DNA of 64,000 nt, taken from contig CM000151.3 of NCBI GenBank assembly GCA_000004695.1, forward strand, positions 4,928,001 to 4,992,000. The letters run 5' to 3'. Source of the DNA: Dictyostelium discoideum (lineage: Eukaryota). Positions within the stretch are counted from its first letter, which is position 1. Every line of letters starts with the position of its first letter. The translations under genes were made by a program, and so were the position numbers. This document shows positions 1-64,000 of the stretch, piece after piece. Below the pieces are notes generated by a model. The model was not told where the DNA came from and did no database searches. It was given only the letters and a program-made list of their open reading frames with translations.

Positions 1-352
1 TATATTGTAAATTATTATTTATTATTTTTTTCTAATAAAAAAAAAAATAAAAAATAAAAAAATAAAAAATGAAAAAATAAATTAATTTATTTAAATTAGT
101 TAATGTATGAATAATTTTAAAAAGGAAAAATAACAATTTTTTTAATAAATTTTTAGAGAGTTAATTTTTAAGAAATAAAAAAATACTTAAATTGGGACCT
201 TGTTCCAAAGGTCCTTTTTTATTTAAAAAAAAAAAAAATAAAAAAATAAAAAAAAAAAAAATTTTATATAAATAATATTTAATTTTATTTTAATAATTGG
301 TTTTTTAAAATTTTATATAGTCGGACAGTTTTGTATTTGTATTTTTAATTAA

Positions 353-612
353 TTAAAAGCTATACATTTGTGGTCTTGTGAATACTGCTGCATTGTAATG
401 TTTATTTGTTCCGACTGTTTCATTTAATTCATATAAACCAGAGGATTCAGATTGTTTATTAATTAAACCTGTTGATTTAATTAATGATGGTGATGATGAT
501 AATAATTGATTTAATGATTCTAATTTTTTTTTTAAAAAAATATTAATATTAGTAATTATACTTTTTTTTTTTTTTTTTTTGTAAATAATAAAAAATACTT
601 ACTGAATAACAT
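353..612 (-). CDS. Small-protein paralog A (58 aa). Two exons: join(353..519,603..612) on the minus strand. Exon 1 is ATGTTATTCA (10 nt); the intron is phase 1 with a GTAAGT donor. Protein: MLFKSLNQLLSSSPSLIKSTGLINKQSESSGLYELNETVGTNKHYNAAVFTRPQMYSF.
   Basis: Hand translation of the minus strand. The ATG is followed directly by GTAAGT. Acceptor ttag|AATCATTAAATC restores a 55-codon open frame ending in TAA at 353-355. The same architecture recurs four more times. Confidence 0.6.
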
Positions 613-1415
613 TTTTTAAAGGTGTTTTTTATAATTAATTAATAAATAAATAATAAATAATTGAAGTTAATTAATTTAATTTTAAATTAAGAAATGAAGA
701 TATTAAAGAAAACTATAGTTTTTTAAATTTTTAGTTTTATTGTTTATTGTTAATTTTGTTTTTATTGTTAATGATTTAAAAAAAAAAAAAATTTCTATTT
801 ATAATTATGATGTTTAGGAAGTGAAAATGGTGGTAATCCATATTTTTTAAATTTTAAAAAGTTAATTTGTAGTTTGTTGTTGACAACATATCTGTATTAC
901 AATACATAATTAAAATTTATTTAATTTTGAATTAAATTTTTTCAAAAATCAGTACACCCACACACTCACACACCACCAAGTATCCTCACCCTTGTGTACA
1001 AGTATGAATGATATACATTTTTTAAAGCAAGTATAAATTAATAAATGATGATCAAGTAATGGAAATTTTAAAAAAAATAAAAAATATAAACAAAACAAAA
1101 AAATAAAAAAAAAGAAAAAATTTAACTTGTTTTAATTTTTGATTATATTTTTTTTTAATGTAATAAGATTTTAATGTAAAATTAAAAATTGAAAATATAT
1201 TATTTTATTTATTATAAAATTAAAAAACAAATAAAACCAAAATAAATAAAATAATACATAAAATATTTCTTTGAATATTTTTTTTTTTTTTTTTTTTAAA
1301 AAAAAAGTTTATTTTTAAATATATTAAAATAAATAATTCGGACATTGAATTTTTGAAAGTCTAATATTACATTGAATTTTTAAAAGTATAATTTAATAAA
1401 TTTTTAAAAAAATAT

Positions 1416-1589
1416 TTAAAAACAATAGCAAGGTTTAACAAAGAATAATGATTTTGCATATAAGTCTGTTGAACTAATTTCATTTTGTTTAAAGTTTAAT
1501 CCATTTTCATTTGTATTGGTATTTATTTTGTTAACCAAGTTTAATGGTTTTGAATTAATGATTTGACTAATTGATTCTATAAAATTTGG

Positions 1590-1623
<34 letters not shown>

Positions 1624-1704
1624 ATGGGTTTTATTAGTAATTGTTTTGGGTATGGTGATTACAATGATTAAGATCTTTGGAAGAAAATACATACTGAATA
1701 ACAT
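1416..1704 (-). CDS. Small-protein paralog B (56 aa). join(1416..1576,1695..1704). Exon 1 is ATGTTATTCA with donor GTATGT. Protein: MLFKSISQIINSKPLNLVNKINTNTNENGLNFKQNEISSTDLYAKSLFFVKPCYCF.
   Basis: Same 10-nt first exon and phase-1 intron as paralog A. Acceptor tttatag|AATCAATTAG. The open frame runs to TAA at 1416-1418. Confidence 0.55.
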
Positions 1705-2403
1705 TTTATTTGGTTTTTTATTTTTATTTTTATTTTCAAAGTTTTTTAAATAAATAATTGTTTTTTGTTTTTATAAATGATTGGAAAAAAAAAAAAAAAA
1801 ATCCTATTTATATTAATTTTAAAAAAAAAAAAAGAATAAAATAAATCGTTTTTTTTTTTTCCAAAAAAATAATGATTTAACTAGTTCGATTTAGGGTTGT
1901 TTGTGGGTTATAAAATATTTTTTAATATTAAAAAAAAAAAAAAAATAAAAAAAAATAAAAGATCAGATAAATTGAGATGGTGTGGAAGTGAGAGAATAAT
2001 AATTATCAAGTATAATAACAAAATTGTTGATGTAATTTATATTCTATTATTTTCAAAGATCTTTGTACACCATAAACCAAAATGAGAATACCTTTAAAAG
2101 ATTCTTTTAAGAATTTGCTTTTTTTTTATTTTATTACTGAAAAAAAAAAAAAAAAAAAAAAAAACGTTCTTTTTTTTTTTTTTTTTTTTTGTTTTTTTTT
2201 TTTTTTGTTAAATAATAATAAAAATTGTTCAATATGATTTAATATTAAAAGATAACTTGTGGAAATAAAATTTATAAAAATAAAAAGAATAATTTTAATA
2301 TTAAAAAAAAAAAAAAAAAAGAGGGACAAATCAAAAATTTTATTATTAAAAAAAAAAAATAAAAAATGGAAAACCCATCTTTTTTTAACTTTTTATTATT
2401 CTA

Positions 2404-2443
<40 letters not shown>

Positions 2444-2621
2444 AAGGAACAGCTTTTTAAAAAAAATAATAATATATATTATATTATTATTTATAAAATA
2501 ACAACAATATTAAAGTTGTTTTAAAAAGATAAAAAAAAAAAAAAAGATAAAAAAAAAATAAATTTTTTTTTTTTTTTTTTTTTCCAGTTTCCAAATTTAA
2601 AATAATTTTTTTTTTTTTTTT

Positions 2622-3317
2622 TTAACCTAATAAACTTGAGAAATCATAAAATCTTTCAGAACGTGACCATACAATTTGATTTAAATGTCTAAATTGTCTA
2701 ATTCTATGGAATGGAATGGCTTCATCTAATTTTAATAACTCGACATCACATAAACCATCGAAACGATCTTCATAGGTAATGATAAAATCTTGAATTTTAT
2801 CTTTTAATTGTTCATCATGTAAAATTCTATTATAAACTTCAATACTTGATGGTAATCTTTCTTTTTTCTTTACATCAGTTTCTTTTTCAATAATTGATTT
2901 TACTTCTAATTTTGTTAATTTCTTTGTTTTATTATTATTTTCATCTGATAATTCATCATTTGATTCAGACTCTGATGGTGATTCTATAGCAGTAGTAGTG
3001 GTTGTAGTTGTTGGTGAAGTTGATAATTTATTTTCTTTTAATTGTTTAATTGCTAATTTCTTTGCTTTTTTATATTCAATTGCAGCTTTATAATCTTTAT
3101 CAGTTCTTGGAATTACTTGACCAGTTTTACAACTTGTATGACCAGAATTTAATTTATTTAAATTATTATTTAATTGATTAGTTTGTAATGAATAATCTTT
3201 ACCATCAATATATGTTTGATCATAATCATAATCTTCATCTTCACTGTCATTATCATAGGTAGTGAATTCTCTTTCATTTGAATAAGTTGGATATGAGAAA
3301 TAAATTGTTGTCGACAT
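2622..3317 (-). CDS. Hypothetical protein, 231 aa. It has an acidic N-terminus, a Thr run, a Lys-rich middle and a conserved-looking C-terminal domain (…DFIITYEDRFDGLCDVELLKLDEAIPFHRIRQFRHLNQIVWSRSERFYDF).
   Basis: Long ORF with non-repetitive codon usage in an AT-rich background, starting at an ATG at 3317. I recognised no homolog. Confidence 0.5.
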   Translation of the reverse strand: MSTTIYFSYPTYSNEREFTTYDNDSEDEDYDYDQTYIDGKDYSLQTNQLNNNLNKLNSGHTSCKTGQVIPRTDKDYKAAIEYKKAKKLAIKQLKENKLSTSPTTTTTTTAIESPSESESNDELSDENNNKTKKLTKLEVKSIIEKETDVKKKERLPSSIEVYNRILHDEQLKDKIQDFIITYEDRFDGLCDVELLKLDEAIPFHRIRQFRHLNQIVWSRSERFYDFSSLLG

Positions 3318-3939
3318 GATTATATATTTATATGTATTTATTTATTTAATATTAAATTATTTGTTTTTGTTTGTTTATTTACAATTGTTTTTAAAAAAAA
3401 AGATATTTATTTATATTTATATATTGGTTTTATTTAATATATTTGTTTAATTTGTTTTGTTTTTTTTTATTGAATGTTTTTTTTTTATTTTAATTTATAG
3501 AAAAAAAAAAATTATAAATTAGAATTTTAATTGTATTTTCTCATTTTTTTTCTTGAAAAACATGAGAAAACGAAACATTTGAGTTTCAAAGAAAAATTGA
3601 GAAAATTTGGTTAAAAATAAAAAAAAAATAAAAAAAAAAATGAAAAAAAAAATAAAAAAATTAAAAAAAAAAAATTAAAAAAAAAAAAAAAAAAAAAAAA
3701 ATTTAAAGAATCCAAAACCCACCTTCAGTGTAAAATAAAAATGAAACAAATAATCTTTTGAAATAATTTTTTTTTTTTTTTATTTTTCTTTTTTTAATTT
3801 TTTTTTTATAACTAAAGTATTTGGATAATCTGGAAAGCTACCACAGTGTTATTTATTTATTTTATTTTATTTTAAATAATAATTTAATTTTTTTTGAATA
3901 TTATTTTTTAACATTTTTTTAGTAAAATTAAAAATAAAA

Positions 3940-4055
3940 CATTAAGAGTAGAGGGTATGAGCCTCGGTGAATATATCATTTCTATTGAAGTGCATTATTA
4001 ACGAATCCTCAGTATAATTGGAAAAATTGTGATGTGCCAAAAGATAATGATGAAA
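3940..4055. ncRNA. Candidate small structured RNA (strand unknown). A ~115 bp island of ~45% GC in a >85% AT intergenic region; it contains UGAUGA-like and CUGA-like boxes.
   Basis: Compositional island: agagtagagggtatgagcctcggtgaatatatcatttct...gtgatgtgccaaaagataatgatgaaattgg. No ORF on either strand. Confidence 0.2.
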
Positions 4056-4273
4056 TTGGAAAAGAAAAAAACAAATAAAACCATTACCAACTATTTTTTT
4101 TTTTTTTTTTGTTTTATATAAAATAAATAAATAATAATTAAAAAAAAAAAAAAAATCATTGAAATCTAGATTTATCTTAAAAAATTTTATTTTATTTTAT
4201 TTTTTTTAAAAATTATTTTAAAATAATGAGTCGCCCAAATAAAATTAAACATAATAATATCTATTAATTATTT

Positions 4274-4551
4274 TTAGAAACTATACATTTGTGGTCTTGT
4301 AAAGACTGCATTATTATAATGTTTATTTGTTCCAACAGTATTATTCATTTCAAATAAATTTGATAATTCATTAGAATTGATTGAAACTTGTACAATTTTA
4401 TTTGATGATGATGATGATGATGATGATGAAAATAATTGATTTAATGATTCTAAATTTAGAAAAAATAAAAAATATAATTTTAAAATTAATATATAATTAA
4501 TTTAATTAATAAAAATAAATTAGTAATAAATTAATACATACTGAATAACAT
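4274..4551 (-). CDS. Small-protein paralog C (61 aa). join(4274..4449,4542..4551). Protein: [61 protein letters not shown].
   Basis: Near-duplicate of paralog A. The similarity includes ~650 bp of 5' flank (compare 349-1010 with 4268-4920). Donor GTATGT, acceptor aaatttag|AATCATTAAATC. Confidence 0.6.
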
Positions 4552-5237
4552 TTTAATTTTTATTATATATTTTTTTTAATTAATAATTGAAGTTAATTTA
4601 AAAACTAATAATAGTATATATATTTTATTGTAATAGTTTTTTTTATTTGTTGTTGTTGATTTTGATTTTATTGTTGAATGATGATATAAAATTTTTTTTT
4701 TTTTCTATTTAAATAAAAAATCAAATTCAATTGAGGAAATGGTAGTTAAAAGTATTGTTTTAAAAATGATGGGATAATTTGTAGTTTGTTGTTGACAACA
4801 TATCTTAAACTACATGACTTTATTTAATTTTATTTAATTTTAATTTTAATTTTTATTTTTATTCACCCACTAACCCCACCAAGCAAAAAATCACGATACC
4901 TTTCACAAGTAAAAACGACTATATTTAGTTTATTTTTCACTTGTGGTAATATTTTAAAATATTTATATATATATATACTTATATATATAAAAATATAAAA
5001 GGGTAAAAGAGGGAAAATTAAATTTTAAAAATCATCATTTTTTAAATTTATATCCTGAATTTCATAACAATATTACCAAAACAATCTCATACTTGATTTT
5101 ATTCAATTATTTGATTACATTTATTTGGTATTAAATTTTATTTGTATCAAATTTAGTTTTCTCATTTTTTTAATAAAATATTTTATAATAAAATCGAAAA
5201 AGTAAAAGAAATAATAATAATAATAATAATTTTAAAA

Positions 5238-5280
<43 letters not shown>

Positions 5281-5431
5281 AATTGTTTTATTTTAGAATG
5301 AAAAAAAAAGATAGTTTATTTTTGATTTAATGATACAAATTTATTGAATTATTTTACATTTTTTAATTTTTAATTTTTTTTTTTCTTTAATTATTTCTTT
5401 TAAAAAAGAAAAATAACAATAATCATTATAA

Positions 5432-5697
5432 TTATAATTCAAAACAATAACTTGGTTTCACAAATAAAATTGATTTTGTTGTTATTCTTAATGAGTTGAT
5501 TTCATTTGAGTTATTTAAATAATTGTTAAAATCAATTGATACATTATTTATTTTATTATATTTAATTATTGAATTTGATTTAAAATTTTGATTTAATGAT
5601 TCTAAAAATTATGTTATATAAATATATATATATATATATATTAGTAAAAATATTAATTAAGATTAATTAATTTAATTTTTTACTTACTATATAGCAT
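5432..5697 (-). CDS. Small-protein paralog D (59 aa). join(5432..5601,5688..5697). Exon 1 is ATGCTATATA. Protein: MLYKSLNQNFKSNSIIKYNKINNVSIDFNNYLNNSNEINSLRITTKSILFVKPSYCFEL.
   Basis: GTAAGT donor immediately after a 10-nt exon 1. Acceptor aatttttag|AATCATTAAATC. The C-terminus VKPSYCF resembles paralog B. Confidence 0.5.
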
Positions 5698-6206
5698 TTT
5701 ATTTTTTATATTGTTTTTCTTTTTTTTTTAAAAAATTAAAATTTTTGGATATTTGTAGAATTGAGGTGAAATAAAATATAAATAAAAAAAATAAAAATTT
5801 TAATTTCTTTTTATAAATCAAAAAAAAAAATATATTAATATATATAAAAAATAATAATAATAATAATAAAAATAAATTAAAAATATTAAGTTTATTATTT
5901 CTTTTTTTTTTGAAAAAAGGGAAAAAAAAAAAAACTAAAATACAAGTATTGTAATTAAAATGTTGATGCAGTAAAATTAATTTATTTTTATTTAATCAAA
6001 TAATAAATGAAGAATAAAATAAAAATTAATAATTTTTAAAATTTCATACATTCCATAATAAAAAAAGTTTAAAAAATTTCTTAAACTAAAATTTGTGCGA
6101 GTGTGGGTGAAATAAATTATTTTTTTTTTTTTATTTTTTATTTTTTTATTTTTTTTATTTCTTGTTTTTACTTAATTTTTATTTTCTAAAATAAAAATTA
6201 TTCCTT

Positions 6207-6207
6207 A

Positions 6208-6267
<60 letters not shown>
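6207..6267. repeat. (ATT)n microsatellite, about 20 units, immediately 3' of small-protein paralog E.
   Basis: Direct reading. Confidence 0.9.
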
Positions 6268-6268
6268 T

Positions 6269-6530
6269 TTAAAGATTTGTCCAAAACATTTGTGGTCTTG
6301 TAAAGACTGCACTAGCTTTTACTGATGATGATAAACTATTTTGAGAATATGAAATACTAGTTAAATCATTATTTTGATGATTAAAATTATTATTTAATTT
6401 ATTATATCCATTTATATTAATTACTTGGTTTATTGATTCTATTAATAAAAATAAAGATAAAAATTTTTTTATTAATATACAATTAATAATTTATAATTAA
6501 AAAAAAAAAATTGAACCTACTAAATAACAT
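6269..6530 (-). CDS. Small-protein paralog E (59 aa). join(6269..6438,6521..6530). Protein: MLFKSINQVINING...SAVFTRPQMFWTNL.
   Basis: Exon 1 is ATGTTATTTA with donor GTAGGT. Acceptor ttattaatag|AATCAATAAACC. The C-terminal AVFTRPQM block is shared with paralogs A and C. Confidence 0.5.
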
Positions 6531-6841
6531 TTTTATAAATAAAGGATTATTATTATTATTAATTAAAATTTGAATTTATTGAATTGGAATTGAAATTCAA
6601 ATTTCAAAATAAAAAATAAACAAAAATATTGAAACTATAAAATATAATTATTTATTTATTATTTTTTTTTTTTTCTTTTATAACATTTTAAAAATTTAGT
6701 TTTTTATTTTTATTTTTTTTTTTAATACAATTATTTTAAAAATAATAAATAAAAAATAATAATTTCAAAGTACAACTTACCACCAAACACACAAACACAC
6801 AAAATATCCAATTAAAATTAACACGTATATCGTGTCAAATT

Positions 6842-6883
<42 letters not shown>

Positions 6884-7743
6884 GAAAAAAAGGGACTAGT
6901 GAATTTAAAAACAAAAGTATACTAATTATAGTATTTTGGAAATTATTTTTTATTTTTATTTTTATTTTTTATTTTATTTTTTTTTTTTAGCAACTGCAAA
7001 ATGGTATTTATTATTTTTTGTAATATTTTAATTTCATTGTATTCCCAATTATTTTTTTTACTTGGTATCTAAATTAAATAGGGGGTGGTGGGTTTACTTT
7101 ATTTGGATTGATAGTATGGATTTAAAAAAAATTATAAAATAAAATATTGTTCTTTTTAATTTTTCCTTTTTTTTTTTTTTTTTTGGTGGTAAAATAATTA
7201 GAATTACAAAATGGTGGTTGGTGGTTCTTATATTTTATTAAAATATCGTAAAATTCTAATAATTTTAAAAAACTTGGGTAAATTAAGATTTAATTATTTT
7301 AAAAGAAAAATAGTAATTTAAATTACCAAATATCATATGTCAACTAATAATTACAACCAATAATTTGGAAAAATTATCAAAAAAAAAAAAATATAATAAA
7401 AGAAAAGAAAATAATAAGTTTATTATTTATACTAAAATAAATTAAATGAAATAAATTAAATGAAATAAAATGAAATAAAATAAAAATAAAAAAAAAATAA
7501 TAACAAAATTTTAGAAGATTTTTGAACGACAAGTTTCAAAACCTTGATCTCACCCAATTAAATCTATTTTTCATTATTGACAAGGCTATAATAATAATAA
7601 TAATTGTAAAAATTGAGACTTTAAAAATAAAAAAATAAAAAAAAAAAAGTGGTTGATTTAAAAAATCATAATCGAGAAAATATATTTGTTAACCAATATT
7701 AAAATTCCCTTAAATTTATTTGAATAATTCTTCATCTCTTTAT

Positions 7744-7821
7744 TTAAATGTGATTAATTCTACTTCAAAGACAAGTCTATAAAAAAATATATAAATGATT
7801 AATTCTACTTCAAAGACAGTC

Positions 7822-7860
<39 letters not shown>

Positions 7861-8447
7861 GAATGATTAAAATAGGGAATACTAACGTTGCATTTGGTGG
7901 AATAACACCACCAGCACCTCTAGCACCATATCCAAAATCTGGGCTAATGGTTAATTTTGAGGTTTCACCAACTTTCATTTTAGCAACACCTTCATCCCAA
8001 CCTTTGATGACTTGACTATAAAGTTTTAGAGAGGGAAAAAAAAAAAATTAGAAAATTATGATTGGGATAGAGTTTAAAAAAAAAAAAAAATTATAGAATT
8101 TGCATACCCAGCCCCAAGTTTAAAATTAAATGGTTGGCCTCTCTTTCTTGATGAATCAAAAACGGTACCATTAGTTAAAGTACCTGCATGCTTTATTAAT
8201 AATTATAGAATAATATATATATATTGTGAATTAGTTTTTTTTTTTTTTTATTTGTTTATTTGATAATAAAAAAAAAAAAAACTTACATGTACAGTTACAT
8301 TTGAACCAACTGGTGGAATATTACCTTTACCTTCTTTAATAATTGTGATTTCAACACCCTGATTTTTTTAAAAAAAAAAAAAATATATATATATTAGATT
8401 TTAATTCATTGATCAAAACGTTTTGTTGTTCAAACTCAACTCACCAT
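7744..8447 (-). CDS. FKBP12-type peptidyl-prolyl cis-trans isomerase (FK506-binding protein). Exon 1 is 8445..8447, the ATG only. Exon 2 is 8287..8358 ([24 protein letters not shown]). Exon 3 is 8108..8190 ([28 protein letters not shown]). Exon 4 runs from 8015 down to about 7873 ([46 protein letters not shown]). The 3' terminal exon is uncertain; duplicated FEVELI-coding mini-exon candidates lie at 7786-7815 and 7744-7780.
   Basis: The translation aligns along its whole length with human FKBP1A ([100 protein letters not shown]). Donors are GTGAGT, GTAAGT and GTATGC; acceptors are tcag, aaag and tatag. Confidence 0.75.
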
Positions 8448-8527
8448 TGTTTTATTTATCAAGTTTGAATTATTTTGTTATGGAAAAATAAAAAAAAAAA
8501 AAGTCAAAAAAAAAAAAAAAAAAAAGT

Positions 8528-8565
<38 letters not shown>

Positions 8566-8736
8566 AAAATTAAAAAAAATTAAAAAAAACTTTTTTTTTT
8601 TTTGGTAACAACATCAACCTGTGGCTGCAATAAATAATACCTCAAATTGAAATAAAATAATTGTATCTTCCACAACTTTTAAAAGAATTCCAATTTATAA
8701 ATCAAAAGGTGTTCAAGTTTTAATTAATGTTTTACC

Positions 8737-9696
8737 TCATCTGAGAATTTTTTTCAAAAAACCCAGGATATTTATTTTATTTTTTTTTATAACCCCACTC
8801 ATTTTTTTTTTTTTTTTTTTTTTTGATCTCCAGATGATTTCTTTTGTTTGATTTATTGTTTTTATTATTATTATTATCTTTGTCATCATATTCATATCAT
8901 CACTATTATCAGTTTCACTATGATTGGTTTCATTATCAGTTTCACTATCATAGGTTTCATTATCATTTTCATTATTTGAACAAACGTTTGGGTTTGAATT
9001 TGTAGAGGATATTTGAGAAAAAGGTAATAGATCATATACACGATGGTTAGAGACATTTGAAAATATTGATAATATTTTAACATTGTATTTGGTATAAGAT
9101 CTTCTATTATTGATCCTATCGGGAGAATGTGTCAATCTATGGTATCTAAATGGTAAATTTTCATCAACACCATGTAATGCCAATGGAATGTTATAATTTC
9201 CACATTTGAATTGGTTATTCGCACAAATTTCAATATATTCATCAACGTTTAATGTTTGAACCCCTAATTTTGGAACATGTGGAGGCGACTTTTGATTTAT
9301 TGATTGGATATGATATTTCATATTAGATTTGATATAATTCCACATGTTTTTAATTGATTTTAAAAATTTTACATATAGGTTTTGGAAGAAATGATATAAC
9401 TCATAGGTAGAGCAATAACCAAACATAAAATAATGATTATCTAATAATTATTTGATGTTATTATTGTTATTTGATTTAATTAAATCAATTAATTCAATAA
9501 ATAGTGAATGATTGGAATTCTCAATTTGATATAGATCAGGAACTGAATCTTCCACAATATTAAAATTTGACAAACCTTGATATAATGGTAATTTGTGTGT
9601 ATTGATTTGGGGTGCTAGTTTCTTATCACCATTACTTGCCAACTTGTTGTTTAACCTAATAATTAAACGTCCATACCCATATTTATATGAGATCAA
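8737..9696 (-). CDS. Two adjacent hypothetical ORFs (9448..9696, 82 aa; 8737..9426, 229 aa). They may be one gene with a frameshift, or two genes. The product has an Asp/Asn/Glu/Thr-rich region and an Ile/Lys-rich tail.
   Basis: ORF track plus non-repetitive coding look. The gap between them (9427-9447) is too short for an intron. I recognised no homolog. Confidence 0.3.
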
Positions 9697-10978
9697 TTCG
9701 ACTTTGTATAATACATGAAGGAAGCCTTTATGTATTATATGTATTAATGGCTCATTAATAAATCAGTGGGAGTGCATGTATCATCATGATCTTTTAAAAG
9801 TTGAGTGATTATTAAAATATAAATATTAAATGTATTTGGTACCAAATTCTTTAAATTGGAATTGAGGATTTACATTTTGACAATCATTTGTTTGAATTTT
9901 ATAAAATTGAATACCATTGATTAAAATACTTGATATTTTTGAAAATTGGATTCCTCCATAAGAATTATTAAATGAAAATCTTCAACCTTTGTATCAAATA
10001 TATAGTATTAAAATTATAAATAAATAATTTTGTAAAAAAAAAAAAAAAAAAAAAATTTTGGTATTGATTACAATAATAATTTGTTTAAAAAAAAAAGATT
10101 TATTTTATTGTTTTTACATACAGTTCAAGTAAATCTGTTTTAACAAGTATTCTTGATACTTCCTTTTTTTTACACAAACATACATACATGCTCTTTTATT
10201 TTTAAAATTATCTTGAAAATGTAACTGCATACCATTTGTTCCAATTAGAATATAATTTAAAAATTCGAAAAATATGTTCAGATTTTCTATCTTTTTTAAC
10301 TGCGTAATTTGCAATATCCAGTTTTTTAGTTGTATTTATTTCACCATAAATACCACGACTTTTTATCTTATTGAATGAAGTAAAATAGATGAATAACCAA
10401 TTTTTTCTTTATTTTTGTCATTGAGAGAAATCTTGATATTTTTTATTGCTGTTAGGATTCCACCATTAGAACATTGTTTACTTGAATTATAATTAAAGCT
10501 TTTTCATATAGATTTCTAATAGTATCGTAATATTAATCGCTACGTTTTTCTTTTGTAGCAAGTACACGTTCTCTTATTCCATCATCTGAAATTAATTTAA
10601 AAATCTGTTTGAACCTACACCATTATTATTTAAACAAATTTTCAATTGATTTAATAGTTTCCAAAAATAAATAAAAAATAAATAAAAATTTTAATATAAT
10701 TTAATTCTTTTAAAAAATAATATATTATATCATTGTGTACTTAAAATTCTAAAATATTATTAAAAAAAAAATTCATTATTATTTTTATTATTAATTTCAT
10801 AACTTATTAAATTTTGATTGTATAATTGTTCATTTTTTCTTTTAATTTCATTATTTTCTTCTATTGATTGGTTTTTGGATCAATTTCTTAAATAAATAAT
10901 ATTTGATGATAATATTTTTAGTTAAATTATCATTTTTATATTAAACGATGTGTTATTAAACACTAATTAATATTGTAT

Positions 10979-11014
<36 letters not shown>

Positions 11015-11460
11015 AAAAAAAAAAAAGAAAAAAAAAAAAAAAATTAATAAACACTTTTTTCCCTTTCTCATATATAAAAAAAAAAGAAAAAAAAAAAAAA
11101 AAAAACCTTTCAATCACATAGGGATACATTATTAAATTTTTTTTTAAATTCCTTTTTTTTAATTTTTAATTTTTTTTTATTATCACAAATATTTTCATCT
11201 TTTTCACCATTTGTTTTTTGGCAGGATAATTTTTTATATTTTTTTACTAATTGGGGTAGTTAAACAACCAATTGTTTTTTTTTTTTTTTTTTTTTGAAAT
11301 AATAAATAGAAGTTATGACATTATTTAATTAATTTTTAATAATCCATAACAAAATTAAATAACTATCTGCTGGTCTTTTTTGTATTTTTTTTCAACTTCG
11401 AATTAGGCTATAATGAATGGTAAAAGAAAACTGTCTACTGATCTTTTTTGTATTTTTTCA

Positions 11461-11710
11461 ACTTTGAAAATTTAGGTTGCATTTGGTGGAATGACACCAC
11501 CAGCACCTCTAGCACCATTACCATAATCTGGGCTAATGGTTAATTTTCAGGTTTCACCATTTTCATTTTAGCAACACCTTCATCCCAACCTTTGATGATT
11601 TGACTAAATTTTAGAAAAAAAAAAAAAAAAAAATTAGAAAATTATGGGAAAAAAAAAAAAAAAAAGATTAAAGAATTTGCATACCAGCTCCAAGTTTAAA
11701 ATTACTAATT
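11461..11710 (-). pseudogene. Degenerate partial copy of the FKBP12 gene segment (exon 4 plus part of intron 3).
   Basis: 11461-11595 aligns with 7873-8015. The sequence gttgcatttggtgg...accaccagcacctctagcacca...tctgggctaatggttaattt is shared. The intron segment gaatttgcatacc...aagtttaaaatta at 11676-11705 matches 8094-8130. The copy carries indels and stop codons. Confidence 0.6.
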
Positions 11711-11728
11711 TGGGTTAAAATAAAACAA

Positions 11729-11762
<34 letters not shown>

Positions 11763-11913
11763 ATTATAATTATAATATCATAAATGGAAATTGATATTAT
11801 TTTTAAAAATCCATAATAAAATTAAAAAACATTCAAAATTGGTTTTTTTGAAATTTAAAAATAGGAAAAAAAAAATAAAAAAAATTAAAAAAAAAAAAAG
11901 TTTTAAATTTTTT

Positions 11914-11962
<49 letters not shown>

Positions 11963-11978
11963 CAATTGGAAAAAGATA

Positions 11979-12010
<32 letters not shown>

Positions 12011-12203
12011 ATTTTTTTATTTTTTAACGAAATAATTTATATGCGCGAAATTCGTTGATTAAAAAGAAATTATATTTAAAAATATTAAAAAAAAAAAAAA
12101 GAGTATTAATAATAGCACGCACATTCATTATTATTTATAAATTATAGTTCTTTTTTTTTTTTTAAAAAAAATATATAAAAAATAAAAATATAAAAATAAA
12201 AAA

Positions 12204-13715
12204 ATGGTATACATAACACCAAAGGGTAAAATAAATTTACCCAATTATAAAGGTGGTACAACCATTGATAAATCTATAATGTATCAATATGTAATCAGTC
12301 CTTCTTGTAATATTATAGTTGAATATTTTCCAAAAAATTTAGCGTAAAGTTTTTTTTATATTCTATTAAAAGAAAAATAAAAATAAAAATAAAAATACTA
12401 ATTCTCTTTTTAAAAAAAAATTAAAATAAAAATAAAAATAAAAATAAAAACCACACACACACTCTAAAAATAAAAATTTATAGACCAAATTTAGTATGTA
12501 TTAATTGATTTACCTTTATAATAAATAAATAAATAAACTAATATATATATATATATATATATTTTTTTTTTTTTTAAAAAATTTAGATTACAGCAATTGG
12601 ATTATTTTGTAATTTTTTAGGATTGTTTTCAGTATTTTATTTTATTGGATTTAATGAGAGTATTGGAGGTAATAAACCAACATTAGAGGATGATAGTTCA
12701 GTTAGATGGGTTTATTTATTTGCAGGAATGATGATATTCATTTATATGATGATGGACAATATCGATGGTAAACAAGCAAGAAGAACAAAAACATCATCCC
12801 CATTGGGTGAATTATTCGACCACGGATGCGACTCGTTATGCACTGGACTGCTTCCATTGATAGTCGGTATTTCGATGGGTATTCGTAGCTGGGAGATCCT
12901 AATTGCATTTATGGCAGCCACAATACCATTCTACTTAGCCCACTGGGAGGAATACTTCACCCACCATCTTGTATTGGGCGCATTGAATGGCCCAACCGAG
13001 GCAGAGTGTATGGCAATATTGTTCTGTTTCCTCACTGGTATATTTGGTCAATGGATTTGGTTCATAAAGATTGATTTCAGTGTACTCACATTCAACCATA
13101 TCCAATACACAGGTCAATTGAATGAAATGATCTTTTTCGCTATGGCAATAATCTCATTCGTTACAGCATTTCAAAATATTTTAACATCAACTAAAAAAGC
13201 AATAGATATGAAAATTAGTTTATTCACTGCTTATTCACAACCAATTCCATTCATTATCTTTTTTTGCTCTGAATTTATTTGGTTAAAATTATCACCTTCT
13301 TTATTTTTAACTTATCCAATAATTCATATATTAAGTTTAACTTTTATTTTCTCATATGTAGTTGTAAGTTCAAAAATTATTTACTTTTTTTAAATTTACT
13401 ATACAAATATTAACATAATTTTTAAATATATATATATAGTGTCGTTGTATTGTTCAAAGAATTTGTCAAGAAGATTTTAGATTATTTTATAAACCATTAA
13501 TATTTTTAATTGGTTGTGTTTTAAATACAGCAGCTAAAGTTTATTTGAATATTGAAATTTTGGATGAACAAATTTCAGTATTATTATTATTTGCTATTAG
13601 TTTAGGTTTCATGTTCCATTTTACATATAGTATCATTCAAGAAATGTGTTTAGTTTTAAAAATTAATGCATTTACAATTCCATCATCATCACCACCAATT
13701 AAAAAATTAAATTAA
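12204..13715 (+). CDS. Choline/ethanolamine phosphotransferase (CDP-alcohol phosphatidyltransferase family), ~400 aa. join(12204..12343,12484..12493,12587..13363,13440..13715). The second exon is a 10-nt micro-exon.
   Basis: The CDP-alcohol phosphotransferase motif [26 protein letters not shown] is in exon 3. The N-terminus ...[11 protein letters not shown]|ITAIGLF... is only reconstituted when the micro-exon ACCAAATTTA (acceptor tatag, donor GTATGT) is included. The C-terminal exon ([13 protein letters not shown]...) resembles the CEPT/CPT tail (MCRIIVAH...). Confidence 0.8.
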
Positions 13716-13789
13716 TTTTTAAAAAAATAAAAAATAAAGATTTAAAATATTTAATTAAAATATTATTTTTGTGTGTGTTTGTGTGTGTT

Positions 13790-15798
13790 TTAATTTTTAT
13801 TTATTTTTAAATGATTTGTTATTAAATTAATTGAATTTTCAATTTTTGATAATCTATTGGAATGATTTGTTAATATATTTTCAATTGAATTTAATTTATT
13901 TAAAATTAAATTTTGAATATTTAATAATGATGTTGATGTTGATGGTGATAATTCTAAATTTGAAGAATTTTCATTTTCATTATTTTTTAAATTTGATTTA
14001 ATTGGTTCAATAGATTCAGTTGATATAAATAATGAAATTTTCCAATTTGAAGTTGATCTAAATGATAATCCAATACCTTTTTCATTTAATTTTTCACCAC
14101 CTATTATATATAATTTATTATCTGATAAAATTGATAACCCTTTTGATTTATATTTTGAAAATTCATTATCATTATTATTATCAATTGATAGTAGTTTATT
14201 ATTATTATTTTCAATTATTATTGAATTTTCATTTTCATTTCCATTTTTTAAAATTTTAAATAATTGAATATATTTTGAAAATGTTGATGTAATACCAATT
14301 AAATCATTTTCATAATTTAATGTTAATATATTAGGTGTCAATATATTAATATTTAATTTTATTTTATCTAAATTTTTAATTTCAATTTTATTTTTATTTT
14401 CATCACTGTTAATATAAATTTTAAATAATAATAAATATGATCCTTTTTCTTTTATTGATTTTTTATTTATTGTTTCAATTGGTTCATTTGATGATGATGA
14501 TGATGATGATGATTCACTTTCAATACTTATTAAAGGTTTTGAAATTAATGTATTGGTTTTATTATTAATAGTTGATTGGTTAACCATAAATAATGATTCA
14601 ATTATAGAATTATTATTATTATTATTATTTGATTTAATAAATTGAACTTCTTTTTCTTCTTCTTCTTCTTCAACTTCCTCAATGGTATTTTCTTCAAATA
14701 ATTTTATTGATGGTTTTGAAATTGATGGTAATTTTAATATAGGTTCCATATATGTTGTTGCAGTTGTAGTTGTTTGAATTGAAGGATATGAAGTTATTAT
14801 AAAGTTTTCATTATCAATCCATTCTACTCTTAAAAAATCATTATTTATATCATCTATTTCTTCTTCTTCTTCTTCTCCTTCTTCTTTTTCATATATAAAT
14901 AATAAATTATTAAAATTAATTTCATTAAATGAATTCCATTTTAATAAAAATATTTTTTTATTTGTTATCCTTTAAATTGGTTTAAAAAAATATAAAATTA
15001 ATTTTAATATACAAATAAATAATAAAAATTAAAATTAATAATAATAATAAAAATAATAATAATAATGAAACTTACAATAGTAAAATTAAACCATTATTTG
15101 ACCATTTTAAATCAATTATTGGTGATGATGTTATTGAAAAAAATTGATTTTTTAATAAAGTTTCAATTGATGACATTTCATATTTTATATTATTATTATT
15201 TTCATCATTAATATTTTTAAAAATATAAATTTTATCATTTGTAATTAATGTGATTGTATTATTACATATATTATAATCATCAATTGTTTTATTTGTGAAT
15301 GAATAATTATTATTTTCATTTTCGTCAATTAATAAATTTTTTAATAATATCCATTCATTTGATTCTTTAATAAATTTAAATAAAAAAAATCTATTATTAT
15401 TAAATGCATAAATTAAATTACTATTTTTAATAATTTTAAAATTTATTATCCTTTTTTTTTTTTTAAAAGATTTAAGAAATTAAAAAAATTAATATTAATT
15501 ATTTAAAAAATTGGAAAAATAAAAAAAAAACACAATACTTGTATTCAAAAATAATTGATTTAATTTTCAATGGTGGTGAATCAAAAATTTGTAAAAAATT
15601 TAAACAGTAATAATCATTTTCTCCTTGGTGTTTTATTGGCCACACTAAATATGGATTAATCCTTTGTTTATCACTTGGATGATAAAAAGTGTTAAATGAA
15701 TTAGTTTTATTATTTATACTACCGCCACCACCACCACTTCCACTATTATTTAAAAGTGTACATTCATTATCTATAACATTTTTAATTTTAATTTTCAT
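13790..15798 (-). CDS. Hypothetical multi-exon gene with at least 3 introns. Exon 1 is about 15539..15798 (MKIKIKNVIDNECTLLNNSGSGGGGGS...EYK). The large 3' exon is about 13790..14970 and contains a LYIIGG Kelch-like motif, an E-rich stretch and an N-rich stretch.
   Basis: ORF track (13790..14749 and 15499..15798). The open frame continues upstream of the ORF's M to an acceptor near 14970. GTATTG and GTAAGT donors were found at 15538 and ~15090. Exact splice phases are not fully resolved. Confidence 0.4.
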
Positions 15799-15987
15799 CA
15801 GTATTTTGATTGTTTTTTAAGTGAAAAGAAAAAAAAAAAAAAATGTAGATAACACAGTTTGGAACAGTCCGAAAAAAAAAAAAAAAAAGTTATTTTTATT
15901 TTTTTTTTTTTTATTTTTCACTAAAGGTCTTTTTTTGTTTTTATTTTGAAATAATTGTTTTTACTTCGATTTCAAAGCTTTTTTTTT

Positions 15988-16021
<34 letters not shown>

Positions 16022-16597
16022 ACTGCGGAATGAAAATAAAAAAAAAATTAAAAAAAATTAATAAAAAATAAAAAACAATAAAAAAGGATTTTCATAACGG
16101 TTGAAATCAATCAGTTGGTAAAAAAAAAAAAAAAAAAAAAAAATTTAAAAAAAAAAAAAAAAAATCTTGCAGCTGTATTTTTTTTTTTTTATTTTTTTAT
16201 TTATTTTTTTTTTTTTTTAAGCTGTTGTAAATAATAAAATTGTAATATTAAAATAATAAAATAAAAAAACAAACACTTCCTTTAAAGGTAAAATAAAAAT
16301 TATCAAACAACATTTATTTTCCATTTTATTTTTTTTATTTTATTTTTTATTTTTTATTTTTTATTTTTTATTTTTATTCCAATGAAACAATAATATGATC
16401 ATAATTTAGATTCAATAAGATTTTATCTTCAAGAGTTTTCTATTATATATAAATCGGACATTACCATTAAAAAAAAAAAAAAAAAAAAACAAAAAAAACA
16501 AAAAAAAAATTTTTAATACTTAGGGCGAGATAAATAATTACTGCAAATCACCCCTTTTTTTTTTTTTTTTCCTTTTTTTATTTTTATTTTTATTTTT

Positions 16598-16634
<37 letters not shown>

Positions 16635-16781
16635 CAAAATTATTATTATTATTATTATTTTTTTTATTTTTTTTATTTATTTATTAAATTTTTAATTGGT
16701 ATCTTTTTTTAACATCACACATATATTTTAATATATACATCCACCTCTCTCACTAATATTGTAACGATTTTTTTTTTTAAC

Positions 16782-16858
16782 AAAATAAAATAAAATAAAA
16801 TAAAATAAAATAAAATAAAATAAAATAAAATAAAATAAAATAAAATAAAATAAAAATA
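16782..16858. repeat. (TAAAA)n pentanucleotide microsatellite, about 14 units.
   Basis: Direct reading. Confidence 0.9.
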
Positions 16859-17317
16859 AAAAAAAAAAAAAAATAAAAAAAAAAAAAAAAATAAAATAAA
16901 ATTAAAATTTAAAAAAAAAAAAAAAACCACACACAAAACCCATTCTTATATTAACCTTAATTTTAATTAATCTATTTTAGGATATTATTTAGGTTATAAA
17001 CTTTCAAGTTTTATAATAAAAATAAAGAAAAAAAGAAAGAAATAATATTTATTATAATAGTAAAGGATTTTTAAAATTTTTTTTTTTTTTTTTTTTTTAA
17101 AATTTTTTATTTTTTTTATTATTATTTTTTCCAACAATTAACAACACACCACACCAAAAATAATTTTTTTTTTTTTAAAACCCAAAAAAAAAAAAAACCC
17201 AAAAAAAAACAAATAATAATAATATTGTGTAAATAATAATAATAATAATAAAATTTAAATATTGTATATTAATAATAGTCAGTTATAATAACTATAATAT
17301 AAAAATAACAGTTTTAA

Positions 17318-20300
17318 ATGATGGAGTTGTCAACTGAAGACAATTCACAAACCAATAATAATAATAATAATAATAGTAATAATAGTAATACAAATAGTGA
17401 ACAAATTAAAGAACCAAATTGTAATAGTAATAATAGTAATAATAATAATAGTAATAATTTAAATAATTCAATAATATCGGACTTATCAACACCAGGAAAT
17501 AATATAATACAAGTTAAAATGGATGAAGAAAGTCAATCATCACAATCGATATCAGAATCATCAACGCCTACAATCATAGGAAATCAAAAGGATGAAGTAG
17601 TAACATCATCAAATAATTCATCACCATTAACTCAATCACAACAAACCAATACATTATCAGAATCAACTGAATTAAAAGTATCATCGCAAACAGCAACTAA
17701 AGAAACATCAGACTCTTCACCACCAACAGGTGAGGGTTCATCATTAACACCTCAAAATTCTGTTTCACCATTAACAGGATCAAGAGATATCGATTCACAA
17801 CATGATGGTGGTGGTAGTATTCATTCATCATCACCACCACCACCACTATCAACAACATCAAGTGAACCAAGTGAATCATCTTTACCACAAACTTTAACTT
17901 CATCAATTCCATCAATTCCAATACCAAATAATACTTCAACAACAACAACAACCACTACCACTACTACTACTAATACAACTACAACACCATTATCATCATC
18001 AACAACAATAACAAAACCACCATCATTATCATCAAGTGTTGAAAAACAATATCCACCACCAATTACAGGTAATCCAAGATTAAATTTATTAAATAATGGT
18101 GGTAGTGGTAATAGATCAACCAATGGATTGGACGTACATAAATATAGAACATTTATAGGATCTAAATTACAATCAACCAATGTAAAAGATGATCCTTTAG
18201 CAGAGGAAATGATCTATTTACCAAAGGATGATCTATCATTTTCAAAAGTTGAAGCATATCATCGTATCATTTCAACAGCTATGAGTTTACCACCTGGTAT
18301 ACCACCCGAATATTTCAATCCTTTTGAATTTAATCAACATGTTAAAACTTCAATCGATACCTTTAATGCACCACGTAAAACTATAACTAGAAATTATGAA
18401 AAATTTAAAAAGGATCAAGATCGTTTAATAATTATAAATAATTCACCATCAATATCACAACAACAACAACTTCAAAATGGTTTAATATCAGCAAATACTA
18501 GTTTTTATATAGGTAGTACAAGTGCTACTAGTATCAATGGTGGTAATAGTAATAATAATAGTTTTTTAGATTATTTTAATAATAGTAAAGAAAATAGTAG
18601 TGGTTTGAGTAATACAAATTTAAATTCAAATAGTATTTTAAATGATAAATATGAATGTGATATAGTTTATGAAAAGGAGTTATTAAATTCAAAATTAGCG
18701 ACAGTACAATCATCAACTGGTAGAAACAGTGGTGGAGTTATAGATGAGAAAGATTTACCACCAAGTTGGGCAGAGTCATCAGATGAATTACATTTTGAAT
18801 ATCAACAACCCATTACATCCGATATAGAGTTGGAGAATCAGGAACAAAGAAAACGTCAACGTCATCATGGTTTCTTTAAATATTATAAACCAGACTATAA
18901 TTGGGGATCAGGTACAGAGGTATCACTTTGTAATAGAACCATAGTTGATCCATGGAAAAAATCAAATTCAATCAGTGTATTATTGGAATTCAAAGGTTTA
19001 GTATTTCTATTGGGTGAACATGAACCATTCTATTGTCAAATGTTTTTATATGATTCTGTTAATAAATGTAGATTAAGTGAATCATTTCATTTTGATTTCA
19101 ATCCTGAAAGATTGAAATTATTAGTTGATAATGGTAATATTAAATCAAATTCAATTACAAATGATAAAAATAATAGCAATCCAGAATCTGATTCATCATC
19201 ATCCACATCTTCATCATCATCAGTGGCAGCAGCAAATACAAATCCTTCAACACCAGATTATTTAACACAATGTAGACATGTTTTAGTATCATTACCAGTG
19301 AAACAACAAAAGGATATTTGGATAGTTGTTAAAATTAATAAAGTTATGCAAGGTGATCCAGATGTAATCAAAGAACCTTATACCAAATTGGATGAGAAAG
19401 AAATTGGTAAATCTAAAGTAAAAGTTTCAACAACCATTCAAGATATTGGTAAAAGATTGGGTAGATTTCATCAACCATTCTCAATTACTACTTTACCATT
19501 AACAAATGAAGGTGGTTTTGTTAAACCTGGTACTGTGGAATGTGATCTCTATAAACAAGTTCCAAAGGATTTATCTGATCTTCAAGATTTAATCACTGAT
19601 ATTAAAGATCCTTCAAAGAAAAAGAAATTAAAAACTTTATTAGGTGCTTTCACTTGTGTAGTTCATAAAACTGAAGGTGAATTACCACCATATGGTCAAC
19701 GTTTAGATCCATCTTATAATTTTATTAAATCTTCTGAACCTTATAATAATGCAAATCAAATTGATTCTAATAAATCATATAATAATAATAATCAAAATAA
19801 TCAAAATAATAATAATAATAGTAATAGTACAAATACTTCATCAGATAATGTACCACAACAATCACCAGCAATTTTAATTACACCAGATTGTACACCACCA
19901 TTTAAATCAATTAATCCACAAGTTGCATTATCAATGTCATCATTAAATTCACTTACAACAACAACAACAACACCACCAACAAATAATAATAATACTACAA
20001 CAACAACAAATACAACAACAAATACAACAAATGAAAATAATCAACAACCAGATTTATCACCAACATTATCACCAAGAAGACAATTACAACATTCATCATC
20101 ATATTCAAATAGTATTAAACGTGTTAATACATTAGCAGCACTTAATCCAGTTATACCAGCAATTAGAGAGATTCAATGTTTTTCAAAGTATCCAGAATTA
20201 ATACCACATTATCAACAATTTAATAATCTTTATATTTATCCAGAAACTGTTTGTTTAAATAAAGCTCATGGTAGAAATATATCAATAAAGATTGAAATAC

Positions 20301-21090
20301 GAGAAGATGATTCAGTAGTTGGTGGTCAAGCATTGAAATTAATTTATGGTAAATCATCATGTCAAAGATTCCAATCGGTATTTCATACAGAAACTCATTA
20401 TCATAATAAGAATCCAATATTCTTTGATGAGATTAAAGCTAAGTTACCACCTATTTTACCATCGAAATTACATATACTATTCACATTTTATCATATAGTT
20501 TGTAAAGTTGGTAAAAGAGATGAAGTATCAGAGAATATCATTGGTTTCTCTGCATTGCCTCTATATAGAGAGAAGAAATTCGTTGATAATGGTCCACACT
20601 CATTACCATTGGCAATTGGTCCACCTAAAAGTGGTTATCTTGGTAGAATGACTGAAGGAGATTATGTACTCTTGGAGAATGGTAAAAGTTTATTCAAATT
20701 TGATCTAAAATTAAATTCAAGTCTTTTCCCTCAAAACACTCATTTAAACAAATTTTTATTACAATCAAAAGATGAAAAAGAATTAACCAATTGCTTAAAT
20801 CATTTCCATTTATTCGATCCATTAGAATCAATTAAATTCTTCCCTGTAATTATGAATCATTTACTTTATGTACTTTGTAATAGAGAGAGTACTGTTGGTT
20901 CAACTGCAATTAAAGCTTTATTGGTTTTACTCTCAAAAATTCAATCATACCTTGAAGATTCAAATATTCGTGTACCATTATTATCATCTTATATAACTCA
21001 TATTTTTGATAATCCACCTGATACAAAAATACCTGTTCATACTGCATTATGTACAAGATTAGTTTTATTTTTAATGAGAAAAAGAGTAAG

Positions 21091-21121
<31 letters not shown>

Positions 21122-24100
21122 TTATAATATTTATTAATATTATTATTATTATTATTATTATTATTTATTTTATTTAGTCAAATGATTTTAGTGATATTTC
21201 AAATTCATCAATATTTTCATTTTCATGGTTTATATTTGATTTAATAATTAAATCAATTGGATTATATAAATTAGATGGTAAAGTACCAATAAAGGATGGA
21301 GCAACATCACCAAGTTTACCATTTTTCGAAATTCATGATCCAGAATTTATAAAGTTTATACCAAAATTAGTATCATTTGGACTATCACATATTTTAAATT
21401 CAATTACAACAAATCAAGATTGTAGATTGGCATCTGATGCAAATAATAATTTAGCATTATTTATTAGGGATTTATTTGGTGTTTTCGATAGAGGTGTTGT
21501 TATAGATTTATTATTCACTTTTATAAATGATATTAATCAAGGTATTGGAAAGGATCCACAAAATGCAACAACTTTTCTTTATTATAAATTCGATTTTCTA
21601 AAGATCATTTGTGATTATGAACATTATATAAATCTAAATATACCAACACTCTATTCAATTAGTAGTATTCAAAATTTGTCAACTAAAATCAATGATACTC
21701 ATCCAATTTCGGGTATTTTGATTCGTGAGGTTTTGGAAATCATTTTCCATGGTTATCATTCAATTGAAGTTAGGAATGTGGCTTTTACAACATTGAGTAC
21801 CATTCTAACAAAACATGACTATGATCAACGTTATCAAACACTTGCAAAGAAAGAAAGAATTGCTTCAATTTATTTCCCTTTAATTTTAGAATTAATTGAT
21901 CATCAAGATAAATTCAATCATTGGTTTAGTATTGCAGATATCACTGAAAAACGTTTACTCATTTCCTCTCTATTATTTGTATTAAAGAATTTATCAAAAC
22001 CATTATTAAAACAATGGTTTCATAAAGAAGTACCACAAAGATTAAATATTTTATTCGAATTATTAGGTCAATTTGCAAATGCTTTTGAATATCAACAAAT
22101 TAAAAATCAACAACAAAATCAACAACAACAGCAACAACAAAATGGTGCTATTGGTGGTAGTGGTAGTGGTGGTAGTGGTGGTAATAGTATTAATCATTCT
22201 CAAGGTGATAGTGGTAATTATCCTTCACAATCAATTGAATCTGGTACAGGTATTCAAAATCAAAATAATAATAGTACTAGTAGTATTGGTACAATTTCCT
22301 CATCTGGTAGTTTTATACCAACTCCACCACCTCCAATGTCAATGATGGCACATAGTGGTAAGTTATCAAAAGATGTTTTCATGAAAAAGAATCAATCTTC
22401 ACCATTAAAAGATTCTTCTTCAAATTTATTAAATAGATCAGGTTCAAATTCTTCATTATCAATTAATACAAGTGGTGGTGGTAGTACTAATCAACAACAA
22501 CAACAAATTTCACCATCTGCTTCACAAGAAGTTATACCACCATCACCACCATCTACACCACCTGTTCCATCTACAAATTTACAACAACAGCAACAGCAAC
22601 AACAACAACAACAACAATCAAATATTACAACATCAACAGATTCAAATAATGGTGATGGTATTAATTTAATTCAAGCATTTGCACATGCAACAATTAAAGA
22701 AGCTACAAGTATTAATAGTAGTAGTTCAAGCCTTTCAATACCAAATGATCCAGCAGCAGCAGCAGGAGCAGTAATTGGTAATCGTAATAGAACATCAGTT
22801 AATGGTAGTACAAGTATGGGAACAAGTGCAGCAATTTCAGCAGCAGTTGTAGCAGCAGCAGCAGCATCAGGACCAAATAGAAATCGTCAAATTGGCACAA
22901 ATGAAGCTGTATTAGCATCTGAAGCAAATTTAATTATATTAGATTTCATAGAGGATTTAATTAAATATCAATATACATTACTTAAAGAGAATGATTCACC
23001 ATTATTTGAAAAGTTATTCCAATTATTTATAATTCTATTAAAGAAACGTCAATCACATCGTGTAACAAGTTGTTTATTTGCATCATTACGTTCATTCGTA
23101 TTCAAATTTAGAAATCATTTCTTTAAAGATCAACAAAACAATTATTGTAATCAATTATGTTGTGAAGTATTACGTTATTGTAATTTCCCATCAAAAGAGA
23201 TTAGAGCTGTTGCAACCGGTTTCTTATATTCAATGATTAAACATAATAATCAAGTGGTTGGTAATTTTGGTAGAATGAAAATTCAAGCCACAATTGCATT
23301 GAGTAATCTAGCCAATAGTGGTGTATTTAAAAATGATTTCAAAAATTTAGAAAGATCATTTTCAACCATTTCAAAATATTCAATTGAGGAGCGTATGTTG
23401 GAATCGTCCAATAATACAATCATTGGTTTGAATCTATTGGCAACCCTATCAAAGGATGAAATTCAAGAGGTGAAAAATAAATTTAGTATTCAAATTCAAA
23501 AGATGTCAAATAAACTTTCAAAGATTATTCGTGATACAGTTAGAGCAAACCTTTTGAAAGCAAATTCCGATCCTGAAACCATTCATGAACTTTATAGTGA
23601 GATTGCATCTGGTTATTCCGATACACCAATCATTAGAATCGATTGGTTGAATATTTTAGCAAATAAACATATCGAAGAGGAGAATTTCTTTGAGGCAGCA
23701 GTTTGTAAACTTAGAATAGCTCTATTGATCATTGAGTATTTAGAACAAAATAAATTAATACCATGTAAATTGGATTTAACATTGATCGATCAAATTTGTC
23801 CAGGAATTTCTGAACATGTAATTCAAGAGGATGATGGTGTTTTCACATCACCAATTTTCTCATTACATGGTTTAACCACAACGATTCTATTGGCAACTAA
23901 TCAATTCCGTATGGGTGATTATTTCGAATATTCAATTCTACTTTATAAATTCCTAATGCCACTCTATGAAAAGAATAGAGATTTCGCAAATCTTTCCGAT
24001 TGTCATAAACAAATCACCGATCTATACAAAGAGATCATCAAAGCCTATGAAAATAAATCACGTATGTTGGGTCGTTATTATAGAGTTGGTTTCTATGGTG

Positions 24101-25278
24101 AAGGATTTGAAGATTTGGATGGAAAAGAATTCATTTATAAAGAACCAAAACTCACTCATTTATTCGCACTCTCTGAACGTTTGAAAACTTTTTACACAAA
24201 GAAATTCCATCAAGAAGTTGTGGTTTTCCCTGACAGTGGAAAAATTGAACGTTCCAATTTGGATACTGGTAGACTTTATCTCCAAATCACTTCTTTGAAA
24301 CCATATTTTGATCCAAAGGATTTAGAATTATCACCAAGACCTGATTATTTCGAAAAACATACCCTTTTGAAAGATTTTGTTTTCATTACACCTTTTACAC
24401 TCACTGGTCGTACTCAAGGTTCAATCACTGAACAATTTCATCGTAAAACTATACTCACCATTGAAAATACTGCTCCAAATATGTTGAAACGTTATTTGGT
24501 AGCAAGTAAGAAAGAGATTGAAATTAGTCCAATCGAGAATTCAATTGAAACCATTCAAAAGAGAAATCAATTGTTATCCATTGAAATCAATCAAAATCCA
24601 CCATCAATTAAAACTTTACAAGGTGTTTTACAAGGTAGTGTTTTATTGCAAGTCAATGCTGGTGCCTTGGAGATTTGTCGTGGTTTCTTGGCAAATCAAA
24701 TGCGTGTTAATTGGCCCGCTCATCATATTGAAACTTTGGCTCAGGAATGTACAATCTTTTTAAAACATTGTAAACGTGCTTTGGATATCAATAAGAATAA
24801 GATTCAAATGAATCAAATCTCTTTTCATCAAGAATTGGAATTGGGTTATGCTAAACTTTACTTTAAAATGGATCGTTATATTCGTGCTGAAATTAATAAT
24901 GAATCTGATGAAGAAGCTATCGATATGGATCAACAACCTGAAACTGTTCAATCTTCATATGGAGCCGAGGATGAATCTTCTCTAATCACTGATTTATCAT
25001 ATGATGATGATATCTCTATTAAAGAATCTTCACCAAATAATATTTTAGATAATTTATTACCAAATTTAAAAAAGAAATCAATGGATAATTTTTTAACAAT
25101 TAAAGAAGATAAACGTATTAAAAGAGGTTCTGCTGAATTTGATAATAATTCAACAACATTAAATAATAATAATAGTAATAATAATAATAATAATAATTCC
25201 AATAGTAATAATAATTCACCATTTCCAATCCAAACTCCAAGGTCAATGAATGATAAAAAATTTTCAAATAATCATTAA
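17318..25278 (+). CDS. DOCK-family (dedicator of cytokinesis) Rho-GEF, ~2622 aa. join(17318..21085,21178..25278). It has a DHR-1/C2-like region and a DHR-2 catalytic region.
   Basis: DOCK signature blocks are present: FYRVGFYGEGFEDLDGKEFIYKEPKLTHLFALSERL, and TPIIRIDWLNILANKHIEEENFFEAAVCKLRIALLIIEYL (compare DOCK180 ...EAAQC..H.AAL.AEYL). The two long ORFs are joined in frame by a 92-nt intron (donor AGA|GTAAGT, acceptor tttag|TCA). Confidence 0.8.
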
Positions 25279-25640
25279 TTTTATAATATAATAAAAAAAA
25301 ATTTAATGAAAAAAAAAAAAAAAAAAAATCTATTTATAACTCAAAACTATTTATAACTTAAAACAATTAAATAAAATCTTTTTTTTTTTTTTTTTTTTTT
25401 TTCAAATTCAATAAGAAGTAATCCAATTATTTGAAAAATATAAAATATAAAATAACCAAAAAAAATAATTTAATTATTTAATTTTTTTTTTTTTTTTTTT
25501 TAATTTTTAATTAATCCCAAAGAAATCAATTTTTTTTTTTTAATTTTATTTTCATTAAAAAAAAAAAAAAAAAAATCCACAATTCAAAACTTTTTATAAC
25601 TTAGAATATTATTAAATAATATCTTTTTTTCACACAAATA

Positions 25641-25706
25641 ATGAAATCTTTTATTAACTCTATCATTTCAAATTTTAATATAAATCAAAATAATAAAGAT
25701 AATAAA

Positions 25707-25770
<64 letters not shown>

Positions 25771-27428
25771 TTTTAATTTTAAATAAAGAAAATTCTAATG
25801 ATAAATTATTTTTTAAAATTTGGAGAAATAAATACCTATTAAAAGAAATTAGTTATCATTTAAGATTATATAATGAACATTTTGGTAGATGTTTTGATTT
25901 TCAAAGTTTAAAAAAATATGAATTTAAAGATTATATAACATCAATTGGTATCAGAAATGATGATAATTCAATAATTTTAAATGATTTAATACCATGGAAT
26001 ATTGATTCAATTACATTTTATACAACGATTAATGAAGAGTTATTAAATAAATTACCAAAATCAATAACATCGATATCGGTTAACAATAGTATACCAATGG
26101 TTGTTGCATTGATACCAAGTCATATTAAAACCATTGAATTTCAATCAAACTTTCAAAAAGCATTAATTCAAGGTTTTTTACCTGACGGTTTAAAGAATTT
26201 AATATTTACAAATCAATCTTTTCAATTAACAATTGGTATGATACCACAATCAGTTCAATATATTCAATTGGGTAAAGATAATTGTAATTTAATTGAAAAT
26301 CCAGATGTTTTACCAAAGAATTTAAAAACTTTAAAATTTGGTTATAATTCAACATCACTCATTAATCAAAATACAATACCACCGAGTGTAACTCATGTTG
26401 AACTCAATGAATTTTTAATACCAAAACCATGGATTGGTTTTCAATCAAATCCATTTCCAAATTCTGTAACCTATTTAAAAATTAATGCATATTCATTCTA
26501 TCAAATACCAGTTCCACCAAATGTTAAAACTTTAATTTATTCTGGTAATTTCTCTTTTAAAAATTCAACATTTCCATCATCATCATCATCATCAATACCA
26601 ACATCATCAACATCTGAAAATATTAATCAAGAATCAATATTTTCATTTCCAAAAACTTTAAAAACTTTAACATTAAGTTCAGATTTTAATCAACCATTAA
26701 AAAATTTATTACCAAATTCAATTACAAAATTAACATTTGGTGGTGCTTTTAATTGTCAATTAGAAAATAGTATACCAAAATCAATAAAATTTTTAAAATT
26801 TGGTAATTCATTTAATAAAATAATTAAAATTGGTGAATTAACTTCTATCTCTCCTTCTTCTAATCAAATTAACAATGAAAATAATGATAATGAAATTAAT
26901 GATAATAACAATAATAATGAAATTGAAGAATCAAATTTAGAAATTTTAATACTTAATAGAGATTTTAATCAAAAAATTTTAATTGGTTCTTTACCAAACT
27001 CATTAAAAGAATTATATTTTAGTTATTTTTTTAATCAATCATTTGATGTTGGTAGTTTACCAATTGCTTTAAAGAAATTAGTTTTAGGTTCAAATTTTAA
27101 TCAACAATTTAAAAAAAATCAATTACCTCACTCATTAACTTGGTTAGAATTAAATTTTGACTATGATCAACCTTTTATACCATTTGAATCATTACCTCAA
27201 TCTTTAACCTATTTAGAAGTAGGTAGATCTTTCAATCAAGAAATTCAATTTGGTTCCTTACCAGATAGTTTAGAAATCATTAAATTTGGTTTCAAATTTC
27301 AACAATTATTATTATTTGAAAATTTACCAAAATCAATTAAATCAATTCATCTTTGTTCAAATTATAATTTATTAAATAATAATAATAGCAATAATATACC
27401 TTATTATTTAATAAATAATTTTAAATAA
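25641..27428 (+). CDS. FNIP-repeat-containing protein, 595 aa. It has an N-terminal poly-Asn tract followed by an FKIWRNKYLLKEISYHLRLYNEHF module.
   Basis: Repeated ~22-aa FNQ/FN..L.. units (LTFGGAFNCQLENSIPKSIKFLKFGNSFNKIIK...) are typical of the Dictyostelium FNIP repeat family. Confidence 0.75.
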
Positions 27429-27537
27429 ATAATTGTTATTTATTATTTATTATTTATTTGTTATTTTAAAAATTATTTTTTTTTATTTTTTTTTTATTTT
27501 TTTTTTTTTTTATTTTTATTTTTATTTTTTTTTTTAT

Positions 27538-27639
<102 letters not shown>

Positions 27640-27752
27640 CTTCACACTTGTGTTCTTGTCTTACCCCCCCCCGTCACTCTCTTTCAACTAAAATCGTTTG
27701 TTTTTTTATTTTTTTATTTTTTTATTTTTTTTATTTTATTTTCAAGATTTAT

Positions 27753-28224
27753 TTATAAATCATCGTCATCATCCATTAAATCAGCGATGTCATCATCGAT
27801 TTCTTCATCATCTTCATCATCAGCACCTTCCATACCATCGAATTCATCAGATTCATCATCTTCATCATCTTCTTCAACCATATCACCATCAGCATCTTGT
27901 TGCTCATTATCACTAGCTTCATCATAAACAAGACTTGGTTCATAATCGATTGATTCAGTTTTATCACCTTTAGTTTGACTAGAAATTAATTCAAATTTAC
28001 CAACCAATTTTGATAATCTATTATGTAATTCAAATTTATCTTGAATAATTGTATTTAAAACTGATAATTTCTTTGATAAATTTGGTACTGATAATAAATA
28101 ACTTGAATGATCTTTAATAATGCAATTAATCCATGGTAAAACAATTAATCTTTTTTTTTTTTTAAAAAAAAAAAAAGTAAATAAATATTAGTATATATAT
28201 TTATTATATTTAAAATTTAATTTT

Positions 28225-28260
<36 letters not shown>

Positions 28261-29779
28261 AAAAAAAAAAAAGAAATACATTACGATTTTGAATTATCAG
28301 TTGCTAAATATTTTAATAATTTTGATAAAAGACTATATGCGTATGGAGATGGTAATGATTTAACAGTACTTTGAATAACATTGAAATTAACTTTAATTGA
28401 AGATAATAAAAGGTTATCATTATCAGATTTCAAACTTTGAGCAATTAAATCAACGATTGTACCAGCTGATGCAATTGAATCTGTTGATTTTTTAATTGTT
28501 GGTAAATTAACTTTATCTTGTTTCATCTCTGCTGCATTTCCTTGAATTGAAATGGTTTCTGATGTTTTTTGTTTTTTATTATTAATTGTTGTAGTTTTAT
28601 CAAATTCAATTGGATTTTCAACTGTAATTGATTTAATAAATGATTTTTTATCAAAAAATTTCTAAATAATAAATTAAAAAAAATAAAGAGTGATTAATAA
28701 AAAATAATTATTATTATTATTAAAAAAAAAAAAATACAACTTACAACTCTTTCAAATTGATATTTTTCTTTTTCAAAGAAAGCTAAAATTAATTCAGAAG
28801 CAGAATGGAAATTCATTGAAATAATTTGATTTGATTTATTTGTAATTTCGGTGATTGGAGTTTCAGCATCTGTATTATATTGATCATCTTGATAGTAAGC
28901 CCAAATATTAATTTGTGAATTTTGTAAGAGTGAAGAAATTAAATATTGAGTAACAGTTTTTGAAGCACGTTTTATTTCATGAGTAAAAATTGAAATTGAT
29001 TTAGTTGGGCTTGTTGCATTTAAAGTAAAAGTTGGTTCTGTAGTATTGGTATTATTTGCTGTTAATTTCTCTATATTATAAATTTGAATGGTTGGTTGAT
29101 ATCTATTACAAATTAAAAATTTATCATCTTGAGTGAATTGAATTTGTTTGATTGAATTTGAACCGGTTGAAACTTTTTTAGATTCTTTAAAGTTTGATAA
29201 ATCAATGAATGTGATATCATTATTTGCTATAGCTAATTGAGATTCACGATTATTTAATCCCATTGATGAAATTGATTTCTCTGATGATTCAAATGATCTT
29301 ATGATATGTTTTGTCTTTATATCCCATTGTGAAACTTTACCACCATGACTTGATGTGAATAAATATCTTTTACCTAATACTACTGCTGTTATATTTTTTG
29401 AATGGGTATCGAAAATACCTTTTTTCTTAAAATCAATACAATCATACATATAAATTTTACCTGAATTTGATACTGCTACTAAATTTTTATAATATTCTTT
29501 CTATAGAATTAAATAAATAAATAATTAATTAATTATTATTAATAACAAAGAAAAAAATAAAAAATAAAATAAAATGGGGTAATTATAATTTATATTTACT
29601 TTTTCACTTTTATCGTGTGTTGAGAATGTCAATAAAATAATTTGATTTTTTGATTCTTCAATTTCTACGAATGTGTGTAAAAGTTTACAATTAAAAGAGT
29701 TGAAAACTTCGATCTTGTTGTCTTTACCAACACGAGCGAATAATTCTCTATCTTTATCATAAGTAGTAACAGATGTCAT
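27753..29779 (-). CDS. WD40-repeat protein with a Utp12-like C-terminal domain and an acidic tail; putative U3 snoRNP protein UTP5/WDR43 homolog, ~569 aa. join(27753..28149,28285..28661,28745..29500,29600..29779).
   Basis: Four ORF segments join in frame through consensus introns (donors GTAAAT, GTAAGT, GTAATG; acceptors tatag, tttag, aaaag). The N-terminus MTSVTTYDKDRELFARVGKDNKIEVFN has WD-like repeats. The C-terminal block ...LPTIKKSTDSIASAGTIVDLIAQSLKSDNDNLLLSSI...LPSPYAYSLLSKLL resembles the Utp12 domain. The tail is Asp/Glu-rich. Confidence 0.6.
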
Positions 29780-29825
29780 TATTTTTTTTTTTTTTAACTC
29801 TATCTCTTTACCATTCGGTTTTTCG

Positions 29826-29861
<36 letters not shown>

Positions 29862-30119
29862 TTCGGTTTTTCAAAAAAAAAAAAAAAATTAAAAAAAATA
29901 AAAAAAAAATAAATTTATTTTTATTTTCGATCCCTATTCAATTTTAAAATAACATTTTATTAAACAAAAAAATAAATTAATTAATTAAATAAATAATTAG
30001 TGTTTCCACCCTTTTAAATAATTAGTGTTTCCACTTGATTATAATAAATAATAAACATTTAAAAAATATTAAATAAACTTTAAAATTTTGGTATATGATA
30101 ATAAGAAATTTAAACAAAC

Positions 30120-30162
<43 letters not shown>

Positions 30163-30209
30163 AAAATGATTTTATTTTAATTATTGTTTTTTATTTATTT
30201 TGTTTAATT

Positions 30210-32180
30210 TTAAATTAATTTTATAAATTTATTAAAAAAATTGGAATCCATGATATTAATTAGGTTTGAGTATTTATTAATGTAAATTGTTTCTAATGAA
30301 GATGTAAAGTAATCATCAAATGATGATGAAAAGTCTTGTTTGAATATGATTGAATGAATTGTTAATTCTTTTAAAGAGGATGGTAATGAACCAATTTGAA
30401 AATCATAGATATAATTAGAACCTAATTCTAAATTTGTTATACTATTTGGAAGTGTTCCAACTTGAAATATTTGATTGAATTTACTACCACTAAATTTTAA
30501 AACTTTTAAAGATGGTGGTAAAACATCCTTTTCAATTGGTTGATTAAAATGATCACCAAATGTTAAATTGATAATTGACTTTGGTAATACACCTTTTTCA
30601 ATTGGTTGATTAAAGAATTTACCAAATGATAATGTAGTTAAATTACTTGGTAAAACATCTTTATTAATTGATTGATTAAAATAATCACCAAATGATAAAA
30701 TTTCAATTGAATTTGGTAAAACTCCTTTCTCTATATTATTATTGAAATAATAACTAAATGTTAATTTTTTAATTGTATTTGGTAAAACACCTTTTTCAAT
30801 TGGATGGTTAAAATTATAATAAAATGATAATGATATTACACCAACTGGTAGACTACCTTTTAGTAATGGCCTTTCATTCCATTTAATTGAAATCTCTTTG
30901 TCAACATTGTTTTTTGGTAACCCAAATGGAAAATCGGTAAACTTACCTACATTATAAATCAATGATGTAAATGTTGATGGTAATGTAACATCATCAATTT
31001 TTTTTTTAAATCCAATACCCAATTCCAATGATTTTAAATTTACTAAATTTAAAAAATAACCACTTGGTATACTTTGATTAAATGTACCACCAAATATTAA
31101 ATATTCCAATTTTGATGGGAATTGAAAATGGTCTAAACATTTATTAAACCTGTAACCTAATTCTAAATGTTCTAAATTTATTGGGAATTCACAATCTTCT
31201 AATGGTTGATTAAAATCATTACCTAATATTAATTTTTTAAGATTTATCAAATCACTGAAATCAAATTTATTATTAAAATCTAAACCAAATTCAATTGATA
31301 CTAAACTAATTGGTAAAAAATTTATTTTAATTAATCTATTGAACTCATCATTAAATTTAATTGATGTAATATAATTTGGTAATATTAAATTTGAATTATA
31401 TAAATTATTTAAATTTCTTTCAAAAATAAATTTTAAACCATTAATTCTCCAATTAAATTTAATATTACTACCAAAATATTTTGATGGTAAATTTAATGAT
31501 GTTAATGATTTTGGTAAAAAATTATTAATGTCACTAATTGGTTGACTGAATTCATTACCAAATTTCAATGATTTAATATTTGATGATAGCCAATTACCTT
31601 TTAAAGATTGATTGAATGAATCACCAAAATCAATAGATATAACACTTGAGGGTAAAAAACCAACTTCTAATGGGTTTTTGTTATAAACTCCATTAAATTG
31701 AATTGATGTTATACTTGGTGGTAATATTCCAGCTTTTAAAGGCCCACAATCATCATCAATTATGATAGTTTTAACACTATTAGGTATAACATTATTTTTA
31801 TCAAATTTCATTTTTCTAAAACAAATAGTATCTACTGATGTTGGTATTGTATTTTCATTAAATAATGAAAGTTTTAATTTAAAAAGTGATAAATATTTAA
31901 TACCATGTGGTAGTGGTAGTAGTTCAATAGTATCATTTTCATTATCTGTTCCAAAGATAAGAACATGATTAAAATATTCTTTATACTTATAATTCAAAAT
32001 ATCTTCAATTTTTTTGGTTCTATATGGTTGACTATTAAAGTGTTTATTATATAATCTTAAATGATATAAAATTTCATTCCTTATTACAAGATTCCTCCAA
32101 ATTTTTAAAAAAATATCATTATTCTTTAATGATATAAATTGTTCATTTTCAATTTCAAATTTTCTTTTTTTGTTGTTCAT
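30210..32180 (-). CDS. FNIP-repeat-containing protein, 656 aa. Its N-terminal module is shared with the 25641 gene (FLKIWRNLVIRNEILYHLRLYNKHF).
   Basis: Many FNQ(P/S)I(E)KGVLP repeats of ~22 aa. A long intact ORF. Confidence 0.75.
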   Translation of the reverse strand: MNNKKRKFEIENEQFISLKNNDIFLKIWRNLVIRNEILYHLRLYNKHFNSQPYRTKKIEDILNYKYKEYFNHVLIFGTDNENDTIELLPLPHGIKYLSLFKLKLSLFNENTIPTSVDTICFRKMKFDKNNVIPNSVKTIIIDDDCGPLKAGILPPSITSIQFNGVYNKNPLEVGFLPSSVISIDFGDSFNQSLKGNWLSSNIKSLKFGNEFSQPISDINNFLPKSLTSLNLPSKYFGSNIKFNWRINGLKFIFERNLNNLYNSNLILPNYITSIKFNDEFNRLIKINFLPISLVSIEFGLDFNNKFDFSDLINLKKLILGNDFNQPLEDCEFPINLEHLELGYRFNKCLDHFQFPSKLEYLIFGGTFNQSIPSGYFLNLVNLKSLELGIGFKKKIDDVTLPSTFTSLIYNVGKFTDFPFGLPKNNVDKEISIKWNERPLLKGSLPVGVISLSFYYNFNHPIEKGVLPNTIKKLTFSYYFNNNIEKGVLPNSIEILSFGDYFNQSINKDVLPSNLTTLSFGKFFNQPIEKGVLPKSIINLTFGDHFNQPIEKDVLPPSLKVLKFSGSKFNQIFQVGTLPNSITNLELGSNYIYDFQIGSLPSSLKELTIHSIIFKQDFSSSFDDYFTSSLETIYINKYSNLINIMDSNFFNKFIKLI

Positions 32181-32650
32181 TATATTAATAGAGTTTATTT
32201 TATAATAAAAAAAAAAAAAAAAAAAAAATTAAATATCAGAAAAAAAAAAAAATGAAAAAAAAAAAAAATAAAAAAAAAAAAAAAAAATAAACCCCAAACC
32301 TATCGTACCAATTTCCAAGAGATGTTTCAAAACAATTTAAAGTGTGGTAAGATTTTCGAATTCTTATTTGGTTTCAAACACCTCAGAATTATGTTCAACT
32401 ATTTAAAATCGCAGGTTATCCAATATTTCATACTGATGGTAAAGATTGTATTGCTTAACTAATCGGTTGGTTTTCCTTTTTTTATTTTTTTTTTTTTATT
32501 TTTTTTTTTTTTATATTTTAAGAAATTCAAAAAAAAACAAAACAATTTTATTTCTTTAAATAAATGATAAAGTAAGGTTTGATATTGACATTATTTGTAT
32601 TTTTTTAAATAATTTATTTTTACATTTTATTATATTTTAAATTTTTTTTT

Positions 32651-32683
<33 letters not shown>

Positions 32684-32810
32684 TTTATTAATTATTTTTA
32701 ATTATTATTATAAATTATTAATAATTATTTATTATTTATTAATTATTATTTTTTTTAAAAAAATTAATTATTAATTTTTTTTTTTTTTTTTTTTATTTAT
32801 AAAATTAATT

Positions 32811-34554
32811 TTATTCTTGAGGAATACCACTTATACTTGAAGATAAGCCTAAAGATTCATCTAAACCTAAACCTTCTTCAATTGATTTTACTAAATTATT
32901 AATATATTTTTTAGTTACTCTAACTCTATTTTTCATATCTTCAGCATTTATTAAAGCAACATTAATATAAACAGATTCAGAGAGTTCTTCAGTGATACCT
33001 TCAGCATTTGCTTGTTGATATTCGAAAAATGTTTTACCAGCTACATTATCAGATAAATAGAAACCGAAAACATAAGTATACTTTAGAATACGTCTACATT
33101 CAATTAACAATTCAATTGCCTCTTGAAGGAAATCTGGATTTAAATTTGCCAATTCTCTGTATTGATTCATTTTATCTTCCATTTCTTCATCTCTCATTTT
33201 GATTGCATGTTTCATTAACATATCATGATTGAAATAACGAGTGAAATAGTGAAGAAAACGATCAGATTCCTGTTTGACAATGGCAGCACTTTCATCTGCT
33301 TTCTTACCTTCAGAGACTTCATACTTGTTACAACTATAGAAACCACCAGTATGTTGACCATGAGTTTTCCAATCTCCACGACACATCCAACACCATTCAC
33401 CACCACAACCACCTTGTTCCTTACGACAAATGATATGATTGCAACCCATTATACGTTCGGTTGGCATACCACAATGATAACAAGGTTTACAAGTTGATTT
33501 TATAAGTTTTAAACTCTCTTGATCATTGCTATTCTTTGATTTCCATTCAACAAGTTGAGCACAACTAACTGGATTATGTTTTTCACTTCCACAAGAGAAA
33601 CAAAATCTAGTACCACAATGACATTCAACCACATCATTGGGTCTACCAACACCACTATATCTAATAGCATTTCCACATGATGGATTTGGACAAAACTCTA
33701 AATTCTTATTATTACCAACGAAATCCTTGCAAATGAAATACCAATAACGAGAGTAGTCACGATCCGATGCTAAATCTTTCCAATTCTCATAGGTTAACTT
33801 TCCATTACATAATGGATAAATACATTTACTATGAATGATTTCACCACCACAAGTTTGCATCTCTTGATGAAGATAACTCTTCCAACATCCCTTACAATAT
33901 GGACCATGGCCACATGATAAACTATAGAAACTATCATCATTTGATTGATTTTCAAAACAAACAATACAAACTGAATTGGTTGGATACTTTGTAATTTGTT
34001 CATTCGCCAAGATAATACCTGCATTCTTACAAACCCTTTCTGGATCTTCAAAATATTCACCACTTAAAACTCTATCCAAATCCCATTTAAAATATTGTAA
34101 CAATAGTATTGCATTACCTGAACTTTGGTCGATTTGATCGGATAAAACATTTGCATTATCTTTAATTTGATCTTCTAATCCTTTCTTTTCAAGTATTGTA
34201 AATAATGGTTCATCATCTTCTTCACCTTGATTCTCTTCATCTTCTAAAAACCAATCATTTGGATCATAATCACCTATATCAATATCTGATGCTGTTTCAC
34301 TCATATAACTTGATGTATCATCATTTGAAATATCTAAATTCTTATTTACAAAACTAATTGAATTTAAATATTTTATCATTTTTTCATCAGTTTCACCAGT
34401 TAAATCTCTTGATGATCTACGTAGAGTTTGTTGAACAATTGATGATCTTCTTAAAATTGATGAAAATGATCCTCTTCTTTGTGATTTTCTCATTGGTGAT
34501 GGTGTATTAAATCCATTTGGTTTATATGTTTTAATTGATTCTGAACTTGATTCC

Positions 34555-34556
<2 letters not shown>
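32811..34556 (-). CDS. RBR-type E3 ubiquitin ligase, Ariadne family (RING1-IBR-RING2), 581 aa.
   Basis: RING1 is CIVCFE...LSCGHGPYCKGCW. IBR is CPNPSCGNAI...CHCGTRFCFSCGSEKHNPVSC. RING2 is CKPCYHCGMPTERIMGCNHIICRKEQGGCGGEWCWMC. An Ariadne-like C-terminal domain follows. Confidence 0.8.
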
Positions 34557-34605
<49 letters not shown>

Positions 34606-35053
34606 TAATCTAATAAATTAAAAATTTTATTTTATTTTTTTTATTTTATTTTATTTTATTTTATTTATTTATTGTTTAATTATTTGTTTAATTATTTAAT
34701 TAATTATTTAATTGTCTAATTGTTTTATTATTTATTTATTTATTTATTATTATATTTTTTTTTACTATTACCTGTTGATTTTTTTAAAAAAAAAAAAAAA
34801 AAGAAAAAAAAAAAATTAATATAAAAATGGAAATGAAAAAAAGAATATTTTATTAAAAAAAAAATAAAAATAAAATAAAATAAAAAAAAAAAAAAAAGTG
34901 AAAATAAAAATATATTTACAAATTTGGAATTTTTAAGGTTTTTAATTGTAATAACCGATTTTTAATGATATTCAAGTAATGTTATATAAAAATAATAATA
35001 GTAAATCCTCTTTTTTTTTTAAATATATAAATAAAGGGATATTAGGTATGTTG

Positions 35054-35084
<31 letters not shown>

Positions 35085-35559
35085 TAATATTTTTTTTTAT
35101 TGAATGAATAATTATAAATAAACACAAAATATATTAAAAAATAATTATTTTTAAAAAAAAAAAAAATAGAAAAAAAAAAAAAAGATAAAATAAAAAAATA
35201 AAATAAAAAAATAAAAAAAAAAAAAAAAAAAAAAAAAAAGATAAATGAAAATGTGTGTTGTGTGTGGGAATATTTTTTAAAATATCTCACACAATGAAAC
35301 TAAACTCTTTTAATATAAACCCTAAAAAAAAAACACCACTAATTTTGGTTGTATCTGGAAATAACTTTTTTTTTTTAAAACCACAATTTTTAGTGGTCCT
35401 TTTTCTTTAATTTGTCAATATCTAATTTTTAATCCAATCCCAATTTTAAATATTTTCAAATGTAAACTACTTATTTTAAATTTTTATTTTAATTTTAATT
35501 TTTTTTTGTTTTAAACTAAAAAGCTAAACCATTTTTTTTATTTATTTTATTTTAATTTT

Positions 35560-35600
<41 letters not shown>

Positions 35601-35653
35601 TTTTATTATTATTAATTATTATCATTTTTTTTTTTGTTGTGGACATAATTTAT

Positions 35654-35944
35654 TTAATCTATTCCAAAATTCATTTGATGGTATTTCATTATCATTTTTT
35701 CAGTACAATTTTTATCATAATATCTCTTTGGTACATTTTTTAAATCCTCTTCATTTAAATAACCAATAAAAAATTTATTTAATTTTTTAAAAGATTCATC
35801 TGTTCTATGATAAATTTCGAAATAAAATGCACAATCTCTATCTAAACCACTTAGAATTGTATCACCACCTGGATGTTTATCAATCCATCTTTTTTTTTTT
35901 TTTTTTTTTTTTCCAGAAAATAAATAAATAAAATTAATAAATTA

Positions 35945-35975
<31 letters not shown>

Positions 35976-36271
35976 ATTTAATTAATTTTTATACATTACT
36001 TTGTAACATCATAAATACAATTATCAAGTATCATCCAAAAATCATCACTTTTTTGATGTTGTAAAACTTGTTCTAATGAGTAATAATTATTTTTTCTAAG
36101 TGATAATAAATTTAAATATTTAATTAATTGATCATTTAAACCCAATACACCTAAATCTTTTGTAATTTCTAACATTTCATTTAAATAATCTTCTTCTACT
36201 TTTTCTTTAAATGTATATTGAATTTTTTCATAATCTTCTAAATGCTCTTCAACCCATTCAACATAATCCAA
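35654..36271 (-). CDS. Cytochrome b5-like heme-binding domain protein, ~168 aa. join(35654..35888,36000..36271).
   Basis: Exon 1 ends ...HQKSDDFWMILDNCIYDVTK (donor AA|GTAATG). Exon 2 begins WIDKHPGGDTILSGLDRDCAFYFEIYH. Together these give the classic cyt-b5 HPGG motif split by a phase-2 intron. Confidence 0.7.
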
Positions 36272-37139
36272 TACTTTAATTTATTATTTTAAAAATAATA
36301 AAAACAAATAAATAAACAAATAAATAAATAAACAAATAAATAAATAAATAAATAAACAAATAAATAAAAAATTAATTAGATAAATTTAAAAATACTTATT
36401 AAAAAAAAAAAAAAAAAAAATAAAAAAATAAAAAATGAAAAAAAAAATGAAAACAAAAAAAAAATCTACTAACAAAAATCAATATATTGTGAGTCTATAT
36501 TTATATTAAATTTATCATTATCATTATTATTTTGAATATTAATTGAAGTTATTAATTGTTTTGTTGTTGATGAAACTTCAATTTCTTCATTGTCTAGTGT
36601 TATCAGTGTTATAAATTTCATAATTTTTTAATTTTGTTTTTTTTTTTTTTTTTTTTTTTTTTTTTCGGTATTAATTTTCAAACTTTTTTTTTGATTGCCA
36701 ATTGTTTTCTTAAAATTAGAATAGCCCTCGAAAATTAAAGAAAAAAAAAAAATCGTGAGTTGGATTTTTTTTTTTTATTTTTTTTAATTTTTTATTTTTT
36801 AAGCTTTTTTTTTTCTCTCTTTTTTTTTTTTTTTTTTTAAAAAATACAAACGTCATTAAAATTTTAAAATTTTTTTGATATTTAATTCTTTTTTCTTTTT
36901 TTCCACTACAGATTTAAAAAAAAAAAAAAATTCAAAAATAAAAAAAAAACAAAAATAAAAAAAAAAAAAAAAAAACAACACTCACATATTAAAATTAACT
37001 ATCAAAAAATAAATAAATAATAATAATTTAAATAAATATTCTTATTATTATTATTATAATTATATTTATAATTAGATATATTTTTTTTTATTTTTTTATT
37101 TTTTTTCAAAGAAATTAATAAAAAATTAATAAAAAAAAA

Positions 37140-39413
37140 ATGATAGATCATAATAATATTATAATTGGTAATTCAATTAATAGTAAAACATTTTCATTAA
37201 TTGAATCAGTAAAGAATGGTAAATTAAAAGAATGTATTGGATATTTAGAAAAGATTAGATTACAAAATCCGTCATTAGATTTAGGAGAAATAATAAATAG
37301 TGGTGATGACTGTGGCAATACAGCATTGCATTGGGCATGTTATAAGAAATGGTATGATATTGTAAAGTATTTACTATCGATGGGGGCCGACCCGAATATA
37401 GCAAACACTGATGAATTACAAACACCATTTCAATGGGCATGCATCGGTGGTGATCTCCACATAGTGAAATACGTACTCAACAATGGCGGCGACCCACACC
37501 TCCAAGACAAGCGTGGCTACAATTCACTAATTCACGCCACACAGTATAATGAAATCAGCGTAGTTCGTTATCTGTTGGATAAAGGCGGTGTAAATGTAGA
37601 CTCGCCCGATTTCCTACAAAAAACGTCTCTCCACTGGGCTGCCTACCAAGGTCATACCCAACTCCTACTCTTTCTAGTCAACAAAGGTGCCGACATCAAC
37701 GCCTTGGACTCCCTCGGCCGTTCTCCATTGCATTGGGCTGCCTTCAAAGGTAACTCTGACCCAATTAAAGCACTCTGTGATTTTGGATCAAAAACTATGG
37801 AAAAAGATTCAAACAATCAATCTCCATCTGACATCTGTTCTTCTCAAAATCATAATTATCTCGCTCATTTCATTAAAACATTTAATTATCATCCATTTAG
37901 AAAAGTTGGTCCTGTATGTACTTCTTTTATTACTACTACTATTATTATCATCACATATTTATTAATATATATACTAATATATATTTTATATAAAGTTATT
38001 ATATAATATATTTTGGATTATTTTTGCAATTTTATTACAATTATATTTTGGATTTATATTTTATCATTTTACATTAATACCAGCATTGATATTATTTGGA
38101 GCAAGTTTAACATGTTGCAAATTATTTATTGAACCAATTACATTGTCAAATTCACCAAATCCATTATTACCAACATGGATGATAACTTCATTTACGGTGT
38201 CATTCGTATACTATGTTAGATATGTGGTACCAGCATTTCCAAATATAATTCTAACACATACGATCACATTGTTTGTTTATTCAAGTTACTATTATTGTGC
38301 ATTTAAATTGTTTTTCAGTGATCCTGGTACGGTTTCCTCTTCTACGACATCACAAGATTCAAAGGATTTCATTAATGCCGTCGAAAAGGAATTGGAAATA
38401 CCAGAGGTTTGTTCAACTTGTTTAATCAATAAACCAATTCGTGCAAAACATTGTAGAACTTGTAAAAGATGTGTAGCAAGATTCGATCATCATTGTGCTT
38501 GGATTAATAATTGTGTTGGTGTAAATAATAATTTATTATTCATAATTTTATTATGTTTATTCAGTTTAGCTTATATTATTAGTGTAACTTTTAATTTTAA
38601 ATGTAATGTATTAATTAAAAATATATATATATTAATATCTATATATATTTATATATATACTAATATTTTTAAAAATAATAATAATATTATTTTTTAGTAA
38701 TGTCAATTGATGAGAATTCGCCATTATATTCAGAAGGTAAAATGGAATGGTGGACATATCACTATTCAACTTATAAAGGTTTAATTTTATTTACAATTTA
38801 TAAATCATTCATTATGGCATGGTTAGCAAGATTATTATATGTACAAATAACTGGTGTAATTAATAATGTCACAATGTTTGAATTAATGAAACCACCAAAA
38901 GGTTCAAAGAAGAAATGTTGTAATCATGCTCCACAAGATCAAAATAATAATAATAATAATAATAATACTACTACTAATAATAGTAGTAGTAGCAGTAGTA
39001 GCAATAATAATAGTACAGGTACAAATAATGATAATAATAATAATAATAATTTAGGTACAAGTAGTAATGAAAGTGGTCAATCAAATTGTAATATTGATCA
39101 ACATAATGATCATGATGGTCAATCAAGTGAACCATTATTAAATGAAGTTTCAATTCAAATTCGTAGTGAAAATGGAGTTGAGGAGGATGATGATGATGAA
39201 AATAATAAAAATCCTTCAAATAAATCATTTAATAAAAACTCTAGAGATTTAGATCCAACTCAAACTAATTTTAGAGATTCAATTTTAATTCCAAAAAGAA
39301 CAAATAATAATGAAAATCCATATGATAAAGGTTCAAGAGAAAATATTAGAGAATTCCTTTATGATACTTCAAAATGGTTTAGAACTACAACTTTTAGTAA
39401 TAAAAACTTTTAA
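37140..39413 (+). CDS. Ankyrin-repeat DHHC-type palmitoyltransferase (AKR1/HIP14-like), ~698 aa. join(37140..37913,37996..38602,38698..39413).
   Basis: There are 5-6 ankyrin repeats ([12 protein letters not shown]..., [11 protein letters not shown]...). Then transmembrane segments and a [44 protein letters not shown]. Intron 1 has a GTATGT donor and a tataaag acceptor. Intron 2 (GTAATG donor at 38603, tttttag acceptor at 38697) is inferred from phase and is less certain. Confidence 0.7.
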
Positions 39414-39850
39414 AAAAAAAAAAAAAAAAACATATTTGTTTTTTTAAGATTCGATTTAAAAAAAAAAAAAAAAAAACCACAAGAAATAACTTTATGTTTT
39501 AAATTTATTTGTTATTAATGAAAGGGTTTCAGTTTTAAAATTTTTAAGATGTTTGAAGGTGGAAAGCCTTTGAAACACTGCATTAGACTGATCCATTTTT
39601 TTTTTTTTTTGGGATTAGTCTGTTAGATTCTCAAAATCCTTGAGTATGTTTGGAGGCAAATGGCCAAAAAAAAAAAAAATGTAGAAAAAAGTGGAAAAAA
39701 TATATTTTACGAAGTTCGAATTTTTTTTTTTTTTTTTTTTGATATAAATAAACTATTGTAGTATACAATTAGTATGTTATTTTTATTTATTTATTTTAGG
39801 TTTTTTAGTTTTTGTGAATTTAAAATAGTATGTTATTTTAGATTAGGTAA

Positions 39851-42800
39851 TTAATAATTAATTGGTGGTGTAATTGTTGGAATTGGTTCATTTGTGTTTA
39901 TGCTCCATTCTTTTTTAAATTTTTTGATGGTTTCGGACCATTGGGTTTCTTTTTGAGTTTTTGTGAGGTTGTTTTTAATTGAGAATTGGTTAAAGTTTGA
40001 TAACCTTCTTGAATATTCCAATCTTATTAGCTTGTGCCATTTTGATTTTAATATATCATAATCTAGTGTTGTGTTGTTTATTTGGTTGTTCCAATTGTCA
40101 ATTGATTGAGTTATATTGATGTCAAATAATGATTTGCATAACCATATCCATATTTGGTGAATAACTAATGAGATTATGTTCCAATATGCATGTGTTCTGA
40201 CTAGATCAAGATTTGTGTTTATATAATTCCAGTTGAACCTGTATTTTTTATATTGTGCGTTTTCTGCAAAATGAAAATTAATATTGATAGTTGGATCTGG
40301 TTTAAATGCTTTGTTGTTTGTTTGTGGTTTATAAATGAGTGTGTATAATTTTGTTGTTTGGTTTTTTGTTAGTGACCAGTTTTTGTTTCCATTGCAATTT
40401 TTATATATAAAATATTTTAATTTGTCGTGGTTAATGAAGTTGATTGTGTGCTGACAATTGAAAAACAAATGACCATAGGGATCATTATTCATTTCATTGT
40501 TGCAAATGGGGCAAACTTTGTTGTGTAGATGATTAATCGGAAGACATCTAGCATGGAATCTTTGCATTGTATCTCGGCCTTTTGGATCTTTTAATTTTTG
40601 AATTTTGACAAAAAGTTGGTCGTATGTGTATTTCCATAATAGTTGTATTGATTGTTGGTGCGAAGTAAGAAGTAGATCTGAATATTTCTTGCCAATATAG
40701 TCTTTTGATTTGCATTGGTGATTGTTTAGTATTGTCGAGTAGATTTCTTTGAGTGTTGGTGGTAGTGAAATATTATTTGTGTTTAATGTTTGAGAGGGTT
40801 GGTTTTTTGTTAATATTGGTTGTAGGATTTGAACTTTATCTTTTAGATGTCCAATTTGAGTTGCATAGTTTTCCCATTCTTTTTTTATTTTTATAAGGTA
40901 TGGAGAAGAGATTGATTTGTTGATGATTTGATCCATCCAACTTATCATGTATATTGAATTGTTTGCAGATTTATGCATTTGTAAAAATCTGTTGTATATC
41001 CAAATCTTTTGAGCAACTTGTCGTAATTGGATATTCCACATACCCCAACCTCCTTCTTTTAATGGTTTTAATGATCTATCATAACACATCAAAGGTATTT
41101 TTGCACGTGAATGGATGGTTGATGTGTTGTTTTCAATGGAATTGGTATCGAGAGTTGGTGATTCAGAATTTGCGGGAGAATTCATAAACCATGAGATTAA
41201 TTTATTAATTTGAATTTCTTCATCTTTTTTGGTTATTGGAATTCTTTTTGATTGTGGAATGTTGTTTATTATGTGTTTATCAGTGATTTTGTGGGGGTTG
41301 ATTTCTATTATTGCACTTTTGTCAAAATTTAAAGATGATGATGTTGAAGCGCAGAAATTATCGAAATGTTTGATTGATTGTTGTTGTTGTTCGTAGTTGA
41401 TGTTGTATGTTGTAGAGTCGTCTGCAAATTGGGTAAATTTGATTTTAATTTGTGGATTGGGTGAAATTGGTAATCCAATTATTGAATTGTCTGCATTTAT
41501 TGTTCTTGCTAATATTTCAATTACAATTACAAATAAAGTGGCTGAGATTGGGTCACCTTGTTTTACACCTCTTTTAATATCGAATTTTCTGGTCGTTTTA
41601 CCATTAATTGAAATTTTTGCTTGTGAGTCAGATAATAGCTTGTGGATTAAATTTATTAATTTTATTGGTATACCAATATGAATTAATGTTCTTTTAATGC
41701 TATCGTGAGAGATAGAATCAAATGCTTTAAAGAAGTCAAATAGTGTGATGATACCAGGGAGGTTTTTAGATTTGAGGTAATTGATTAATTCATTGATGTT
41801 GATGATGTTGTCTATGATGAATCTGTGGGGTACGAAACCAGTTTGGTTGTTGTTGATGATGAAAGGAAGTATTCTCAGAAGACGTGCATTGATTACTTTT
41901 GAGAGGATCTTGTAATCAGTGTTTAGAAGTGTAATGGGACGACGATTTGATATGAGTAAGGGGTTGCCTTTCTTGTATATTGTGTGTATAAGACCTTCGG
42001 TGAATTCTGTTGTGATGTGGTGAGGATTTTCTAGTATATCGTTGAATAATGTAGTGAGAATTGGTTTAACTTGGTTTAAATGATTAATGTAGAATGCGTT
42101 TGTAACGCCATCTGGACCGGGTGATTTGTTGGGGTTACAGGTTTTAATTGCAGCTTCAACTTCATCTTGTATAAATGGTGAGTCTAAACCATTCCAATAT
42201 TCATTTTTTATGATGGGCCATGTGTTTAGCATGAGCTGGTGAGTAATTGGACAACATATTTGTAAGCTATATAGATTTGTGTAGAATTCAACAAACGCAT
42301 TTTCAATTTGGTCGGGGTCGGATGTAATTATGTTACCATATTGGATTGATTCAATTTTTGCATCTTTTGATCTTTTGTTTAGTATTGCTGATAGATACTT
42401 GCTAGGTATTTCTCCATTTATATGTTTTTTTAATATGTTTGTGTGGTTTTGATGTAATTTGTTTTTGTTACATATAATATTGTATTCAGCGATGCATTGT
42501 TCTTCAAGATGTTTGAATTTTGCTGCTTTTTCTAATAGTATTTGTTTTGCACGTTGAGTTTGTTTGTCTTTGTTATATTGATAGTTTTTTAGAGTTTTAA
42601 TAATTTTTGATTTTACTTTTGACCAGTTTGTAAATTGATTGATTGATGTGTTATTGTGATTAGTTATTAAATGATTGATAATATTGATTGCTTCATGGTC
42701 ATTTGCAGTACCAGGTGATAATATCCATCTTTTCTTATGTTTATTTATTTGAAAAGGTGAAGAAATTGTTGTTGATATTGGATTATGATCTGATAATGAA

Positions 42801-43477
42801 GATGGAATTTGGTGGACTTGTGTATATATATTTTCAGGGTCTATTCTATTGTATTGAGTATATATTCTATCTAATCTGTTGCCATGTGTATGAGTTGGAG
42901 TGTTTTTAAATTCACCTTGATCAATTAGATGGTGTTGGTATGTGTAGGATTGGATAATATCGTCTAATAGTGAATTGTCGTTGTGGATACAGTTGAAATC
43001 TCCTGCGATAATAGATACATGTTGGGATTGGTTTGGTATTGGGTTTGTTGAGTGGTTGTGGAGAAGTGTTTGTAGTGAAGTTGCATATGAATTCTTTTTG
43101 ATGGTATTATTTGATGCTGGTGCGTAAATTCCAAGAATACCAATTGGTAATTGATTTGGAAATATAACGTCTGCTAAAATAGCTCTACCATCAATTGTTG
43201 ATATGTGTTTGAGTTTGAGTGTGTTTGGGTTATGGTTAATGATGATTACACCATTTCCTCGTTTGGTGACAGAGATGATGTGATCGGGAAAATCATGTTT
43301 AAGTTGTAATGGTGATAAATTGAGTTCAGTGAGTATTGAGATTGTTGGACGAGGTGGAAGTTTTGATATAAGTAGTTGTAGTGTGTCAACAGCTTTTTGG
43401 TAGGAATTGTGTTGATTGTTTGGGTTTTCAGTGAATCCTCTACAATTCCATGTTATAAAGTTGATTTTTGAGCTCAT
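39851..43477 (-). CDS. TRE ORF2: apurinic-like endonuclease plus reverse transcriptase, 1208 aa.
   Basis: The N-terminal EN domain (ITWNCRGF..., ...AGDFNCIHND...) and the RT motifs (ITLFDFFKAFDSISHD, FADDSTTY) are present, followed by a C-terminal Cys-rich region. Its ATG overlaps the stop of the preceding ORF as ATGA. Confidence 0.85.
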   Translation of the reverse strand: MSSKINFITWNCRGFTENPNNQHNSYQKAVDTLQLLISKLPPRPTISILTELNLSPLQLKHDFPDHIISVTKRGNGVIIINHNPNTLKLKHISTIDGRAILADVIFPNQLPIGILGIYAPASNNTIKKNSYATSLQTLLHNHSTNPIPNQSQHVSIIAGDFNCIHNDNSLLDDIIQSYTYQHHLIDQGEFKNTPTHTHGNRLDRIYTQYNRIDPENIYTQVHQIPSSLSDHNPISTTISSPFQINKHKKRWILSPGTANDHEAINIINHLITNHNNTSINQFTNWSKVKSKIIKTLKNYQYNKDKQTQRAKQILLEKAAKFKHLEEQCIAEYNIICNKNKLHQNHTNILKKHINGEIPSKYLSAILNKRSKDAKIESIQYGNIITSDPDQIENAFVEFYTNLYSLQICCPITHQLMLNTWPIIKNEYWNGLDSPFIQDEVEAAIKTCNPNKSPGPDGVTNAFYINHLNQVKPILTTLFNDILENPHHITTEFTEGLIHTIYKKGNPLLISNRRPITLLNTDYKILSKVINARLLRILPFIINNNQTGFVPHRFIIDNIININELINYLKSKNLPGIITLFDFFKAFDSISHDSIKRTLIHIGIPIKLINLIHKLLSDSQAKISINGKTTRKFDIKRGVKQGDPISATLFVIVIEILARTINADNSIIGLPISPNPQIKIKFTQFADDSTTYNINYEQQQQSIKHFDNFCASTSSSLNFDKSAIIEINPHKITDKHIINNIPQSKRIPITKKDEEIQINKLISWFMNSPANSESPTLDTNSIENNTSTIHSRAKIPLMCYDRSLKPLKEGGWGMWNIQLRQVAQKIWIYNRFLQMHKSANNSIYMISWMDQIINKSISSPYLIKIKKEWENYATQIGHLKDKVQILQPILTKNQPSQTLNTNNISLPPTLKEIYSTILNNHQCKSKDYIGKKYSDLLLTSHQQSIQLLWKYTYDQLFVKIQKLKDPKGRDTMQRFHARCLPINHLHNKVCPICNNEMNNDPYGHLFFNCQHTINFINHDKLKYFIYKNCNGNKNWSLTKNQTTKLYTLIYKPQTNNKAFKPDPTININFHFAENAQYKKYRFNWNYINTNLDLVRTHAYWNIISLVIHQIWIWLCKSLFDINITQSIDNWNNQINNTTLDYDILKSKWHKLIRLEYSRRLSNFNQFSIKNNLTKTQKETQWSETIKKFKKEWSINTNEPIPTITPPINY

Positions 43478-44013
43478 ACCTTACTAGGTTTGGCAGCACC
43501 AGTATTGACTGGTTGTGTAGTCAGGGCATTGCTGCTTCTTCTTGTATTTATTGGATTTGGAGTTGGTGCACTTGGTTTGTTTGGTTGAGATTGTAGAGGT
43601 TTTTGTGGTACAATTGTTGGATCGGTTGGATTGCTCATTGATAATGAGTTTTTCCCGTTATTATTATTTGAAGAATCACTTTTGTGTGAAATTTCATTAT
43701 TGTTTTGGGATTGATTGTTAATATCAAGTGATTCATTTAGTATAGCTTTTGAACCACTATTTTGAAGTGAGTTTTTATTGCGATTGGAATTTGCAATTTC
43801 GTTGATTGGTGGGGTGTTAATGTTGTTTTTTGGTGGTTGATTGTTTTTGTTCATGTTTGGGTTTGTGATGGCATTTTTTATAGTTGTTGCCATATCTGCA
43901 TTTTTTGCATGTTGAATTTTGTGTTTAGTGACACTACGTGTTGCAGCTTTGATATATCTTGTGATACCAGATGGTTGTTCGATCTTTTGATCAACAATGT
44001 TGTGTGTGATCAA
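43474..44013 (-). CDS. TRE middle ORF, 179 aa. A basic, Asn/Pro-rich protein.
   Basis: It overlaps the ORF1 end by 23 nt and the ORF2 start by 4 nt. The same arrangement is conserved in the fragment copies at 54054..54374 and 54366..54698. Confidence 0.6.
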   Translation of the reverse strand: MITHNIVDQKIEQPSGITRYIKAATRSVTKHKIQHAKNADMATTIKNAITNPNMNKNNQPPKNNINTPPINEIANSNRNKNSLQNSGSKAILNESLDINNQSQNNNEISHKSDSSNNNNGKNSLSMSNPTDPTIVPQKPLQSQPNKPSAPTPNPINTRRSSNALTTQPVNTGAAKPSKV

Positions 44014-44680
44014 TTAGATGATATGTTATAATGTAGCTTTTAAACGCAACAGCATATGAGTATGTGACAGTAAATGATTCAATTGATGTACAACTGGTGA
44101 ATTTAGTGAGGTTGTTTGTAATTGCATCGTTTGCATGTTTGGGTGAGTACGTTTTAATGAATGTTTTAATGATTGCATAATCATTTGATGATATATCGAA
44201 TCTATAGTTGAGTTTGTCGATATTTAGTGCAAGTTGGTTTTGAAGGTTGATTATTGAAGTTAATTTATCAACGTTGCAATTTACGAAGGCAGTTGCACCA
44301 ATTATTTTGAATGCTGATGGCGACAGTATATCTTCGAAGAGTTTGTGAATGTTTTTGTGAATTTGTTGAATTCTTGTGTCATCTTTTGAGGTTAATTCTT
44401 CACGGATGTGTGGTTGATTAAAGTAACACTTAATGTTGATGGTGTTATTGTTTTTTTCTAAGAAAGAGAGTGGTCTTGTGATTGATGGAGGTGCAATGAT
44501 ATCTAATTGATTATCAAGTCCTTTGTTTAGTGAGAGTTGGTTTGTTGGGGTTTGTTTTTTAGGTGTGTCGATTTTTACACTTTTGTTTTTTGTTGTTGAG
44601 GTTGTGGAGGTATTATTTGTATTTGTTGTGTTGTTATCTGTATGATTTAACTGTAATTCAGTTGAGTGATCATCAGCCAT
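43991..44680 (-). CDS. TRE ORF1, 229 aa.
   Basis: The start MADDHSTELQLNH... is repeated, near-identical, at 53780..54076 (plus strand) and in the inverted copy. Confidence 0.7.
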   Translation of the reverse strand: MADDHSTELQLNHTDNNTTNTNNTSTTSTTKNKSVKIDTPKKQTPTNQLSLNKGLDNQLDIIAPPSITRPLSFLEKNNNTINIKCYFNQPHIREELTSKDDTRIQQIHKNIHKLFEDILSPSAFKIIGATAFVNCNVDKLTSIINLQNQLALNIDKLNYRFDISSNDYAIIKTFIKTYSPKHANDAITNNLTKFTSCTSIESFTVTYSYAVAFKSYIITYHLIDHTQHC

Positions 44681-44877
44681 TGTTGAAAAGTATATAGGAC
44701 GATAGCCCTTGCTTTAATGAGCAAAAATAGGGTAAAATTAAGAGGAATGAATGTGGCGGTGAAGATATAACAGTGATTTATTTATTATATGTATAAATTC
44801 TCGTTTATTTCTTTGTTTTTTCGGTTTTTTGTTTTTTCAATCGAAGTTCGAATTTAGTGAAATTTCTAAAAAAGAAA

Positions 44878-44950
44878 TGTCAAGTCAGAGGATCGAACTC
44901 TGGACCTTAGGATTATGAGACCTACGCTCTACCAACTGAGCCAACCTGAC
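44878..44950 (-). tRNA. tRNA-Met (anticodon CAU), 73 nt.
   Basis: The reverse complement GTCAGGTTGGCTCAGTTGGTAGAGCGTAGGTCTCATAATCCTAAGGTCCAGAGTTCGATCCTCTGACTTGACA folds as a cloverleaf. The acceptor is GTCAGGT/ACTTGAC with one G-U pair. The anticodon loop is CUCAUAA, and GTTCGATCC forms the T-arm. Confidence 0.85.
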
Positions 44951-44956
44951 ATGTTG

Positions 44957-45348
44957 ATATTTTTTGTAATAAAGTTACTCTATAAAATTAATAGATATTA
45001 AATATGCATATTACATTACTAATTATAGTTGACACACATTTAAATAATATAATAATAATAATAATAATAATAATACTGTCAACTCATTATGAATAATATA
45101 AATACTAAAGAATAATTTTATAAACAATATTGAATATTATAAATATAAATTAATATTAAATAAAGATAACAAAGTATTATTCAATTATATAATTATTAAT
45201 TATATATATTTATAAAGCTAACAAGCTTTATTACATTTGGCGACATCGTCTTTCAAAAAAAAAAAAAAAAAAAAATATACTATAAATATAAAGTTATCAA
45301 ATTATTCAATCAATTAAAATTTTACATTAGATTAAATTTAATTTAATA

Positions 45349-45437
<89 letters not shown>

Positions 45438-48400
45438 TTATTATGAAAACCGTATTTTTTTCGGGTAATGGAAAGGGTTAATCATTCTTTAATTTCAACC
45501 ACTAACTCTTATTAATTCATGGCGAGGAAATATCGAAAGCTGATATTATTAGAAAACTAAGAAACAATGCATTGGAATATGCCGCAACATTGGATACAGA
45601 CTTAACAGCAATGGAGATAATTGAAGATCTTAAAGATGCTTTTGATATTGGTGATAGTGATGATTTATCAGATTTAACAAAGTTAGGAGAATATAAATAC
45701 AATACATTAGATATATTAATTGGTAAATTTCTTTCAAAATGTTCAGCAGTTGATATTTCAGAAAAGTTTAAAATACAATTGTTTTATTCAGCTGTTGGTA
45801 TTGAATTGGGTATTGAAATTACAAAATGTGCACCAAAATCATTAAAAAGAGCAATAGACATTGCAAAGTCTTGTGAAGATGGTTCAATTCGTATGAGAGG
45901 TAGATCAATGTATACTGGTCAATTGGTTGCAAAAACATTACAAGAATTTGGAACTCAAAAGTATCTTGGTTCTGGATCTGGTTATACAACATCACCACAG
46001 TACGTTACATCTCAAACTGAACAATCTACTGAAACTGAAGTATTAGCAACTCCAATTTATAAAAATCAAACATATTCACCACCACCATCACCTTATAAAG
46101 CACCACAAAATCAAGTAAATTCAATCACAAAATTTTGTAAATATTGCAAAAAGAAAGGTCATGTAATTCAAGAGTGTTGGTCTAAAGATAAAAAGAATAA
46201 TTATAATGAGAATAAACAATCATATAATAATCATAGCACTAATGCAATTACAATGGTTAATGATAAAACGATTAATTCTATTGGAACTGATAGTATGAAT
46301 GCAGCATTATTAATAAATGATAAGAATGTTAGAGGTTTAGTTGATACTGGTTCTTCTCTTACCATCATTTGGGAAAGTATTGCTAAAAAATTAAATTTAA
46401 AAGTTGAAGGTAAATCATTTTCAGTTAATTCAGCATCAAATAATGAAATTAAGATAGTTGGTAGTTGTGATACCATAATTAAATTAGGTAAAGCATCCGC
46501 AAAAGTTAATGTTAATATTGTTAAAGATAATGATACTTCAATCGATTGCATTTTTGGTGTAGATACACTTATTGGATTGAAATTAATAATTGATTGCAAG
46601 GAAATGATCATTAAGAATCTTGAATTTAATGTTGGTACAAGATTAATCACCAGAGAAACCAAACCAATTGTTTGCAAAATTGATCTAAATATATTAGAAA
46701 AAGTATCAAAACCAATGGCTGAGTTATTAATCAAAAATGAAGAGATTTTTGAAACCAAATTGTCAAAACCAGGATCATTAATAGATGTTGAACATTCAAT
46801 TAAATTAACTGATGAAAATGTTTCTGTTTATACTCCACCATACAAAACTAGTCCAGCTGATAAAGAATTCATTGAAGAATACATTAAAGATGCATTAGAT
46901 AAAGGTATAATCGAGAAATCAGATTCATCACAATACGGTTCTCCAATAGTCTTATCCAGAAAGAATGATAAAATTAGATTTTGTGTTAATTATAAAAAAC
47001 TAAATGACCTCACAATTAAAGATAGATATCCACTTCCATTAATTTCTGATTGTTGGTATTATCTCAAAGATGCAAAAGTTTTCTCAAAAATTGATCTTAC
47101 TTCTGGTTATTATCAAATCAAAATGAAAGAAGAGGACAAGGATAAAACAACCTTTGTCTCTCATATGGGTCAATTTAGATATGTTGTAATGCCATTTGGA
47201 TTATGTAATGCACCAGCAACTTTTCAAAGATACATGAATGAATTATTAAAGGATGAATTAAGAAAAAGTAATATTGGGTTTATTGACGATTGTATAATTT
47301 ATAGCAAGAATAATGAATATCATATTGAACATGTCAAACTATTATTCGAAAAATTCAAAGAAAAAGGTGCAAAGTTACAAATAACTAAATGTGAGTTTGA
47401 AAAAGAAGAGATCAAGTTTTTGGGATATATCGTTTCAAAGAATGGTATTACTTATGATAGTTCAAAGTTTAATGAATTATTAAAAACACCACCTCCATCA
47501 AATCAAAAAGAATTAATGAAATTACTCGGTACTGTCAATTACTTTAGAACATTCATTAAAAATTTCACTCATTTAACTTCATCATTTTATCCACTATTAA
47601 AGAAGGGTGTTAATTTCAAATGGACTGATGAATTGGAAAATGATCGTGTAAAATTATTTACTACATTAGCACAAACTAATCTTTTAAGTTTTCCACAAGA
47701 TACAGATGATAATGTTATTGAAACTGATGCTTCAATTATTGGTATTGGTGGTGTAATGATTCAAAATGGTAAACCAGTTTCTTATTATTCAAGAACATTA
47801 AACAACGCTGAAAAGAATTATTCTGTTACTGAAAGAGAATGTTTGGCAATCATTGAATCAATTAAATATTTTAAATCCTATATCAATGGTAGAAAAGTAA
47901 AAATCATCACTGATCATCAACCTTTGAAATATCTCTTAACTGGTAAATTTACTGATCGTATTACAAGATGGACTGTATTACTTCAAGAGTATAATTACGA
48001 AATTATATATAGACCTGGTAAAGAAAACTTTTTAGCTGATGCATTATCAAGATGTCCAGATAGAGATCAACAGCCAATTGATTGTGATATTCCAGAAAAG
48101 ATATTTACAATTACTCACTATCCAGTAGCTTCACCATCAACTACAATTTTACCAAGAGTCTTACCATCAAGATCAAATCAAACATCTAATGTTTCACCAG
48201 CTACAACAATTCAACCACCAAATTCATCAAGTTCAAATCAATCATCAAATATCCCACCAACAACAAACCAATCATCAAATATTACAAATCAACCAATAAA
48301 TACTTCATCAATGAATTTAAATCAATCATTATCAAATCAAGCAACAACCGCTAGATTATTGAATAGTGTACCTATCTCAATCAACAATGATAATATTAAT

Positions 48401-50003
48401 ACAACAACTCCACAATTTACACAAGAGTCAATAAGAAAAGAGTTGGAAAAAGAAAATTATTATAGAGCAATGTATAAATATCTTGAAGAAACAAGACTTC
48501 CAGACAATGCACAAGCAGCAAGAAGAATTTTGTTCGAGTCTGAATTTTATTCAATGATTAATGGATTTCTTTGTCACGGTTTAAAACATACTTTATCAAG
48601 TAAGAAATCTCATTTTAAACATCTTCAAATTGTAGTTCCAAAAACTATGACTAAATGGATAATGGAAATATTTCATGATTCGCCACTTACTGGAGGACAT
48701 TTTGGATTATTAAAAACTGTCGCAAAAATCAAAGAAAGATTCTATTGGATTGGTATGATTAAGGATATAAAAGAATTTATCGATAAATGTACAACTTGTT
48801 TACAAATTAAAAGAAAGTATGGTCCAAAAGAAGGTTTACTCATTCCAATTGAGATTGAACCTGAACCATTTAATACAATTGGTATTGATTTTATTGGTCC
48901 AATTACAAAAGATAATGCTCAAGTTTATTTGTTGGTTGTTATGGATTATTTTACTAAATGGCCAGAAGTTTTCTTTACCCTTGATATGGAAGGGGAGACT
49001 GTAGCTCAATTATTGTTGTATGAAATCTATACTAGATATGGGGTTCCAAAGAAGTTGGTTTCTGATCGTGGTAAGAATTTTTTAAGTAATGTAGTCTCTG
49101 GTGTTAATAAATTATTCGGTGTTCACAAATTAACAACTACTGCTTATCACCCACAATGTGATGGTCAAACTGAAAATTTCAATAATACATTAATTAAGAT
49201 GCTCAAAGCTTTTATTGGTAATGAATTGTATGGCAATTGGGGTGAATTATTAAGATGTGTTTTATACTCATACAGAATTACACCACATGTTTCAACTGGT
49301 TTTTCACCCTTTTTCTTACTTTTTAATCGTCAACCAACTTTACCATTAGATACAACTTTAAATGTAAATTTTTATTCAAATTCACTAAGATTAGATTTCG
49401 CTGATAATTATGCACAATCCGTAAATAATAATCTTAAACGTGCCTTTTGGTTTACAAAGAATAATCTCGATAAAGCTCAAGAATTACAAAAAACAAATTA
49501 TGATAAAGGTCGTCGTCCAACAAATATTCAAACAGGTGATTTTGTTTATTTACATACACCATATTCACAAACTTCTATTGGTCCAAAGAAATTCTATAAA
49601 CCTTGGAGAGGTCCTTTTAAAGTTCAAGAAAAAGTTAGCGATGTTACATTCAAATTAGATATGGGTAATCTTAGAGATCATAAAGTAGTCAATATTGAAA
49701 GATTGAAAAAAATTTTCAACTAAAAGGGGGGGATATGTAATAAAGTTACTCTATAAAATTAATAGATATTAAATATGCATATTACATTACTAATTATAGT
49801 TGACACACATTTAAATAATATAATAATAATAATAATAATAATACTGTCAACTCATTATGAATAATATAAATACTAAAGAATAATTTTATAAACAATATTG
49901 AATATTATAAATATAAATTAATATTAAATAAAGATAACAAAGTATTATTCAATTATATAATTATTAATTATATATATTTATAAAGCTAACAAGCTTTATT
50001 ACA
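44957..50003 (+). mobile_element. Full-length Ty3/gypsy-type LTR retrotransposon (DGLT-A-like) inserted 6 bp upstream of the tRNA-Met gene. The two 268-bp LTRs are identical (44957..45224 and 49736..50003) and start TGTAATAAAG and end CTTTATTACA. A polypurine tract AAAAGGGGGGGG lies at 49723-49734.
   Basis: Direct comparison of the two LTR copies shows they are identical in my reading. The internal region is a single 1383-aa gag-pro-pol ORF. The putative primer-binding site TTGGCGACATCG lies directly 3' of the 5' LTR. Confidence 0.85.
45572..49723 (+). CDS. Gag-Pol polyprotein of the LTR element. It contains a CCHC zinc knuckle, an aspartic protease (LVDTGSS), a reverse transcriptase (YVVMPFGLCNAPATFQRYMN, FIDDCIIYS), RNase H and an integrase (HHCC...DxxE).
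   Basis: Canonical motifs are read directly from the ORF. The ORF is uninterrupted. Confidence 0.85.
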   Translation: MEYAATLDTDLTAMEIIEDLKDAFDIGDSDDLSDLTKLGEYKYNTLDILIGKFLSKCSAVDISEKFKIQLFYSAVGIELGIEITKCAPKSLKRAIDIAKSCEDGSIRMRGRSMYTGQLVAKTLQEFGTQKYLGSGSGYTTSPQYVTSQTEQSTETEVLATPIYKNQTYSPPPSPYKAPQNQVNSITKFCKYCKKKGHVIQECWSKDKKNNYNENKQSYNNHSTNAITMVNDKTINSIGTDSMNAALLINDKNVRGLVDTGSSLTIIWESIAKKLNLKVEGKSFSVNSASNNEIKIVGSCDTIIKLGKASAKVNVNIVKDNDTSIDCIFGVDTLIGLKLIIDCKEMIIKNLEFNVGTRLITRETKPIVCKIDLNILEKVSKPMAELLIKNEEIFETKLSKPGSLIDVEHSIKLTDENVSVYTPPYKTSPADKEFIEEYIKDALDKGIIEKSDSSQYGSPIVLSRKNDKIRFCVNYKKLNDLTIKDRYPLPLISDCWYYLKDAKVFSKIDLTSGYYQIKMKEEDKDKTTFVSHMGQFRYVVMPFGLCNAPATFQRYMNELLKDELRKSNIGFIDDCIIYSKNNEYHIEHVKLLFEKFKEKGAKLQITKCEFEKEEIKFLGYIVSKNGITYDSSKFNELLKTPPPSNQKELMKLLGTVNYFRTFIKNFTHLTSSFYPLLKKGVNFKWTDELENDRVKLFTTLAQTNLLSFPQDTDDNVIETDASIIGIGGVMIQNGKPVSYYSRTLNNAEKNYSVTERECLAIIESIKYFKSYINGRKVKIITDHQPLKYLLTGKFTDRITRWTVLLQEYNYEIIYRPGKENFLADALSRCPDRDQQPIDCDIPEKIFTITHYPVASPSTTILPRVLPSRSNQTSNVSPATTIQPPNSSSSNQSSNIPPTTNQSSNITNQPINTSSMNLNQSLSNQATTARLLNSVPISINNDNINTTTPQFTQESIRKELEKENYYRAMYKYLEETRLPDNAQAARRILFESEFYSMINGFLCHGLKHTLSSKKSHFKHLQIVVPKTMTKWIMEIFHDSPLTGGHFGLLKTVAKIKERFYWIGMIKDIKEFIDKCTTCLQIKRKYGPKEGLLIPIEIEPEPFNTIGIDFIGPITKDNAQVYLLVVMDYFTKWPEVFFTLDMEGETVAQLLLYEIYTRYGVPKKLVSDRGKNFLSNVVSGVNKLFGVHKLTTTAYHPQCDGQTENFNNTLIKMLKAFIGNELYGNWGELLRCVLYSYRITPHVSTGFSPFFLLFNRQPTLPLDTTLNVNFYSNSLRLDFADNYAQSVNNNLKRAFWFTKNNLDKAQELQKTNYDKGRRPTNIQTGDFVYLHTPYSQTSIGPKKFYKPWRGPFKVQEKVSDVTFKLDMGNLRDHKVVNIERLKKIFN

Positions 50004-50457
50004 TTTTGAAATATTTTTGAAATATTTTTGCACCATTACGTTTTATTTCCATTCCAAAAAAAAAAAACGTTTTATTTTTCATTGGGAAGAAACTAATAAT
50101 TGTGTTATCCAATTCAAAAAAGTATTTTTCATTTAAATTATTTTTTTTATATAATTCTACAGTATTTCATGAATGTTCATTTTTATTCTTTATTATTTTT
50201 TTTTTTTTAATTTTTAATTTTTTTTTTTTTTTTTTTTGAAAATTAAAATCAAAACCAAGATATTTTTTTTTTTTTCTTCCCTTATTTTTTTTTTTTTATT
50301 TTTATAACTATTCTTTAATAGAATTCTTTTTTTAAAAAAAAAGAACACCATGGAAGCTTTTTTGTTTTTTTTTTAAAAATGGATATAAATTATTATTTTT
50401 TTTTTTTAAAAAAATAAAACAAGATAATATCCAAAAATAAATAAAACAGAAAAAAAA

Positions 50458-50973
50458 ATGCCTCCAAAGATTAAAATAATTACAGGTCCAATCGGTTCTG
50501 GAAAAACAACAATTTTAAATAGAATCAAAGAGTCATATGAAAGAAAAGAAATCTTTATTGGTCAAAAGGTTGGATTTTTTGGTGAACCTACTGATTCCAC
50601 TGTAGCTAATGCTCTCCTAAAGGATATGTACTCAAAGTTTCCATTTGCTAATGATCAGTTTGAAACTTTACAAAAATACCTAATGGCTGTGGAAGCTAAT
50701 GATTTATGTAATGCTTTGTCATCGTCAGAGTATGATATTGTTTACTTTGATACATCGGTTTTGTATGGAGTTGTATTTTTACAAACTGCTAATGATTTGA
50801 AAATCATAAACAATCAAACCTATTCAAATTGTCTAACGTTTTACTATCAAATGATTTCAAATATTAATTTCGAAAATGCTGAAGTAACCAATTTAAAAGT
50901 CATACCACACATAGGTGTATGGAGCAAATTAACCAAAGAGGTAGAGCCTTTGAAGTCGGTAGTTTATCTATAG
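50458..50973 (+). CDS. Deoxynucleoside-kinase-like P-loop NTPase, 171 aa. It appears truncated. The downstream frame-shifted remnants (to ~51250) suggest a pseudogene or a mis-joined gene.
   Basis: The P-loop GPIGSGKTT is present. There are dNK-like motifs FFGEPTDS (EPV-like) and FDTSVLYGVVF (ERS/DRY-like). The ORF stops before the expected arginine-rich lid. Coding-like text continues in another frame (DYVSKLTDKIRSHCVSQVYQDLKNQ). Confidence 0.4.
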   Translation: MPPKIKIITGPIGSGKTTILNRIKESYERKEIFIGQKVGFFGEPTDSTVANALLKDMYSKFPFANDQFETLQKYLMAVEANDLCNALSSSEYDIVYFDTSVLYGVVFLQTANDLKIINNQTYSNCLTFYYQMISNINFENAEVTNLKVIPHIGVWSKLTKEVEPLKSVVYL

Positions 50974-51326
50974 ACTATGTTTCCAAATTAACCGATAAAA
51001 TTCGATCTCATTGTGTTAGCCAAGTTTATCAAGACTTGAAAAACCAATAAAATGCTGTATCCATAGAGAATACAAAAGCAATGATGACCTGTTCAATGAC
51101 ATTTTCTTTAATGAAAATCCAAACTCAATTCCCACACCATCAAATACTCTAACTCAATCTCTTCAAAGTTCACACTCAAATCTTAGTTTTTATTACCCAT
51201 CGAATCAAGAGCAATATTTTAATATTCAAGATTATTTGAATTAATAAAACTAAATTCTAAATAATACTATAAAAAAAAAAAAAAAAAATAAAAATATATT
51301 TAAATTAAATAAAAAAAGAAAAAAAA

Positions 51327-51512
51327 ATGTCTACATTTGCCGATCTTCGTTCTGTTTCAGGTGGCTTACTAGGTGGTATGGGTAGTATTGGTGTTGCCGC
51401 TCTTGGTGCCTACTTTATTTATACAAGTGAAATTGGAAGCGTTGATTTCAATATGGGTGTTGGTTTTGCTGCCTTTGGTTGTCTCTTAGTCTCAGATCAT
51501 TATTCAAAATAA
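51327..51512 (+). CDS. Small hydrophobic Gly/Ala-rich protein, 61 aa (hypothetical).
   Basis: The ORF has atypically high GC and non-repetitive codons. The start is an ATG. Confidence 0.3.
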   Translation: MSTFADLRSVSGGLLGGMGSIGVAALGAYFIYTSEIGSVDFNMGVGFAAFGCLLVSDHYSK

Positions 51513-51671
51513 AAATGATTAAAGAAAAATGATTAAAAGAAAAAAAAATAAAATAAAAATTTTTAAGATAACTAGATTTCAATGATTTTTTTTTCAATTA
51601 TTATTTATCAAAATTATTTATTTATTTAAAATAAAAACAAAAATAGTTGATGGTTTTATTTGTTTTTTTCT

Positions 51672-51923
51672 TCATTTTCTTTTGGCACATAATCTAACAA
51701 CTTTTCCATCTATATACTGAAGATTTGTTAATAATTCAGTTCTTTCTTTAAAACGATTTTTTTTTACGATTTTTTCTTTACAGTCAGCTGTACATACACA
51801 AGGTTCAAACTTGGGGAATTCATCTGGATCTGTTAATAGCCACATGTATTTACTCTTTTTTTCCTCAGCTTCTTCAATGGATAAATTTGAATGTGGGCAC
51901 TTATTAGTAGTTCTTTCTTCCAT
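51672..51923 (-). CDS. Small Cys-containing hypothetical protein, 83 aa (MEERTTNKCPHSNLSIEEAEE...CVCTADCKEK...).
   Basis: Clean ORF with balanced codon usage and an ATG start. I recognised no homolog. Confidence 0.35.
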   Translation of the reverse strand: MEERTTNKCPHSNLSIEEAEEKKSKYMWLLTDPDEFPKFEPCVCTADCKEKIVKKNRFKERTELLTNLQYIDGKVVRLCAKRK

Positions 51924-52170
51924 TATTTAAGTTGTAACTATAAATATGTTTGTGCGATAATGTTTTATTTTTAATGTTAGTAAAATAAGTATTAAAAAAA
52001 AATTAAATTATTATTTAAAAAAAATAGAAAAAAACTGTGGGTGTGGTGTTTTAATGATTCCAAAAAAAAAAAAAATCAATAATAAAATAAAAAATTTTAT
52101 AAATAAAATCTTTAATCTTTTTTAAATTAACTCTTATATAATTATTTTGTAAATGGTTATTTCAAAATTA

Positions 52171-52345
52171 GACCTAATGATCATGAGACCCTACGCTCTA
52201 CCAATTGTGCCAACCCGACATGTTGATATTTTTTGACAAAAAATGCTCAATCTGGTGTTATCCAATTCAAAAAAAAAAAGTTTCTTAATGATTTACCTTA
52301 GGATTATGAGACCTGCACTATACCAACTTAACCAAACTGATATGT
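52171..52345 (-). pseudogene. Two degenerate fragments of the 5' half of tRNA-Met (about 52171..52222 and 52294..52345). Each is followed by the tRNA's native upstream flank ATGTTGATATTTTT.
   Basis: gaccttaggattatgagacctacgctctaccaactgagccaacctgacatgttgatattttttg at 44907-44956 matches gacctaatgatcatgagaccctacgctctaccaattgtgccaacccgacatgttgatattttttgac, and also ttaccttaggattatgagacctgcactataccaacttaaccaaactgatatgttgatattttt. Confidence 0.6.
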
Positions 52346-53254
52346 TGATATTTTTCCTTAGAAAAATGACTAACCAGATATTTTTTAATGTTGAAAAACT
52401 CAACCATCTGGAATTCAAAAAAAATTATAACCTTTACATCAACACCCCAAAAATTGAGGCTAATTCAATACCAACTACATAAGGTTAAGTTTAAAACAAA
52501 ATAATAAAAATTAATAATAATAATATTAACAATAATAATAAGAAATAAAAAAAATTTATTAAAAAACAATATCAAAACTCTGAGGCTTTGGGTTATATTA
52601 TGGAATTTCTTTTGGCAAAAAGAAAAAAAAAAAAAAAAATAAAATTCTAAGAAAAACTTACATAATTTAGAATAAGTAATTAAGAGATAATAGATAACAC
52701 TATATGTATGTTTTAGTGTAAAATTTCTTTTATAACCTTTAATTAAAATTTTTATTTTTCTCACCATTTTTCGTTTTTTCAAAAAAACTTAAAATGCATA
52801 ATTTGGATAGTCTTTATTTGAAAGTAAAAAACCAGGAATGATAAGAAAAATAAAAATTTAAAATAAAGATTATAAAAAATAATTAACACACCAAAACATA
52901 CCATATGTTATTTATTATCTCTTAATTATTTACTTAATCTAATAGATATTCTAACAAAACATTTAAAAATAATTAGTTATGAAATACAAATATATGAATT
53001 AAATATATGTTTAGAAATAAAACAAATAATTAAAACAAATAAAAGATTTATTATTGTTATGGAAATTGTAAAATAAAAACTGATGTTAGTCTCATTACAA
53101 TTATGGGCGATGGTTTTTGCTAATAAAATTTAATAAGGCTTTAAAACTTTTTTTTTTTTTTTACATCTCTTTAAAAATTCCAATTTTCTTGCAACTTTCT
53201 TCCAAATTTTAAGAAAGGTGATCATTTCCAGTATTTAAAATAAATTTCCATCAA

Positions 53255-53328
53255 GCCTTAGTAGCTCAGTTGGTACGAGCGTGAGACTGAAGATCTTAAG
53301 GTCGCTGGTTCGATCCCGGCCTGAGGCA
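53255..53328 (+). tRNA. tRNA-Phe (anticodon GAA), 74 nt.
   Basis: GCCTTAGTAGCTCAGTTGGTACGAGCGTGAGACTGAAGATCTTAAGGTCGCTGGTTCGATCCCGGCCTGAGGCA. The anticodon loop is CUGAAGA. It is highly similar to canonical eukaryotic tRNA-Phe. Confidence 0.85.
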
Positions 53329-53334
53329 AATATT

Positions 53335-54370
53335 TTTTGATGGTTTTCCAATGGCTGATGATCACTCCGCCGAAAAGACACAGTCTGATCACAGGTAAAA
53401 AAAAAAAAAAAAAAAGTTAAATCATACAGATAACAACACAACCAATACAAATAATACCTCCACAACCTCAACAACAAAAAACGAAAGTGCAAAAATCGAC
53501 ACACCTAAAAAACAAACCCTAACAAACCAACTCTCACTAAACAAAGGACTTGATAATCAATTAGATATCATTGCACCTCCATCAATCACAAGACCACTCT
53601 CCTTCTTAGAAAAAAACAATAACACCATCAACATTAAGTGTTACTTTAATCAACCACACATCCATGAAGAATTAACCTCTAAAGATGACACAAGAATCCA
53701 ACAAATTCACAAAAATATTCACAAACTCTTCGAAGATATACTGTCGCCATCAGCATTTAAAATAATTGGTGCAACAGCCTTGGTAAATTGCAACGTTGAT
53801 AAATTAACTTCAATAATCAACCTTCAAAACCAACTTGCACTAAATATAGACAAACTCAACTATAGATTCGATATATCATCAAATGATTATGCAACCATTA
53901 AAACATTCATTAAAACGTACTCACCCAAACATGCAAACGATGCAATTATAAACAACCTCACTAAATTCACCAGTTGTACATCAATTGAATCATTTACTGT
54001 CACATACTCATATGCTGTTGCGTTTAAAAGCTACATTATAACATATCATCTAATTGATCACACACAACATTGTTGATCAAAAGATCGAACAACCATCTGG
54101 TATCACAAGATATATCAAAGCTGCAACACGTAGTGTCACTAAACACAAAATTCAACATGCAAAAAATGCAGATATGGCAACAACTATAAAAAATGCTCTC
54201 ACAAACCCAAATATTAACAAAAACTATCAACCACCAAAAAACAACATTAACACCCCACCAATCAACGAAATTGCAAATTCCAATCGCAATAATAACCCAC
54301 TTCAAAATAGTGGTTCAAAAGCTACACTAAATGAATCACTTAATAATAACGGGAAAAACTCATTATCAAT
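53335..54370 (+). mobile_element. 5'-truncated or rearranged TRE fragment (degenerate ORF1 start, ORF1 and the beginning of the middle ORF). It begins ~22 bp downstream of tRNA-Phe, in the same orientation as the tRNA.
   Basis: ORF 53780..54076 is the ORF1 C-terminus and 54054..54374 is the middle-ORF N-terminus; both are near-identical to 43474..44680. The ORF1 N-terminus is disrupted by an A17 insertion at ~53400. Confidence 0.7.
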
Positions 54371-55500
54371 GTGAGATTTCATTATTGTTTTGGGATTGAT
54401 TGTTATTATTAAGTGATTCATTTAGTGTAGCTTTTGAACAACTATTTGGAAGTGGGTTATTATTGTGATTGGAATTTGCAATTTCGTTGATTGGTGGGGT
54501 GTTAATGTTGTTTTTTGGTGGTTGGTTGTTTTTGTTAATATTTGGGTTTGTGAGAGCATTTTTTATAGTTGTTGCCATATCTGCATTTTTTGCACGTTGA
54601 GTTTTGTGTTTAGTGACACTACGTGTTGCAGCTTTGATATATCTTGTGATACCAGATGGTTGTTCGATCTTTTGATCAACAATGTTGTGTGTGATCAATT
54701 AGATGATATGTTATAATGTAGCTTTTAAACGCAACAGCATATGAGTATGTGACAGTAAATGATTCAATTGATGTACAGCTGGTGAATTTGGTGAGGTTGT
54801 TTGTAATTGCATCGTTTGCATGTTTGGGTGAGTACGTTTGAATGAATGTTTTAATGATTGCATAATCATTTGATGATATTTCGAATCTATAGTTGAGTTT
54901 GTCGATATTTAGTGCAAGTTGGTTTTGAAGGTTGATTATTGAAGTTAATTTATCAACATTGCAGTTTACGAAGGCAGTTGCACCAATTATTTTAAATGCT
55001 GATGGCGACAGTGTATCTTCGAAGAGTTTGTGAATGTTTTTGTGAATTTGTTGAATTCTTGTGTCATCTTTAGAGGTTAATTCTTCACGGATGTGTGGTT
55101 GATTAAAGTAACACTTAATGTTGATGGTGTTATTGTTTTTTTCTAAGAAGGAGAGTGGTCTTGTGATTGATGGAGGTGCAATGATATCTAATTAATTATC
55201 AAGTCCTTTGTTTAGTGAGAATTGGTTTGTTGGGGTTTGTTTTTTAGGTGTGTCGATTTTTGCACTTTTGTTTTTTGTTGTTGAGGTTGTGGAGGTATTA
55301 TTTGTATTGGTTGTGTCGTTATCTGTATGATTTAATTGTAATTCAGTTGAGTGATCATCAGCCATTGTTGAAAGGTATATAGGACGATAGCCCTTGCTTT
55401 ACTGAGCAAAAATAGGGCAAAATTAAGATGAATGAATGTGGTGGTAAAGATATAACAGTGATTTATTTATTATATGTATAAATTCTTGTTTATTTCTTTG
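54371..55500 (-). mobile_element. Inverted TRE 5' fragment (5' UTR, ORF1 and middle-ORF N-terminus) joined head-to-tail-inverted to the preceding fragment. Together they form a ~2.1 kb palindrome-like structure with its junction at ~54370.
   Basis: ORF 54366..54698 on the minus strand is equivalent to 54054..54374 on the plus strand. The 5' UTR at 55361-55500 matches 44700-44830. Confidence 0.7.
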
Positions 55501-55789
55501 TTTCGTTTTTTTTCATACTTTGATAATTTTTATAATTTTGATAATTTTGATATTTTTGATATTTTTGATATTTTTGATAGTTTGTTAAATCCAATGAGGA
55601 ATATAAAGTCAAAAATTAATTATAAAAAAAAAAAAAAACTGGTTTAGAAAATTCACATACATTTTAACAAAGAATAGTATATTGATTAATCCATCAAAGA
55701 TTTAGACAAATAGTGTACACTTTGTTAAATTGGAAAAAATTGTATTGTTAAAAACCAAAAAAGTTGGTTTTTTTTATTTATTTATTTAT

Positions 55790-59279
<3,490 letters not shown>

Positions 59280-59340
59280 ATTTTTTTCTTTTTTTTTTTT
59301 TTTTTTTTTTTTATTGTTTTATTTGCTAGTAGTAATTTGG

Positions 59341-59374
<34 letters not shown>

Positions 59375-59486
59375 CCTTTTAATCGATTCTTTTTGTGCTT
59401 TATTTAAAAATGATATTAAAAAATTAAAGTGAGATTCATAATATTTGATAAATTGAAATAAATTGGTAAAAAAGTAATAGTAAAAA

Positions 59487-59523
<37 letters not shown>

Positions 59524-59974
59524 AAAAATGATCAAAAAAAAAAAAAAATAAAAATAAAAATAAAAATAAAAATAAAAAATAAAATAAAATAAAATACTTT
59601 TTTTTCAAATAATTAATTGAAAAATTAACGACGAAAAAAAAAATAAAATAAAAATAAAAAAATATTTATTTGATTGGATTTTTGTTTTTGATTATTTACT
59701 TTTTATTTATTTTTAAATATTTTAAATTTATATTTATGTTTAACCACTTTTTTTTTTTTTTTTTTAAATTGATTGACAAAAATTAAAAAAAATAAAAATA
59801 AAATGAAAAAAAGAAAAAAAAATATTAAAAATAAAAAAATTAAAAATAAAAATTAAAAAATGAAAAATTTCAATTCTACACACACACCATTACGAATAAT
59901 CTTGATTTGGTCACTGTTTTATTTACATTTTATTTTACTCTGTTTTTTTTTTTTTTTATTTTTTTTTTTATTTT

Positions 59975-61080
59975 TTAATGAACTGGTTTTGATAAAACTT
60001 TTTTCTTTTCAACTTCAATTTTATGGAAAACAATCTTTTTGGAAGTTTTACTTAAATATGACAATGACCCTATTGATTTTTCTTTTCCATTATTTTTATT
60101 ATTATTATTTGTTTGATCTTGATTTTCTTTTACCGATTTTTCTTTTTCTTTTTCTTTTTCTTTTTCTTTTTCTTTGTCCTTATTTTCTTTTTCTTTTTCT
60201 TCTTTTTCTTTTTCTTTTTCTTTTTCTTTTTCTTTTTCTTTTTCTTTTTCTTTATCTAAAGTTTGATTATTTTTATCAACAGATTGAGAATTTTCAATTT
60301 CCATACTATCTTGATCATCTTTTGGTTTATCATCGATATTACTATCATTTTTATTTTTATTATTTTCATTATTTACTTGACTTGCTTGTGATGTATTATT
60401 ATTATTATTATTTGCTTTTGTGACAGTTCTAAAAAATAATTGAGTTCCAAATGTTTCTTCAAAATTTCCTTTATAAAATGTATCACCTATCTTTAATATT
60501 GGATTTGGTGTTTCTAAACCCTATTATTATTATTAATTATTAATTATTATTATTAATTTAGTATTAGTCAAATGATATTGATATAAATAATAATAATTAA
60601 TGATAAATGATTATTTACAATTAAACTATAATCTTTATTTAATAAGTAACCAGGATCTTCACCAACGATTTCTAATAAAATTAAAGTATCATCTGGTTCT
60701 AAAGAATCCTCTTCTTCATCTAATAGATATTGACTTGATGGAAATCCTGTATCTTTTTCTTCTTCACTTGATATTTGATAAAGTTCATCATCACTATCAT
60801 CAGTTTCTTCAGATTCATCATCATCTTCTTCATCTTCCTCAATATTGTAAACACTTTCACCATAATCACCTTGTGAATTCTCTATTTCGTCAGAAAAACT
60901 TTCATAACCATCATCATCATCATCATCGTCATCATCATCATCGTCATTTTCAACTTGATAATCATTTTTCTTATTTTTATTGTGAGTAGTAAAGGTATTT
61001 TTAATTTTCTCTAATTTATTTTCAAGTGACTCCTCTTCATCTTCCTCTGATGACGCTTTATTTCTCCCTTTTTTTGGCAT
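59975..61080 (-). CDS. Acidic hypothetical protein, ~335 aa. join(59975..60520,60619..61080). It has an N-terminal D/E-rich region, a conserved block EDPGYLLNKDYSLI|GLETPNPILKIGDTFYKGNFEETFGTQLFF, and then a (KE)n tract.
   Basis: The likely start is the ATG at 61080 (MPKKGRNKASSEEDEE). Donor ATT|GTAAAT, acceptor aataatag|GGT, both phase 0. The ORF-track start upstream (MFFTFFF...) is poly-T junk. Confidence 0.5.
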
Positions 61081-61790
61081 TCTTTTAAAAATTATTTGTT
61101 GTGTTTTGAAGAAGGAAAAAAAAAAAAAATAAAAAAATAAAAAAAAAAAAGTAAAAAACAAAAAAAAAAGCGAAAAAATGAAAAATAAAAAAATTAAATT
61201 TAGAAATAAAATTATTAATTATTATTATTATTATTATTTTATTTTAACCTTAAATAATTAAATAAATAATAATAATTAATATAAAACAATTATACAAAGT
61301 TTTAATTTATTATTTTTATTTTAATTTTTAATATAAAGTCAATTATTAATATTTTTTTTATTTTGTATGATTAATTTTTTTTTTGTTTTTTTTTTTTTTA
61401 TATTGATCCATTAAAGGAAATAAACAGTAATAAATAGATTTTTTTATGGATTTTAATTTAAAAAGTTAAGTTTTTTTTTTTTTTTCTTTTTTTTTTTTTT
61501 TTAAGGAACCAATATTGTTTCAGTTTAGGTTGTCTAAATAGAATATTTGGTTAGTTAAAAGAAGATAAAATTACTACTATTTTGGGAATTATTTAAATAA
61601 ATTGGTGGAAAGAGACTAGGTTTGGGATCACTGATTTCGGAATGCAATAAACTTTGCATGTTAAGTTTCTTAAATTAATAATTTGAGGAAAAAATTTGGA
61701 TCTTTGAAGTGATGATCGATTATTAAATTTGGTTACATTTGAAGTAACAAAGCGTCGAACTTGTGATCTATAAATTACGTGAGAAAATTA

Positions 61791-61863
61791 CGCCCAAAGG
61801 GGGGCTCGAACCCCCGACCACAAGGTTAAAAGCCTTGCGCTCTACCGACTGAGCTATCTGGGC
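61791..61863 (-). tRNA. tRNA-Lys (anticodon UUU), 73 nt.
   Basis: The reverse complement GCCCAGATAGCTCAGTCGGTAGAGCGCAAGGCTTTTAACCTTGTGGTCGGGGGTTCGAGCCCCCCTTTGGGCG. The anticodon loop is CUUUUAA. T-arm GGGGG TTCGAGC CCCCC. Confidence 0.8.
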
Positions 61864-62594
61864 AATATTGTTAAATTTTTTGGAAAATTTTCAAATTTTA
61901 TACTGAATTTTTTTACAACGGATCCTCTTCCATAAAAACAAAAACAAAAAATATAAATTCAAACGTAATGGTTCATTCGCCATGGGTCATACAAAAAAAA
62001 AAATAAATAAAAAATTGAATTAAAACAAACTTTGTTCTTTTTTTATAAAACTACTTAAAAACATCTAAAAAGGTGGTTATAAAAAAAAAAAAAAACCAAG
62101 AAAAGCACACATTTAAACGAAATTTTAGTTTTTTATGGCATTTTTAAAAATGTAAAATTTTTTTTTAAAAATCAAAAAAAAAAAAAAAAAGATTGAATAA
62201 GCATAAAAAAAAAAAAGATTAAATAGGCCTTCAATTTTTTAACCCATTCACAGAATCCTCGAGAAAAAATATCTTTTACCATTGCAATTTCCAAAACGAA
62301 AGAGGAGCATTCCAACTGACAGTAAAAAAAATAAATAAAAAAATAAATATTTGGAAGGAAAAAATCAATTTGCCGAGCAATGAGTGTTTTAATTCACCAA
62401 AAAAATAATTTATTACAAATAAACAATAGATTATTCATACTATTTTCTGAGCGAAATAGATATTTCCAAGCCTATTGATAATGTCGTAAATTTATTTCTT
62501 TTTTTTTTTTCAAAAGTTTATAACCATTTTTTTTTTTTTTTTTTTTTTTTGTTAATAAGTTTTAGGTTCTATTACACTAAAAAAACAATATATA

Positions 62595-63138
62595 ATGTCA
62601 AATTGGGAACACGGTATGTAAATAATTTATTTTTTTATTTTTATAAAATAAATATCTAACTAAATTTTATTTTTAAATTAGGTTTATGCGATTGTACTTC
62701 TGATATCAGAGTTTGTTGTATCAGTTACTTATGGCCACAAGTAAATATATATAATCATGATATTTTAAAATTGAAATATTATCATTTATCTCTGTTTTTA
62801 AAAATATTAACCAATTTTTCTCATAAAATATAAATATTAACATTTATCTTTGTTATTTCTAATGAAACCAATTTTTTGACCCCAAGCTTCAAATTATGCA
62901 ACAGAGGGCTACAGTAGAGGGCAGACAGTGTGAAATCACTGATTGCATCTTCACTGCTTTATGTTTTCCATGTGTTACTTGTTTAACTCGTTCACAAATC
63001 AGAGAAAAACATGGTATAGAAGGTTCAGGTGTTATGGATTGTTTAACTGTCTGTTATTGTACCCTCTGTACCATTCACCAACAAACTATGCAACTCCAAG
63101 CTAAAGGTGAAAAACCATCAGGTTTATTCATGAACTAA
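62595..63138 (+). CDS. PLAC8 (DUF614) family Cys-rich protein, ~109 aa. join(62595..62613,62682..62740,62887..63138).
   Basis: Exons 1 and 2 encode MSNWEHGLCDCTSDIRVCCISYLWPQ, the PLAC8 N-terminal W..GLCDC...CC motif. Exon 3 encodes ...CEITDCIFTALCFPCVTCLTRSQIREKHGIEGSGVMDCLTVCYCTLCTIHQQ. Donors are GTATGT and GTAAAT; acceptors are attag and ccaag. Confidence 0.65.
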
Positions 63139-63619
63139 ATTCTTTTTTTTATTATATAATAATAATAAAAAAAAAATAAATAAATAAAAAAATATAAAAA
63201 AATTGTTAAATAATATAATTTTAGTTTTTTTTATTTTTTATTTTTTATTATTATCATTAAATATATAAAATTTTAAATATTTAATATTATTATTTATTTA
63301 TATTTATTTAAAAAAAAAAAAAAAAAGATATTTATTTATTTTTTTTTTTTTCTCAATTTTTTTTTTTAAATTTTTTTAATTATTATAACTTTTATTATTA
63401 TTTTTTTTTTTTTAGTTTTTTAAAATTATTGTTACATGAATTAAATATCTATGGGATTCACATTTTTCCGGATCCTGGTAAGATTTTTTTTATTTTTTTA
63501 TTTAATTTTAAAATTTTATTTTATTTTTTTTTTTTTCCAATGCCTCGAAAAAAAAAAAAAAAAAAAGTTTAAAAAAAAAAATTGGTCAATCTTTTTTTTA
63601 AATAAAAAAAAAAAAAAGA

Positions 63620-64000
63620 ATGAAAATAATTAATTCATTTGTATTTATATTTGTATTATTATTTGTATTTAATACAAATGCAATTAAATTAAGTGAAGAT
63701 GAAAAGTATTCTATTGAAGAAAAACCAGAATGGTATTCAATCGATTCAAATTTTGCAGTTTCACCTGGTAAAATTTCAGATGCTTTAGGTTGGGTTAGTA
63801 ATAATAATAATAATAATTTATTATTTATTTAATTATTTTAAATTAATTTTTTTTTTTTTTTAGGGATATTATAAAAATGAAATTTTAAAAGATGGTTGGG
63901 GTAAATTATATGTTGAAATGAATAAATTTATGACACCAGAAAATTCATCAATTTATTATGAAGCAACAGGTTATTTAGAAGGTTATTTAACATGGTCAAC
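63620..64000 (+). CDS. Phospholipase B-like (PLB/LAMA-like) secreted protein, 5' part only. join(63620..63793,63864..>64000). A signal peptide is present.
   Basis: The signal peptide is MKIINSFVFIFVLLFVFNTNA. Exon 2 reads GYYKNEILKDGWGKLYVEMNKFMTPENSSIYYEATGYLEGYLTWS, which resembles PLB-like N-termini. The GTTAGT donor is weak. Confidence 0.5.

Follow-up and report, generated by a model that had tools for sequence, protein, structure and literature searches.

A tandem array of two-exon micro-genes on chromosome 2 of Dictyostelium discoideum is probably part of an old, conserved cluster encoding small disordered proteins

What are the five very small reading frames, each interrupted after its tenth nucleotide, that lie on the minus strand at the start of a 64-kb segment of chromosome 2 of Dictyostelium discoideum AX4? 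The original prediction, which correctly took the source for a dictyostelid, described them as an array of paralogous micro-genes, and all five models (A–E), each with a 10-nt exon 1, a phase-1 GT..AG intron (82–118 nt) and an exon 2 completing a product of 56–61 aa, could be rebuilt exactly from this segment, which we call the window (Table 1). Similarity among the five is far above chance (profile E-values of 1e-15 to 1e-22), and a family search found nothing else that scores within the 64-kb window. Four of the five genes (A, B, C and E) are already annotated in AX4 as hypothetical proteins. Gene D appears to lack annotation there; its exact product has no match in a collection of 15 billion proteins, and the accessions of C and E, between which it lies, are consecutive (XP_643716 and XP_643717). 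Some of the regularities first described were slightly too strict: exon 2 begins with AATCA(T/A)TAAA in all genes except B, which starts AATCAATTAG, and the protein start MLFKS(L/I)NQ holds except in B (MLFKSISQ) and D (MLYKSLNQ). The two C-terminal types are found as described and align to one motif: A, C and E have AVFTRPQM(Y/F).., B and D have (L/F)FVKP(C/S)YCF.

Table 1. Micro-genes A–E, their D. firmibasis orthologues and associated non-coding elements (window coordinates unless a D. firmibasis contig is given).
Feature	Position	Strand	Details
Gene A (DDB_G0275233)	353-612	minus	exon 1 603-612 (ATGTTATTCA), intron 520-602 (83 nt), exon 2 353-519; product 58 aa, exact product in NCBI/UniProt; C-terminus type 1 (AVFTRPQMYSF)
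Gene B (DDB_G0275131)	1416-1704	minus	exon 1 1695-1704 (ATGTTATTCA), intron 1577-1694 (118 nt), exon 2 1416-1576; product 56 aa; C-terminus type 2 (FFVKPCYCF)
Gene C (DDB_G0275135)	4274-4551	minus	exon 1 4542-4551 (ATGTTATTCA), intron 4450-4541 (92 nt), exon 2 4274-4449; product 61 aa; C-terminus type 1
Gene D	5432-5697	minus	exon 1 5688-5697 (ATGCTATATA), intron 5602-5687 (86 nt), exon 2 5432-5601; product 59 aa; C-terminus type 2 variant (LFVKPSYCFEL)
Gene E (DDB_G0275137)	6269-6530	minus	exon 1 6521-6530 (ATGTTATTTA), intron 6439-6520 (82 nt), exon 2 6269-6438; product 59 aa; C-terminus type 1 variant (AVFTRPQMFWTNL)
A orthologue, D. firmibasis	L001:16497-16756		syntenic
B orthologue, D. 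firmibasis	L001:15481-15739
C orthologue, D. firmibasis	L001:10001-10260		RB653_002222
D orthologue, D. firmibasis	L001:8974-9262		P0018; annotated there
E orthologue, D. firmibasis	L001:8312-8555
Upstream block of A	863-892	minus	GATATGTTGTCAACAACAAACTACAAATTA; ~-251 to -280 from ATG; holds palindrome GTTGTCAAC
Second copy of this block, upstream of C	4775-4804		30 nt
Upstream block of C	4777-4820	minus	44 nt (AAGTCATGTAGTTTAAGATATGTTGTCAACAACAAACTACAAAT), identical in D. firmibasis
GT-rich box upstream of A	954-974	minus	GGTGTGTGAGTGTGTGGGTGT; four overlapping GBF-element matches, ~-342 from ATG
CA-type GBF-like heptamers (two) upstream of B	1902-1908; 1979-1985	minus	-198; -275
GBF-like heptamer upstream of C	4874-4880	minus	GGTGGGG; -323, inside the GT-rich stretch noted in the original prediction
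GBF-like heptamer upstream of D	6102-6108	minus	ACCCACA; 405 nt from D
GT-rich box upstream of E	6787-6801	minus	TGTGTGTTTGTGTGT; -257; conserved in D. firmibasis
CG-containing element after A	320-326	minus	GTCCGAC; 27 nt past stop codon
Related CG element after B	1337-1343	minus	GTCCGAA
Related CG element after C	4229-4242	minus	TTATTTGGGCGACT

Between D. discoideum and D. firmibasis, the two closely related species that our conservation comparison covers (synonymous divergence ~0.48), the orthologues have an overall dN/dS of 0.36, which falls to 0.14 for the termini and reaches 0.48 in the middle. None of the indels disrupts the reading frame: the orthologues differ in length by 3, -3, 12, 6 and 6 nt (5/5 multiples of 3). 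Exon 2 is 75–85% identical against a background of 68%, while the introns, at 53–70% against 58%, are not conserved above theirs. Reading frames of 54–65 codons have moreover stayed open in DNA of ~15% GC across more than 20 paralogs and orthologues. The purifying selection and frame preservation between species confirm that A–E are genuine protein-coding genes. It could be argued that the frames are untranslated, having arisen by chance or through faulty annotation in non-coding transcripts under developmental control: no fold is predicted for the proteins, and six identifiers, representing four window genes by gene ID and two of them also by UniProt accession, were all absent from the supplementary files of a proteome paper covering the life cycle. 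Set against the dN/dS values, the indels, the long-open frames and the difference between exon 2 and introns, this is very improbable.

The cluster extends beyond this five-gene array, and so does the family, of which D. discoideum has at least 12 genes and D. firmibasis at least 10; besides A–E, those of D. discoideum are DDB_G0275229, DDB_G0275231, DDB_G0275175, DDB_G0275827, DDB_G0275825, DDB_G0271318 and DDB_G0287205. All 10 D. firmibasis genes have the 10-nt exon 1 and the phase-1 intron. Each of A–E has a 1:1 syntenic orthologue there, therefore the array predates the split between the two species. The order E-D-C-MJ1316 gene-B-A, in which the MJ1316-domain gene is the sole embedded neighbour, is identical in both, and this shared order together with the shared mini-exon indicates that the array is old and not the product of a recent amplification. 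The description of the family as locally amplified thus finds no support, and neither does that of it as fast-diverging, since only the Ser/Asn-rich middle is relaxed and the dN/dS analysis of the orthologues gives no sign of positive selection.

What kind of protein has been kept in this way? Family members are 54–65 aa long, rich in Ser and Asn, with 0–2 Cys and almost no Gly, and carry a net charge of +2 to +4 in 10 of the 11 members scored (DDB_G0275231 has -1). A nearly invariant N-terminal octapeptide, MLFKS(L/I)(N/S)Q, which the intron splits after the tenth nucleotide of its coding sequence, is followed by a variable low-complexity spacer and, towards the C-terminus, the conserved motif F-x-(R/K)-P-x(0,1)-x-Y. 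AlphaFold2 gives a mean pLDDT of 57 and no secondary structure; the proteins are intrinsically disordered. The suggestion that they are secreted found no backing in a simple hydropathy test, in which none of 11 members has a signal-peptide-like hydrophobic core (longest hydrophobic run of 2–3 within the first 25 residues, where a signal peptide would have ~7 or more) or a membrane segment (maximum 19-residue hydropathy of at most 0.58).

Two other views of this layout have to be weighed. Precursor families with a conserved leader, a variable core and a conserved tail exist, for example the fungal MSDIN cyclic-peptide precursors, and the A–E proteins resemble them in being short, in having termini that are conserved around a variable middle, and in the invariant Pro close to a conserved end. 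The genes could encode precursors of exported or processed signalling peptides, the N-terminus serving as leader and a short aromatic C-terminal peptide (e.g. QMYSF or CYCF) being released after the invariant (R/K)-Pro and exported by a non-classical route. Conserved ends around a variable middle are seen in many processed precursors, Arg or Lys does precede the invariant Pro, and SigN proteins, which are organisational analogues (see below), have been observed in small vesicles and proposed to be secreted (PMC2257962). However, the resemblance to MSDIN precursors goes no further: the variable part here is Ser/Asn sequence of low complexity, not a defined core, the locus has no linked processing enzyme, its only embedded neighbour being the MJ1316-domain gene, and there is no evidence of processing. 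With no signal-peptide core or membrane segment, no experimental hint and no matching paper in a literature search on the motifs, we regard this view as improbable. Even less probable is that A–E are small mitochondrial proteins with the N-terminal 20–25 residues as import presequence. The first ~26 residues of most members do contain 1–4 Lys and no acidic residues, and residues 1–11 have a sizeable helical hydrophobic moment (1.1–2.2), but presequences are usually poorly conserved while the octapeptide hardly varies across more than 20 genes, acidic-free Ser/Asn-rich stretches are common in Dictyostelium proteins, and post-aggregative, prestalk-enriched expression is atypical for mitochondrial components.

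Such expression is seen for gene B, the one gene among A–E covered by the expression data. In a published RNA-seq time course it reads 0 at hr00 and hr04, 2.85 at hr08, 29.5 at hr12 and 25.7 at hr16, and by cell type 61.4 in prestalk, 8.35 in prespore and 0 in vegetative cells. Gene B is therefore silent in growth, induced at 8–12 h, after aggregation, and ~7-fold enriched in prestalk cells. For the isolated paralog DDB_G0271318, the values in vegetative and in terminal cell types are zero.

The flanks of the genes contain further conserved sequence. The block shared upstream of A and C occurs twice in the window, both copies exact, with 0 expected, and lies 3–4 nt away from where it had been placed; its core is kept equally far upstream of the A orthologue in D. 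firmibasis. The 44-nt stretch upstream of C overlaps this 30-nt block, and its perfect match in D. firmibasis points to constraint, because synonymous divergence is ~0.48. On alignment of the flanks, the ~650 bp of upstream sequence thought to be common to A and C proved patchy (67% identity against 52–66% for other paralog pairs), the similarity lying in discrete blocks: the perfect block of 30–31 nt, a GT-rich box and, closer to the ATG, some short blocks. Heptamers matching the GBF element, (T/G)G(T/G)G(T/G)G(T/G) (consensus from PMC2257962), are ~10-fold enriched in window positions 1–7200 (13 where 1.3 would be expected; no more than 5 in any of 300 shuffles). All 13 precede an ATG by 198–552 nt, and every micro-gene has at least one. 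Several GBF-type boxes are also conserved in D. firmibasis, as is TGTGTGGGTG within the GT-rich box of A. Judging from such sequence motifs, transcription of A–E may depend on GBF, a proposal we make with low confidence; a point against it is that Dictyostelium promoters often contain G/C-containing islands. Downstream, the CG elements after A, B and C are also found after their D. firmibasis orthologues.

The original prediction did not recognise the family, and indeed it matches no Pfam family and a literature search turned up no paper describing it, but a close parallel is known. The closest known system, alike in organisation and not in sequence, is sigN/hssA/2C/7E (Pfam PF05710), a family of 96 genes, 89 of which have a 13-nt exon-1 ORF, a small intron and an exon 2, encoding Ser/Cys/Gly-rich proteins of 75–93 aa with a predicted hydrophobic segment; they form clusters on chromosome 2, are induced in prestalk cells at ~10 h and have GBF boxes upstream (Vicente et al. 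2008, PMC2257962). Both are lineage-restricted multigene families of very small proteins with Ser-rich N-terminal halves, encoded by two-exon genes in tandem clusters on chromosome 2, in which exon 1 is limited to the opening few codons and the intron after it is in phase 1, similar in size (66–111 nt in the sigN family, 70–118 nt here) and directly followed by a conserved Ser-(Ile/Leu), as in MTILA|SISSI of the hssA type and MLFK|S(L/I)xQ here. Both have GBF-type boxes and promoter blocks common to subgroups, and both are silent in growth, induced at ~8–12 h and prestalk-enriched, as far as gene B represents our family. In contrast to sigN, the exon-1 ORF has 10 nt in all 5 window and 10 D. 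firmibasis genes, the proteins are shorter, basic and Ser/Asn-rich, lack the hydrophobic segment and have their own C-terminal F-x-(R/K)-P-x-Y motif, and A–E all share one orientation whereas sigN genes form inverted pairs. Starvation-responsive small protein A (SrsA, DDB_G0289521), compared on account of its name and size, is likewise a small Dictyostelium-specific protein from a developmentally regulated gene, but it is listed with transmembrane topology (class 'T'), responds at once to starvation or hypoxia instead of being switched on after aggregation, lies at a different locus and is absent from all family searches; we rejected it.

Are the two families related by descent? A–E could belong to a true, highly diverged branch of the sigN superfamily, in which exon 1 lost one codon and the Gly/Cys-rich C-terminal half was replaced, while the mini-exon, the place of the intron, the N-terminal module and the regulation were retained from the ancestor. 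The difference between 13 and 10 nt is exactly one codon, and both phase-1 introns split the codon right before the conserved Ser-(Ile/Leu). Allowing this one-codon gap, the N-termini of B and E share 6–7 and 4–5 identities out of 13, respectively, with that of hssA (p ~0.0002–0.001 against shuffles), and the similarities in clustering, intron size, timing, prestalk enrichment and GBF boxes also fit. However, the likeness is not significant for A and D, involves a single reference sequence, and depends on an alignment register picked post hoc in low-complexity sequence. Neither the five window proteins nor any of the 12 aligned members matches PF05710 even at E<=10, hhalign of our family profile against an authentic hssA-type sequence gives a probability of 0.3% with one aligned column, and the Gly/Cys-rich region and hydrophobic segment of SigN have no counterpart. 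Common descent is thus possible but, in our opinion, doubtful.

We favour, with a probability of about 0.75, the interpretation that A–E belong to a tandem cluster, old and conserved, of developmental two-exon micro-genes that each have their own promoter and encode small disordered proteins. At least gene B is off in growth and on after aggregation, at 8–12 h, with prestalk enrichment, and each promoter combines GBF-type G-boxes with subfamily-specific conserved blocks. A fuller picture, tentative and rather unlikely to hold in all its parts, is that transcription would be GBF-dependent as for sigN genes and that the proteins might act redundantly in prestalk or anterior-like cells, the short, conserved amphipathic N-terminus serving in targeting or recognition, the Pro/Tyr motif at the C-terminus binding a partner and the spacer acting as a flexible linker. 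The family, uncharacterised although four of the five genes were already annotated as hypothetical, would then be a sequence-unrelated counterpart of the sigN/hssA micro-proteins, whose known organisation it parallels. A more speculative idea, to which we attach little weight, is that the mini-exon and N-terminal module form a cassette shared by more than 100 Dictyostelium micro-genes (sigN/hssA/2C/7E and the A–E family) with unrelated mature parts; the module consists of Met, 2–3 hydrophobic or small residues, the phase-1 intron and then Ser-(Ile/Leu)-x-(Ser/Gln)-(Ile/Leu). If true, it would be a leader of non-canonical type, specific to the lineage, by which post-aggregative micro-proteins are targeted, exported or processed, and would have spread via duplication with the C-terminal payload being replaced.

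The array at the left edge of the window comprises five minus-strand, two-exon micro-genes, A to E (353-6530), in a region of 14-17% G+C, whose protein products are exact matches to D. discoideum AX4 chromosome 2. A pattern scan with translation rebuilt all five at precisely the coordinates of the original prediction, and no additional family copies were found in the 64-kb window. The predicted architecture of a 10-nt exon 1 followed by a phase-1 intron was seen in 5/5 genes, and all introns are of the GT..AG class; A, B and C share the exon 1 sequence ATGTTATTCA, D has ATGCTATATA and E has ATGTTATTTA. The common start of exon 2 needs a small correction for B, which opens with AATCAATTAG, and the shared N-terminal octapeptide shows slight departures in B and D. 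The two C-terminal types (type 1 in A, C and E, type 2 in B and D) are real and can be aligned on a single motif, F-x-(R/K)-P-x(0,1)-x-Y. What was proposed as a paralogous micro-gene family is one. Rfam returned no matches in positions 1-7300.

Coordinates of the micro-genes and associated features (window positions unless a locus is named)
Feature	Position	Strand	Details	Basis
Gene A (DDB_G0275233)	353-612	minus	58 aa, intron 83 nt	pattern scan and translation
Gene B (DDB_G0275131)	1416-1704	minus	56 aa, intron 118 nt	pattern scan and translation
Gene C (DDB_G0275135)	4274-4551	minus	61 aa, intron 92 nt	pattern scan and translation
Gene D	5432-5697	minus	59 aa, intron 86 nt	pattern scan and translation
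Gene E (DDB_G0275137)	6269-6530	minus	59 aa, intron 82 nt	pattern scan and translation
MJ1316 gene (DDB_G0275133)	2622-3317	minus	single exon, 231 aa, C-terminal domain PF04457	E=1.6e-9
CG-containing element after A	320-326	minus	GTCCGAC	
CG-containing element after B	1337-1343	minus	GTCCGAA	
CG-containing element after C	4229-4242	minus	GGGCGACT	
44-nt stretch upstream of C	4777-4820		D. firmibasis counterpart at L001 ~9715-9760	
GC-rich hairpin	195-214		GGACCTT-TGGAAC-AAGGTCC, ~140 nt downstream of A	
Long (TAA)n microsatellite	~6210-6268		immediately past stop codon of E	
A' (RB653_002264), D. firmibasis	L001:16497-16756			
56-aa member, D. firmibasis	L002:7712-7974			
Member with exon 1 ATGTTATCAA, D. 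firmibasis	L002:11139-11392			
hssA-type gene, D. dimigraforme (JBTAPM010000036.1)	L013:10397-10727			

Four of the five genes are annotated as hypothetical proteins. The product of D is absent from ~15 billion proteins, including the NCBI and UniProt AX4 sets, and C and E have consecutive accessions, leaving no slot between them, so D appears to be unannotated in AX4; its syntenic D. firmibasis orthologue, D', is annotated. Of the D. firmibasis models, three are incorrect or absent: the annotation truncates A' to 42 aa where the full 10-nt-exon model gives 57 aa, leaves out a 56-aa member at L002 altogether, and places an odd 21-aa model over another member there. The practical yield is thus one apparently unannotated AX4 gene added and three D. 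firmibasis gene models corrected. The D. firmibasis annotation was made with MAKER from Trinity transcripts and the D. discoideum proteome, which is in keeping with the mini-exon models having transcript support but is no proof of it.

The 30 kb surveyed around the orthologues in D. firmibasis (loci L001 and L002) hold ten members, all pointing the same way. E', D' and C' are followed by an MJ1316-domain gene, beyond which come B', A' and four other members, an arrangement that matches the order E-D-C-MJ1316 gene-B-A in the window. In 10/10 members exon 1 is 10 nt long and is followed by a phase-1 intron of 70-115 nt; the exon reads ATGTTATTCA in seven and ATGTTAATTA, ATGATATTCA or ATGTTATCAA in the others. 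Since gene order and mini-exon architecture match in both species, the array is older than the D. discoideum/D. firmibasis split, and the recent local amplification originally suggested does not hold. The gene with the MJ1316 RNA cyclic-group-end recognition domain, which is embedded in the array in both species, is expressed throughout development. Profile searches identified further D. discoideum members on chromosome 2 (DDB_G0275229, DDB_G0275231, DDB_G0275175, DDB_G0275827, DDB_G0275825 and DDB_G0271318) and one, DDB_G0287205, on a different chromosome. The accession numbers of DDB_G0275229 and DDB_G0275231 adjoin that of A and so, together with the D. firmibasis synteny, indicate that the array probably continues beyond the left edge of the window. 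When 1.84 billion representative proteins were searched exhaustively with the profile, members turned up solely in D. discoideum and D. firmibasis, along with one spurious fungal repeat protein, and a literature search for ten family gene IDs and the peptide motifs gave no match.

Could these be untranslated ORFs? Across the five syntenic orthologue pairs the overall dN/dS (Nei-Gojobori) is 0.36 at a dS of ~0.48, and the length differences between orthologues (3, -3, 12, 6 and 6 nt) keep the reading frame in every case; both observations counter such a reading, which is largely excluded. Exon 2 identity between orthologues is 75-85% against a non-orthologous background of 68%, and intron identity is 53-70% against 58%. 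The first 8 and last 13 codons together have a dN/dS of 0.14 versus 0.48 in the middle, a contrast that is partly circular because the split was picked after viewing the paralog alignment, the overall value being unaffected.

The description that best fits the products is of intrinsically disordered micro-proteins whose two ends each carry a conserved motif, with a variable spacer between them. AlphaFold2, run on a 12-sequence alignment, gave a mean pLDDT of 57 and no secondary structure, and Pfam scans of all members found no family, with weak chance matches only. Ser/Asn/Thr/Gln content is 36-55% in 11/11 members scored, and net charge is +2 to +4 in 10 of the 11, the exception being DDB_G0275231 at -1. 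Neither a transmembrane segment nor a signal-peptide-like core was found in the members scored, leaving the earlier suggestion of secretion unsupported. Processed peptide precursors and mitochondrial presequences are rival readings of these proteins. Judged by eye, the residues of the C-terminal motif do not fit the CaaX, WW-binding PPxY or YxxPhi consensus patterns, and these readings were dropped. A metagenome scan with TTYACAAGACCACAAATGT gave 10 matches but no family members: eight fall within unrelated ORFs, 90-569 aa long, and the other two lie in ORFs of 29 aa. The peptide FTRPQMYNYPFM occurs inside 334-569 aa ORFs of six low-GC metagenome contigs (L004, L005, L007-L009 and L011), where it is encoded by a 19-nt string identical to the C-terminal motif string of the family; it lies within an unrelated protein and was judged a coincidence.

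Upstream, the ~650-bp flank said to be shared by A and C does contain discrete striking blocks, but overall it is patchy, with 67% identity compared to 52-66% for other paralog pairs. A 30-nt block, GATATGTTGTCAACAACAAACTACAAATTA, is found ~250 nt upstream of both genes (two copies versus none expected); it is real, although originally placed 3-4 nt off. The 44-nt stretch upstream of C that includes this block and holds the palindrome GTTGTCAAC is identical in D. firmibasis despite the ~0.48 synonymous divergence, and the core of the block is also retained upstream of A' at an unchanged distance. The type 2 genes B and D have their own common upstream module, CATCAACA...TACTTG. The GBF element consensus (T/G)G(T/G)G(T/G)G(T/G), as quoted by Vicente et al., 2008 (PMC2257962), matches 13 times in positions 1-7200 versus 1.3 expected (maximum 5 in 300 shuffles). 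All 13 matches lie 198-552 nt upstream of an ATG, with at least one per micro-gene, and several are conserved in D. firmibasis, a distribution which suggests that transcription of the micro-genes may depend on GBF.

Downstream, a CG-containing element, (G/T)(G/T)(C/T)CGA(C/A), sits 25-75 nt past the stop codon in each of A, B and C, is kept after A', B' and C' and is absent downstream of D and E; it may belong to the 3'-UTR or act in 3'-end formation. The GC-rich hairpin beyond A, in surroundings of ~10% GC, occurs once in the window, and the D. firmibasis loci lack an exact copy.

Among the five micro-genes, expression levels were found for gene B only, in a table supplementing Kin et al., 2018 (PMC6198379) that re-tabulates the time course of Parikh et al., 2010. 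The level of gene B is 0 at 0 and 4 h, 2.85 at 8 h, 29.5 at 12 h, 25.7 at 16 h, 12.1 at 20 h and 10.1 at 24 h, and by cell type 61.4 in prestalk, 8.35 in prespore, 1.89 in cup, 0.13 in stalk and 0 in spore and vegetative cells. These levels show that gene B is transcribed, comes on after aggregation and is enriched in prestalk cells. In vegetative and terminal cell types the isolated paralog DDB_G0271318 is at zero, and the other published expression tables searched gave no family matches.

The closest parallel is the sigN (hssA/2C/7E) family of 96 genes, 89 of which have a 13-nt exon-1 ORF and a second exon, separated by one intron of 66-111 nt; they form clusters on chromosome 2, carry GBF boxes in their promoters, are induced at 10-12 h and are expressed in prestalk, and deletion of 13 of them gave no phenotype (Vicente et al., 2008; PMC2257962). 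The family in the window is alike in architecture, clustering and promoter motifs and, as shown for gene B, in timing and cell type, while the sigN proteins are 75-93 aa long and rich in Ser, Cys and Gly (PMC2257962). In an authentic D. dimigraforme hssA-type gene the phase-1 intron falls immediately before Ser-Ile (MTILA-SISSIGN, intron at the hyphen), and in the micro-genes it likewise falls just before Ser (MLFK-S(L/I)xQ), the exon 1 lengths of 13 and 10 nt differing by exactly one codon. When a gap of one codon is allowed, B and E resemble hssA at the N-terminus far more than shuffled controls do (p ~0.0002-0.001) and A and D do not, in a post hoc comparison of low-complexity sequence with one reference. 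However, hhalign gave a probability of 0.3% and PF05710 was never matched by any member in Pfam scans, and because these formal homology tests are negative we do not file the family under hssA/2C/7E. True distant homology appears rather unlikely, and the best description is of a family of the same kind as sigN, distinct in sequence. No hssA-type gene with a 13-nt mini-exon was found in the window or the other loci scanned. The D. dimigraforme gene has a first exon of 14 nt, with an extra T in a homopolymer, which could be an assembly error or mark a pseudogene; its annotated protein, ACTA71_001693, consequently has an artificial N-terminus. Another candidate, srsA, a small gene linked to starvation, was rejected; it corresponds to DDB_G0289521, whose product is a membrane protein.

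The micro-genes are conserved, constrained and independently promoted, and at least one is induced post-aggregation in prestalk cells. Tentatively, we propose that GBF would drive their transcription and that the micro-proteins may act redundantly in prestalk or anterior-like cells, where the invariant amphipathic N-terminal octapeptide might be a module for recognition or targeting and the C-terminal Pro/Tyr motif the end that binds. As a compact cluster of ~7 kb, the array could be taken out by a single deletion. The kind of system is already known in Dictyostelium, where large lineage-specific micro-gene families turn on at multicellularity, while this family has not been described before and shows no detectable link in sequence to sigN. 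It is a second micro-gene family with the same odd architecture, type of clustering and type of promoter motif, and with similar timing in one member, and these parallels suggest that the two families share either an origin or a constraint on the way such genes are put together and used.

What the first reader, a model, noticed from the sequence alone, without database searches (positions are those of the whole stretch)
8281..8447. FKBP12 gene whose first coding exon is only the start codon
On the minus strand the sequence reads acaATG|GTGAGTtgag... and, 87 nt later, ...aaaaaaatcag|GGTGTTGAAATC. Splicing gives [14 protein letters not shown]..., which matches human FKBP1A ([13 protein letters not shown]...) residue for residue. 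A 3-nt ATG-only coding exon is the only way to supply the initiator. It makes a neat test case for annotation pipelines that drop micro first exons.
Basis: partly seen in the sequence, partly recalled or inferred. Interest (0 to 1): 0.5.

Follow-up and report, generated by a model that had tools for sequence, protein, structure and literature searches.

The report
Known FKBP12 gene with start-codon intron

Summary
On the minus strand, ATG (8447-8445) is followed directly by GTGAGT. An 86-nt AT-rich intron (8444-8359) ends in TCAG, and the next exon starts GGT GTT GAA. Joining five exons gives a 107-aa protein that is one FKBP_C domain (Pfam E=1e-36) and is 54% identical to human FKBP1A, colinear from Met1.

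This protein is residue-for-residue identical to the public D. discoideum AX4 entry XP_643718.1 / EAL69894.1 / UniProt Q554J3 (FKBP1_DICDI). An exhaustive search over GT/GC-AG introns finds only one exon set that reproduces it, and that set uses the ATG-only coding exon. The unspliced RNA hits stop codons in every relevant frame.

The same layout, ATG|GT, a 79-89 nt intron, then AG|GG(T/C)GT, occurs in six other annotated dictyostelid loci. In Polysphondylium violaceum it is the only intron. It is absent from a coral and a green-alga FKBP12 gene.

Introns right after the start codon are a described class, enriched in short, conserved, lysine-rich proteins (Nielsen & Wernersson 2006). The real first exon also contains the 5' UTR, so only its coding part is 3 nt. 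I found no RNA evidence with these tools. Verdict: correct, ordinary, already known.

The parts
8445..8447 (-). Start codon; the whole coding part of exon 1 (context aaaacaATG|gtgagt). The exon extends upstream into an unmapped 5' UTR.
   Evidence: It is the first ATG after the upstream oligo-T tract, with no ATG in the 60 nt before it. It is the start of the only exon set that reproduces XP_643718.1.
8359..8444 (-). Intron 1, 86 nt, phase 0, between codons 1 and 2. Donor GTGAGT, acceptor TCAG, GC 18.6%.
   Evidence: An equivalent 79-89 nt intron sits at the same position in L001-L005 and L008.
8393..8397 (-). CTAAT, a branch-point-like motif about 35 nt upstream of the 3' splice site (inferred, not tested).
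   Evidence: Read. CTAAT/CTAAC is the only internal motif aligned across the D. discoideum-group, D. firmibasis and C. fasciculata copies of intron 1 (not P. violaceum).
8370..8383 (-). T14 polypyrimidine tract of intron 1.
8287..8358 (-). Coding exon 2 (72 nt): [24 protein letters not shown].
8191..8286 (-). Intron 2 (96 nt, GTAAGT...AAAG, phase 0).
8108..8190 (-). Coding exon 3 (83 nt): [28 protein letters not shown]. It carries the window-specific His-Ala where all other dictyostelids have Tyr-Val.
8016..8107 (-). Intron 3 (92 nt, GTATGC...ATAG, phase 2).
7887..8015 (-). Coding exon 4 (129 nt).
7777..7886 (-). Intron 4 (110 nt, GTTAGT...ATAG, phase 2). It contains a frameshifted tandem copy (7820-7796) of the start of the last exon, with its own AG.
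7740..7776 (-). Coding exon 5 (37 nt, ...[11 protein letters not shown], stop TAA at 7742-7740).
8448..8600 (-). About 150-nt intergenic stretch dominated by oligo-T runs on the gene strand. It must hold the promoter and the 5' UTR part of exon 1. The transcription start is not mapped.
   Evidence: In L001 the upstream gene is called up to 152 nt before the ATG. Placement of the transcription start is inference.

Best explanation
This is the single-domain FKBP12 gene (fkbp1, UniProt FKBP1_DICDI) of Dictyostelium discoideum. It lies on the minus strand at 8447-7740 and has five coding exons and four short AT-rich GT-AG introns. The first intron is a start-codon intron: a phase-0 intron lying exactly between codon 1 (ATG) and codon 2 (GGT).

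Inferred mechanism: transcription starts a few tens of bases upstream, after the oligo-T tract, so exon 1 is the 5' UTR plus AUG. U1 pairs with AUG|GUGAGU. The 86-nt intron is removed using a CTAAT-like branch site, a T14 tract and UCAG. The ribosome then initiates on AAAACAAUGG and reads M-G-V-E... into a normal 107-aa FKBP-type prolyl isomerase.

The intron position is old. It is shared by all dictyostelid FKBP12 genes examined, but not by a coral or a green-alga FKBP12 gene. The site ATG|GG resembles a proto-splice site, and the protein fits the published class of start-codon-intron proteins (short, conserved, lysine-rich).

Shown here: the sequence anatomy, the uniqueness of the model, identity to the public protein and comparative conservation. 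Inferred: the transcription start, the branch point and actual splicing in vivo.
For: - Anatomy and translation.
- FKBP_C domain at E=1.1e-36, covering residues 16-104.
- Solved FKBP12 structures align from residue 1 or 2 to 105. Identity to human FKBP1A is 54% from Met1.
- Exact match to EAL69894.1 / XP_643718.1 / Q554J3 'FK506-binding protein 1', D. discoideum AX4.
- A single GT/GC-AG exon set reproduces that protein, and it needs the 3-nt coding exon.
- Stops block every unspliced reading.
- A second D. discoideum assembly has its gene range starting on the same ATG.
- The ATG-only coding exon plus a 79-89 nt intron is conserved in D. cf. discoideum, a diverged 'D. discoideum' assembly, D. 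firmibasis, Polysphondylium violaceum (its only intron) and Cavenderia fasciculata.
- It is absent in Orbicella (ATGGGAGTTGAAAAG is contiguous) and in Prototheca (exon 1 is 81 nt).
- Start-codon introns are a described class, enriched in short, Lys-rich, conserved proteins (PMC1626468).
- Rapamycin acts through FKBP12 in Dictyostelium, and an fkbp12 knockout exists (PMC6637605).
Against: - I obtained no transcript evidence. A scan of metagenome/metatranscriptome contigs for the spliced junction found nothing, and no transcript-derived copy of the protein was on record.
- I did not see the AX4 CDS coordinates themselves. I saw only the product, and coordinates for the sister assembly.
- The comparative gene models are predictions. 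Some may have been guided by homology to AX4, so they are not fully independent. The underlying genomic signals, ATG|GT ... AG|GG(T/C)GT with stops in between, are independent.
Confidence: 0.95

Rival explanations
1. The true initiator lies in another exon further upstream, giving a longer N-terminus, and the ATG at 8447 is coincidental.
For: Nothing positive. The transcription start has not been mapped with these tools.
Against: - The upstream gene ends about 150 nt before the ATG, and that stretch is almost all oligo-T with no ATG in the last 60 nt.
- All dictyostelid orthologues are 107-109 aa and begin MGV.
- Met1 aligns with Met1 of human FKBP1A.
- ATGGTGAGT is expected only 0.22 times in the whole window.
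Confidence: 0.02
2. Translation starts inside the downstream exons: at an internal Met, at a non-AUG codon in exon 2, or from an mRNA that begins within exon 2. The ATG-only exon would then be unnecessary.
For: The only in-frame ATG downstream is Met66 (KMK) in exon 4.
Against: - Starting at Met66 would remove two thirds of the FKBP_C domain, which Pfam matches at residues 16-104.
- Exon 2 contains no in-frame ATG, and TAA lies three codons upstream of it.
- The ATG|GT donor is conserved at the same distance in seven loci.
Confidence: 0.01
3. The intron is real but is kept for a function. It might boost expression from its cap-proximal position, or allow regulated retention that yields only MVS*. 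In that case it would be more than a neutral relic.
For: Its position is conserved across all the dictyostelid lineages sampled while other introns come and go. It is the only intron left in P. violaceum. Start-codon intron positions are unusually conserved between human and fly (PMC1626468).
Against: - The intron sequence is not conserved beyond close relatives, apart from splice signals and a CTAAY motif.
- No Rfam family matches in it.
- Preferential survival of the 5'-most intron is also expected from 3'-biased, reverse-transcript-mediated intron loss, without any selection (established model, not tested here).
Confidence: 0.15

Closest known systems
D. discoideum fkbp1 / FKBP1_DICDI (UniProt Q554J3; XP_643718.1; EAL69894.1)
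   Same: The spliced product of the window is identical over all 107 residues. This is that gene.
   Different: Nothing at the protein level. A second D. discoideum assembly (KAM9945447.1) differs by His25Tyr and Ala26Val.
Start-codon introns (phase-0 intron between codons 1 and 2; Nielsen & Wernersson 2006, PMC1626468)
   Same: Phase 0, immediately after ATG, and the first intron of the CDS. The protein is short (107 aa), Lys-rich (9 of 107 residues, my count from the translation) and highly conserved (54% identity to human). Codon 2 starts with G, which gives a proto-splice-like ATG|G.
   Different: [quoted passage not shown] The protein here is not a ribosomal protein, which is the most enriched group in that class.
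Human FKBP1A (FKBP12)
   Same: Single FKBP_C domain of the same length, colinear from Met1 and 54% identical. Most ligand-pocket residues are kept: Phe36, Asp37, Arg42, Phe46, Val55, Ile56, Trp59, Tyr82 and Phe99 (alignment; pocket residue list from my own knowledge).
   Different: I did not examine the human gene structure here. A coral and a green-alga FKBP12 gene have no start-codon intron. The window sequence has His at the position of human Tyr26, Gln at Glu54 and Ala at His87.

Membership tests
FKBP12-type peptidyl-prolyl isomerase (Pfam PF00254 FKBP_C) | Significant match to the FKBP_C profile above the curated cut-off. | tested here: met
   125.4 bits against a 21.1 cut-off, E=1.1e-36, residues 16-104 on profile positions 5-94 of 94.
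FKBP12-type peptidyl-prolyl isomerase (Pfam PF00254 FKBP_C) | Single-domain protein of about 108 aa, colinear with solved FKBP12 structures. | tested here: met
   107 aa. It aligns 1-105 to residues 1-106 of FKBP1A chains, E about 6e-34, and shows 54% identity with one gap.
FKBP12-type peptidyl-prolyl isomerase (Pfam PF00254 FKBP_C) | Conserved FK506/rapamycin pocket residues (human Y26, F36, D37, R42, F46, E54, V55, I56, W59, Y82, H87, I90, I91, F99; list from my own knowledge). | tested here: inconclusive
   F36, D37, R42, F46, V55, I56, W59, Y82, I91 and F99 are identical. Y26 is His in this window but Tyr in every other dictyostelid. E54 is Gln, H87 is Ala and I90 is Val. Binding was not tested. 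The literature reports that rapamycin acts via FKBP12 in Dictyostelium.
FKBP12-type peptidyl-prolyl isomerase (Pfam PF00254 FKBP_C) | Prolyl isomerase activity and drug binding. | not testable with these tools
   Needs biochemistry.
Start-codon intron class (Nielsen & Wernersson 2006) | Phase-0 spliceosomal intron exactly between codon 1 (ATG) and codon 2. | tested here: met
   ATG|GTGAGT...TCAG|GGT. This is the unique exon solution.
Start-codon intron class (Nielsen & Wernersson 2006) | Host protein is short, lysine-rich and evolutionarily conserved, and has no signal peptide. | tested here: met
   107 aa, 9 Lys (my count from the translation), 54% identity to human. The absence of a signal peptide is judged only by eye, from the polar N-terminus [13 protein letters not shown]; no predictor was run.
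Start-codon intron class (Nielsen & Wernersson 2006) | The intron is actually removed from the mRNA. | not testable with these tools
   No transcript data were reachable. The junction scan of metagenome contigs was empty.
Canonical U2-type GT-AG intron | GT donor matching GTRAGT, AG acceptor, pyrimidine tract and a branch-like motif. AT content is higher than in the flanking exons. | tested here: met
   GTGAGT, TCAG, T14 at 8383-8370 and CTAAT at 8397-8393. Intron GC is 18.6%; the exon-bearing stretch 7800-8199 is about 29-32% GC.

The most novel reading that the evidence does not exclude
The start-codon intron of FKBP12 may have been held in place by selection since the dictyostelid ancestor. 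It is present in all seven loci from the D. discoideum-group, D. firmibasis, Polysphondylium violaceum and Cavenderia lineages, always 79-89 nt long, and it is the sole surviving intron in P. violaceum. A cap-proximal intron directly after AUG may be needed for full expression of this small, abundant protein. Dictyostelium would then be a tractable system for testing what start-codon introns do.
Probability: 0.15. Interest if true: 0.3.

Novelty: already known. Interest (0 to 1): 0.08.

Why it matters
It matters little beyond bookkeeping. The check confirms that the public FKBP12 model for D. discoideum is the only one the sequence allows. It also shows that the ATG-only coding exon is an ancestral dictyostelid feature rather than an annotation artefact. 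The locus can serve as a regression test for gene finders, but every public annotation examined already passes it. The general phenomenon was described in 2006 for other eukaryotes, and this case extends it to Amoebozoa.

Tried and rejected
- Exact look-up of the AX4 protein's encoding contig returned nothing. I used the sister assembly instead.
- I scanned metagenome/metatranscriptome contigs for the spliced junction ATGGGTGTTGAAATCACAATTATTAAAGA as a stand-in for cDNA evidence. There were 0 hits.
- Literature searches for Dictyostelium-specific statements on introns after the start codon gave 0 useful hits. One 1994 paper on the RMLC gene matched 'immediately after the ATG' in the index, but the passage is not in the text that is held. 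The genome paper is not held.
- Two crude scans of the window for further start-codon introns gave no other convincing case, so I obtained no local frequency estimate.
- I looked for something functional inside intron 1. Rfam found only three tRNAs in the whole window. The alignment of the six intron-1 sequences compared (L008 not included) shows only splice signals and a CTAAY motif.
- I considered gene conversion from the nearby pseudogene as the source of the window-specific His-Ala. The pseudogene lacks that part of exon 3 and has GGA, not GGG, at the third site, so I rejected this.

Full report
**Observation.** Read on the minus strand, the window shows ...gataaataaaacaATG|gtgagttgag... 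with ATG at 8447-8445. Eighty-six bases later it shows ...tttttttttttttt aaaaaaa tcag|GGTGTTGAAATC, with exon 2 starting at 8358. It is 18.6% G+C, against about 29-32% in the exon-bearing stretch 7800-8199. It carries a GTGAGT donor, a CTAAT motif 35 nt from the acceptor, a T14 tract and a TCAG acceptor. The 9-mer ATGGTGAGT occurs three times in the window against 0.22 expected from shuffles.

**Gene model.** Five coding segments give a 324-nt CDS and a 107-aa protein:

| Exon | Coordinates (minus strand) |
|---|---|
| 1 | 8447-8445 |
| 2 | 8358-8287 |
| 3 | 8190-8108 |
| 4 | 8015-7887 |
| 5 | 7776-7740 |

The protein is [107 protein letters not shown]. The four introns are 86, 96, 92 and 110 nt long, all GT-AG and all at most 20% G+C.

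The protein is one FKBP_C domain (E=1.1e-36). It matches solved FKBP12 structures over residues 1 or 2 to 105. It is 54% identical to human FKBP1A, colinear from Met1 with one single-residue gap. 'Residue for residue' is therefore too strong, but the N-terminal register M-G-V is right.

**Is the ATG-only coding exon necessary?**

- Reading the exon-2 frame upstream through the intron gives ...F F F F * K N Q | G V E, with no ATG between the stop and GGT.
- The unspliced ATG frame reads M V S *.
- Exon 2 has no in-frame ATG. The next Met is residue 66, inside the domain.
- An exhaustive recursive search over all GT/GC...AG combinations in the gene range finds exactly one exon set that reproduces the protein. 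That set starts with the 3-nt segment.

**Is it already known?** Yes. The spliced product is present, residue for residue, in public databases. It appears as EAL69894.1 / XP_643718.1 'FKBP-type peptidylprolyl cis-trans isomerase [Dictyostelium discoideum AX4]' and as UniProt Q554J3 'FK506-binding protein 1, FKBP1_DICDI', on an 8.48-Mb contig. This also identifies the window as D. discoideum.

A second annotated D. discoideum assembly (GCA_054883475.1, locus L001) has a gene range that begins exactly on the same ATGGTGAGT and ends on the same TAA. The literature reports that rapamycin acts through FKBP12 in Dictyostelium and uses an fkbp12 knockout strain (PMC6637605). I infer, but did not check, that the knockout targets this locus.

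**Comparative evidence.** I fetched the encoding loci of six further dictyostelid FKBP12 proteins and solved their exon structures in the same way. Every one starts with a 3-nt ATG segment followed by GT.

| Locus | Intron 1 length |
|---|---|
| D. discoideum strain 2 (L001) | 85 nt |
| D. cf. discoideum (L002) | 84 nt |
| Diverged 'D. discoideum' assembly (L008) | 79 nt |
| D. firmibasis (L005) | 89 nt |
| Polysphondylium violaceum (L003) | 84 nt, the only intron in the gene |
| Cavenderia fasciculata (L004) | 87 nt |

In each locus exon 2 opens AG|GG(T/C) GT(N), and the unspliced readings are closed by stops. The other introns vary in number from 0 to 5.

The intron sequence is alignable only among close relatives. 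Beyond them, only the splice signals and a CTAAY motif line up. No Rfam family matches there. Outside Dictyostelia, the coral Orbicella gene reads ATGGGAGTTGAAAAG without interruption, and Prototheca has an 81-nt first coding exon. The position therefore looks dictyostelid-wide but not pan-eukaryotic.

One caveat applies. These are predicted models, possibly informed by homology to AX4. The genomic signals they rest on are nevertheless independent observations.

**How it works (inferred).** The physical first exon is the 5' UTR plus AUG. The upstream gene is called to within about 150 nt of the ATG, and that spacer is almost pure oligo-T on the gene strand. Exon 1 is therefore short, perhaps 25-100 nt, but it is not a 3-nt micro-exon for the spliceosome. 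'ATG-only exon' describes the CDS, not the transcript. After splicing, the initiator sits in an A-rich context (AAAACAAUGG).

Phase-0 introns between codons 1 and 2 are a documented, over-represented class in vertebrates, arthropods, fungi and plants. They are enriched in short, lysine-rich, conserved proteins. One proposed explanation is that ATG|G resembles a proto-splice site (PMC1626468). FKBP12 fits that profile: 107 aa, 9 Lys by my count from the translation, 54% identity to human, and codon 2 GGT.

**What is missing.** I could not reach any RNA-level evidence. The exact-protein look-up shows no transcript-derived copies. A scan of metagenome/metatranscriptome contigs for the spliced junction was empty. 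I did not view the AX4 CDS coordinates themselves.

**Verdict.** The feature is ordinary and already in the databases. All seven public annotations examined capture the ATG-only coding exon, so it is a weak stress test for annotation pipelines. The only mildly new point is that the start-codon intron is conserved across the dictyostelids examined and is the last intron standing in P. violaceum. That pattern is compatible with selection for a cap-proximal intron. It is equally compatible with 3'-biased intron loss.

**Side observations.**

1. The window encodes His25-Ala26 (CAT GCA) where the sister D. discoideum assembly and every other dictyostelid have Tyr-Val (TAT GTN). The His aligns with human Tyr26, a ligand-pocket residue.
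2. A 45-nt tandem duplication places a frameshifted copy of the last exon's acceptor and its first 25 nt inside intron 4.
3. A decayed FKBP12 pseudogene fragment lies 3 kb upstream at 11451-11712. A diverged assembly has an inverted second copy next to fkbp1.
4. A tRNA-Met gene at 44.9 kb is bracketed by a non-LTR and an LTR retroelement ORF.

Noticed in passing
window 8190, 8186 and 8113 (minus strand; fkbp1 exon 3): The window (identical to the AX4 reference protein) reads CAT GCA ... GGG, giving His25-Ala26. A second D. discoideum assembly reads TAT GTA ... GGT, and all six other dictyostelid orthologues encode Tyr-Val. The His aligns with human FKBP12 Tyr26, a ligand-pocket residue. This could be a lab-strain mutation, natural variation or a reference error. 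There are 3 substitutions in this 83-nt exon, against 25 substitutions across the 6.7 kb compared.
   Followed up: partly
window 7742-7786 and 7787-7831 (minus-strand gene; intron 4 / last exon): A 45-nt tandem duplication copies the 3' splice site and the first 25 nt of the last exon into intron 4. The upstream copy has a 1-nt deletion, so using its AG (7822-7821) would give a truncated ...NATLSLK* protein that lacks the last beta-strand. The duplication is also present in the second D. discoideum assembly. It may be a decoy or alternative acceptor.
   Followed up: partly
window 11451-11712, minus strand: An FKBP12 pseudogene fragment lies 3 kb upstream of fkbp1 in the same orientation. It keeps a recognisable copy of intron 3 (gtatgcaaattc...tttag), so it arose as a DNA-level duplicate. 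It has in-frame stops and a frameshift, and it lacks exons 1-2.
   Followed up: partly
L008 2921-3572 (and a degenerate third copy at L008 130-415): In a diverged assembly labelled D. discoideum (about 86-88% DNA identity to the window), fkbp1 is followed by an inverted second FKBP12 copy (P0018, 70% identical). Its annotated C-terminus (TAKWYLLFFIK) looks like a mis-predicted last exon. The locus has a history of local duplication.
   Followed up: partly
window intron 4 (7777-7886) versus L002, L008 and L005: The phase-2 intron in the Thr codon of ...PPNAT|L... (GTTAGT donor) is present in D. discoideum AX4, in L001 and in D. firmibasis. It is absent from D. cf. discoideum (L002) and from the diverged assembly L008. 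This implies recent intron loss, or parallel gain, among close relatives.
   Followed up: no
window 39851-49723: tRNA-Met (44877-44951, minus strand) is bracketed by two retroelement ORFs. One is non-LTR, with endonuclease and reverse transcriptase domains (39851-43477, minus strand). The other is LTR-type, with protease, RT, RNase H and integrase domains (45572-49723, plus strand). This is the usual Dictyostelium pattern of retroelements targeted to tRNA genes. Further tRNAs lie at 53255-53328 (Phe) and 61790-61864 (Lys).
   Followed up: partly
window 17318-25278, plus strand: Two long ORFs carry DOCK-C2 and DHR-2 lobes A, B and C. They are presumably exons of one DOCK-family GEF gene. Other ORFs carry FNIP repeats (30210-32180), RBR/Ariadne domains (32811-34556) and a protein kinase domain (55790-58924).
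   Followed up: no

Follow-up and report, generated by a model that had tools for sequence, protein, structure and literature searches.

The gene at positions 12204-13715 of the DNA analysed here, a 64-kb stretch from Dictyostelium discoideum (the window), raises the question of how the 243 nt between its first coding exon and the exon that opens at 12587 are removed from the transcript. Coding micro-exons are internal exons of about 3-30 nt that are missed by gene predictors, and the first-pass annotation of the window had placed such an exon, of 10 nt, within this interval. We conclude that positions 12344-12586 very probably consist of two ordinary short introns (140 and 93 nt) and one constitutive 10-nt coding micro-exon, giving the main splice form. 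In the transcript of D. discoideum itself, we infer from sequence comparison that the micro-exon would be spliced in constitutively. Each of the two short introns would probably be recognised singly (intron definition), as is the general expectation for organisms with short introns.

Gene structure and the encoded enzyme

The window is AT-rich throughout, with a G+C content of 15-33%, and the features of the gene are collected in Table 1. Exon 1 starts with the ATG at 12204 and ends with CCA AAA AAT TTA GC at 12343, followed by the donor GTAAAG; the first-pass annotation had read this end (FPKNL-A, with GC before the junction) correctly base for base. Its coordinates and letters for the 10-nt exon between tatag and GTATGT were also right, the boundaries being TTATAG upstream and GTATGT downstream, and the start of exon 3 at 12587 with ITAIGLF was confirmed on the sequence, where ATTACAGCA (first codons ATT ACA GCA ATT GGA TTA TTT) directly follows ATTTAG. 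The last two bases of the intron 1 donor GTAAAG are unlike those of the GTAAGT and GTATGT donors of the gene's other introns and of the orthologues, and this mismatch counts against the micro-exon model.

Table 1. Features of the phosphotransferase gene in the window
Feature	Length	Positions	Strand	Remarks
Exon 1	140 nt	12204..12343	+	M1-L46 and GC of the Ala47 codon; ends in phase 2
Cryptic donor-like GTAATC inside exon 1		12291..12296	+	Donor of the AX4 reference model
Intron 1, GTAAAG...TTATAG	140 nt	12344..12483	+	G+C 11%; (AAAAAT)n repeat and short (CA)n
Micro-exon ACCAAATTTA	10 nt	12484..12493	+	Third base of Ala47, then Pro48, Asn49, Leu50
Intron 2, GTATGT...ATTTAG	93 nt	12494..12586	+	G+C 8%; (TA)n and poly-T tracts
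Exon 3	777 nt	12587..13363	+	Starts ITAIGLF; has DNIDGKQAR...GELFDHGCD
Intron 3, GTAAGT...TATAG	76 nt	13364..13439	+	Spliced product identical to KAM9945435.1
Exon 4		13440..13715	+	TAA stop at 13713-13715; covers the C-terminal helices in the alignments to solved CPT/CEPT structures

With the 10 nt included, the four-exon product is a protein of 400 aa that reads FPKNLAPNLITAIG. The first-pass annotation had called the gene a choline/ethanolamine phosphotransferase and had suggested alignment with members of that family as a check. Pfam PF01066 (CDP-alcohol phosphatidyltransferase; gathering cut-off 22 bits) matches the product of the micro-exon model with 41.1 bits over residues 47-165 and profile positions 3-99. 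Residues 11-389 of the 400 align to solved yeast Cpt1 (8urt, E 4e-30), and near-full-length alignments to the structures 8urt, 8ul9, 8ero (Xenopus CHPT1) and 8gyw (human CEPT1) have E values from 4e-30 to 5e-25, the yeast Cpt1 chains being 388-393 residues long. The Pfam match and the alignments to the yeast, Xenopus and human enzymes bear out the family name.

Alignment with yeast Cpt1 also points to the eukaryote-type architecture, in which an N-terminal helix region would be followed by TM1-10. The signature D1xxD2G1xxAR...G2xxxD3xxxD4, as defined in PMC10182977, is intact in exon 3 as DNIDGKQAR...GELFDHGCD and aligns in 8urt, 8ero and 8gyw. The Glu and His of GELFDH, which were proposed to be catalytic in Xenopus CHPT1 (xlCHPT1; PMC10182977), are both present in the Dictyostelium protein. 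The gene is the predicted D. discoideum Kennedy-pathway choline/ethanolamine phosphotransferase. Its protein shares with yeast Cpt1/Ept1 and vertebrate CHPT1 and CEPT1 (class I, PF01066) the signature, the APNxxT segment, the N-terminal Tyr and the C-terminal helices, but differs from the solved CPT/CEPT enzymes in its low identity to them and in having its APN segment cut from both neighbouring exons by introns.

Reading frame and uniqueness of the 10-nt exon

Joining exon 1 straight to exon 3 shifts the frame and leads to a stop after 12 codons. The 243 nt between them have an A+T content of 90% and offer no more than five AG and four GT dinucleotides. When the donor at 12344 and the acceptor at 12586 are fixed, exactly one internal exon bounded by AG and GT restores the frame without a stop, namely 12484-12493. 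A search of both strands of the 64-kb window for the pattern AG-N-CCN-AAY-(Leu/Ile/Val/Thr/Ser codon)-GT found it a single time, at these same positions; among 200,000 shuffled versions of the interval, 2 contained it (analytic expectation 1.3e-5). The exon is internal, shorter than the 30 nt that bounds the class of coding micro-exons, flanked by canonical AG and GT, and frame-preserving.

The first-pass annotation had held that the 10-nt exon is the only way to keep the frame and to recover APN(L)IT. The part about the frame did not stand, since upstream cryptic GT donors within exon 1 offer many in-frame single-intron solutions, for example 12291 to 12586. The part about the conserved residues did: among the frame-keeping splices, the micro-exon solution is the only one that retains them.

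The APN segment and the predicted substrate contact

In the alignment, FPKNLAPNLITAIG lies over FPLWMAPNLVTLLG of yeast Cpt1 and likewise over VPLWLAPNTITMVG and VPSWIAPNLITIIG of Xenopus CHPT1 and human CEPT1, respectively, as the family assignment had led the first-pass annotation to expect. The segment reads APNLIT here, APNLVT in yeast Cpt1, APNTIT in xlCHPT1 and APNLIT in human CEPT1. The cytidine ring is held by Asn64 in xlCHPT1 (PMC10182977), and in yeast Cpt1 Asn49 and Thr52 hold the cytosine 4-amino group (PMC11696302). Counted along the alignments, Dictyostelium N49 and T52 correspond to Asn49 and Thr52 of yeast Cpt1, and N49 to Asn64 of xlCHPT1. The codon of N49 (12488-12490) lies within the micro-exon, and the predicted cytosine-binding segment (A/P)PNxxT, here A47-P48-N49-L50-I51-T52, is complete solely when the micro-exon is included.

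The pattern xPNx[ILVM][TS] is present in 103 of the 120 best homologues; those without it comprise N-terminal fragments, Coemansia (AANMVT), a single protein whose N-terminus is much extended, and mis-spliced dictyostelid models. The micro-exon would finish the Ala47 codon and add Pro48-Asn49-Leu50, and so supply the start of APNxxT at the N-terminal end of TM1. Asn49, together with Thr52 from exon 3, would form hydrogen bonds to the cytosine ring of the CDP-alcohol substrate, a putative enzymatic role that the correspondence with the solved enzymes suggests.

Conservation of the micro-exon and the single-intron reference model

We fetched and read the orthologous loci of D. firmibasis, D. purpureum, Cavenderia fasciculata, T. 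lacteum, P. violaceum and A. subglobosum. In three of these relatives the exon persists with both of its splice sites, while the introns around it have diverged (Table 2). Identity to D. discoideum is 0.38-0.74 in the introns, 0.75-0.98 in exons 1 and 3 and 0.7-1.0 in the micro-exon. For D. purpureum alone the identity is 0.52 in intron 1 and 0.86 in exon 1. Across codons 30-57 this species and D. discoideum show seven synonymous and two conservative non-synonymous differences, one of the synonymous changes being AAT to AAC in the Asn codon of the micro-exon. The reading frame of 400 aa is intact and, on this comparison, under purifying selection.

Table 2. The micro-exon and its surroundings in species that carry both flanking introns
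Species	Exon 1	Intron 1	Sequence before	Micro-exon	Sequence after	Intron 2	Remark
D. discoideum (window)	140 nt	140 nt	TTATAG	ACCAAATTTA	GTATGT	93 nt	
D. firmibasis	140 nt	141 nt	AATAG	ACCAAATTTA	GTATGT	84 nt	
D. purpureum	140 nt	107 nt	AACAG	ACCAAACTTA	GTATGT	81 nt	
Cavenderia fasciculata	140 nt	75 nt	AACAG	CCCTAATCTA	GTATGG	91 nt	HPNL

These comparisons bear on the AX4 reference entry (EAL69898.1 / XP_643721.1 / Q8T2Q6; P0122), a protein of 379 aa that equals the encoded protein except in the disputed segment, where it reads SIMYQY/ITAIG (the slash marks the splice junction). Its model has one 296-nt intron, from TAT/GTAATC at 12291 to the acceptor at 12586, with ACCAAATTTA intronic, and loses 21 residues, 30-50, including the APN motif. 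The lost residues are conserved across Dictyostelia, they align to the amphipathic helix and the APN of the solved enzymes, and one of them matches the cytosine-binding Asn. Positions 12291-12343 would be intronic, yet they differ from D. purpureum mostly synonymously, and the donor that the model uses is not conserved, the site being GTCATT in D. purpureum. A cDNA of T. lacteum, in which exon 1 continues to GC, also argues against this donor, and the Pfam score drops from 41.1 bits to 34.3 bits, with profile positions 23-99 covered. What speaks for the single intron is that it is in frame, that it is the deposited and long-standing entry of AX4, RefSeq and UniProt (XP_643721.1, Q8T2Q6), and that the JGI model of D. 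purpureum has the same shape. We regard it as extremely unlikely that the reference model is right, and the splice from 12291 to 12586 could occur as a minor isoform.

Exon 1 could alternatively be read as a 5' leader or upstream ORF, with the Met start in exon 3, or the gene as a frameshifted pseudogene with exon 1 joined straight to exon 3. The direct join of the two exons is indeed out of frame, and bacterial-style ORF calling gave a 256-aa ORF starting inside exon 3; against this, exon 1 is conserved as protein from C. fasciculata to D. discoideum. It also aligns to the N-terminus of yeast Cpt1, including the ribose-binding Tyr, which is Tyr16 in yeast (PMC11696302) and Tyr15 in Dictyostelium, and the intact 400-aa frame with its purifying selection argues against a leader or a pseudogene as well. 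Either form of this reading has next to no probability. On the grounds of conservation, alignment and the intact frame, we rejected the single-intron reference model, the internal start in exon 3 and the pseudogene alike.

Loss of one flanking intron in relatives

The micro-exon model gains from species in which one of the two introns is missing. In T. lacteum, intron 1 sits at the GC/A position as in D. discoideum, and the 10 nt are fused to the downstream exon; a Logan RNA-seq contig from the same species (ERR3252990) joins ...TTTTTAGC directly to ACCCAATTTAATAACAGC, from which it follows that intron 1 is the only one there. In P. violaceum and A. subglobosum, exon 1 includes the 10 nt and only intron 2 is present, in phase 0 after Leu; a metatranscriptome cDNA from a relative of P. 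violaceum, 84% identical in nucleotides, runs across the intron 2 position without a break. Because relatives have lost one or the other flanking intron, the two intron positions are confirmed separately, and for the same reason the locus is a clean teaching example of a very short exon that is provable by comparative genomics alone.

A CPT/EPT paralogue of D. cf. discoideum (P0030, 409 aa; L015:440-640) has a GC/A intron in the Ala codon of WLAPN and no intron after Leu. The model of a C. fasciculata paralogue (P0070) has, at WLA-KVNLINLLILFSFFTLYS-PNLITL, an unexpected insertion resembling the GC/A intron in translation. Intron 1 would be older than the paralogue duplication, and the two intron positions would go back at least as far as the common ancestor of the sampled Dictyostelia. 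What is left between the introns would be the micro-exon, and in three sampled lineages that lost one intron the 10 nt would have become part of an adjoining exon. The simplest history would place intron 1 before the paralogue split and intron 2 in the ancestor of the sampled Dictyostelia, with three single losses afterwards.

The micro-exon might also be a regulated switch, whose skipping would lead to an early stop and mRNA decay and would tune the enzyme level in growth or development. The one point in its favour, itself speculative, is that any transcript without the exon would meet a stop 12 codons into exon 3 and be non-functional. Lineages in which the 10 nt are fused to exon 1 or exon 3 do without such a switch, however, and we consider it very unlikely. 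The same low probability attaches to an evolutionary version of it. There, the ancestral 10-nt exon would have dissolved in three lineages (by loss of intron 1 in P. violaceum and A. subglobosum and of intron 2 in T. lacteum) and would have been retained in group 4 and Cavenderia as a frameshift off-switch for phosphatidylcholine/phosphatidylethanolamine synthesis in development; we think of it as a long shot.

The 10-nt exon resembles known coding micro-exons in its canonical AG and GT boundaries, its kept frame, the conserved residues it encodes and its absence from several automatic annotations. It differs from the regulated neuronal micro-exons of animals, whose lengths are multiples of three, in being constitutive and essential for the frame as far as can be read from the sequence, and in lying between very short, AT-rich introns.

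Transcript searches

The transcript predicted by the micro-exon model reads TTTAGC-ACCAAATTTA-ATTACAGC. Its exact spliced junction, TTAGCACCAAAYTTAATTACAGC, had 0 matches in JGI metagenome/metatranscriptome contigs. The degenerate pattern PNLITA[IT]G gave 25 loci, among which there was no group-4 Dictyostelium transcript; of these loci, only the P. violaceum-like cDNA already known and two remote homologues matched the protein. A search with the N-terminal 105 residues for transcript-derived fragments found no match, the word index having given almost no candidates. Within the protein cluster, the single Logan member (P0129) retains intron 3; it is therefore genomic or unspliced and carries no information on splicing. 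These searches thus recovered no cDNA or junction read of D. discoideum, which counts against the micro-exon model. Indirect support comes from the T. lacteum cDNA for the junction across intron 1, from the P. violaceum-like cDNA for that across intron 2, and from the RNA-seq-guided D. firmibasis model. A literature search for Dictyostelium micro-exons returned nothing but a TopHat command-line option.

Annotated gene models

The cluster around the protein at 90% identity has ten members. Eight of them are newer models, from three other D. discoideum assemblies, two of D. cf. discoideum, and D. citrinum, D. dimigraforme and D. firmibasis, and all eight read FPK[NS]LAPNLIT. One, KAM9945435.1 from the D. 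discoideum assembly GCA_054883475.1, is identical to the micro-exon model at 400 of 400 residues, so the correct structure is already public in GenBank. The protein shows no difference from that encoded in the window, whereas the DNA of the two loci is one T apart over the 1.5-kb gene: the sole difference lies in the poly-T after (TA)n of intron 2 (12549-12576), where the window is one T longer.

The D. firmibasis model KAK5577280.1 contains APNLIT. Its genome was annotated by MAKER with genome-guided Trinity RNA-seq transcripts and the D. discoideum UniProt proteome UP000002195 (PMC11193728). Since UniProt Q8T2Q6 lacks the segment, the D. firmibasis segment most likely came from transcripts or ab initio prediction, and probably rests on one or the other. 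How the 2025 strain assemblies were annotated is not stated in the main text of PMC12745789.

Exon prediction was expected by the first-pass annotation to miss so short an exon, and the AX4 reference, D. purpureum and C. fasciculata models are indeed all without it. In D. purpureum DICPUDRAFT_87966 (P0002, 367 aa; L008:1501-1860) the micro-exon is skipped through a cryptic donor, giving MYQY/ITAIG, and in the C. fasciculata orthologue (P0007, 387 aa; L013:2204-2545) a cryptic donor gives FPKSFQY/ITATG. The C. fasciculata model also has an extra, doubtful first exon of four codons (MIIK...) about 700 nt upstream. In a EukProt model (P0008), FPKAFQ passes directly to WVHF.

The micro-exon is already in GenBank annotations of 2024-2025, and the present result is a gene-model correction and no discovery. 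Q8T2Q6 / XP_643721.1, DICPUDRAFT_87966 and the C. fasciculata entry contain the same kind of error and need correction. As the AX4 entry lacks 21 residues, including the substrate-binding Asn, structural, phylogenetic or knock-in work based on it would start from a defective sequence. The value of the analysis lies in correcting the reference entries and in an example of micro-exon evolution by loss of flanking introns; knowledge of the enzyme family and of splicing is unchanged, and the exon is an ordinary feature of a housekeeping lipid-synthesis gene.

Surroundings of the gene and the residue aligned with Trp50 of xlCHPT1

Upstream of the gene, positions 11730-12010 hold very long poly-T/poly-A tracts of up to about 60 nt; such tracts are typical of Dictyostelium intergenic sequence. 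At 11470-11600 the G+C content is raised and the sequence resembles a coding exon of a neighbouring gene. On the minus strand, a long low-complexity open frame (13800-14800) starts about 90 nt past the stop codon, where annotations of the other D. discoideum assembly (L001) and of D. firmibasis (L014) place a neighbouring product of about 594-607 aa that lacks a Pfam match. Open frames on the strand opposite the interval are short and of low complexity, and were set aside as artefacts of the AT-rich sequence. Scanning 11800-13900 with Rfam returned nothing but a sub-threshold mir-84 match on the opposite strand of exon 4, which we judged to be chance (18.9 bits against a gathering score of 60).

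In xlCHPT1, Trp50 is reported to contact the choline quaternary ammonium (PMC10182977). Pairwise alignment places Cys35 of the Dictyostelium protein (codon 12306-12308) at this position, a difference that might bear on the preference for choline or ethanolamine.

Follow-up and report, generated by a model that had tools for sequence, protein, structure and literature searches.

A tRNA-Met gene of Dictyostelium discoideum is bracketed, in the 64,000-nt stretch of DNA analysed here (the window), by two retrotransposons: DGLT-A on its upstream side and a TRE3-type element on its downstream side. Does this arrangement record two separate targeted insertions at a single gene, and are both copies as complete as was first thought? 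The original prediction had placed an LTR element on the upstream side of the tRNA gene and a TRE-type LINE on the other; both the arrangement and the placement of the two elements in tRNA-targeting families were borne out. The use of tRNA genes as safe landing sites by DGLT-A and TRE3-like elements is well described, and we consider it very probable that two known tRNA-gene-targeted retrotransposons struck this one D. discoideum tRNA-Met gene independently. The nest is genuine, and it is an ordinary case of a phenomenon that was already known. Its features are collected in Table 1.

Table 1. Features of the tRNA-Met locus and its two retrotransposons, in window coordinates.
Feature	Position	Strand	Length	Remarks
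Left target site duplication (TSD)	39710-39721		12 nt	CGAAGTTCGAAT; 14 nt with the first TT of the poly-T run
TRE3-type non-LTR retrotransposon	39722-44841	-	5120 bp	Bounded by TSD and poly(A) tail
Poly(A) tail	39722-39741	-		T20 on the + strand
TRE3 ORF2	39851-43477	-	1208 aa	Pfam scan: APE endonuclease 8-231, RT 502-724
TRE3 ORF1 region	43474-44680	-		ATG at 44680
Right TSD	44842-44853			CGAAGTTCGAAT, with TTCGAA core
Elongator tRNA-Met(CAT) gene	44878-44950	-	73 nt	ARAGORN and Rfam RF00005
B box of tRNA-Met	44890-44905			GTCCAGAGTTCGATCC
A box of tRNA-Met	44932-44943			TGGCTCAGTTGG
T-run terminator of tRNA-Met				TTTCTTTTTT; directly after the tRNA 3' end
Spacer, tRNA +1 to DGLT-A 5' LTR	44951-44964		14 bp	
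DGLT-A (Ty3/gypsy) element	44965-50003	+	5039 bp	LTR pair, PBS, polypurine tract, ORF
DGLT-A 5' LTR	44965-45235	+	271 bp	TGTAAT...TTACA, (AAT)11
PBS	45238-45254	+		TGGCGACATCGTCTTTC; 2 bp past the 5' LTR
DGLT-A gag-pol frame	45434-49723	+		gag, PR, RT, RNase H, IN; canonical ATG 45434
Divergent 5' gag tract, window versus GCA_054883475.1	45437-46090	+		61 substitutions, 24 nt of indels
Polypurine tract	49722-49733	+		AAAAGGGGGGGA; 2 bp before the 3' LTR
DGLT-A 3' LTR	49736-50003	+	268 bp	(AAT)10
tRNA-Phe	53255-53328			TRE3-type copy starting at ~53350

The tRNA gene itself is well defined. ARAGORN calls tRNA-Met(CAT) on the minus strand at 44877-44951, and the full Rfam model RF00005 places it, with 64.8 bits, at the very coordinates that had been proposed (44878-44950). 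The A and B boxes, which the original prediction had singled out for checking, are intact, and the terminator likewise. The full B-box pattern has three matches in the 64 kb, one per tRNA gene. For comparison we used two loci of the D. discoideum assembly GCA_054883475.1, L001 and L004, the latter being the same tRNA-Met locus. Both are collinear with the window, L001 over 6 kb without a mismatch and L004 over 24 kb at 99.46% identity. L004 was reached through the DGLT-A cluster member P0164; exact protein look-ups with neighbouring genes, with the TRE ORF2 of the window and with the AX4 proteins P0146, P0166 and P0101 gave no match. A locus from strain ACTFIR (L003) was rejected as orthologous: it holds a paralogue of the dNK-like gene.

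On sequence grounds, the LTR element can be assigned to DGLT-A. Comparison with DGLT-A, proposed at the outset, gave 98% identity between its ORF and the reference polyprotein AAG37039.1/Q9GQ51 (1437 aa, the length also published for the DGLT-A polyprotein; PMC6101501), rising to 100% in the part C-terminal to about residue 230. A Pfam scan detected Asp_protease, RVT_1, RT_RNaseH, Integrase_H2C2, rve and Integrase_p58_C in a single frame of the ORF, with no PF00385 match for a chromodomain after the integrase. The gag region carries a zinc-finger-like CX2CX4HX4C motif (CKYCKKKGHVIQEC). As predicted, this PR-RT-RNaseH-IN frame on the plus strand is flanked by a long direct repeat pair. The consensus DGLT-A is 5054 bp long with LTRs of 265 bp (PMC5006619 Table 1). 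The LTRs (TG...CA) of the window copy had been taken for an identical pair of 268 bp; they are in fact of unequal length, being one AAT-unit indel (3 bp) and 0 substitutions apart. The same indel is present in the independent assembly GCA_054883475.1 and is therefore real. Both the sequence and the position of the PBS match the published DGLT-A PBS exactly, and a polypurine tract ahead of the 3' LTR likewise agrees with the published element (PMC5006619). None of the tRNAs of the window is able to prime at this site, and no host tRNA complementary to the DGLT-A PBS is known (PMC5006619).

The position of the element is equally characteristic. A start at 44957, only 6 bp from the tRNA and thus unusually close, had been reported; the start is 14 bp upstream of the tRNA +1 (44950), which is a usual distance. 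DGLT-A integrates 13-33 bp upstream of tRNA genes in either orientation (PMC5006619, PMC5911963). The mean distance is 15 bp, and 13-18 bp covers 18 of 20 insertions (PMC5006619, PMC6101501). The observed distance falls inside the published range. The TTTT at 44961-44964 is repeated at 50004-50007 (if 5 bp are counted, TTTTT versus TTTTG, 4/5) and is the probable 4-5 bp TSD of DGLT-A; in low-complexity, T-rich DNA the pair adds little. According to the literature, the DGLT-A pre-integration complex would be tethered by contacts of its RNase H and integrase N-terminal domain with the TFIIIC subunit Tfc4, a tethering expected to take place on a transcribed tRNA gene.

The downstream element displays the architecture described for TRE3, that is, an ORF1 and an ORF2 (APE-RT-zinc finger), a poly(A) tail and a TSD of variable length (PMC5006619, PMC5911963). 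The prediction of an ORF with APE endonuclease and RT on the minus strand, across the tRNA gene, was confirmed, and a motif search located a CCHC zinc finger at ORF2 residues 989-1008. The ORF2 protein is 98% identical to AX4 DDB_G0291958, which bears the generic name 'hypothetical protein', and the RT clusters that come next in similarity among the abundant ones of D. discoideum share only 32-41% identity with it. The LINE behaves as a TRE3, its membership resting on the architecture and the insertion behaviour of three copies.

A complete TRE with an intact EN-RT had been claimed; the sequence of this copy does not support it. ORF2 is open and lacks 67 aa in frame after residue 750 (junction at ~41228) relative to the related copies P0101 and P0103; this deletion is common to both assemblies. 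ORF1 has lost 2 bp (CA) from a (CA)n run near 44000, which shifts its frame: an ORF of 229 aa remains at 43991-44680, and the rest of the region (43474-44013) is out of frame. The frameshift occurs in the window only, and the L004 copy has a continuous ORF1 of 402 aa. In both alleles the ORF1 stop overlaps the ORF2 start in an ATGA, and in the intact L004 allele ORF2 lies in the -1 frame. A -1 frame and an ATGA overlap are also known from TRE3-A (PMC5911963). The combination of a continuous ORF1 with a full-length ORF2, which marks an autonomous TRE3, is thus absent from the window copy.

The ends of this element, placed originally at 39721 and 44830, were redrawn from a perfect TSD. The exact 12-mer CGAAGTTCGAAT has only two occurrences in the 64-kb window, and it is duplicated in L004 too. 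The element shares its transcriptional orientation with tRNA-Met, and its 5' end faces the tRNA 3' end at a distance of 35 bp; the duplicated target starts 23 bp from the tRNA. An independent copy in a further locus, L002, has the same 5' end. Three independent copies, at tRNA-Met, at tRNA-Phe and at the tRNA-Gln of L002, all lie downstream of a tRNA gene and share its orientation. The 23-35 bp seen here lie at the short end of the TRE3 distance window, which is often quoted as 40-150 bp (~100 bp). The published ranges are 14-228, 34-188 and 14-305 bp (PMC5006619). We propose target-primed reverse transcription as the route by which the element entered, in tRNA orientation and 23-35 bp beyond the 3' end of the gene; this would have left the poly(A) tail and a 12-14 bp TSD overlapping the B-box-like TTCGAA. 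The insertion may have been guided by TFIIIC at the B box or at an external B box. Compared with the B-box consensus GTTCRAnYC (PMC3159450), the TTCGAA motif in the right TSD matches 7/9 positions on the sense strand of the tRNA and 8/9 on the other strand, and it is possibly such an external B box.

Both insertions are recent, because the LTRs have no substitutions and the TSD and A20 tail of the TRE3 copy are perfect. For the LTR element a recent insertion had already been predicted, and its near-identical LTRs argue for this. The insertions have enlarged the intergenic region from ~0.9 kb to ~11 kb and left the neighbouring protein-coding genes untouched. Growth that spares the tRNA gene as well as its neighbours is the 'safe haven' pattern.

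The 1383-aa gag-pol ORF that had been considered intact (45572-49723) is a mechanical one: it opens at a TTG corresponding to Leu47 of the reference protein, and the canonical 1437-codon ORF is interrupted by TAA at codon 16 (45479-45481) and at codon 24 (45503-45505). The first in-frame ATG past these stops, at 45611, gives 1370 aa. As written in the window, neither copy is autonomous, because the DGLT-A frame has stops at codons 16 and 24 and the TRE3 copy combines the ORF1 frameshift with the 67-aa deletion in ORF2. The inactivating differences that a second assembly of this locus lacks could in part be strain polymorphisms or assembly errors and not properties of the organism. In that assembly (GCA_054883475.1, L004) an uninterrupted 1437-codon gag-pol ORF from an ATG, absent in the window, is present. 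Its product differs from the published consensus at 2 residues, its LTRs are byte-identical to those of the window, and neither allele departs from the consensus in pol (100% identity).

The two assemblies are identical in the flanks, both LTRs and pol. Of the 69 mismatches in the 24-kb alignment of the window with L004, 61 lie within the 5' gag tract at 45437-46090 and 8 in the remainder. From 45668 on, the window sequence of this tract matches AX4 DDB_G0294236 and other genomic DGLT-A copies, so that the tract, at least for the most part, is a genuine difference between alleles and not noise. The AX4 record is annotated as 'partial' and begins at ~45563, three codons upstream of the mechanical ORF start, so it gives no independent confirmation of the stops.

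The confinement of these mismatches to ~650 bp between identical flanks, LTRs and pol would be explained by ectopic gene conversion between DGLT-A copies after insertion, as opposed to an error or a separate insertion. As conversion would predict, the variant found in the window at 45668-46090 is that of further D. discoideum copies (P0163, P0165, P0168), and it has indels in common with elements of D. cf. discoideum. However, no donor copy was identified, the patch at 45437-45504 occurs only in the window and matches no other copy seen, and a chimeric assembly of repeats would look alike. We hold gene conversion to be a serious but tentative explanation, just short of one that we would favour.

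A different view of the same tract is that the DGLT-A copy is truly intact and a competent source, the stops and the 68-bp patch being an assembly or consensus error or a private mutation of a laboratory lineage. The changes in the patch at 45437-45504 do resemble A/T miscalls with compensating 1-nt shifts, as in low-quality sequence, and the 'partial' AX4 record does not speak independently for the stops. The continuous 1437-aa ORF and byte-identical LTRs of L004, the consensus pol of both alleles and the LTRs with 0 substitutions fit this view as well. Nevertheless, the stops do stand in the window sequence, and the part at 45668-46090 is backed by AX4 DDB_G0294236 and shared with other genomic copies. 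Moreover, three papers find no full-length intact DGLT-A in AX4 (PMC5006619, PMC5633606, PMC5911963), and a host tRNA complementary to the PBS is neither known (PMC5006619) nor present in the window. We regard a competent copy, masked by error or private mutation, as unlikely. The earlier suggestion that the LTR element may still be active finds some backing in the intact 1437-aa allele of GCA_054883475.1.

A broader claim, that the tRNA-Met locus holds a structurally complete and very young DGLT-A which is a live source in D. discoideum now, or was one until very recently, we consider rather doubtful. If true, a live DGLT-A would contradict the repeated statement that there is no full-length copy and that the family is extinct. 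The copy appears to have been overlooked in the AX4 reference, because the locus is found there on an unplaced contig of 9.5 kb that stops within repeats. The GCA_054883475.1 allele offers a natural full-length candidate for tests of DGLT-A mobility; experiments so far have used the consensus sequence.

In Skipper elements the C-terminal extension of the integrase carries a chromodomain, there are two ORFs, and a polypyrimidine tract takes the place of the PBS. Skipper was rejected for the LTR element, which has only one frame, no chromodomain and a PBS of the canonical TGG type. TRE5 was rejected for the LINE because of its placement: the LINE lies beyond the tRNA 3' end and shares the orientation of the tRNA, whereas TRE5 elements are oriented opposite to the tRNA gene and insert ~50 bp upstream of it, with their 5' end facing the tRNA 5' end (PMC3159450, PMC5911963). 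That the nest consists of such other families (Skipper on one side, TRE5 or an untargeted LINE on the other), adjacent to the tRNA gene by coincidence, is highly improbable: Skipper is also a Ty3/gypsy element, ~34% identical to DGLT-A (PMC5006619), and TRE5 has the same ORF2 domain order, but the LTR element is 98-100% identical to the DGLT-A polyprotein, lacks a chromodomain and has the DGLT-A-specific PBS in place of a polypyrimidine tract, the LINE and its two relatives lie downstream in tRNA orientation, unlike TRE5, and the next abundant D. discoideum RT clusters reach identities of only 32-41%.

With two independent insertions by DGLT-A and a TRE3-type element as the preferred reading, the locus illustrates convergence: tRNA genes transcribed by Pol III serve retrotransposons of unrelated origin as safe landing sites in a genome that is compact and haploid. 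The well-studied picture of this targeting is left unchanged by the tRNA-Met nest.

Compared with the TRE3 family (TRE3-A, -B, -C and -D, TRE3-A formerly being Tdd-3), the downstream element shares the two ORFs with the -1 frame and ATGA, the APE, RT and CCHC domains, the poly(A) tail, the 12-14 bp TSD and a position downstream of a tRNA gene whose orientation it shares. It differs by the 2-bp ORF1 frameshift, found in the window only, and by the 67-aa ORF2 deletion of both assemblies. Its length of 5120 bp (~5323 bp with the deletions restored) is close to the 5229 bp of TRE3-A and the 5279 bp of TRE3-B; neither this length nor cluster abundance is decisive for the subfamily. The upstream element resembles known DGLT-A in its single gag-pol ORF (PR-RT-RNaseH-IN), the CX2CX4HX4C motif, LTRs of ~265-271 bp, the PBS, the polypurine tract and the tRNA-upstream site. 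In contrast to the published element, the first 24 codons of the window copy are scrambled and contain two stops, and gag residues ~80-230, shorter by 8 aa, follow the variant common in the genome and not that of the published consensus. The window copy is also structurally full length (two LTRs, 5039 bp), whereas the literature reports none in the AX4 assembly. Ty3 of Saccharomyces cerevisiae is more distant, with only ~26-35% identity to DGLT-A in RT/RNaseH and IN (PMC6101501). Unlike DGLT-A, Ty3 encodes GAG3 and POL3 in distinct ORFs connected by a +1 frameshift, and it is tethered via IN and TFIIIB, whereas DGLT-A is tethered via RNase H and Tfc4. The tRNA targeting of Ty3 and DGLT-A is convergent evolution and not the behaviour of one family.

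The tRNA-Met(CAT) gene is bracketed by two retrotransposons, a DGLT-A element with long terminal repeats (LTRs) on its right and a TRE3-type non-LTR element on its left. The original prediction recognised this arrangement correctly, and the features it named (the tRNA-Met(CAT) gene, the repeat-flanked ORF on the right, the minus-strand ORFs on the left) are present; the start of the LTR element, its distance from the tRNA gene, the identity of its LTRs and the intactness of its ORF were wrong. The window has a G+C content of 23%. One host protein encoded in it has an exact match in another D. discoideum assembly, GCA_054883475.1, on contig JBTAPE010000033.1 (4.89 Mb), and the 6 kb fetched around that protein differ from the window by three indels and 0 mismatches. 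A longer stretch of this contig, L004 (24.3 kb), aligns collinearly and at 99.46% identity with window 35397-59727; the tRNA-Met gene, both elements and the tRNA-Phe gene all recur in it. The nest occurs in two assemblies and is therefore a real genomic arrangement. Chance is ruled out by the 268-bp repeat pair of the right-hand element, which shows no substitution, and by the 12-mer flanking the left-hand element, which occurs exactly twice in 64 kb.

Features of the retrotransposon nest and of the tRNA genes in the window
Feature	Position	Strand	Remarks
tRNA-Met(CAT)	44878-44950	minus	full-length match to Rfam tRNA model, 64.8 bits; also called by ARAGORN
tRNA-Phe	53255-53328	plus	
tRNA-Lys	61791-61863	minus	
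DGLT-A 5' LTR	44965-45235		271 bp, TGTAAT...TTACA, (AAT)n with 11 units
DGLT-A primer-binding site	45238-45254		TGGCGACATCGTCTTTC, 2 bp past left LTR
DGLT-A gag tract, patch 1	45437-45504		~25% divergent from L004, found in window alone, holds both stops
DGLT-A gag tract, patch 2	45668-46090		~10% divergent from L004
DGLT-A 3' LTR	49736-50003		268 bp, TGTAAT...TTACA, (AAT)n with 10 units
TRE3-type element	39722-44841	minus	5120 bp; perfect 12-bp target-site duplication and A20
TRE3 ORF2 domains	residues 8-231; 502-724; 989-1008		APE; RT; CCHC motif CPICNNEMNNDPYGHLFFNC

The tRNA-Met gene is of the elongator type (G1:C72, T-loop GTTCGATCC), its A box TGGCTCAGTTGG and B box GTCCAGAGTTCGATCC both agree with the published consensus, and a T-run lies directly 3' of it. 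Nothing suggests that either insertion has damaged the gene. In the window, the full B-box pattern is confined to the three tRNA genes, with one occurrence in each. A B-box-like sequence, AAGTTCGACGC (window 61730-61760), lies about 30 bp downstream of the tRNA-Lys gene on the tRNA sense strand, at a site with no inserted element, and is probably an external B box. Two-thirds of the tRNA genes of D. discoideum are reported to be followed by an external B box, some 41 bp downstream (PMC3159450), and 61% of the tRNA genes carry one or more TREs (PMC5006619).

To the right of the tRNA-Met gene, long direct repeats about 4.77 kb apart surround an open frame of 1383 codons with Pfam domains in the order aspartyl protease, reverse transcriptase, RNase H, integrase zinc-binding, integrase core and integrase C-terminal. 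The gag motif CX2CX4HX4C is present, and a Pfam search of the ORF for a chromodomain found none. Identity to polyprotein AAG37039.1/Q9GQ51 (1437 aa, the published length of the DGLT-A polyprotein; PMC6101501) is 98% over the ORF as a whole and 100% between about residue 230 and the C-terminus. The primer-binding site equals that published for D. discoideum DGLT-A in sequence and offset (PMC5006619), the polypurine tract AAAAGGGGGGGA ends 2 bp short of the right LTR, and the element measures 5039 bp against a consensus of 5054 bp (PMC5006619, Table 1). The LTR element of the nest is DGLT-A. None of the three tRNA genes of the window has a 3' end complementary to the primer-binding site, and none is reported genome-wide (PMC5006619). 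The two LTRs, previously taken for identical, differ solely by one (AAT)n microsatellite unit, with no substitutions; this indel is genuine, since both LTRs match those of L004 base for base.

Between the first LTR base (44965) and tRNA-Met +1 (44950) lie 14 bp. The 6 bp of the original prediction came from setting the element start 8 bp too far left, and the spacing it called unusually close is typical of DGLT-A, because published distances are 13-33 bp with a mean of 15, with 18 of 20 insertions at 13-18 bp (PMC5006619, PMC6101501). The element is oriented away from the tRNA-Met gene; DGLT-A is found in either orientation (PMC5911963). Its flanks, TTTT on both sides (TTTTT versus TTTTG), fit a duplication of 4-5 bp, but the sequence is too simple to be evidence. 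The insertion site falls within an 11-bp tandem repeat (window 50004-50030 and 44953-44964), with 2.5 units of TTTTGAAATAT on the right and the related TTGATATTTTT on the left; about three repeat units therefore stood upstream of the tRNA gene before the insertion. The gene adjoining DGLT-A (50458-50973) encodes a small P-loop protein resembling deoxynucleoside kinases and belongs to a multi-copy family, with many paralogues 80-97% identical in D. discoideum and D. cf. discoideum; in AX4 the corresponding gene, DDB_G0294238, shares an unplaced 9.5-kb contig with a partial DGLT-A ORF.

The 1383-aa frame is a mechanical ORF that starts at a TTG, the equivalent of Leu47 in the reference protein. 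Translated from the canonical start codon (ATG, 45434), the window reads MVIMKTVFFSGNGKG*SFFNFNH*LLLIHGEE..., while the reference reads MSNNENIIFSGDGKGLSFRKFKHLLLLIHGEE...; where an intact gag-pol ORF had been claimed, TAA stands at codons 16 and 24. The following in-frame ATG, at 45611, would give 1370 aa. The L004 allele of the same copy has a continuous ORF of 1437 aa. Compared base by base over 24 kb, the window and L004 show 69 mismatches, 61 of which, together with 24 nt of indels, fall within 45437-46090. The alleles of this insertion are about 10% apart over 650 bp of gag and otherwise identical, a pattern suggestive of either ectopic gene conversion among dispersed copies of the retrotransposon or chimeric assembly of repeats. 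The first patch shows compensating 1-nt shifts resembling poor sequence. The second is real, since its translation is identical to the AX4 protein DDB_G0294236 and the same variant occurs in other genomic DGLT-A copies, and partly in D. cf. discoideum elements. We favour a real allelic difference, the product of a presumed gene conversion between DGLT-A copies, to which sequence errors may add in the first patch. DDB_G0294236, annotated as partial, starts 3 codons upstream of the mechanical ORF start (~45563), and lies on an unplaced 9512-bp AX4 contig together with the neighbouring kinase-like gene. The partial annotation and unplaced contig probably explain why no full-length DGLT-A is recorded in AX4 in the literature (PMC5006619, PMC5633606, PMC5911963).

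To the left of the tRNA-Met gene, the minus strand carries two shorter ORFs and one of 1208 codons, which contains the Pfam domains Exo_endo_phos (APE endonuclease) and RT. Past the tRNA gene on this strand, the terminator T-run is followed by ...cactaa ATTCGAACTTCG and the element start ATTGAAAAAACAAAAAACCG...; the element ends in ...TATATC and its A20 tail, after which ATTCGAACTTCG recurs. Counting the overlap with the tail, the target-site duplication reaches 14 bp. An independent copy in L002, another stretch of the second assembly, has the same 5' end, and hence the nest TRE3 is not 5'-truncated. The copy is not intact, contrary to the earlier description of a complete TRE with intact EN-RT. 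ORF1 is broken near 44000, where the window is 2 bp short in a (CA)n run, and stops after 229 aa; the additional CA is present in both the L004 allele and the L002 copy, in which ORF1 runs uninterrupted for 402 aa. No stop interrupts ORF2, but 67 residues (KDQSERVLGYFF...LEEFT) are missing from it directly past the Pfam RT core, a deletion that the L004 allele shares. These residues are kept in an AX4 protein (P0101, 98% identical) and in a relative (P0103, 80% identical).

Two more copies of the family, 96-99% identical, both lie downstream of tRNA genes and are co-oriented with them, starting about 21 bp past tRNA-Phe in the window and 64 bp past a tRNA-Gln in L002. The L002 copy (GCA_054883475.1, same contig, about 0.18 Mb; L002 9842-12652) shares 99% identity with the nest TRE3; in it a large internal deletion fuses the 5' 1.77 kb to the 3' 1.05 kb. 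The region just past tRNA-Phe (53350-55512; L004 18006-20094) holds, in both assemblies, two TRE3 5' fragments that are truncated at the 3' end and lie tail-to-tail as an inverted repeat with arms of about 1 kb (plus copy ~53350-54350, minus copy 54370-55512); their identity to the nest TRE3 is 96-97%. Non-LTR elements are normally 5'-truncated, and fragments keeping the 5' end alone are odd; this suggests a palindromic rearrangement.

The boundaries, structures, orientation, distances and coding defects of both elements are read directly from the DNA. DGLT-A bears the hallmarks of integrase-mediated insertion (LTR, primer-binding site, polypurine tract) and the TRE3 those of target-primed insertion (poly(A), long target-site duplication), and both insertions are recent. 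DGLT-A is tethered by contacts of its RNase H and integrase N-terminal domain with the TFIIIC subunit Tfc4 (PMC6101501), and the targets of TRE3 lie downstream of B boxes, internal or external (PMC5911963). A TTCGAA core in the duplicated target resembles the B-box core GTTCRAnYC, with which it agrees at 7 of 9 positions when read on the sense strand and at 8 of 9 when read on the antisense strand; an external-type B box at the target may have guided the nest TRE3, whose insertion would be TFIIIC-dependent.

TRE5 elements lie about 50 bp upstream of tRNA genes, head-to-head (PMC3159450, PMC5911963). The nest element shares the TRE3 pattern, downstream of the tRNA gene and co-oriented with it, and behaves as a TRE3. 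The target site lies 23 bp and the element itself 35 bp from the tRNA-Met gene, distances within the ranges of PMC5006619 Table 1 but at the lower limit of the 40-150 bp usually quoted. The stop codon of ORF1 and the ATG of ORF2 overlap (ATGA), and ORF2 lies in the -1 frame relative to ORF1 (in the L004 allele, with its continuous ORF1), in agreement with the description of TRE3-A (PMC5911963). The nest is a textbook arrangement in D. discoideum, known in kind, and has been annotated in part in AX4. What is new, and only mildly so, is the structurally full-length DGLT-A, with an intact ORF in the allele of the other assembly, which conflicts with the published view that D. discoideum has no full-length copies.

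What the first reader, a model, noticed from the sequence alone, without database searches (positions are those of the whole stretch)
53255..55500. Palindromic pair of 5'-truncated TRE fragments downstream of tRNA-Phe
A TRE 5' portion starts 22 bp after tRNA-Phe, in the same orientation as the tRNA. It runs to ~54370 and is there fused to an inverted copy of the same TRE region (54371-55500). The result is a ~1 kb-arm inverted repeat with a sharp junction. Near the junction the plus copy lacks ~60 nt that are present in the inverted copy. This looks like a hairpin-mediated rearrangement or an aberrant retrotransposition event (twin priming or template switching). It could be a fragile site.
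Basis: seen in the sequence. Interest (0 to 1): 0.6.

Follow-up and report, generated by a model that had tools for sequence, protein, structure and literature searches.

The report
Tail-to-tail TRE3 retrotransposon fragment palindrome
Just downstream of a Dictyostelium discoideum tRNA-Phe gene, two dead 5' pieces of the TRE3 retrotransposon are joined tail to tail into a real, stably inherited 0.93-kb-arm inverted repeat; it is an ordinary transposon scar whose one possibly useful property is that a transcript across it would fold into long double-stranded RNA.

Summary
The arms are 53417-54350 and 54402-55335 (934 nt, 97% complementary). A 51-nt centre separates them, and the junction is sharp at 54370/54371 with a 2-nt TG overlap. 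The plus arm lacks exactly 60 nt. The window is Dictyostelium discoideum, and the repeat is the first ~1.2 kb of a TRE3 non-LTR retrotransposon; a full-length copy lies at 39721-44841. A second, independent D. discoideum assembly (GCA_054883475.1) matches 53101-55800 at 2700/2700 nt, so this is not a mis-assembly. The title is wrong in one respect: both arms are 3'-truncated 5' portions, and only the plus arm is also 5'-truncated. Twin priming does not fit, because the 5' ends face outward and there is no 3' end or poly(A). The arms differ from each other (2.9%) as much as from unlinked copies (2.65-3.4%). The inverted arm keeps an authentic 5' terminus but has no tRNA or B box beside it. The most likely origin (about 0.4) is two convergent TRE3 copies that lost their centre in a pairing-guided, microhomology-joined deletion. 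Fold-back copying and RT-mediated break repair remain open. A read-through transcript would form about 920 bp of dsRNA, which makes the locus an untested candidate source of TRE3-A siRNAs. Interest is modest.

The parts
53255..53328 (+). tRNA-Phe (anticodon GAA), the Pol III gene that attracted the TRE3 insertion
   Evidence: ARAGORN. Rfam tRNA, 62.5 bits. Internal B box GGTTCGATCCC at 53307-53317.
53329..53350 (+). 22-nt spacer between the tRNA and the plus arm. It contains the T6 run (53334-53338) and a TTTTGATGG unit like the right-flank repeat.
   Evidence: Sequence. Compare with the (TTTTGATAN)n array at 55519-55580.
53351..54371 (+). Plus arm: TRE3 element positions ~162 (ORF1 ATG) to 1206, in the canonical orientation for tRNA-Phe. 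It lacks the 5' UTR, ORF2 and poly(A).
   Evidence: blastn to the full-length copy: 53415-54350 = element 190-1125 at 97.3%, and 54341-54371 = element 1176-1206 at 100%. Alignment.
53368..53415 (+). 48-nt foreign segment (29-mer CGCCGAAAAGACACAGTCTGATCACAGGT plus A19) that replaces 12 nt of ORF1. Origin unexplained.
   Evidence: Alignment. No other copy in the window or L003. No Rfam hit. No exact match in genome contigs.
54342..54350 (+). Scar of the 60-nt in-frame deletion (element 1126-1185) in the plus arm. One copy of the 9-nt direct repeat AATAATAAC remains.
   Evidence: Alignment of plus arm, inverted arm, reference copy and L003 copy. blastn coordinates.
54351..54401 (.). 51-nt non-palindromic centre: 21 nt found only in the plus arm (element 1186-1206) and 30 nt found only in the inverted arm (element 1155-1126).
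54370..54371 (.). Junction of the two arms. The dinucleotide TG is shared by both (2-nt microhomology).
   Evidence: The blastn end points overlap: plus arm ends at 54371, inverted arm starts at 54370. Sequence.
54370..55513 (-). Inverted arm: TRE3 positions ~10 to 1157 on the minus strand, with complete 5' UTR and ORF1 ATG at 55365. It has a private stop codon in ORF1 and lacks ORF2 and poly(A).
   Evidence: blastn 54370-55512 = element 1157-12 at 96.2%. Its 5' end GAAAAAAAACGAAAC matches the TSD-bounded 5' end of the L003 copy.
55366..55513 (-). Complete TRE3 5' UTR of the inverted arm. This is the only TRE3 5' UTR left in the structure (whether TRE3 5' UTRs carry a promoter was not checked), and it points into the palindrome.
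   Evidence: Alignment with two full-length copies. Promoter activity is inferred, not tested.
53417..54350 (+). Left arm of the inverted repeat as scored without gaps. It pairs with 54402-55335.
   Evidence: the repeat finder I1: 934 nt, 97% complementary. 28 substitutions spread evenly; longest identical tract 177 nt.
54402..55335 (-). Right arm of the inverted repeat. It pairs with 53417-54350.
55514..55580 (+). Right flank: CATAC, then a (TTTTGATAN)n tandem array. There is no tRNA and no B box up to the stop codon of the Nek-type kinase gene at 55790.
   Evidence: Sequence. Rfam at E<=10 finds only tRNA-Phe in 53100-55900. No B-box match with <=3 mismatches in 55480-55800.
39721..44841 (-). 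Full-length TRE3 used as the yardstick: 5121 nt, A20 tail, target-site duplication TTCGAACTTCG. ORF1 44680-43474 is split by a 2-nt frameshift; ORF2 is 43477-39851. Its duplicated target site starts 25 nt downstream of tRNA-Met(-), and the element body starts at nt 36.
   Evidence: The ORF2 gene model in the other assembly carries Exo_endo_phos + RVT_1.

Best explanation
WHAT IT IS (confidence about 0.9). This is a genuine chromosomal structure in Dictyostelium discoideum. Two non-functional 5' fragments of the tRNA-gene-targeted non-LTR retrotransposon TRE3 are joined tail to tail 22 bp downstream of tRNA-Phe. The plus arm is the expected TRE3 insertion for this tRNA: downstream, same orientation, 5'-truncated. 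The inverted arm is a second TRE3 sequence with an authentic full-length 5' terminus, in the anti-canonical orientation. Neither arm has ORF2 or a poly(A) tail, so the structure cannot transpose.

HOW IT AROSE (inferred, about 0.4). Two independently reverse-transcribed TRE3 copies once lay convergently in the T-rich array behind tRNA-Phe. Together they formed a long quasi-palindrome. Pairing of the arms, as a hairpin or cruciform during replication, brought equivalent element positions together. One deletion then removed both 3' parts. Its end points were almost symmetrical (element positions 1206 and 1157) and were joined through a 2-nt TG microhomology. A later 60-nt slippage deletion between AATAATAAC repeats further eroded the symmetry at the centre.

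WHAT IT DOES NOW (inferred). Probably nothing for the tRNA. However, any transcript that starts in the intact 5' UTR of the inverted arm and reads through would fold into about 920 bp of dsRNA, which is a possible Dicer substrate.
For: Real structure: a second D. discoideum assembly (GCA_054883475.1) is identical at 2700/2700 nt over 53101-55800. It differs from the window at 109 alignment columns elsewhere in the 21.2 kb, in homopolymers, the DGLT-A-like element and the reference TRE3. It therefore was not copied from the same sequence.

TRE3 identity: the arms are 96-97% identical to the first 1.2 kb of a 5121-nt element that has a poly(A) tail, an 11-nt TSD and an APE-RT ORF2. [quoted passage not shown]

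Independent origin of the arms: pairwise differences are plus/inverted 2.87%, against 2.65-3.43% for all other pairs among four copies. Private changes number 9, 13, 10 and 13. Informative sites split 4 / 3 / 1. The two 5' ends differ: one is truncated at ~162 with a scar, the other is complete and ends like the TSD-bounded L003 copy.

Pairing-guided deletion: the break points are about 50 nt apart out of 5121, roughly a 2% chance for independent break points, with 2-nt microhomology. The second small deletion sits beside the centre.

Contiguous target: the TTTTGATGG unit on the left matches the (TTTTGATAN)n array on the right.

Off-target or odd TRE3 insertions do occur: the L003 copy has a TSD and no tRNA within 8 kb.

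dsRNA potential: MFE is -1594 kcal/mol with 916 centre-spanning pairs, against -433 +/- 7 for shuffles.
Against: The model needs one TRE3 insertion in the orientation opposite to the rule reported for TRE3. No tRNA or B box explains that arm. No intermediate allele with two full-length convergent copies has been seen. With only four copies to compare, arms that were copied from each other at the time of insertion would look the same as independent copies. The arms do share 4 substitutions and, if the other assembly is right about the reference copy, a 2-nt frameshift. No transcript or small-RNA data were examined.
Confidence: 0.4

Rival explanations
1. Fold-back (snap-back) copying of a single TRE3. 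A sense-strand 3' end at element position 1206 folded back about 50 nt, paired through TG and copied its own strand, or a co-linear retrotransposition intermediate, back to the element's 5' end. This made the inverted arm from the plus arm. The plus arm later lost its 5' UTR and acquired the 48-nt scar and the 60-nt deletion.
For: A short loop and 2-nt microhomology are the classical fold-back signature. The polarity also fits: the plus arm extends 49 nt beyond the start of the inverted arm, not the reverse. The flanks look contiguous. The arms share 4 substitutions and possibly a 2-nt frameshift. The plus arm clearly suffered later rearrangements.
Against: The arms are as diverged as unlinked copies. 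The inverted arm contains about 150 nt of 5' UTR that is absent from its supposed template. A DNA-level fold-back should have copied on into the flank and tRNA-Phe, yet it stops within about 1 nt of the canonical element terminus. A cDNA-level snap-back has no obvious way to integrate without a 3' end or poly(A).
Confidence: 0.25
2. Reverse-transcriptase-mediated repair of a break in a resident TRE3. The canonical TRE3(+) copy was nicked or broken at about position 1206. Its 3' OH then primed on a TRE3 RNA from another copy, possibly held nearby as an R-loop, at position 1157 through 2 nt of pairing. RT ran to the RNA's 5' end. The cDNA was joined to the downstream flank, and the rest of the resident copy was deleted. 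This resembles endonuclease-independent LINE-1 insertion.
For: This model explains several features: the authentic full-length 5' terminus, the absence of a 3' end, poly(A) or TSD, the absence of a tRNA or B box for the inverted arm, and the independent sequence of the arms. Endonuclease-independent L1 insertions are typically 3'-truncated, lack poly(A) and are accompanied by target deletions (my own knowledge, Morrish et al. 2002).
Against: Priming only about 50 nt from the equivalent position would be a roughly 2% coincidence unless the RNA was tethered at the homologous site. That tethering is pure speculation. No such event is documented for TRE elements in the papers read.
Confidence: 0.2
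3. Twin priming during one TRE3 retrotransposition event.
For: It would involve inverted segments of a non-LTR element joined at a sharp junction with microhomology.
Against: Twin priming leaves the 3' end with poly(A) in sense orientation and an inverted upstream segment whose 5' end faces inward. The two segments come from adjacent parts of the RNA and are bounded by a TSD. Here the 5' ends face outward, both arms cover the same ~1 kb, and there is no 3' end, poly(A) or definable TSD.
Confidence: 0.02
4. Assembly or cloning artefact: a chimeric palindromic clone or read.
For: Repeats and palindromes are classical sources of mis-assembly, and the reference genome of this species is an old Sanger assembly (own knowledge).
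Against: A second assembly reproduces the structure at 2700/2700 nt and differs from the window elsewhere. The arms differ at 28 substitutions plus indels, whereas a strand-switch chimera would give identical arms.
Confidence: 0.03

Closest known systems
TRE3 (tRNA gene-targeted retroelement, 3' type; probably TRE3-A) of Dictyostelium discoideum
   Same: The arms are 96-97% identical to the 5' 1.2 kb of a complete 5.1-kb APE-RT element in the same window. The plus arm lies downstream of a tRNA gene in the tRNA's orientation, as described for TRE3 (PMC5911963, PMC5006619).
   Different: Both arms lack ORF2, the 3' UTR and poly(A). The plus arm starts 22 bp from the tRNA, against the published 40-150 bp. 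The second arm is inverted and has no tRNA of its own. The subfamily (A to D) could not be checked because no reference sequences were available.
LINE-1 5' inversions by twin priming (own knowledge: Ostertag & Kazazian 2001)
   Same: Inverted pieces of one non-LTR retrotransposon joined at a microhomology.
   Different: The geometry is opposite. Twin priming gives 5' ends inward, keeps the 3' end and poly(A), produces a TSD, and uses non-overlapping segments. None of these holds here.
[quoted passage not shown] 2007, PMC2175303; reviewed in PMC5633606)
   Same: A retrotransposon-derived inverted repeat in the same organism that could give a long hairpin transcript and has been proposed as a siRNA source.
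   Different: Skipper is an LTR element, with a stem of ~320 bp and a loop of ~900 nt, and cloned small RNAs map to it. Here the stem is ~930 bp and the loop 51 nt, the element is non-LTR, and no small-RNA mapping has been done.
Central deletion ('revision') of long palindromes, and fold-back inversions at breaks (own knowledge: mouse transgene palindromes, yeast inverted Alu repeats, Tetrahymena/Dictyostelium rDNA palindromes)
   Same: An asymmetric short centre, a microhomology junction, and a further small deletion next to the centre. Divergent arms and a spacer are associated with stability.
   Different: The process was not observed here; only the end product is seen. The deletion would have to be large, about 4 kb from each arm.
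Endonuclease-independent LINE-1 insertions at DNA breaks (own knowledge: Morrish et al. 2002)
   Same: A 3'-truncated insertion without poly(A) or TSD, with a complete 5' end and loss of target DNA.
   Different: Not known for TRE elements. It does not by itself explain why priming was only about 50 nt from the equivalent position.

Membership tests
TRE3 non-LTR retrotransposon | Sequence homology to an element with ORF1, APE-RT ORF2, poly(A) tail and target-site duplication | tested here: met
   The arms are 97.3% and 96.2% identical to positions 190-1125 and 12-1157 of the 5121-nt copy at 39721-44841. That copy has an A20 tail, the TSD TTCGAACTTCG and an ORF2 with Exo_endo_phos + RVT_1.
TRE3 non-LTR retrotransposon | Located 40-150 bp downstream of a tRNA gene, in the tRNA's transcriptional orientation (PMC5911963) | tested here: inconclusive
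   Plus arm: the orientation is met, but the distance is 22 bp, shorter than published. The reference copy's target site starts only 25 bp from tRNA-Met, so the range is looser in practice. Inverted arm: the orientation is not met, and no tRNA or B box lies beside its 5' end.
TRE3 non-LTR retrotransposon | Subfamily assignment (TRE3-A, B, C or D) | not testable with these tools
   No reference sequences are held. Glockner et al. 2001 is not in the library, and the supplement of PMC5006619 has no TRE3 sequences. The ATGA overlap between ORF1 and ORF2 is compatible with the -1 frame relation reported for TRE3-A.
Twin-priming inversion | Sense 3' segment ending in poly(A), plus an inverted upstream segment with its 5' end facing inward, the whole flanked by a TSD | tested here: not met
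   No 3' end or poly(A) is present. The 5' ends face outward, and both arms cover the same element positions.
Fold-back (snap-back) inverted duplication | Short single-copy loop and microhomology at the turn | tested here: met
   The break points are 49-51 nt apart (1206 vs 1157) with a TG overlap.
Fold-back (snap-back) inverted duplication | One arm is a copy of the other: sister sequences, with no sequence in the copy that is absent from the template | tested here: inconclusive
   The arms are not closer to each other than to unlinked copies (2.87% vs 2.65-3.43%; informative sites 4/3/1). The inverted arm has ~150 nt of 5' UTR that the plus arm lacks. Only four copies were available, and later deletion in the plus arm cannot be excluded.
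Hairpin-RNA / endo-siRNA locus | Capacity of a single transcript to form long dsRNA | tested here: met
   A 2172-nt transcript of either strand gives MFE -1594 or -1628 kcal/mol with 916 or 921 centre-spanning pairs. Shuffles give -433 +/- 7.
Hairpin-RNA / endo-siRNA locus | A transcript spanning both arms, and 21-nt RNAs carrying arm-specific variants | not testable with these tools
   No expression or small-RNA data are available here. The literature shows only that TRE3-A 21-nt RNAs exist and rise in drnB- cells, with unknown source (PMC6161686).

The most novel reading that the evidence does not exclude
The locus is a natural single-promoter hairpin-RNA gene. Transcription from the intact 5' UTR of the inverted arm would read through the 51-nt centre into the antisense of the plus arm. 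The resulting ~920-bp dsRNA would be diced into the 21-nt TRE3-A small RNAs whose origin is unexplained (PMC6161686). A retrotransposon scar at a tRNA gene would then serve as the RNAi trigger that restrains the TRE3 family, and its long-term retention would be explained by that function.
Probability: 0.15. Interest if true: 0.6.

Novelty: new member of a known kind. Interest (0 to 1): 0.3.

Why it matters
This is mainly a clean, well-resolved example of how tRNA-targeted retrotransposons leave rearranged scars. It shows that a ~0.9-kb-arm near-palindrome with a 51-nt spacer can be carried without any change in two D. discoideum assemblies. That argues against treating every such structure as an assembly error or a fragile site. 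It also corrects the tempting 'twin priming' label. The one wider point is testable with existing data. TRE3-A small RNAs have been reported with no known source, and this locus has the anatomy of an RNAi hairpin construct: one 5' UTR, a ~920-bp stem and a short loop. The 28 arm-specific substitutions and the unique junction allow reads to be assigned to it unambiguously.

Tried and rejected
(1) Orthologous locus in other strains or species. Two homologous-protein searches with the neighbouring Nek-type kinase (full ORF; kinase domain only) returned no D. discoideum protein.

(2) Encoding-contig look-ups that failed. The contiguous window ORFs 50458-50973, 55790-58924, 54366-54698 and 54054-54374 were not on record. 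P0003 was not on record.

(3) Exact-match scans that found nothing: the junction 32-mer and a conserved ORF1 34-mer in metagenome contigs, and the foreign 29-mer in bacterial/archaeal genomes.

(4) A lost tRNA or B box to the right of the inverted arm. Rfam at E<=10 and a B-box scan with <=3 mismatches found none.

(5) Subfamily assignment. Glockner et al. 2001 is not held, and the PMC5006619 supplement has no TRE3 sequences.

(6) Confirming the origin of GCA_054883475.1. No supplement text or assembly-method keywords were found, so the link to PMC12745789 is inferred only.

(7) Recent arm-to-arm gene conversion is rejected. The differences are evenly spread, and the longest identical tract is 177 nt.

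(8) A recurrent breakpoint hotspot was suggested because gene models P0004 and P0005 end near the same codon. It is rejected: in L003 this is a point mutation to TAA inside a continuous element.
Full report
ORGANISM AND ELEMENT. The window is very AT-rich, with GC between 0.14 and 0.33. The ORF1-like protein of the repeat matches only Dictyostelium discoideum proteins, with DDB_G... and ACTFIT_... tags. Three tRNA genes are present: tRNA-Met(-) at 44877-44951, tRNA-Phe(+) at 53255-53328 and tRNA-Lys(-) at 61790-61864.

A blastn of 53201-55700 against the window found a third copy of the repeated sequence beside tRNA-Met. That copy is a complete non-LTR retrotransposon on the minus strand, 44841 to 39721 (5121 nt):
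- It ends in A20 and is bounded by the target-site duplication TTCGAACTTCG.
- It encodes ORF1 (44680-43474, split by a 2-nt frameshift) and a 1208-aa ORF2 (43477-39851).
- The ORF2 gene model in another assembly carries Exo_endo_phos and RVT_1.
- It lies downstream of tRNA-Met in the tRNA's orientation, which is the published behaviour of TRE3 elements (PMC5911963; PMC5006619).

I use this copy as the coordinate system, with position 1 = 44841. The subfamily is probably TRE3-A, the abundant one, but this could not be verified.

CHECK OF THE OBSERVATION. The repeat finder reports arms 53417-54350 and 54402-55335: 934 nt, 97% complementary, 51 nt apart. The next-best inverted repeat in 52500-56500 has 107-nt arms at 77%.

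The plus arm:
- It starts with the ORF1 ATG at 53351, 22 nt after tRNA-Phe, and runs to 54371 (element positions 162-1206).
- It lacks the ~160-nt 5' UTR.
- At 53368-53415, 48 foreign nucleotides (a GC-rich 29-mer plus A19) replace 12 nt of ORF1.
- It lacks exactly 60 nt (positions 1126-1185) between two copies of AATAATAAC.

The inverted arm:
- It runs from 54370 (position 1157) to about 55513.
- It ends in GAAAAAAAACGAAAC, the same terminus as a TSD-bounded full-length copy from another locus (L003).
- It therefore has a complete 5' end.

The two arms overlap by the dinucleotide TG at 54370-54371. The title is not. Both arms are 5' portions, that is 3'-truncated, and neither has ORF2 or poly(A).

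IS IT AN ASSEMBLY ARTEFACT? Two of the ORF1-like database proteins (P0001, P0002) turned out to be gene models laid over the two arms in a different D. discoideum assembly, GCA_054883475.1. There they are adjacent and convergent. The 21.5-kb locus fetched from that assembly (L001) aligns to window 42801-64000 at 99.49%. All 109 differing columns lie in homopolymer runs, in the DGLT-A-like LTR element and in the reference TRE3 copy. Across 53101-55800 the two assemblies are identical at 2700 of 2700 positions.

The assemblies are therefore independent reads of the same or a very closely related strain, and both contain the palindrome with every detail. The second assembly is probably the de novo Nanopore + Illumina AX2-214 assembly of PMC12745789: its N50 of 5.3 Mb matches a 5,288,541-bp contig of this accession. 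I could not confirm that link. In addition, the arms differ at 28 substitutions plus indels, whereas a strand-switch chimera would produce identical arms. Mis-assembly is very unlikely.

ANATOMY THAT CONSTRAINS THE MECHANISM.
- E1, arm divergence. Among four copies (reference, plus arm, inverted arm, L003 copy) every pair differs by 2.65-3.43%. The two arms differ by 2.87%. Private changes number 10, 9, 13 and 13. Informative sites split 4 (arms together) / 3 / 1. Using the other assembly's version of the reference copy adds one shared 2-nt indel to the arms. The arms are thus no closer to each other than unlinked copies, although four copies give little power.
- E2, the 5' ends. They differ: one is truncated and scarred, the other is complete.
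- E3, missing 3' parts. Both arms lack everything 3' of about position 1200.
- E4, break points. Positions 1206 and 1157 are 49 nt apart in a 5121-nt element. That is roughly a 2% chance for independent break points. They share 2 nt of microhomology.
- E5, the flanks. The right flank is a (TTTTGATAN)n array, and the 22 nt left of the plus arm contain TTTTGATGG, so the flanks look like one interrupted T-rich stretch behind the tRNA. To the right there is no tRNA at Rfam E<=10 and no B-box-like motif with <=3 mismatches, up to the stop codon of a Nek-type kinase gene at 55790.
- E6, spread of differences. They are evenly distributed, with a longest identical tract of 177 nt, so there has been no recent arm-to-arm conversion.

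MECHANISM. Twin priming is excluded by geometry. In twin priming both cDNAs are anchored to the flanks by their 3'-most element positions. This gives 5' ends that face inward, a retained 3' end with poly(A), and non-overlapping segments (own knowledge). Here the 5' ends face outward, and the same 1 kb is present twice without any 3' end.

Three models remain.

(A) Two independent TRE3 copies, convergent, behind tRNA-Phe.
- They would form a long quasi-palindrome that lost its centre in one deletion.
- The end points would be juxtaposed by arm pairing, which explains E4.
- A 60-nt slippage deletion at the new centre would follow.
- This accounts naturally for E1, E2, E3, E4 and E6.
- It requires one insertion in the anti-canonical orientation.
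- The L003 copy shows that TRE3 can insert, with a TSD, far from any tRNA: it sits inside a polyketide-synthase gene with no tRNA within 8 kb.

(B) Fold-back copying of a single copy.
- It explains E4, the polarity of the loop and E5.
- It requires the event to be as old as the insertion itself (E1).
- It requires later loss of the plus arm's 5' UTR (E2).
- It requires copying to have stopped exactly at the element's terminus.

(C) A break in the resident copy, extended by reverse transcription of a TRE3 RNA to its 5' end, as in endonuclease-independent L1 insertion.
- It explains E1, E2, E3 and E5.
- It makes E4 a coincidence unless the RNA was tethered at the homologous site.

I rank A about 0.4, B about 0.25 and C about 0.2. 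All steps of origin are inferred; only the end product is seen.

CONSEQUENCES. The structure cannot transpose. ORF1 is broken in both arms: both carry the frameshift, and the inverted arm also has a stop codon. The gene models on the arms in the other assembly use introns to skip these defects, so they are annotation artefacts.

The inverted arm retains the only complete TRE3 5' UTR, and it points into the palindrome. A 2172-nt read-through transcript of either strand folds with 916-921 centre-spanning base pairs and an MFE of -1594 to -1628 kcal/mol. Shuffled sequence gives -433 +/- 7.

In D. discoideum a partial Skipper fragment able to form a ~320-bp hairpin was proposed as the source of Skipper small RNAs (PMC2175303; PMC5633606). 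Small 21-nt RNAs from TRE3-A exist and accumulate in drnB- cells 'for unknown reasons' (PMC6161686). That this locus feeds the RNAi pathway is a hypothesis only; promoter activity, read-through and small RNAs were not examined. There is no evidence for fragility: the two assemblies agree at every base.

VERDICT. It is partly wrong: twin priming does not fit, the '5'-truncated' label is incorrect, and fragility is unsupported. This is a new example of a known kind of thing, a rearranged retrotransposon remnant forming an inverted repeat. It has modest interest apart from the testable hairpin-RNA idea.

Noticed in passing
window 44965-50006: An LTR retrotransposon with 274-nt LTRs (44965-45238 and 49736-50006) and one uninterrupted 1383-aa gag-pol ORF (45572-49723; protease, RT, RNase H and integrase domains on the other assembly's gene model). 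It starts 13 bp upstream of tRNA-Met(-), the position typical of DGLT-A. A review states that all D. discoideum DGLT-A copies are incomplete, yet this one looks nearly intact. The two assemblies disagree strongly at 45255-46856.
   Followed up: partly
window 43998-44002 (reference TRE3 copy, ORF1): The full-length TRE3 in the window has a 2-nt (CA) deletion that splits ORF1. The other assembly has the extra CA at this copy, giving a continuous ORF1. Both palindrome arms carry the deleted form in both assemblies. This is either an error in one assembly or a microsatellite polymorphism.
   Followed up: partly
window 52171-52220 (minus strand) and ~52290-52340: A 49-nt stretch matches the 5' two-thirds of the window's tRNA-Met(CAT) at 84%, including the anticodon loop, but lacks the T arm. 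A diverged second unit lies ~120 nt further on. These look like truncated tRNA pseudogenes about 1 kb upstream of tRNA-Phe. ARAGORN does not call them, and Rfam finds nothing at E<=1.
   Followed up: partly
window 52673-52779 / 52826-52932: An AT-rich inverted repeat with 107-nt arms (77% complementary, 46-nt spacer) lies ~320 bp upstream of tRNA-Phe. Its nature is unknown.
   Followed up: no
window 53368-53415: A GC-rich 29-mer followed by A19 replaces 12 nt of TRE3 ORF1 in the plus arm. It looks like the 3' end and poly(A) of another RNA captured by a template jump, or like repair filler. No source was found.
   Followed up: partly
L003 7854-14245 (GCA_054883475.1, CM142511.1:4598011-4614970): A TRE3 copy with a complete 5' end, a poly(A) tail and the target-site duplication TCATCATTTC is inserted at the start of a polyketide-synthase-like gene (ketoacyl-synt domains). 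No tRNA gene lies within 8 kb. This is an off-target insertion by an element described as strictly tRNA-associated. It also carries two internal insertions (9997-11128 and 12557-12749).
   Followed up: partly
window 52794-54330 and 54366-55365 (gene models P0001 and P0002 of the other assembly): The other assembly annotates the two dead TRE3 arms as 'hypothetical proteins' of 283 and 284 aa. The models invent introns that skip the stop codons and the frameshift. One even takes its first exon from 52795, upstream of tRNA-Phe, so its intron spans the tRNA gene.
   Followed up: yes
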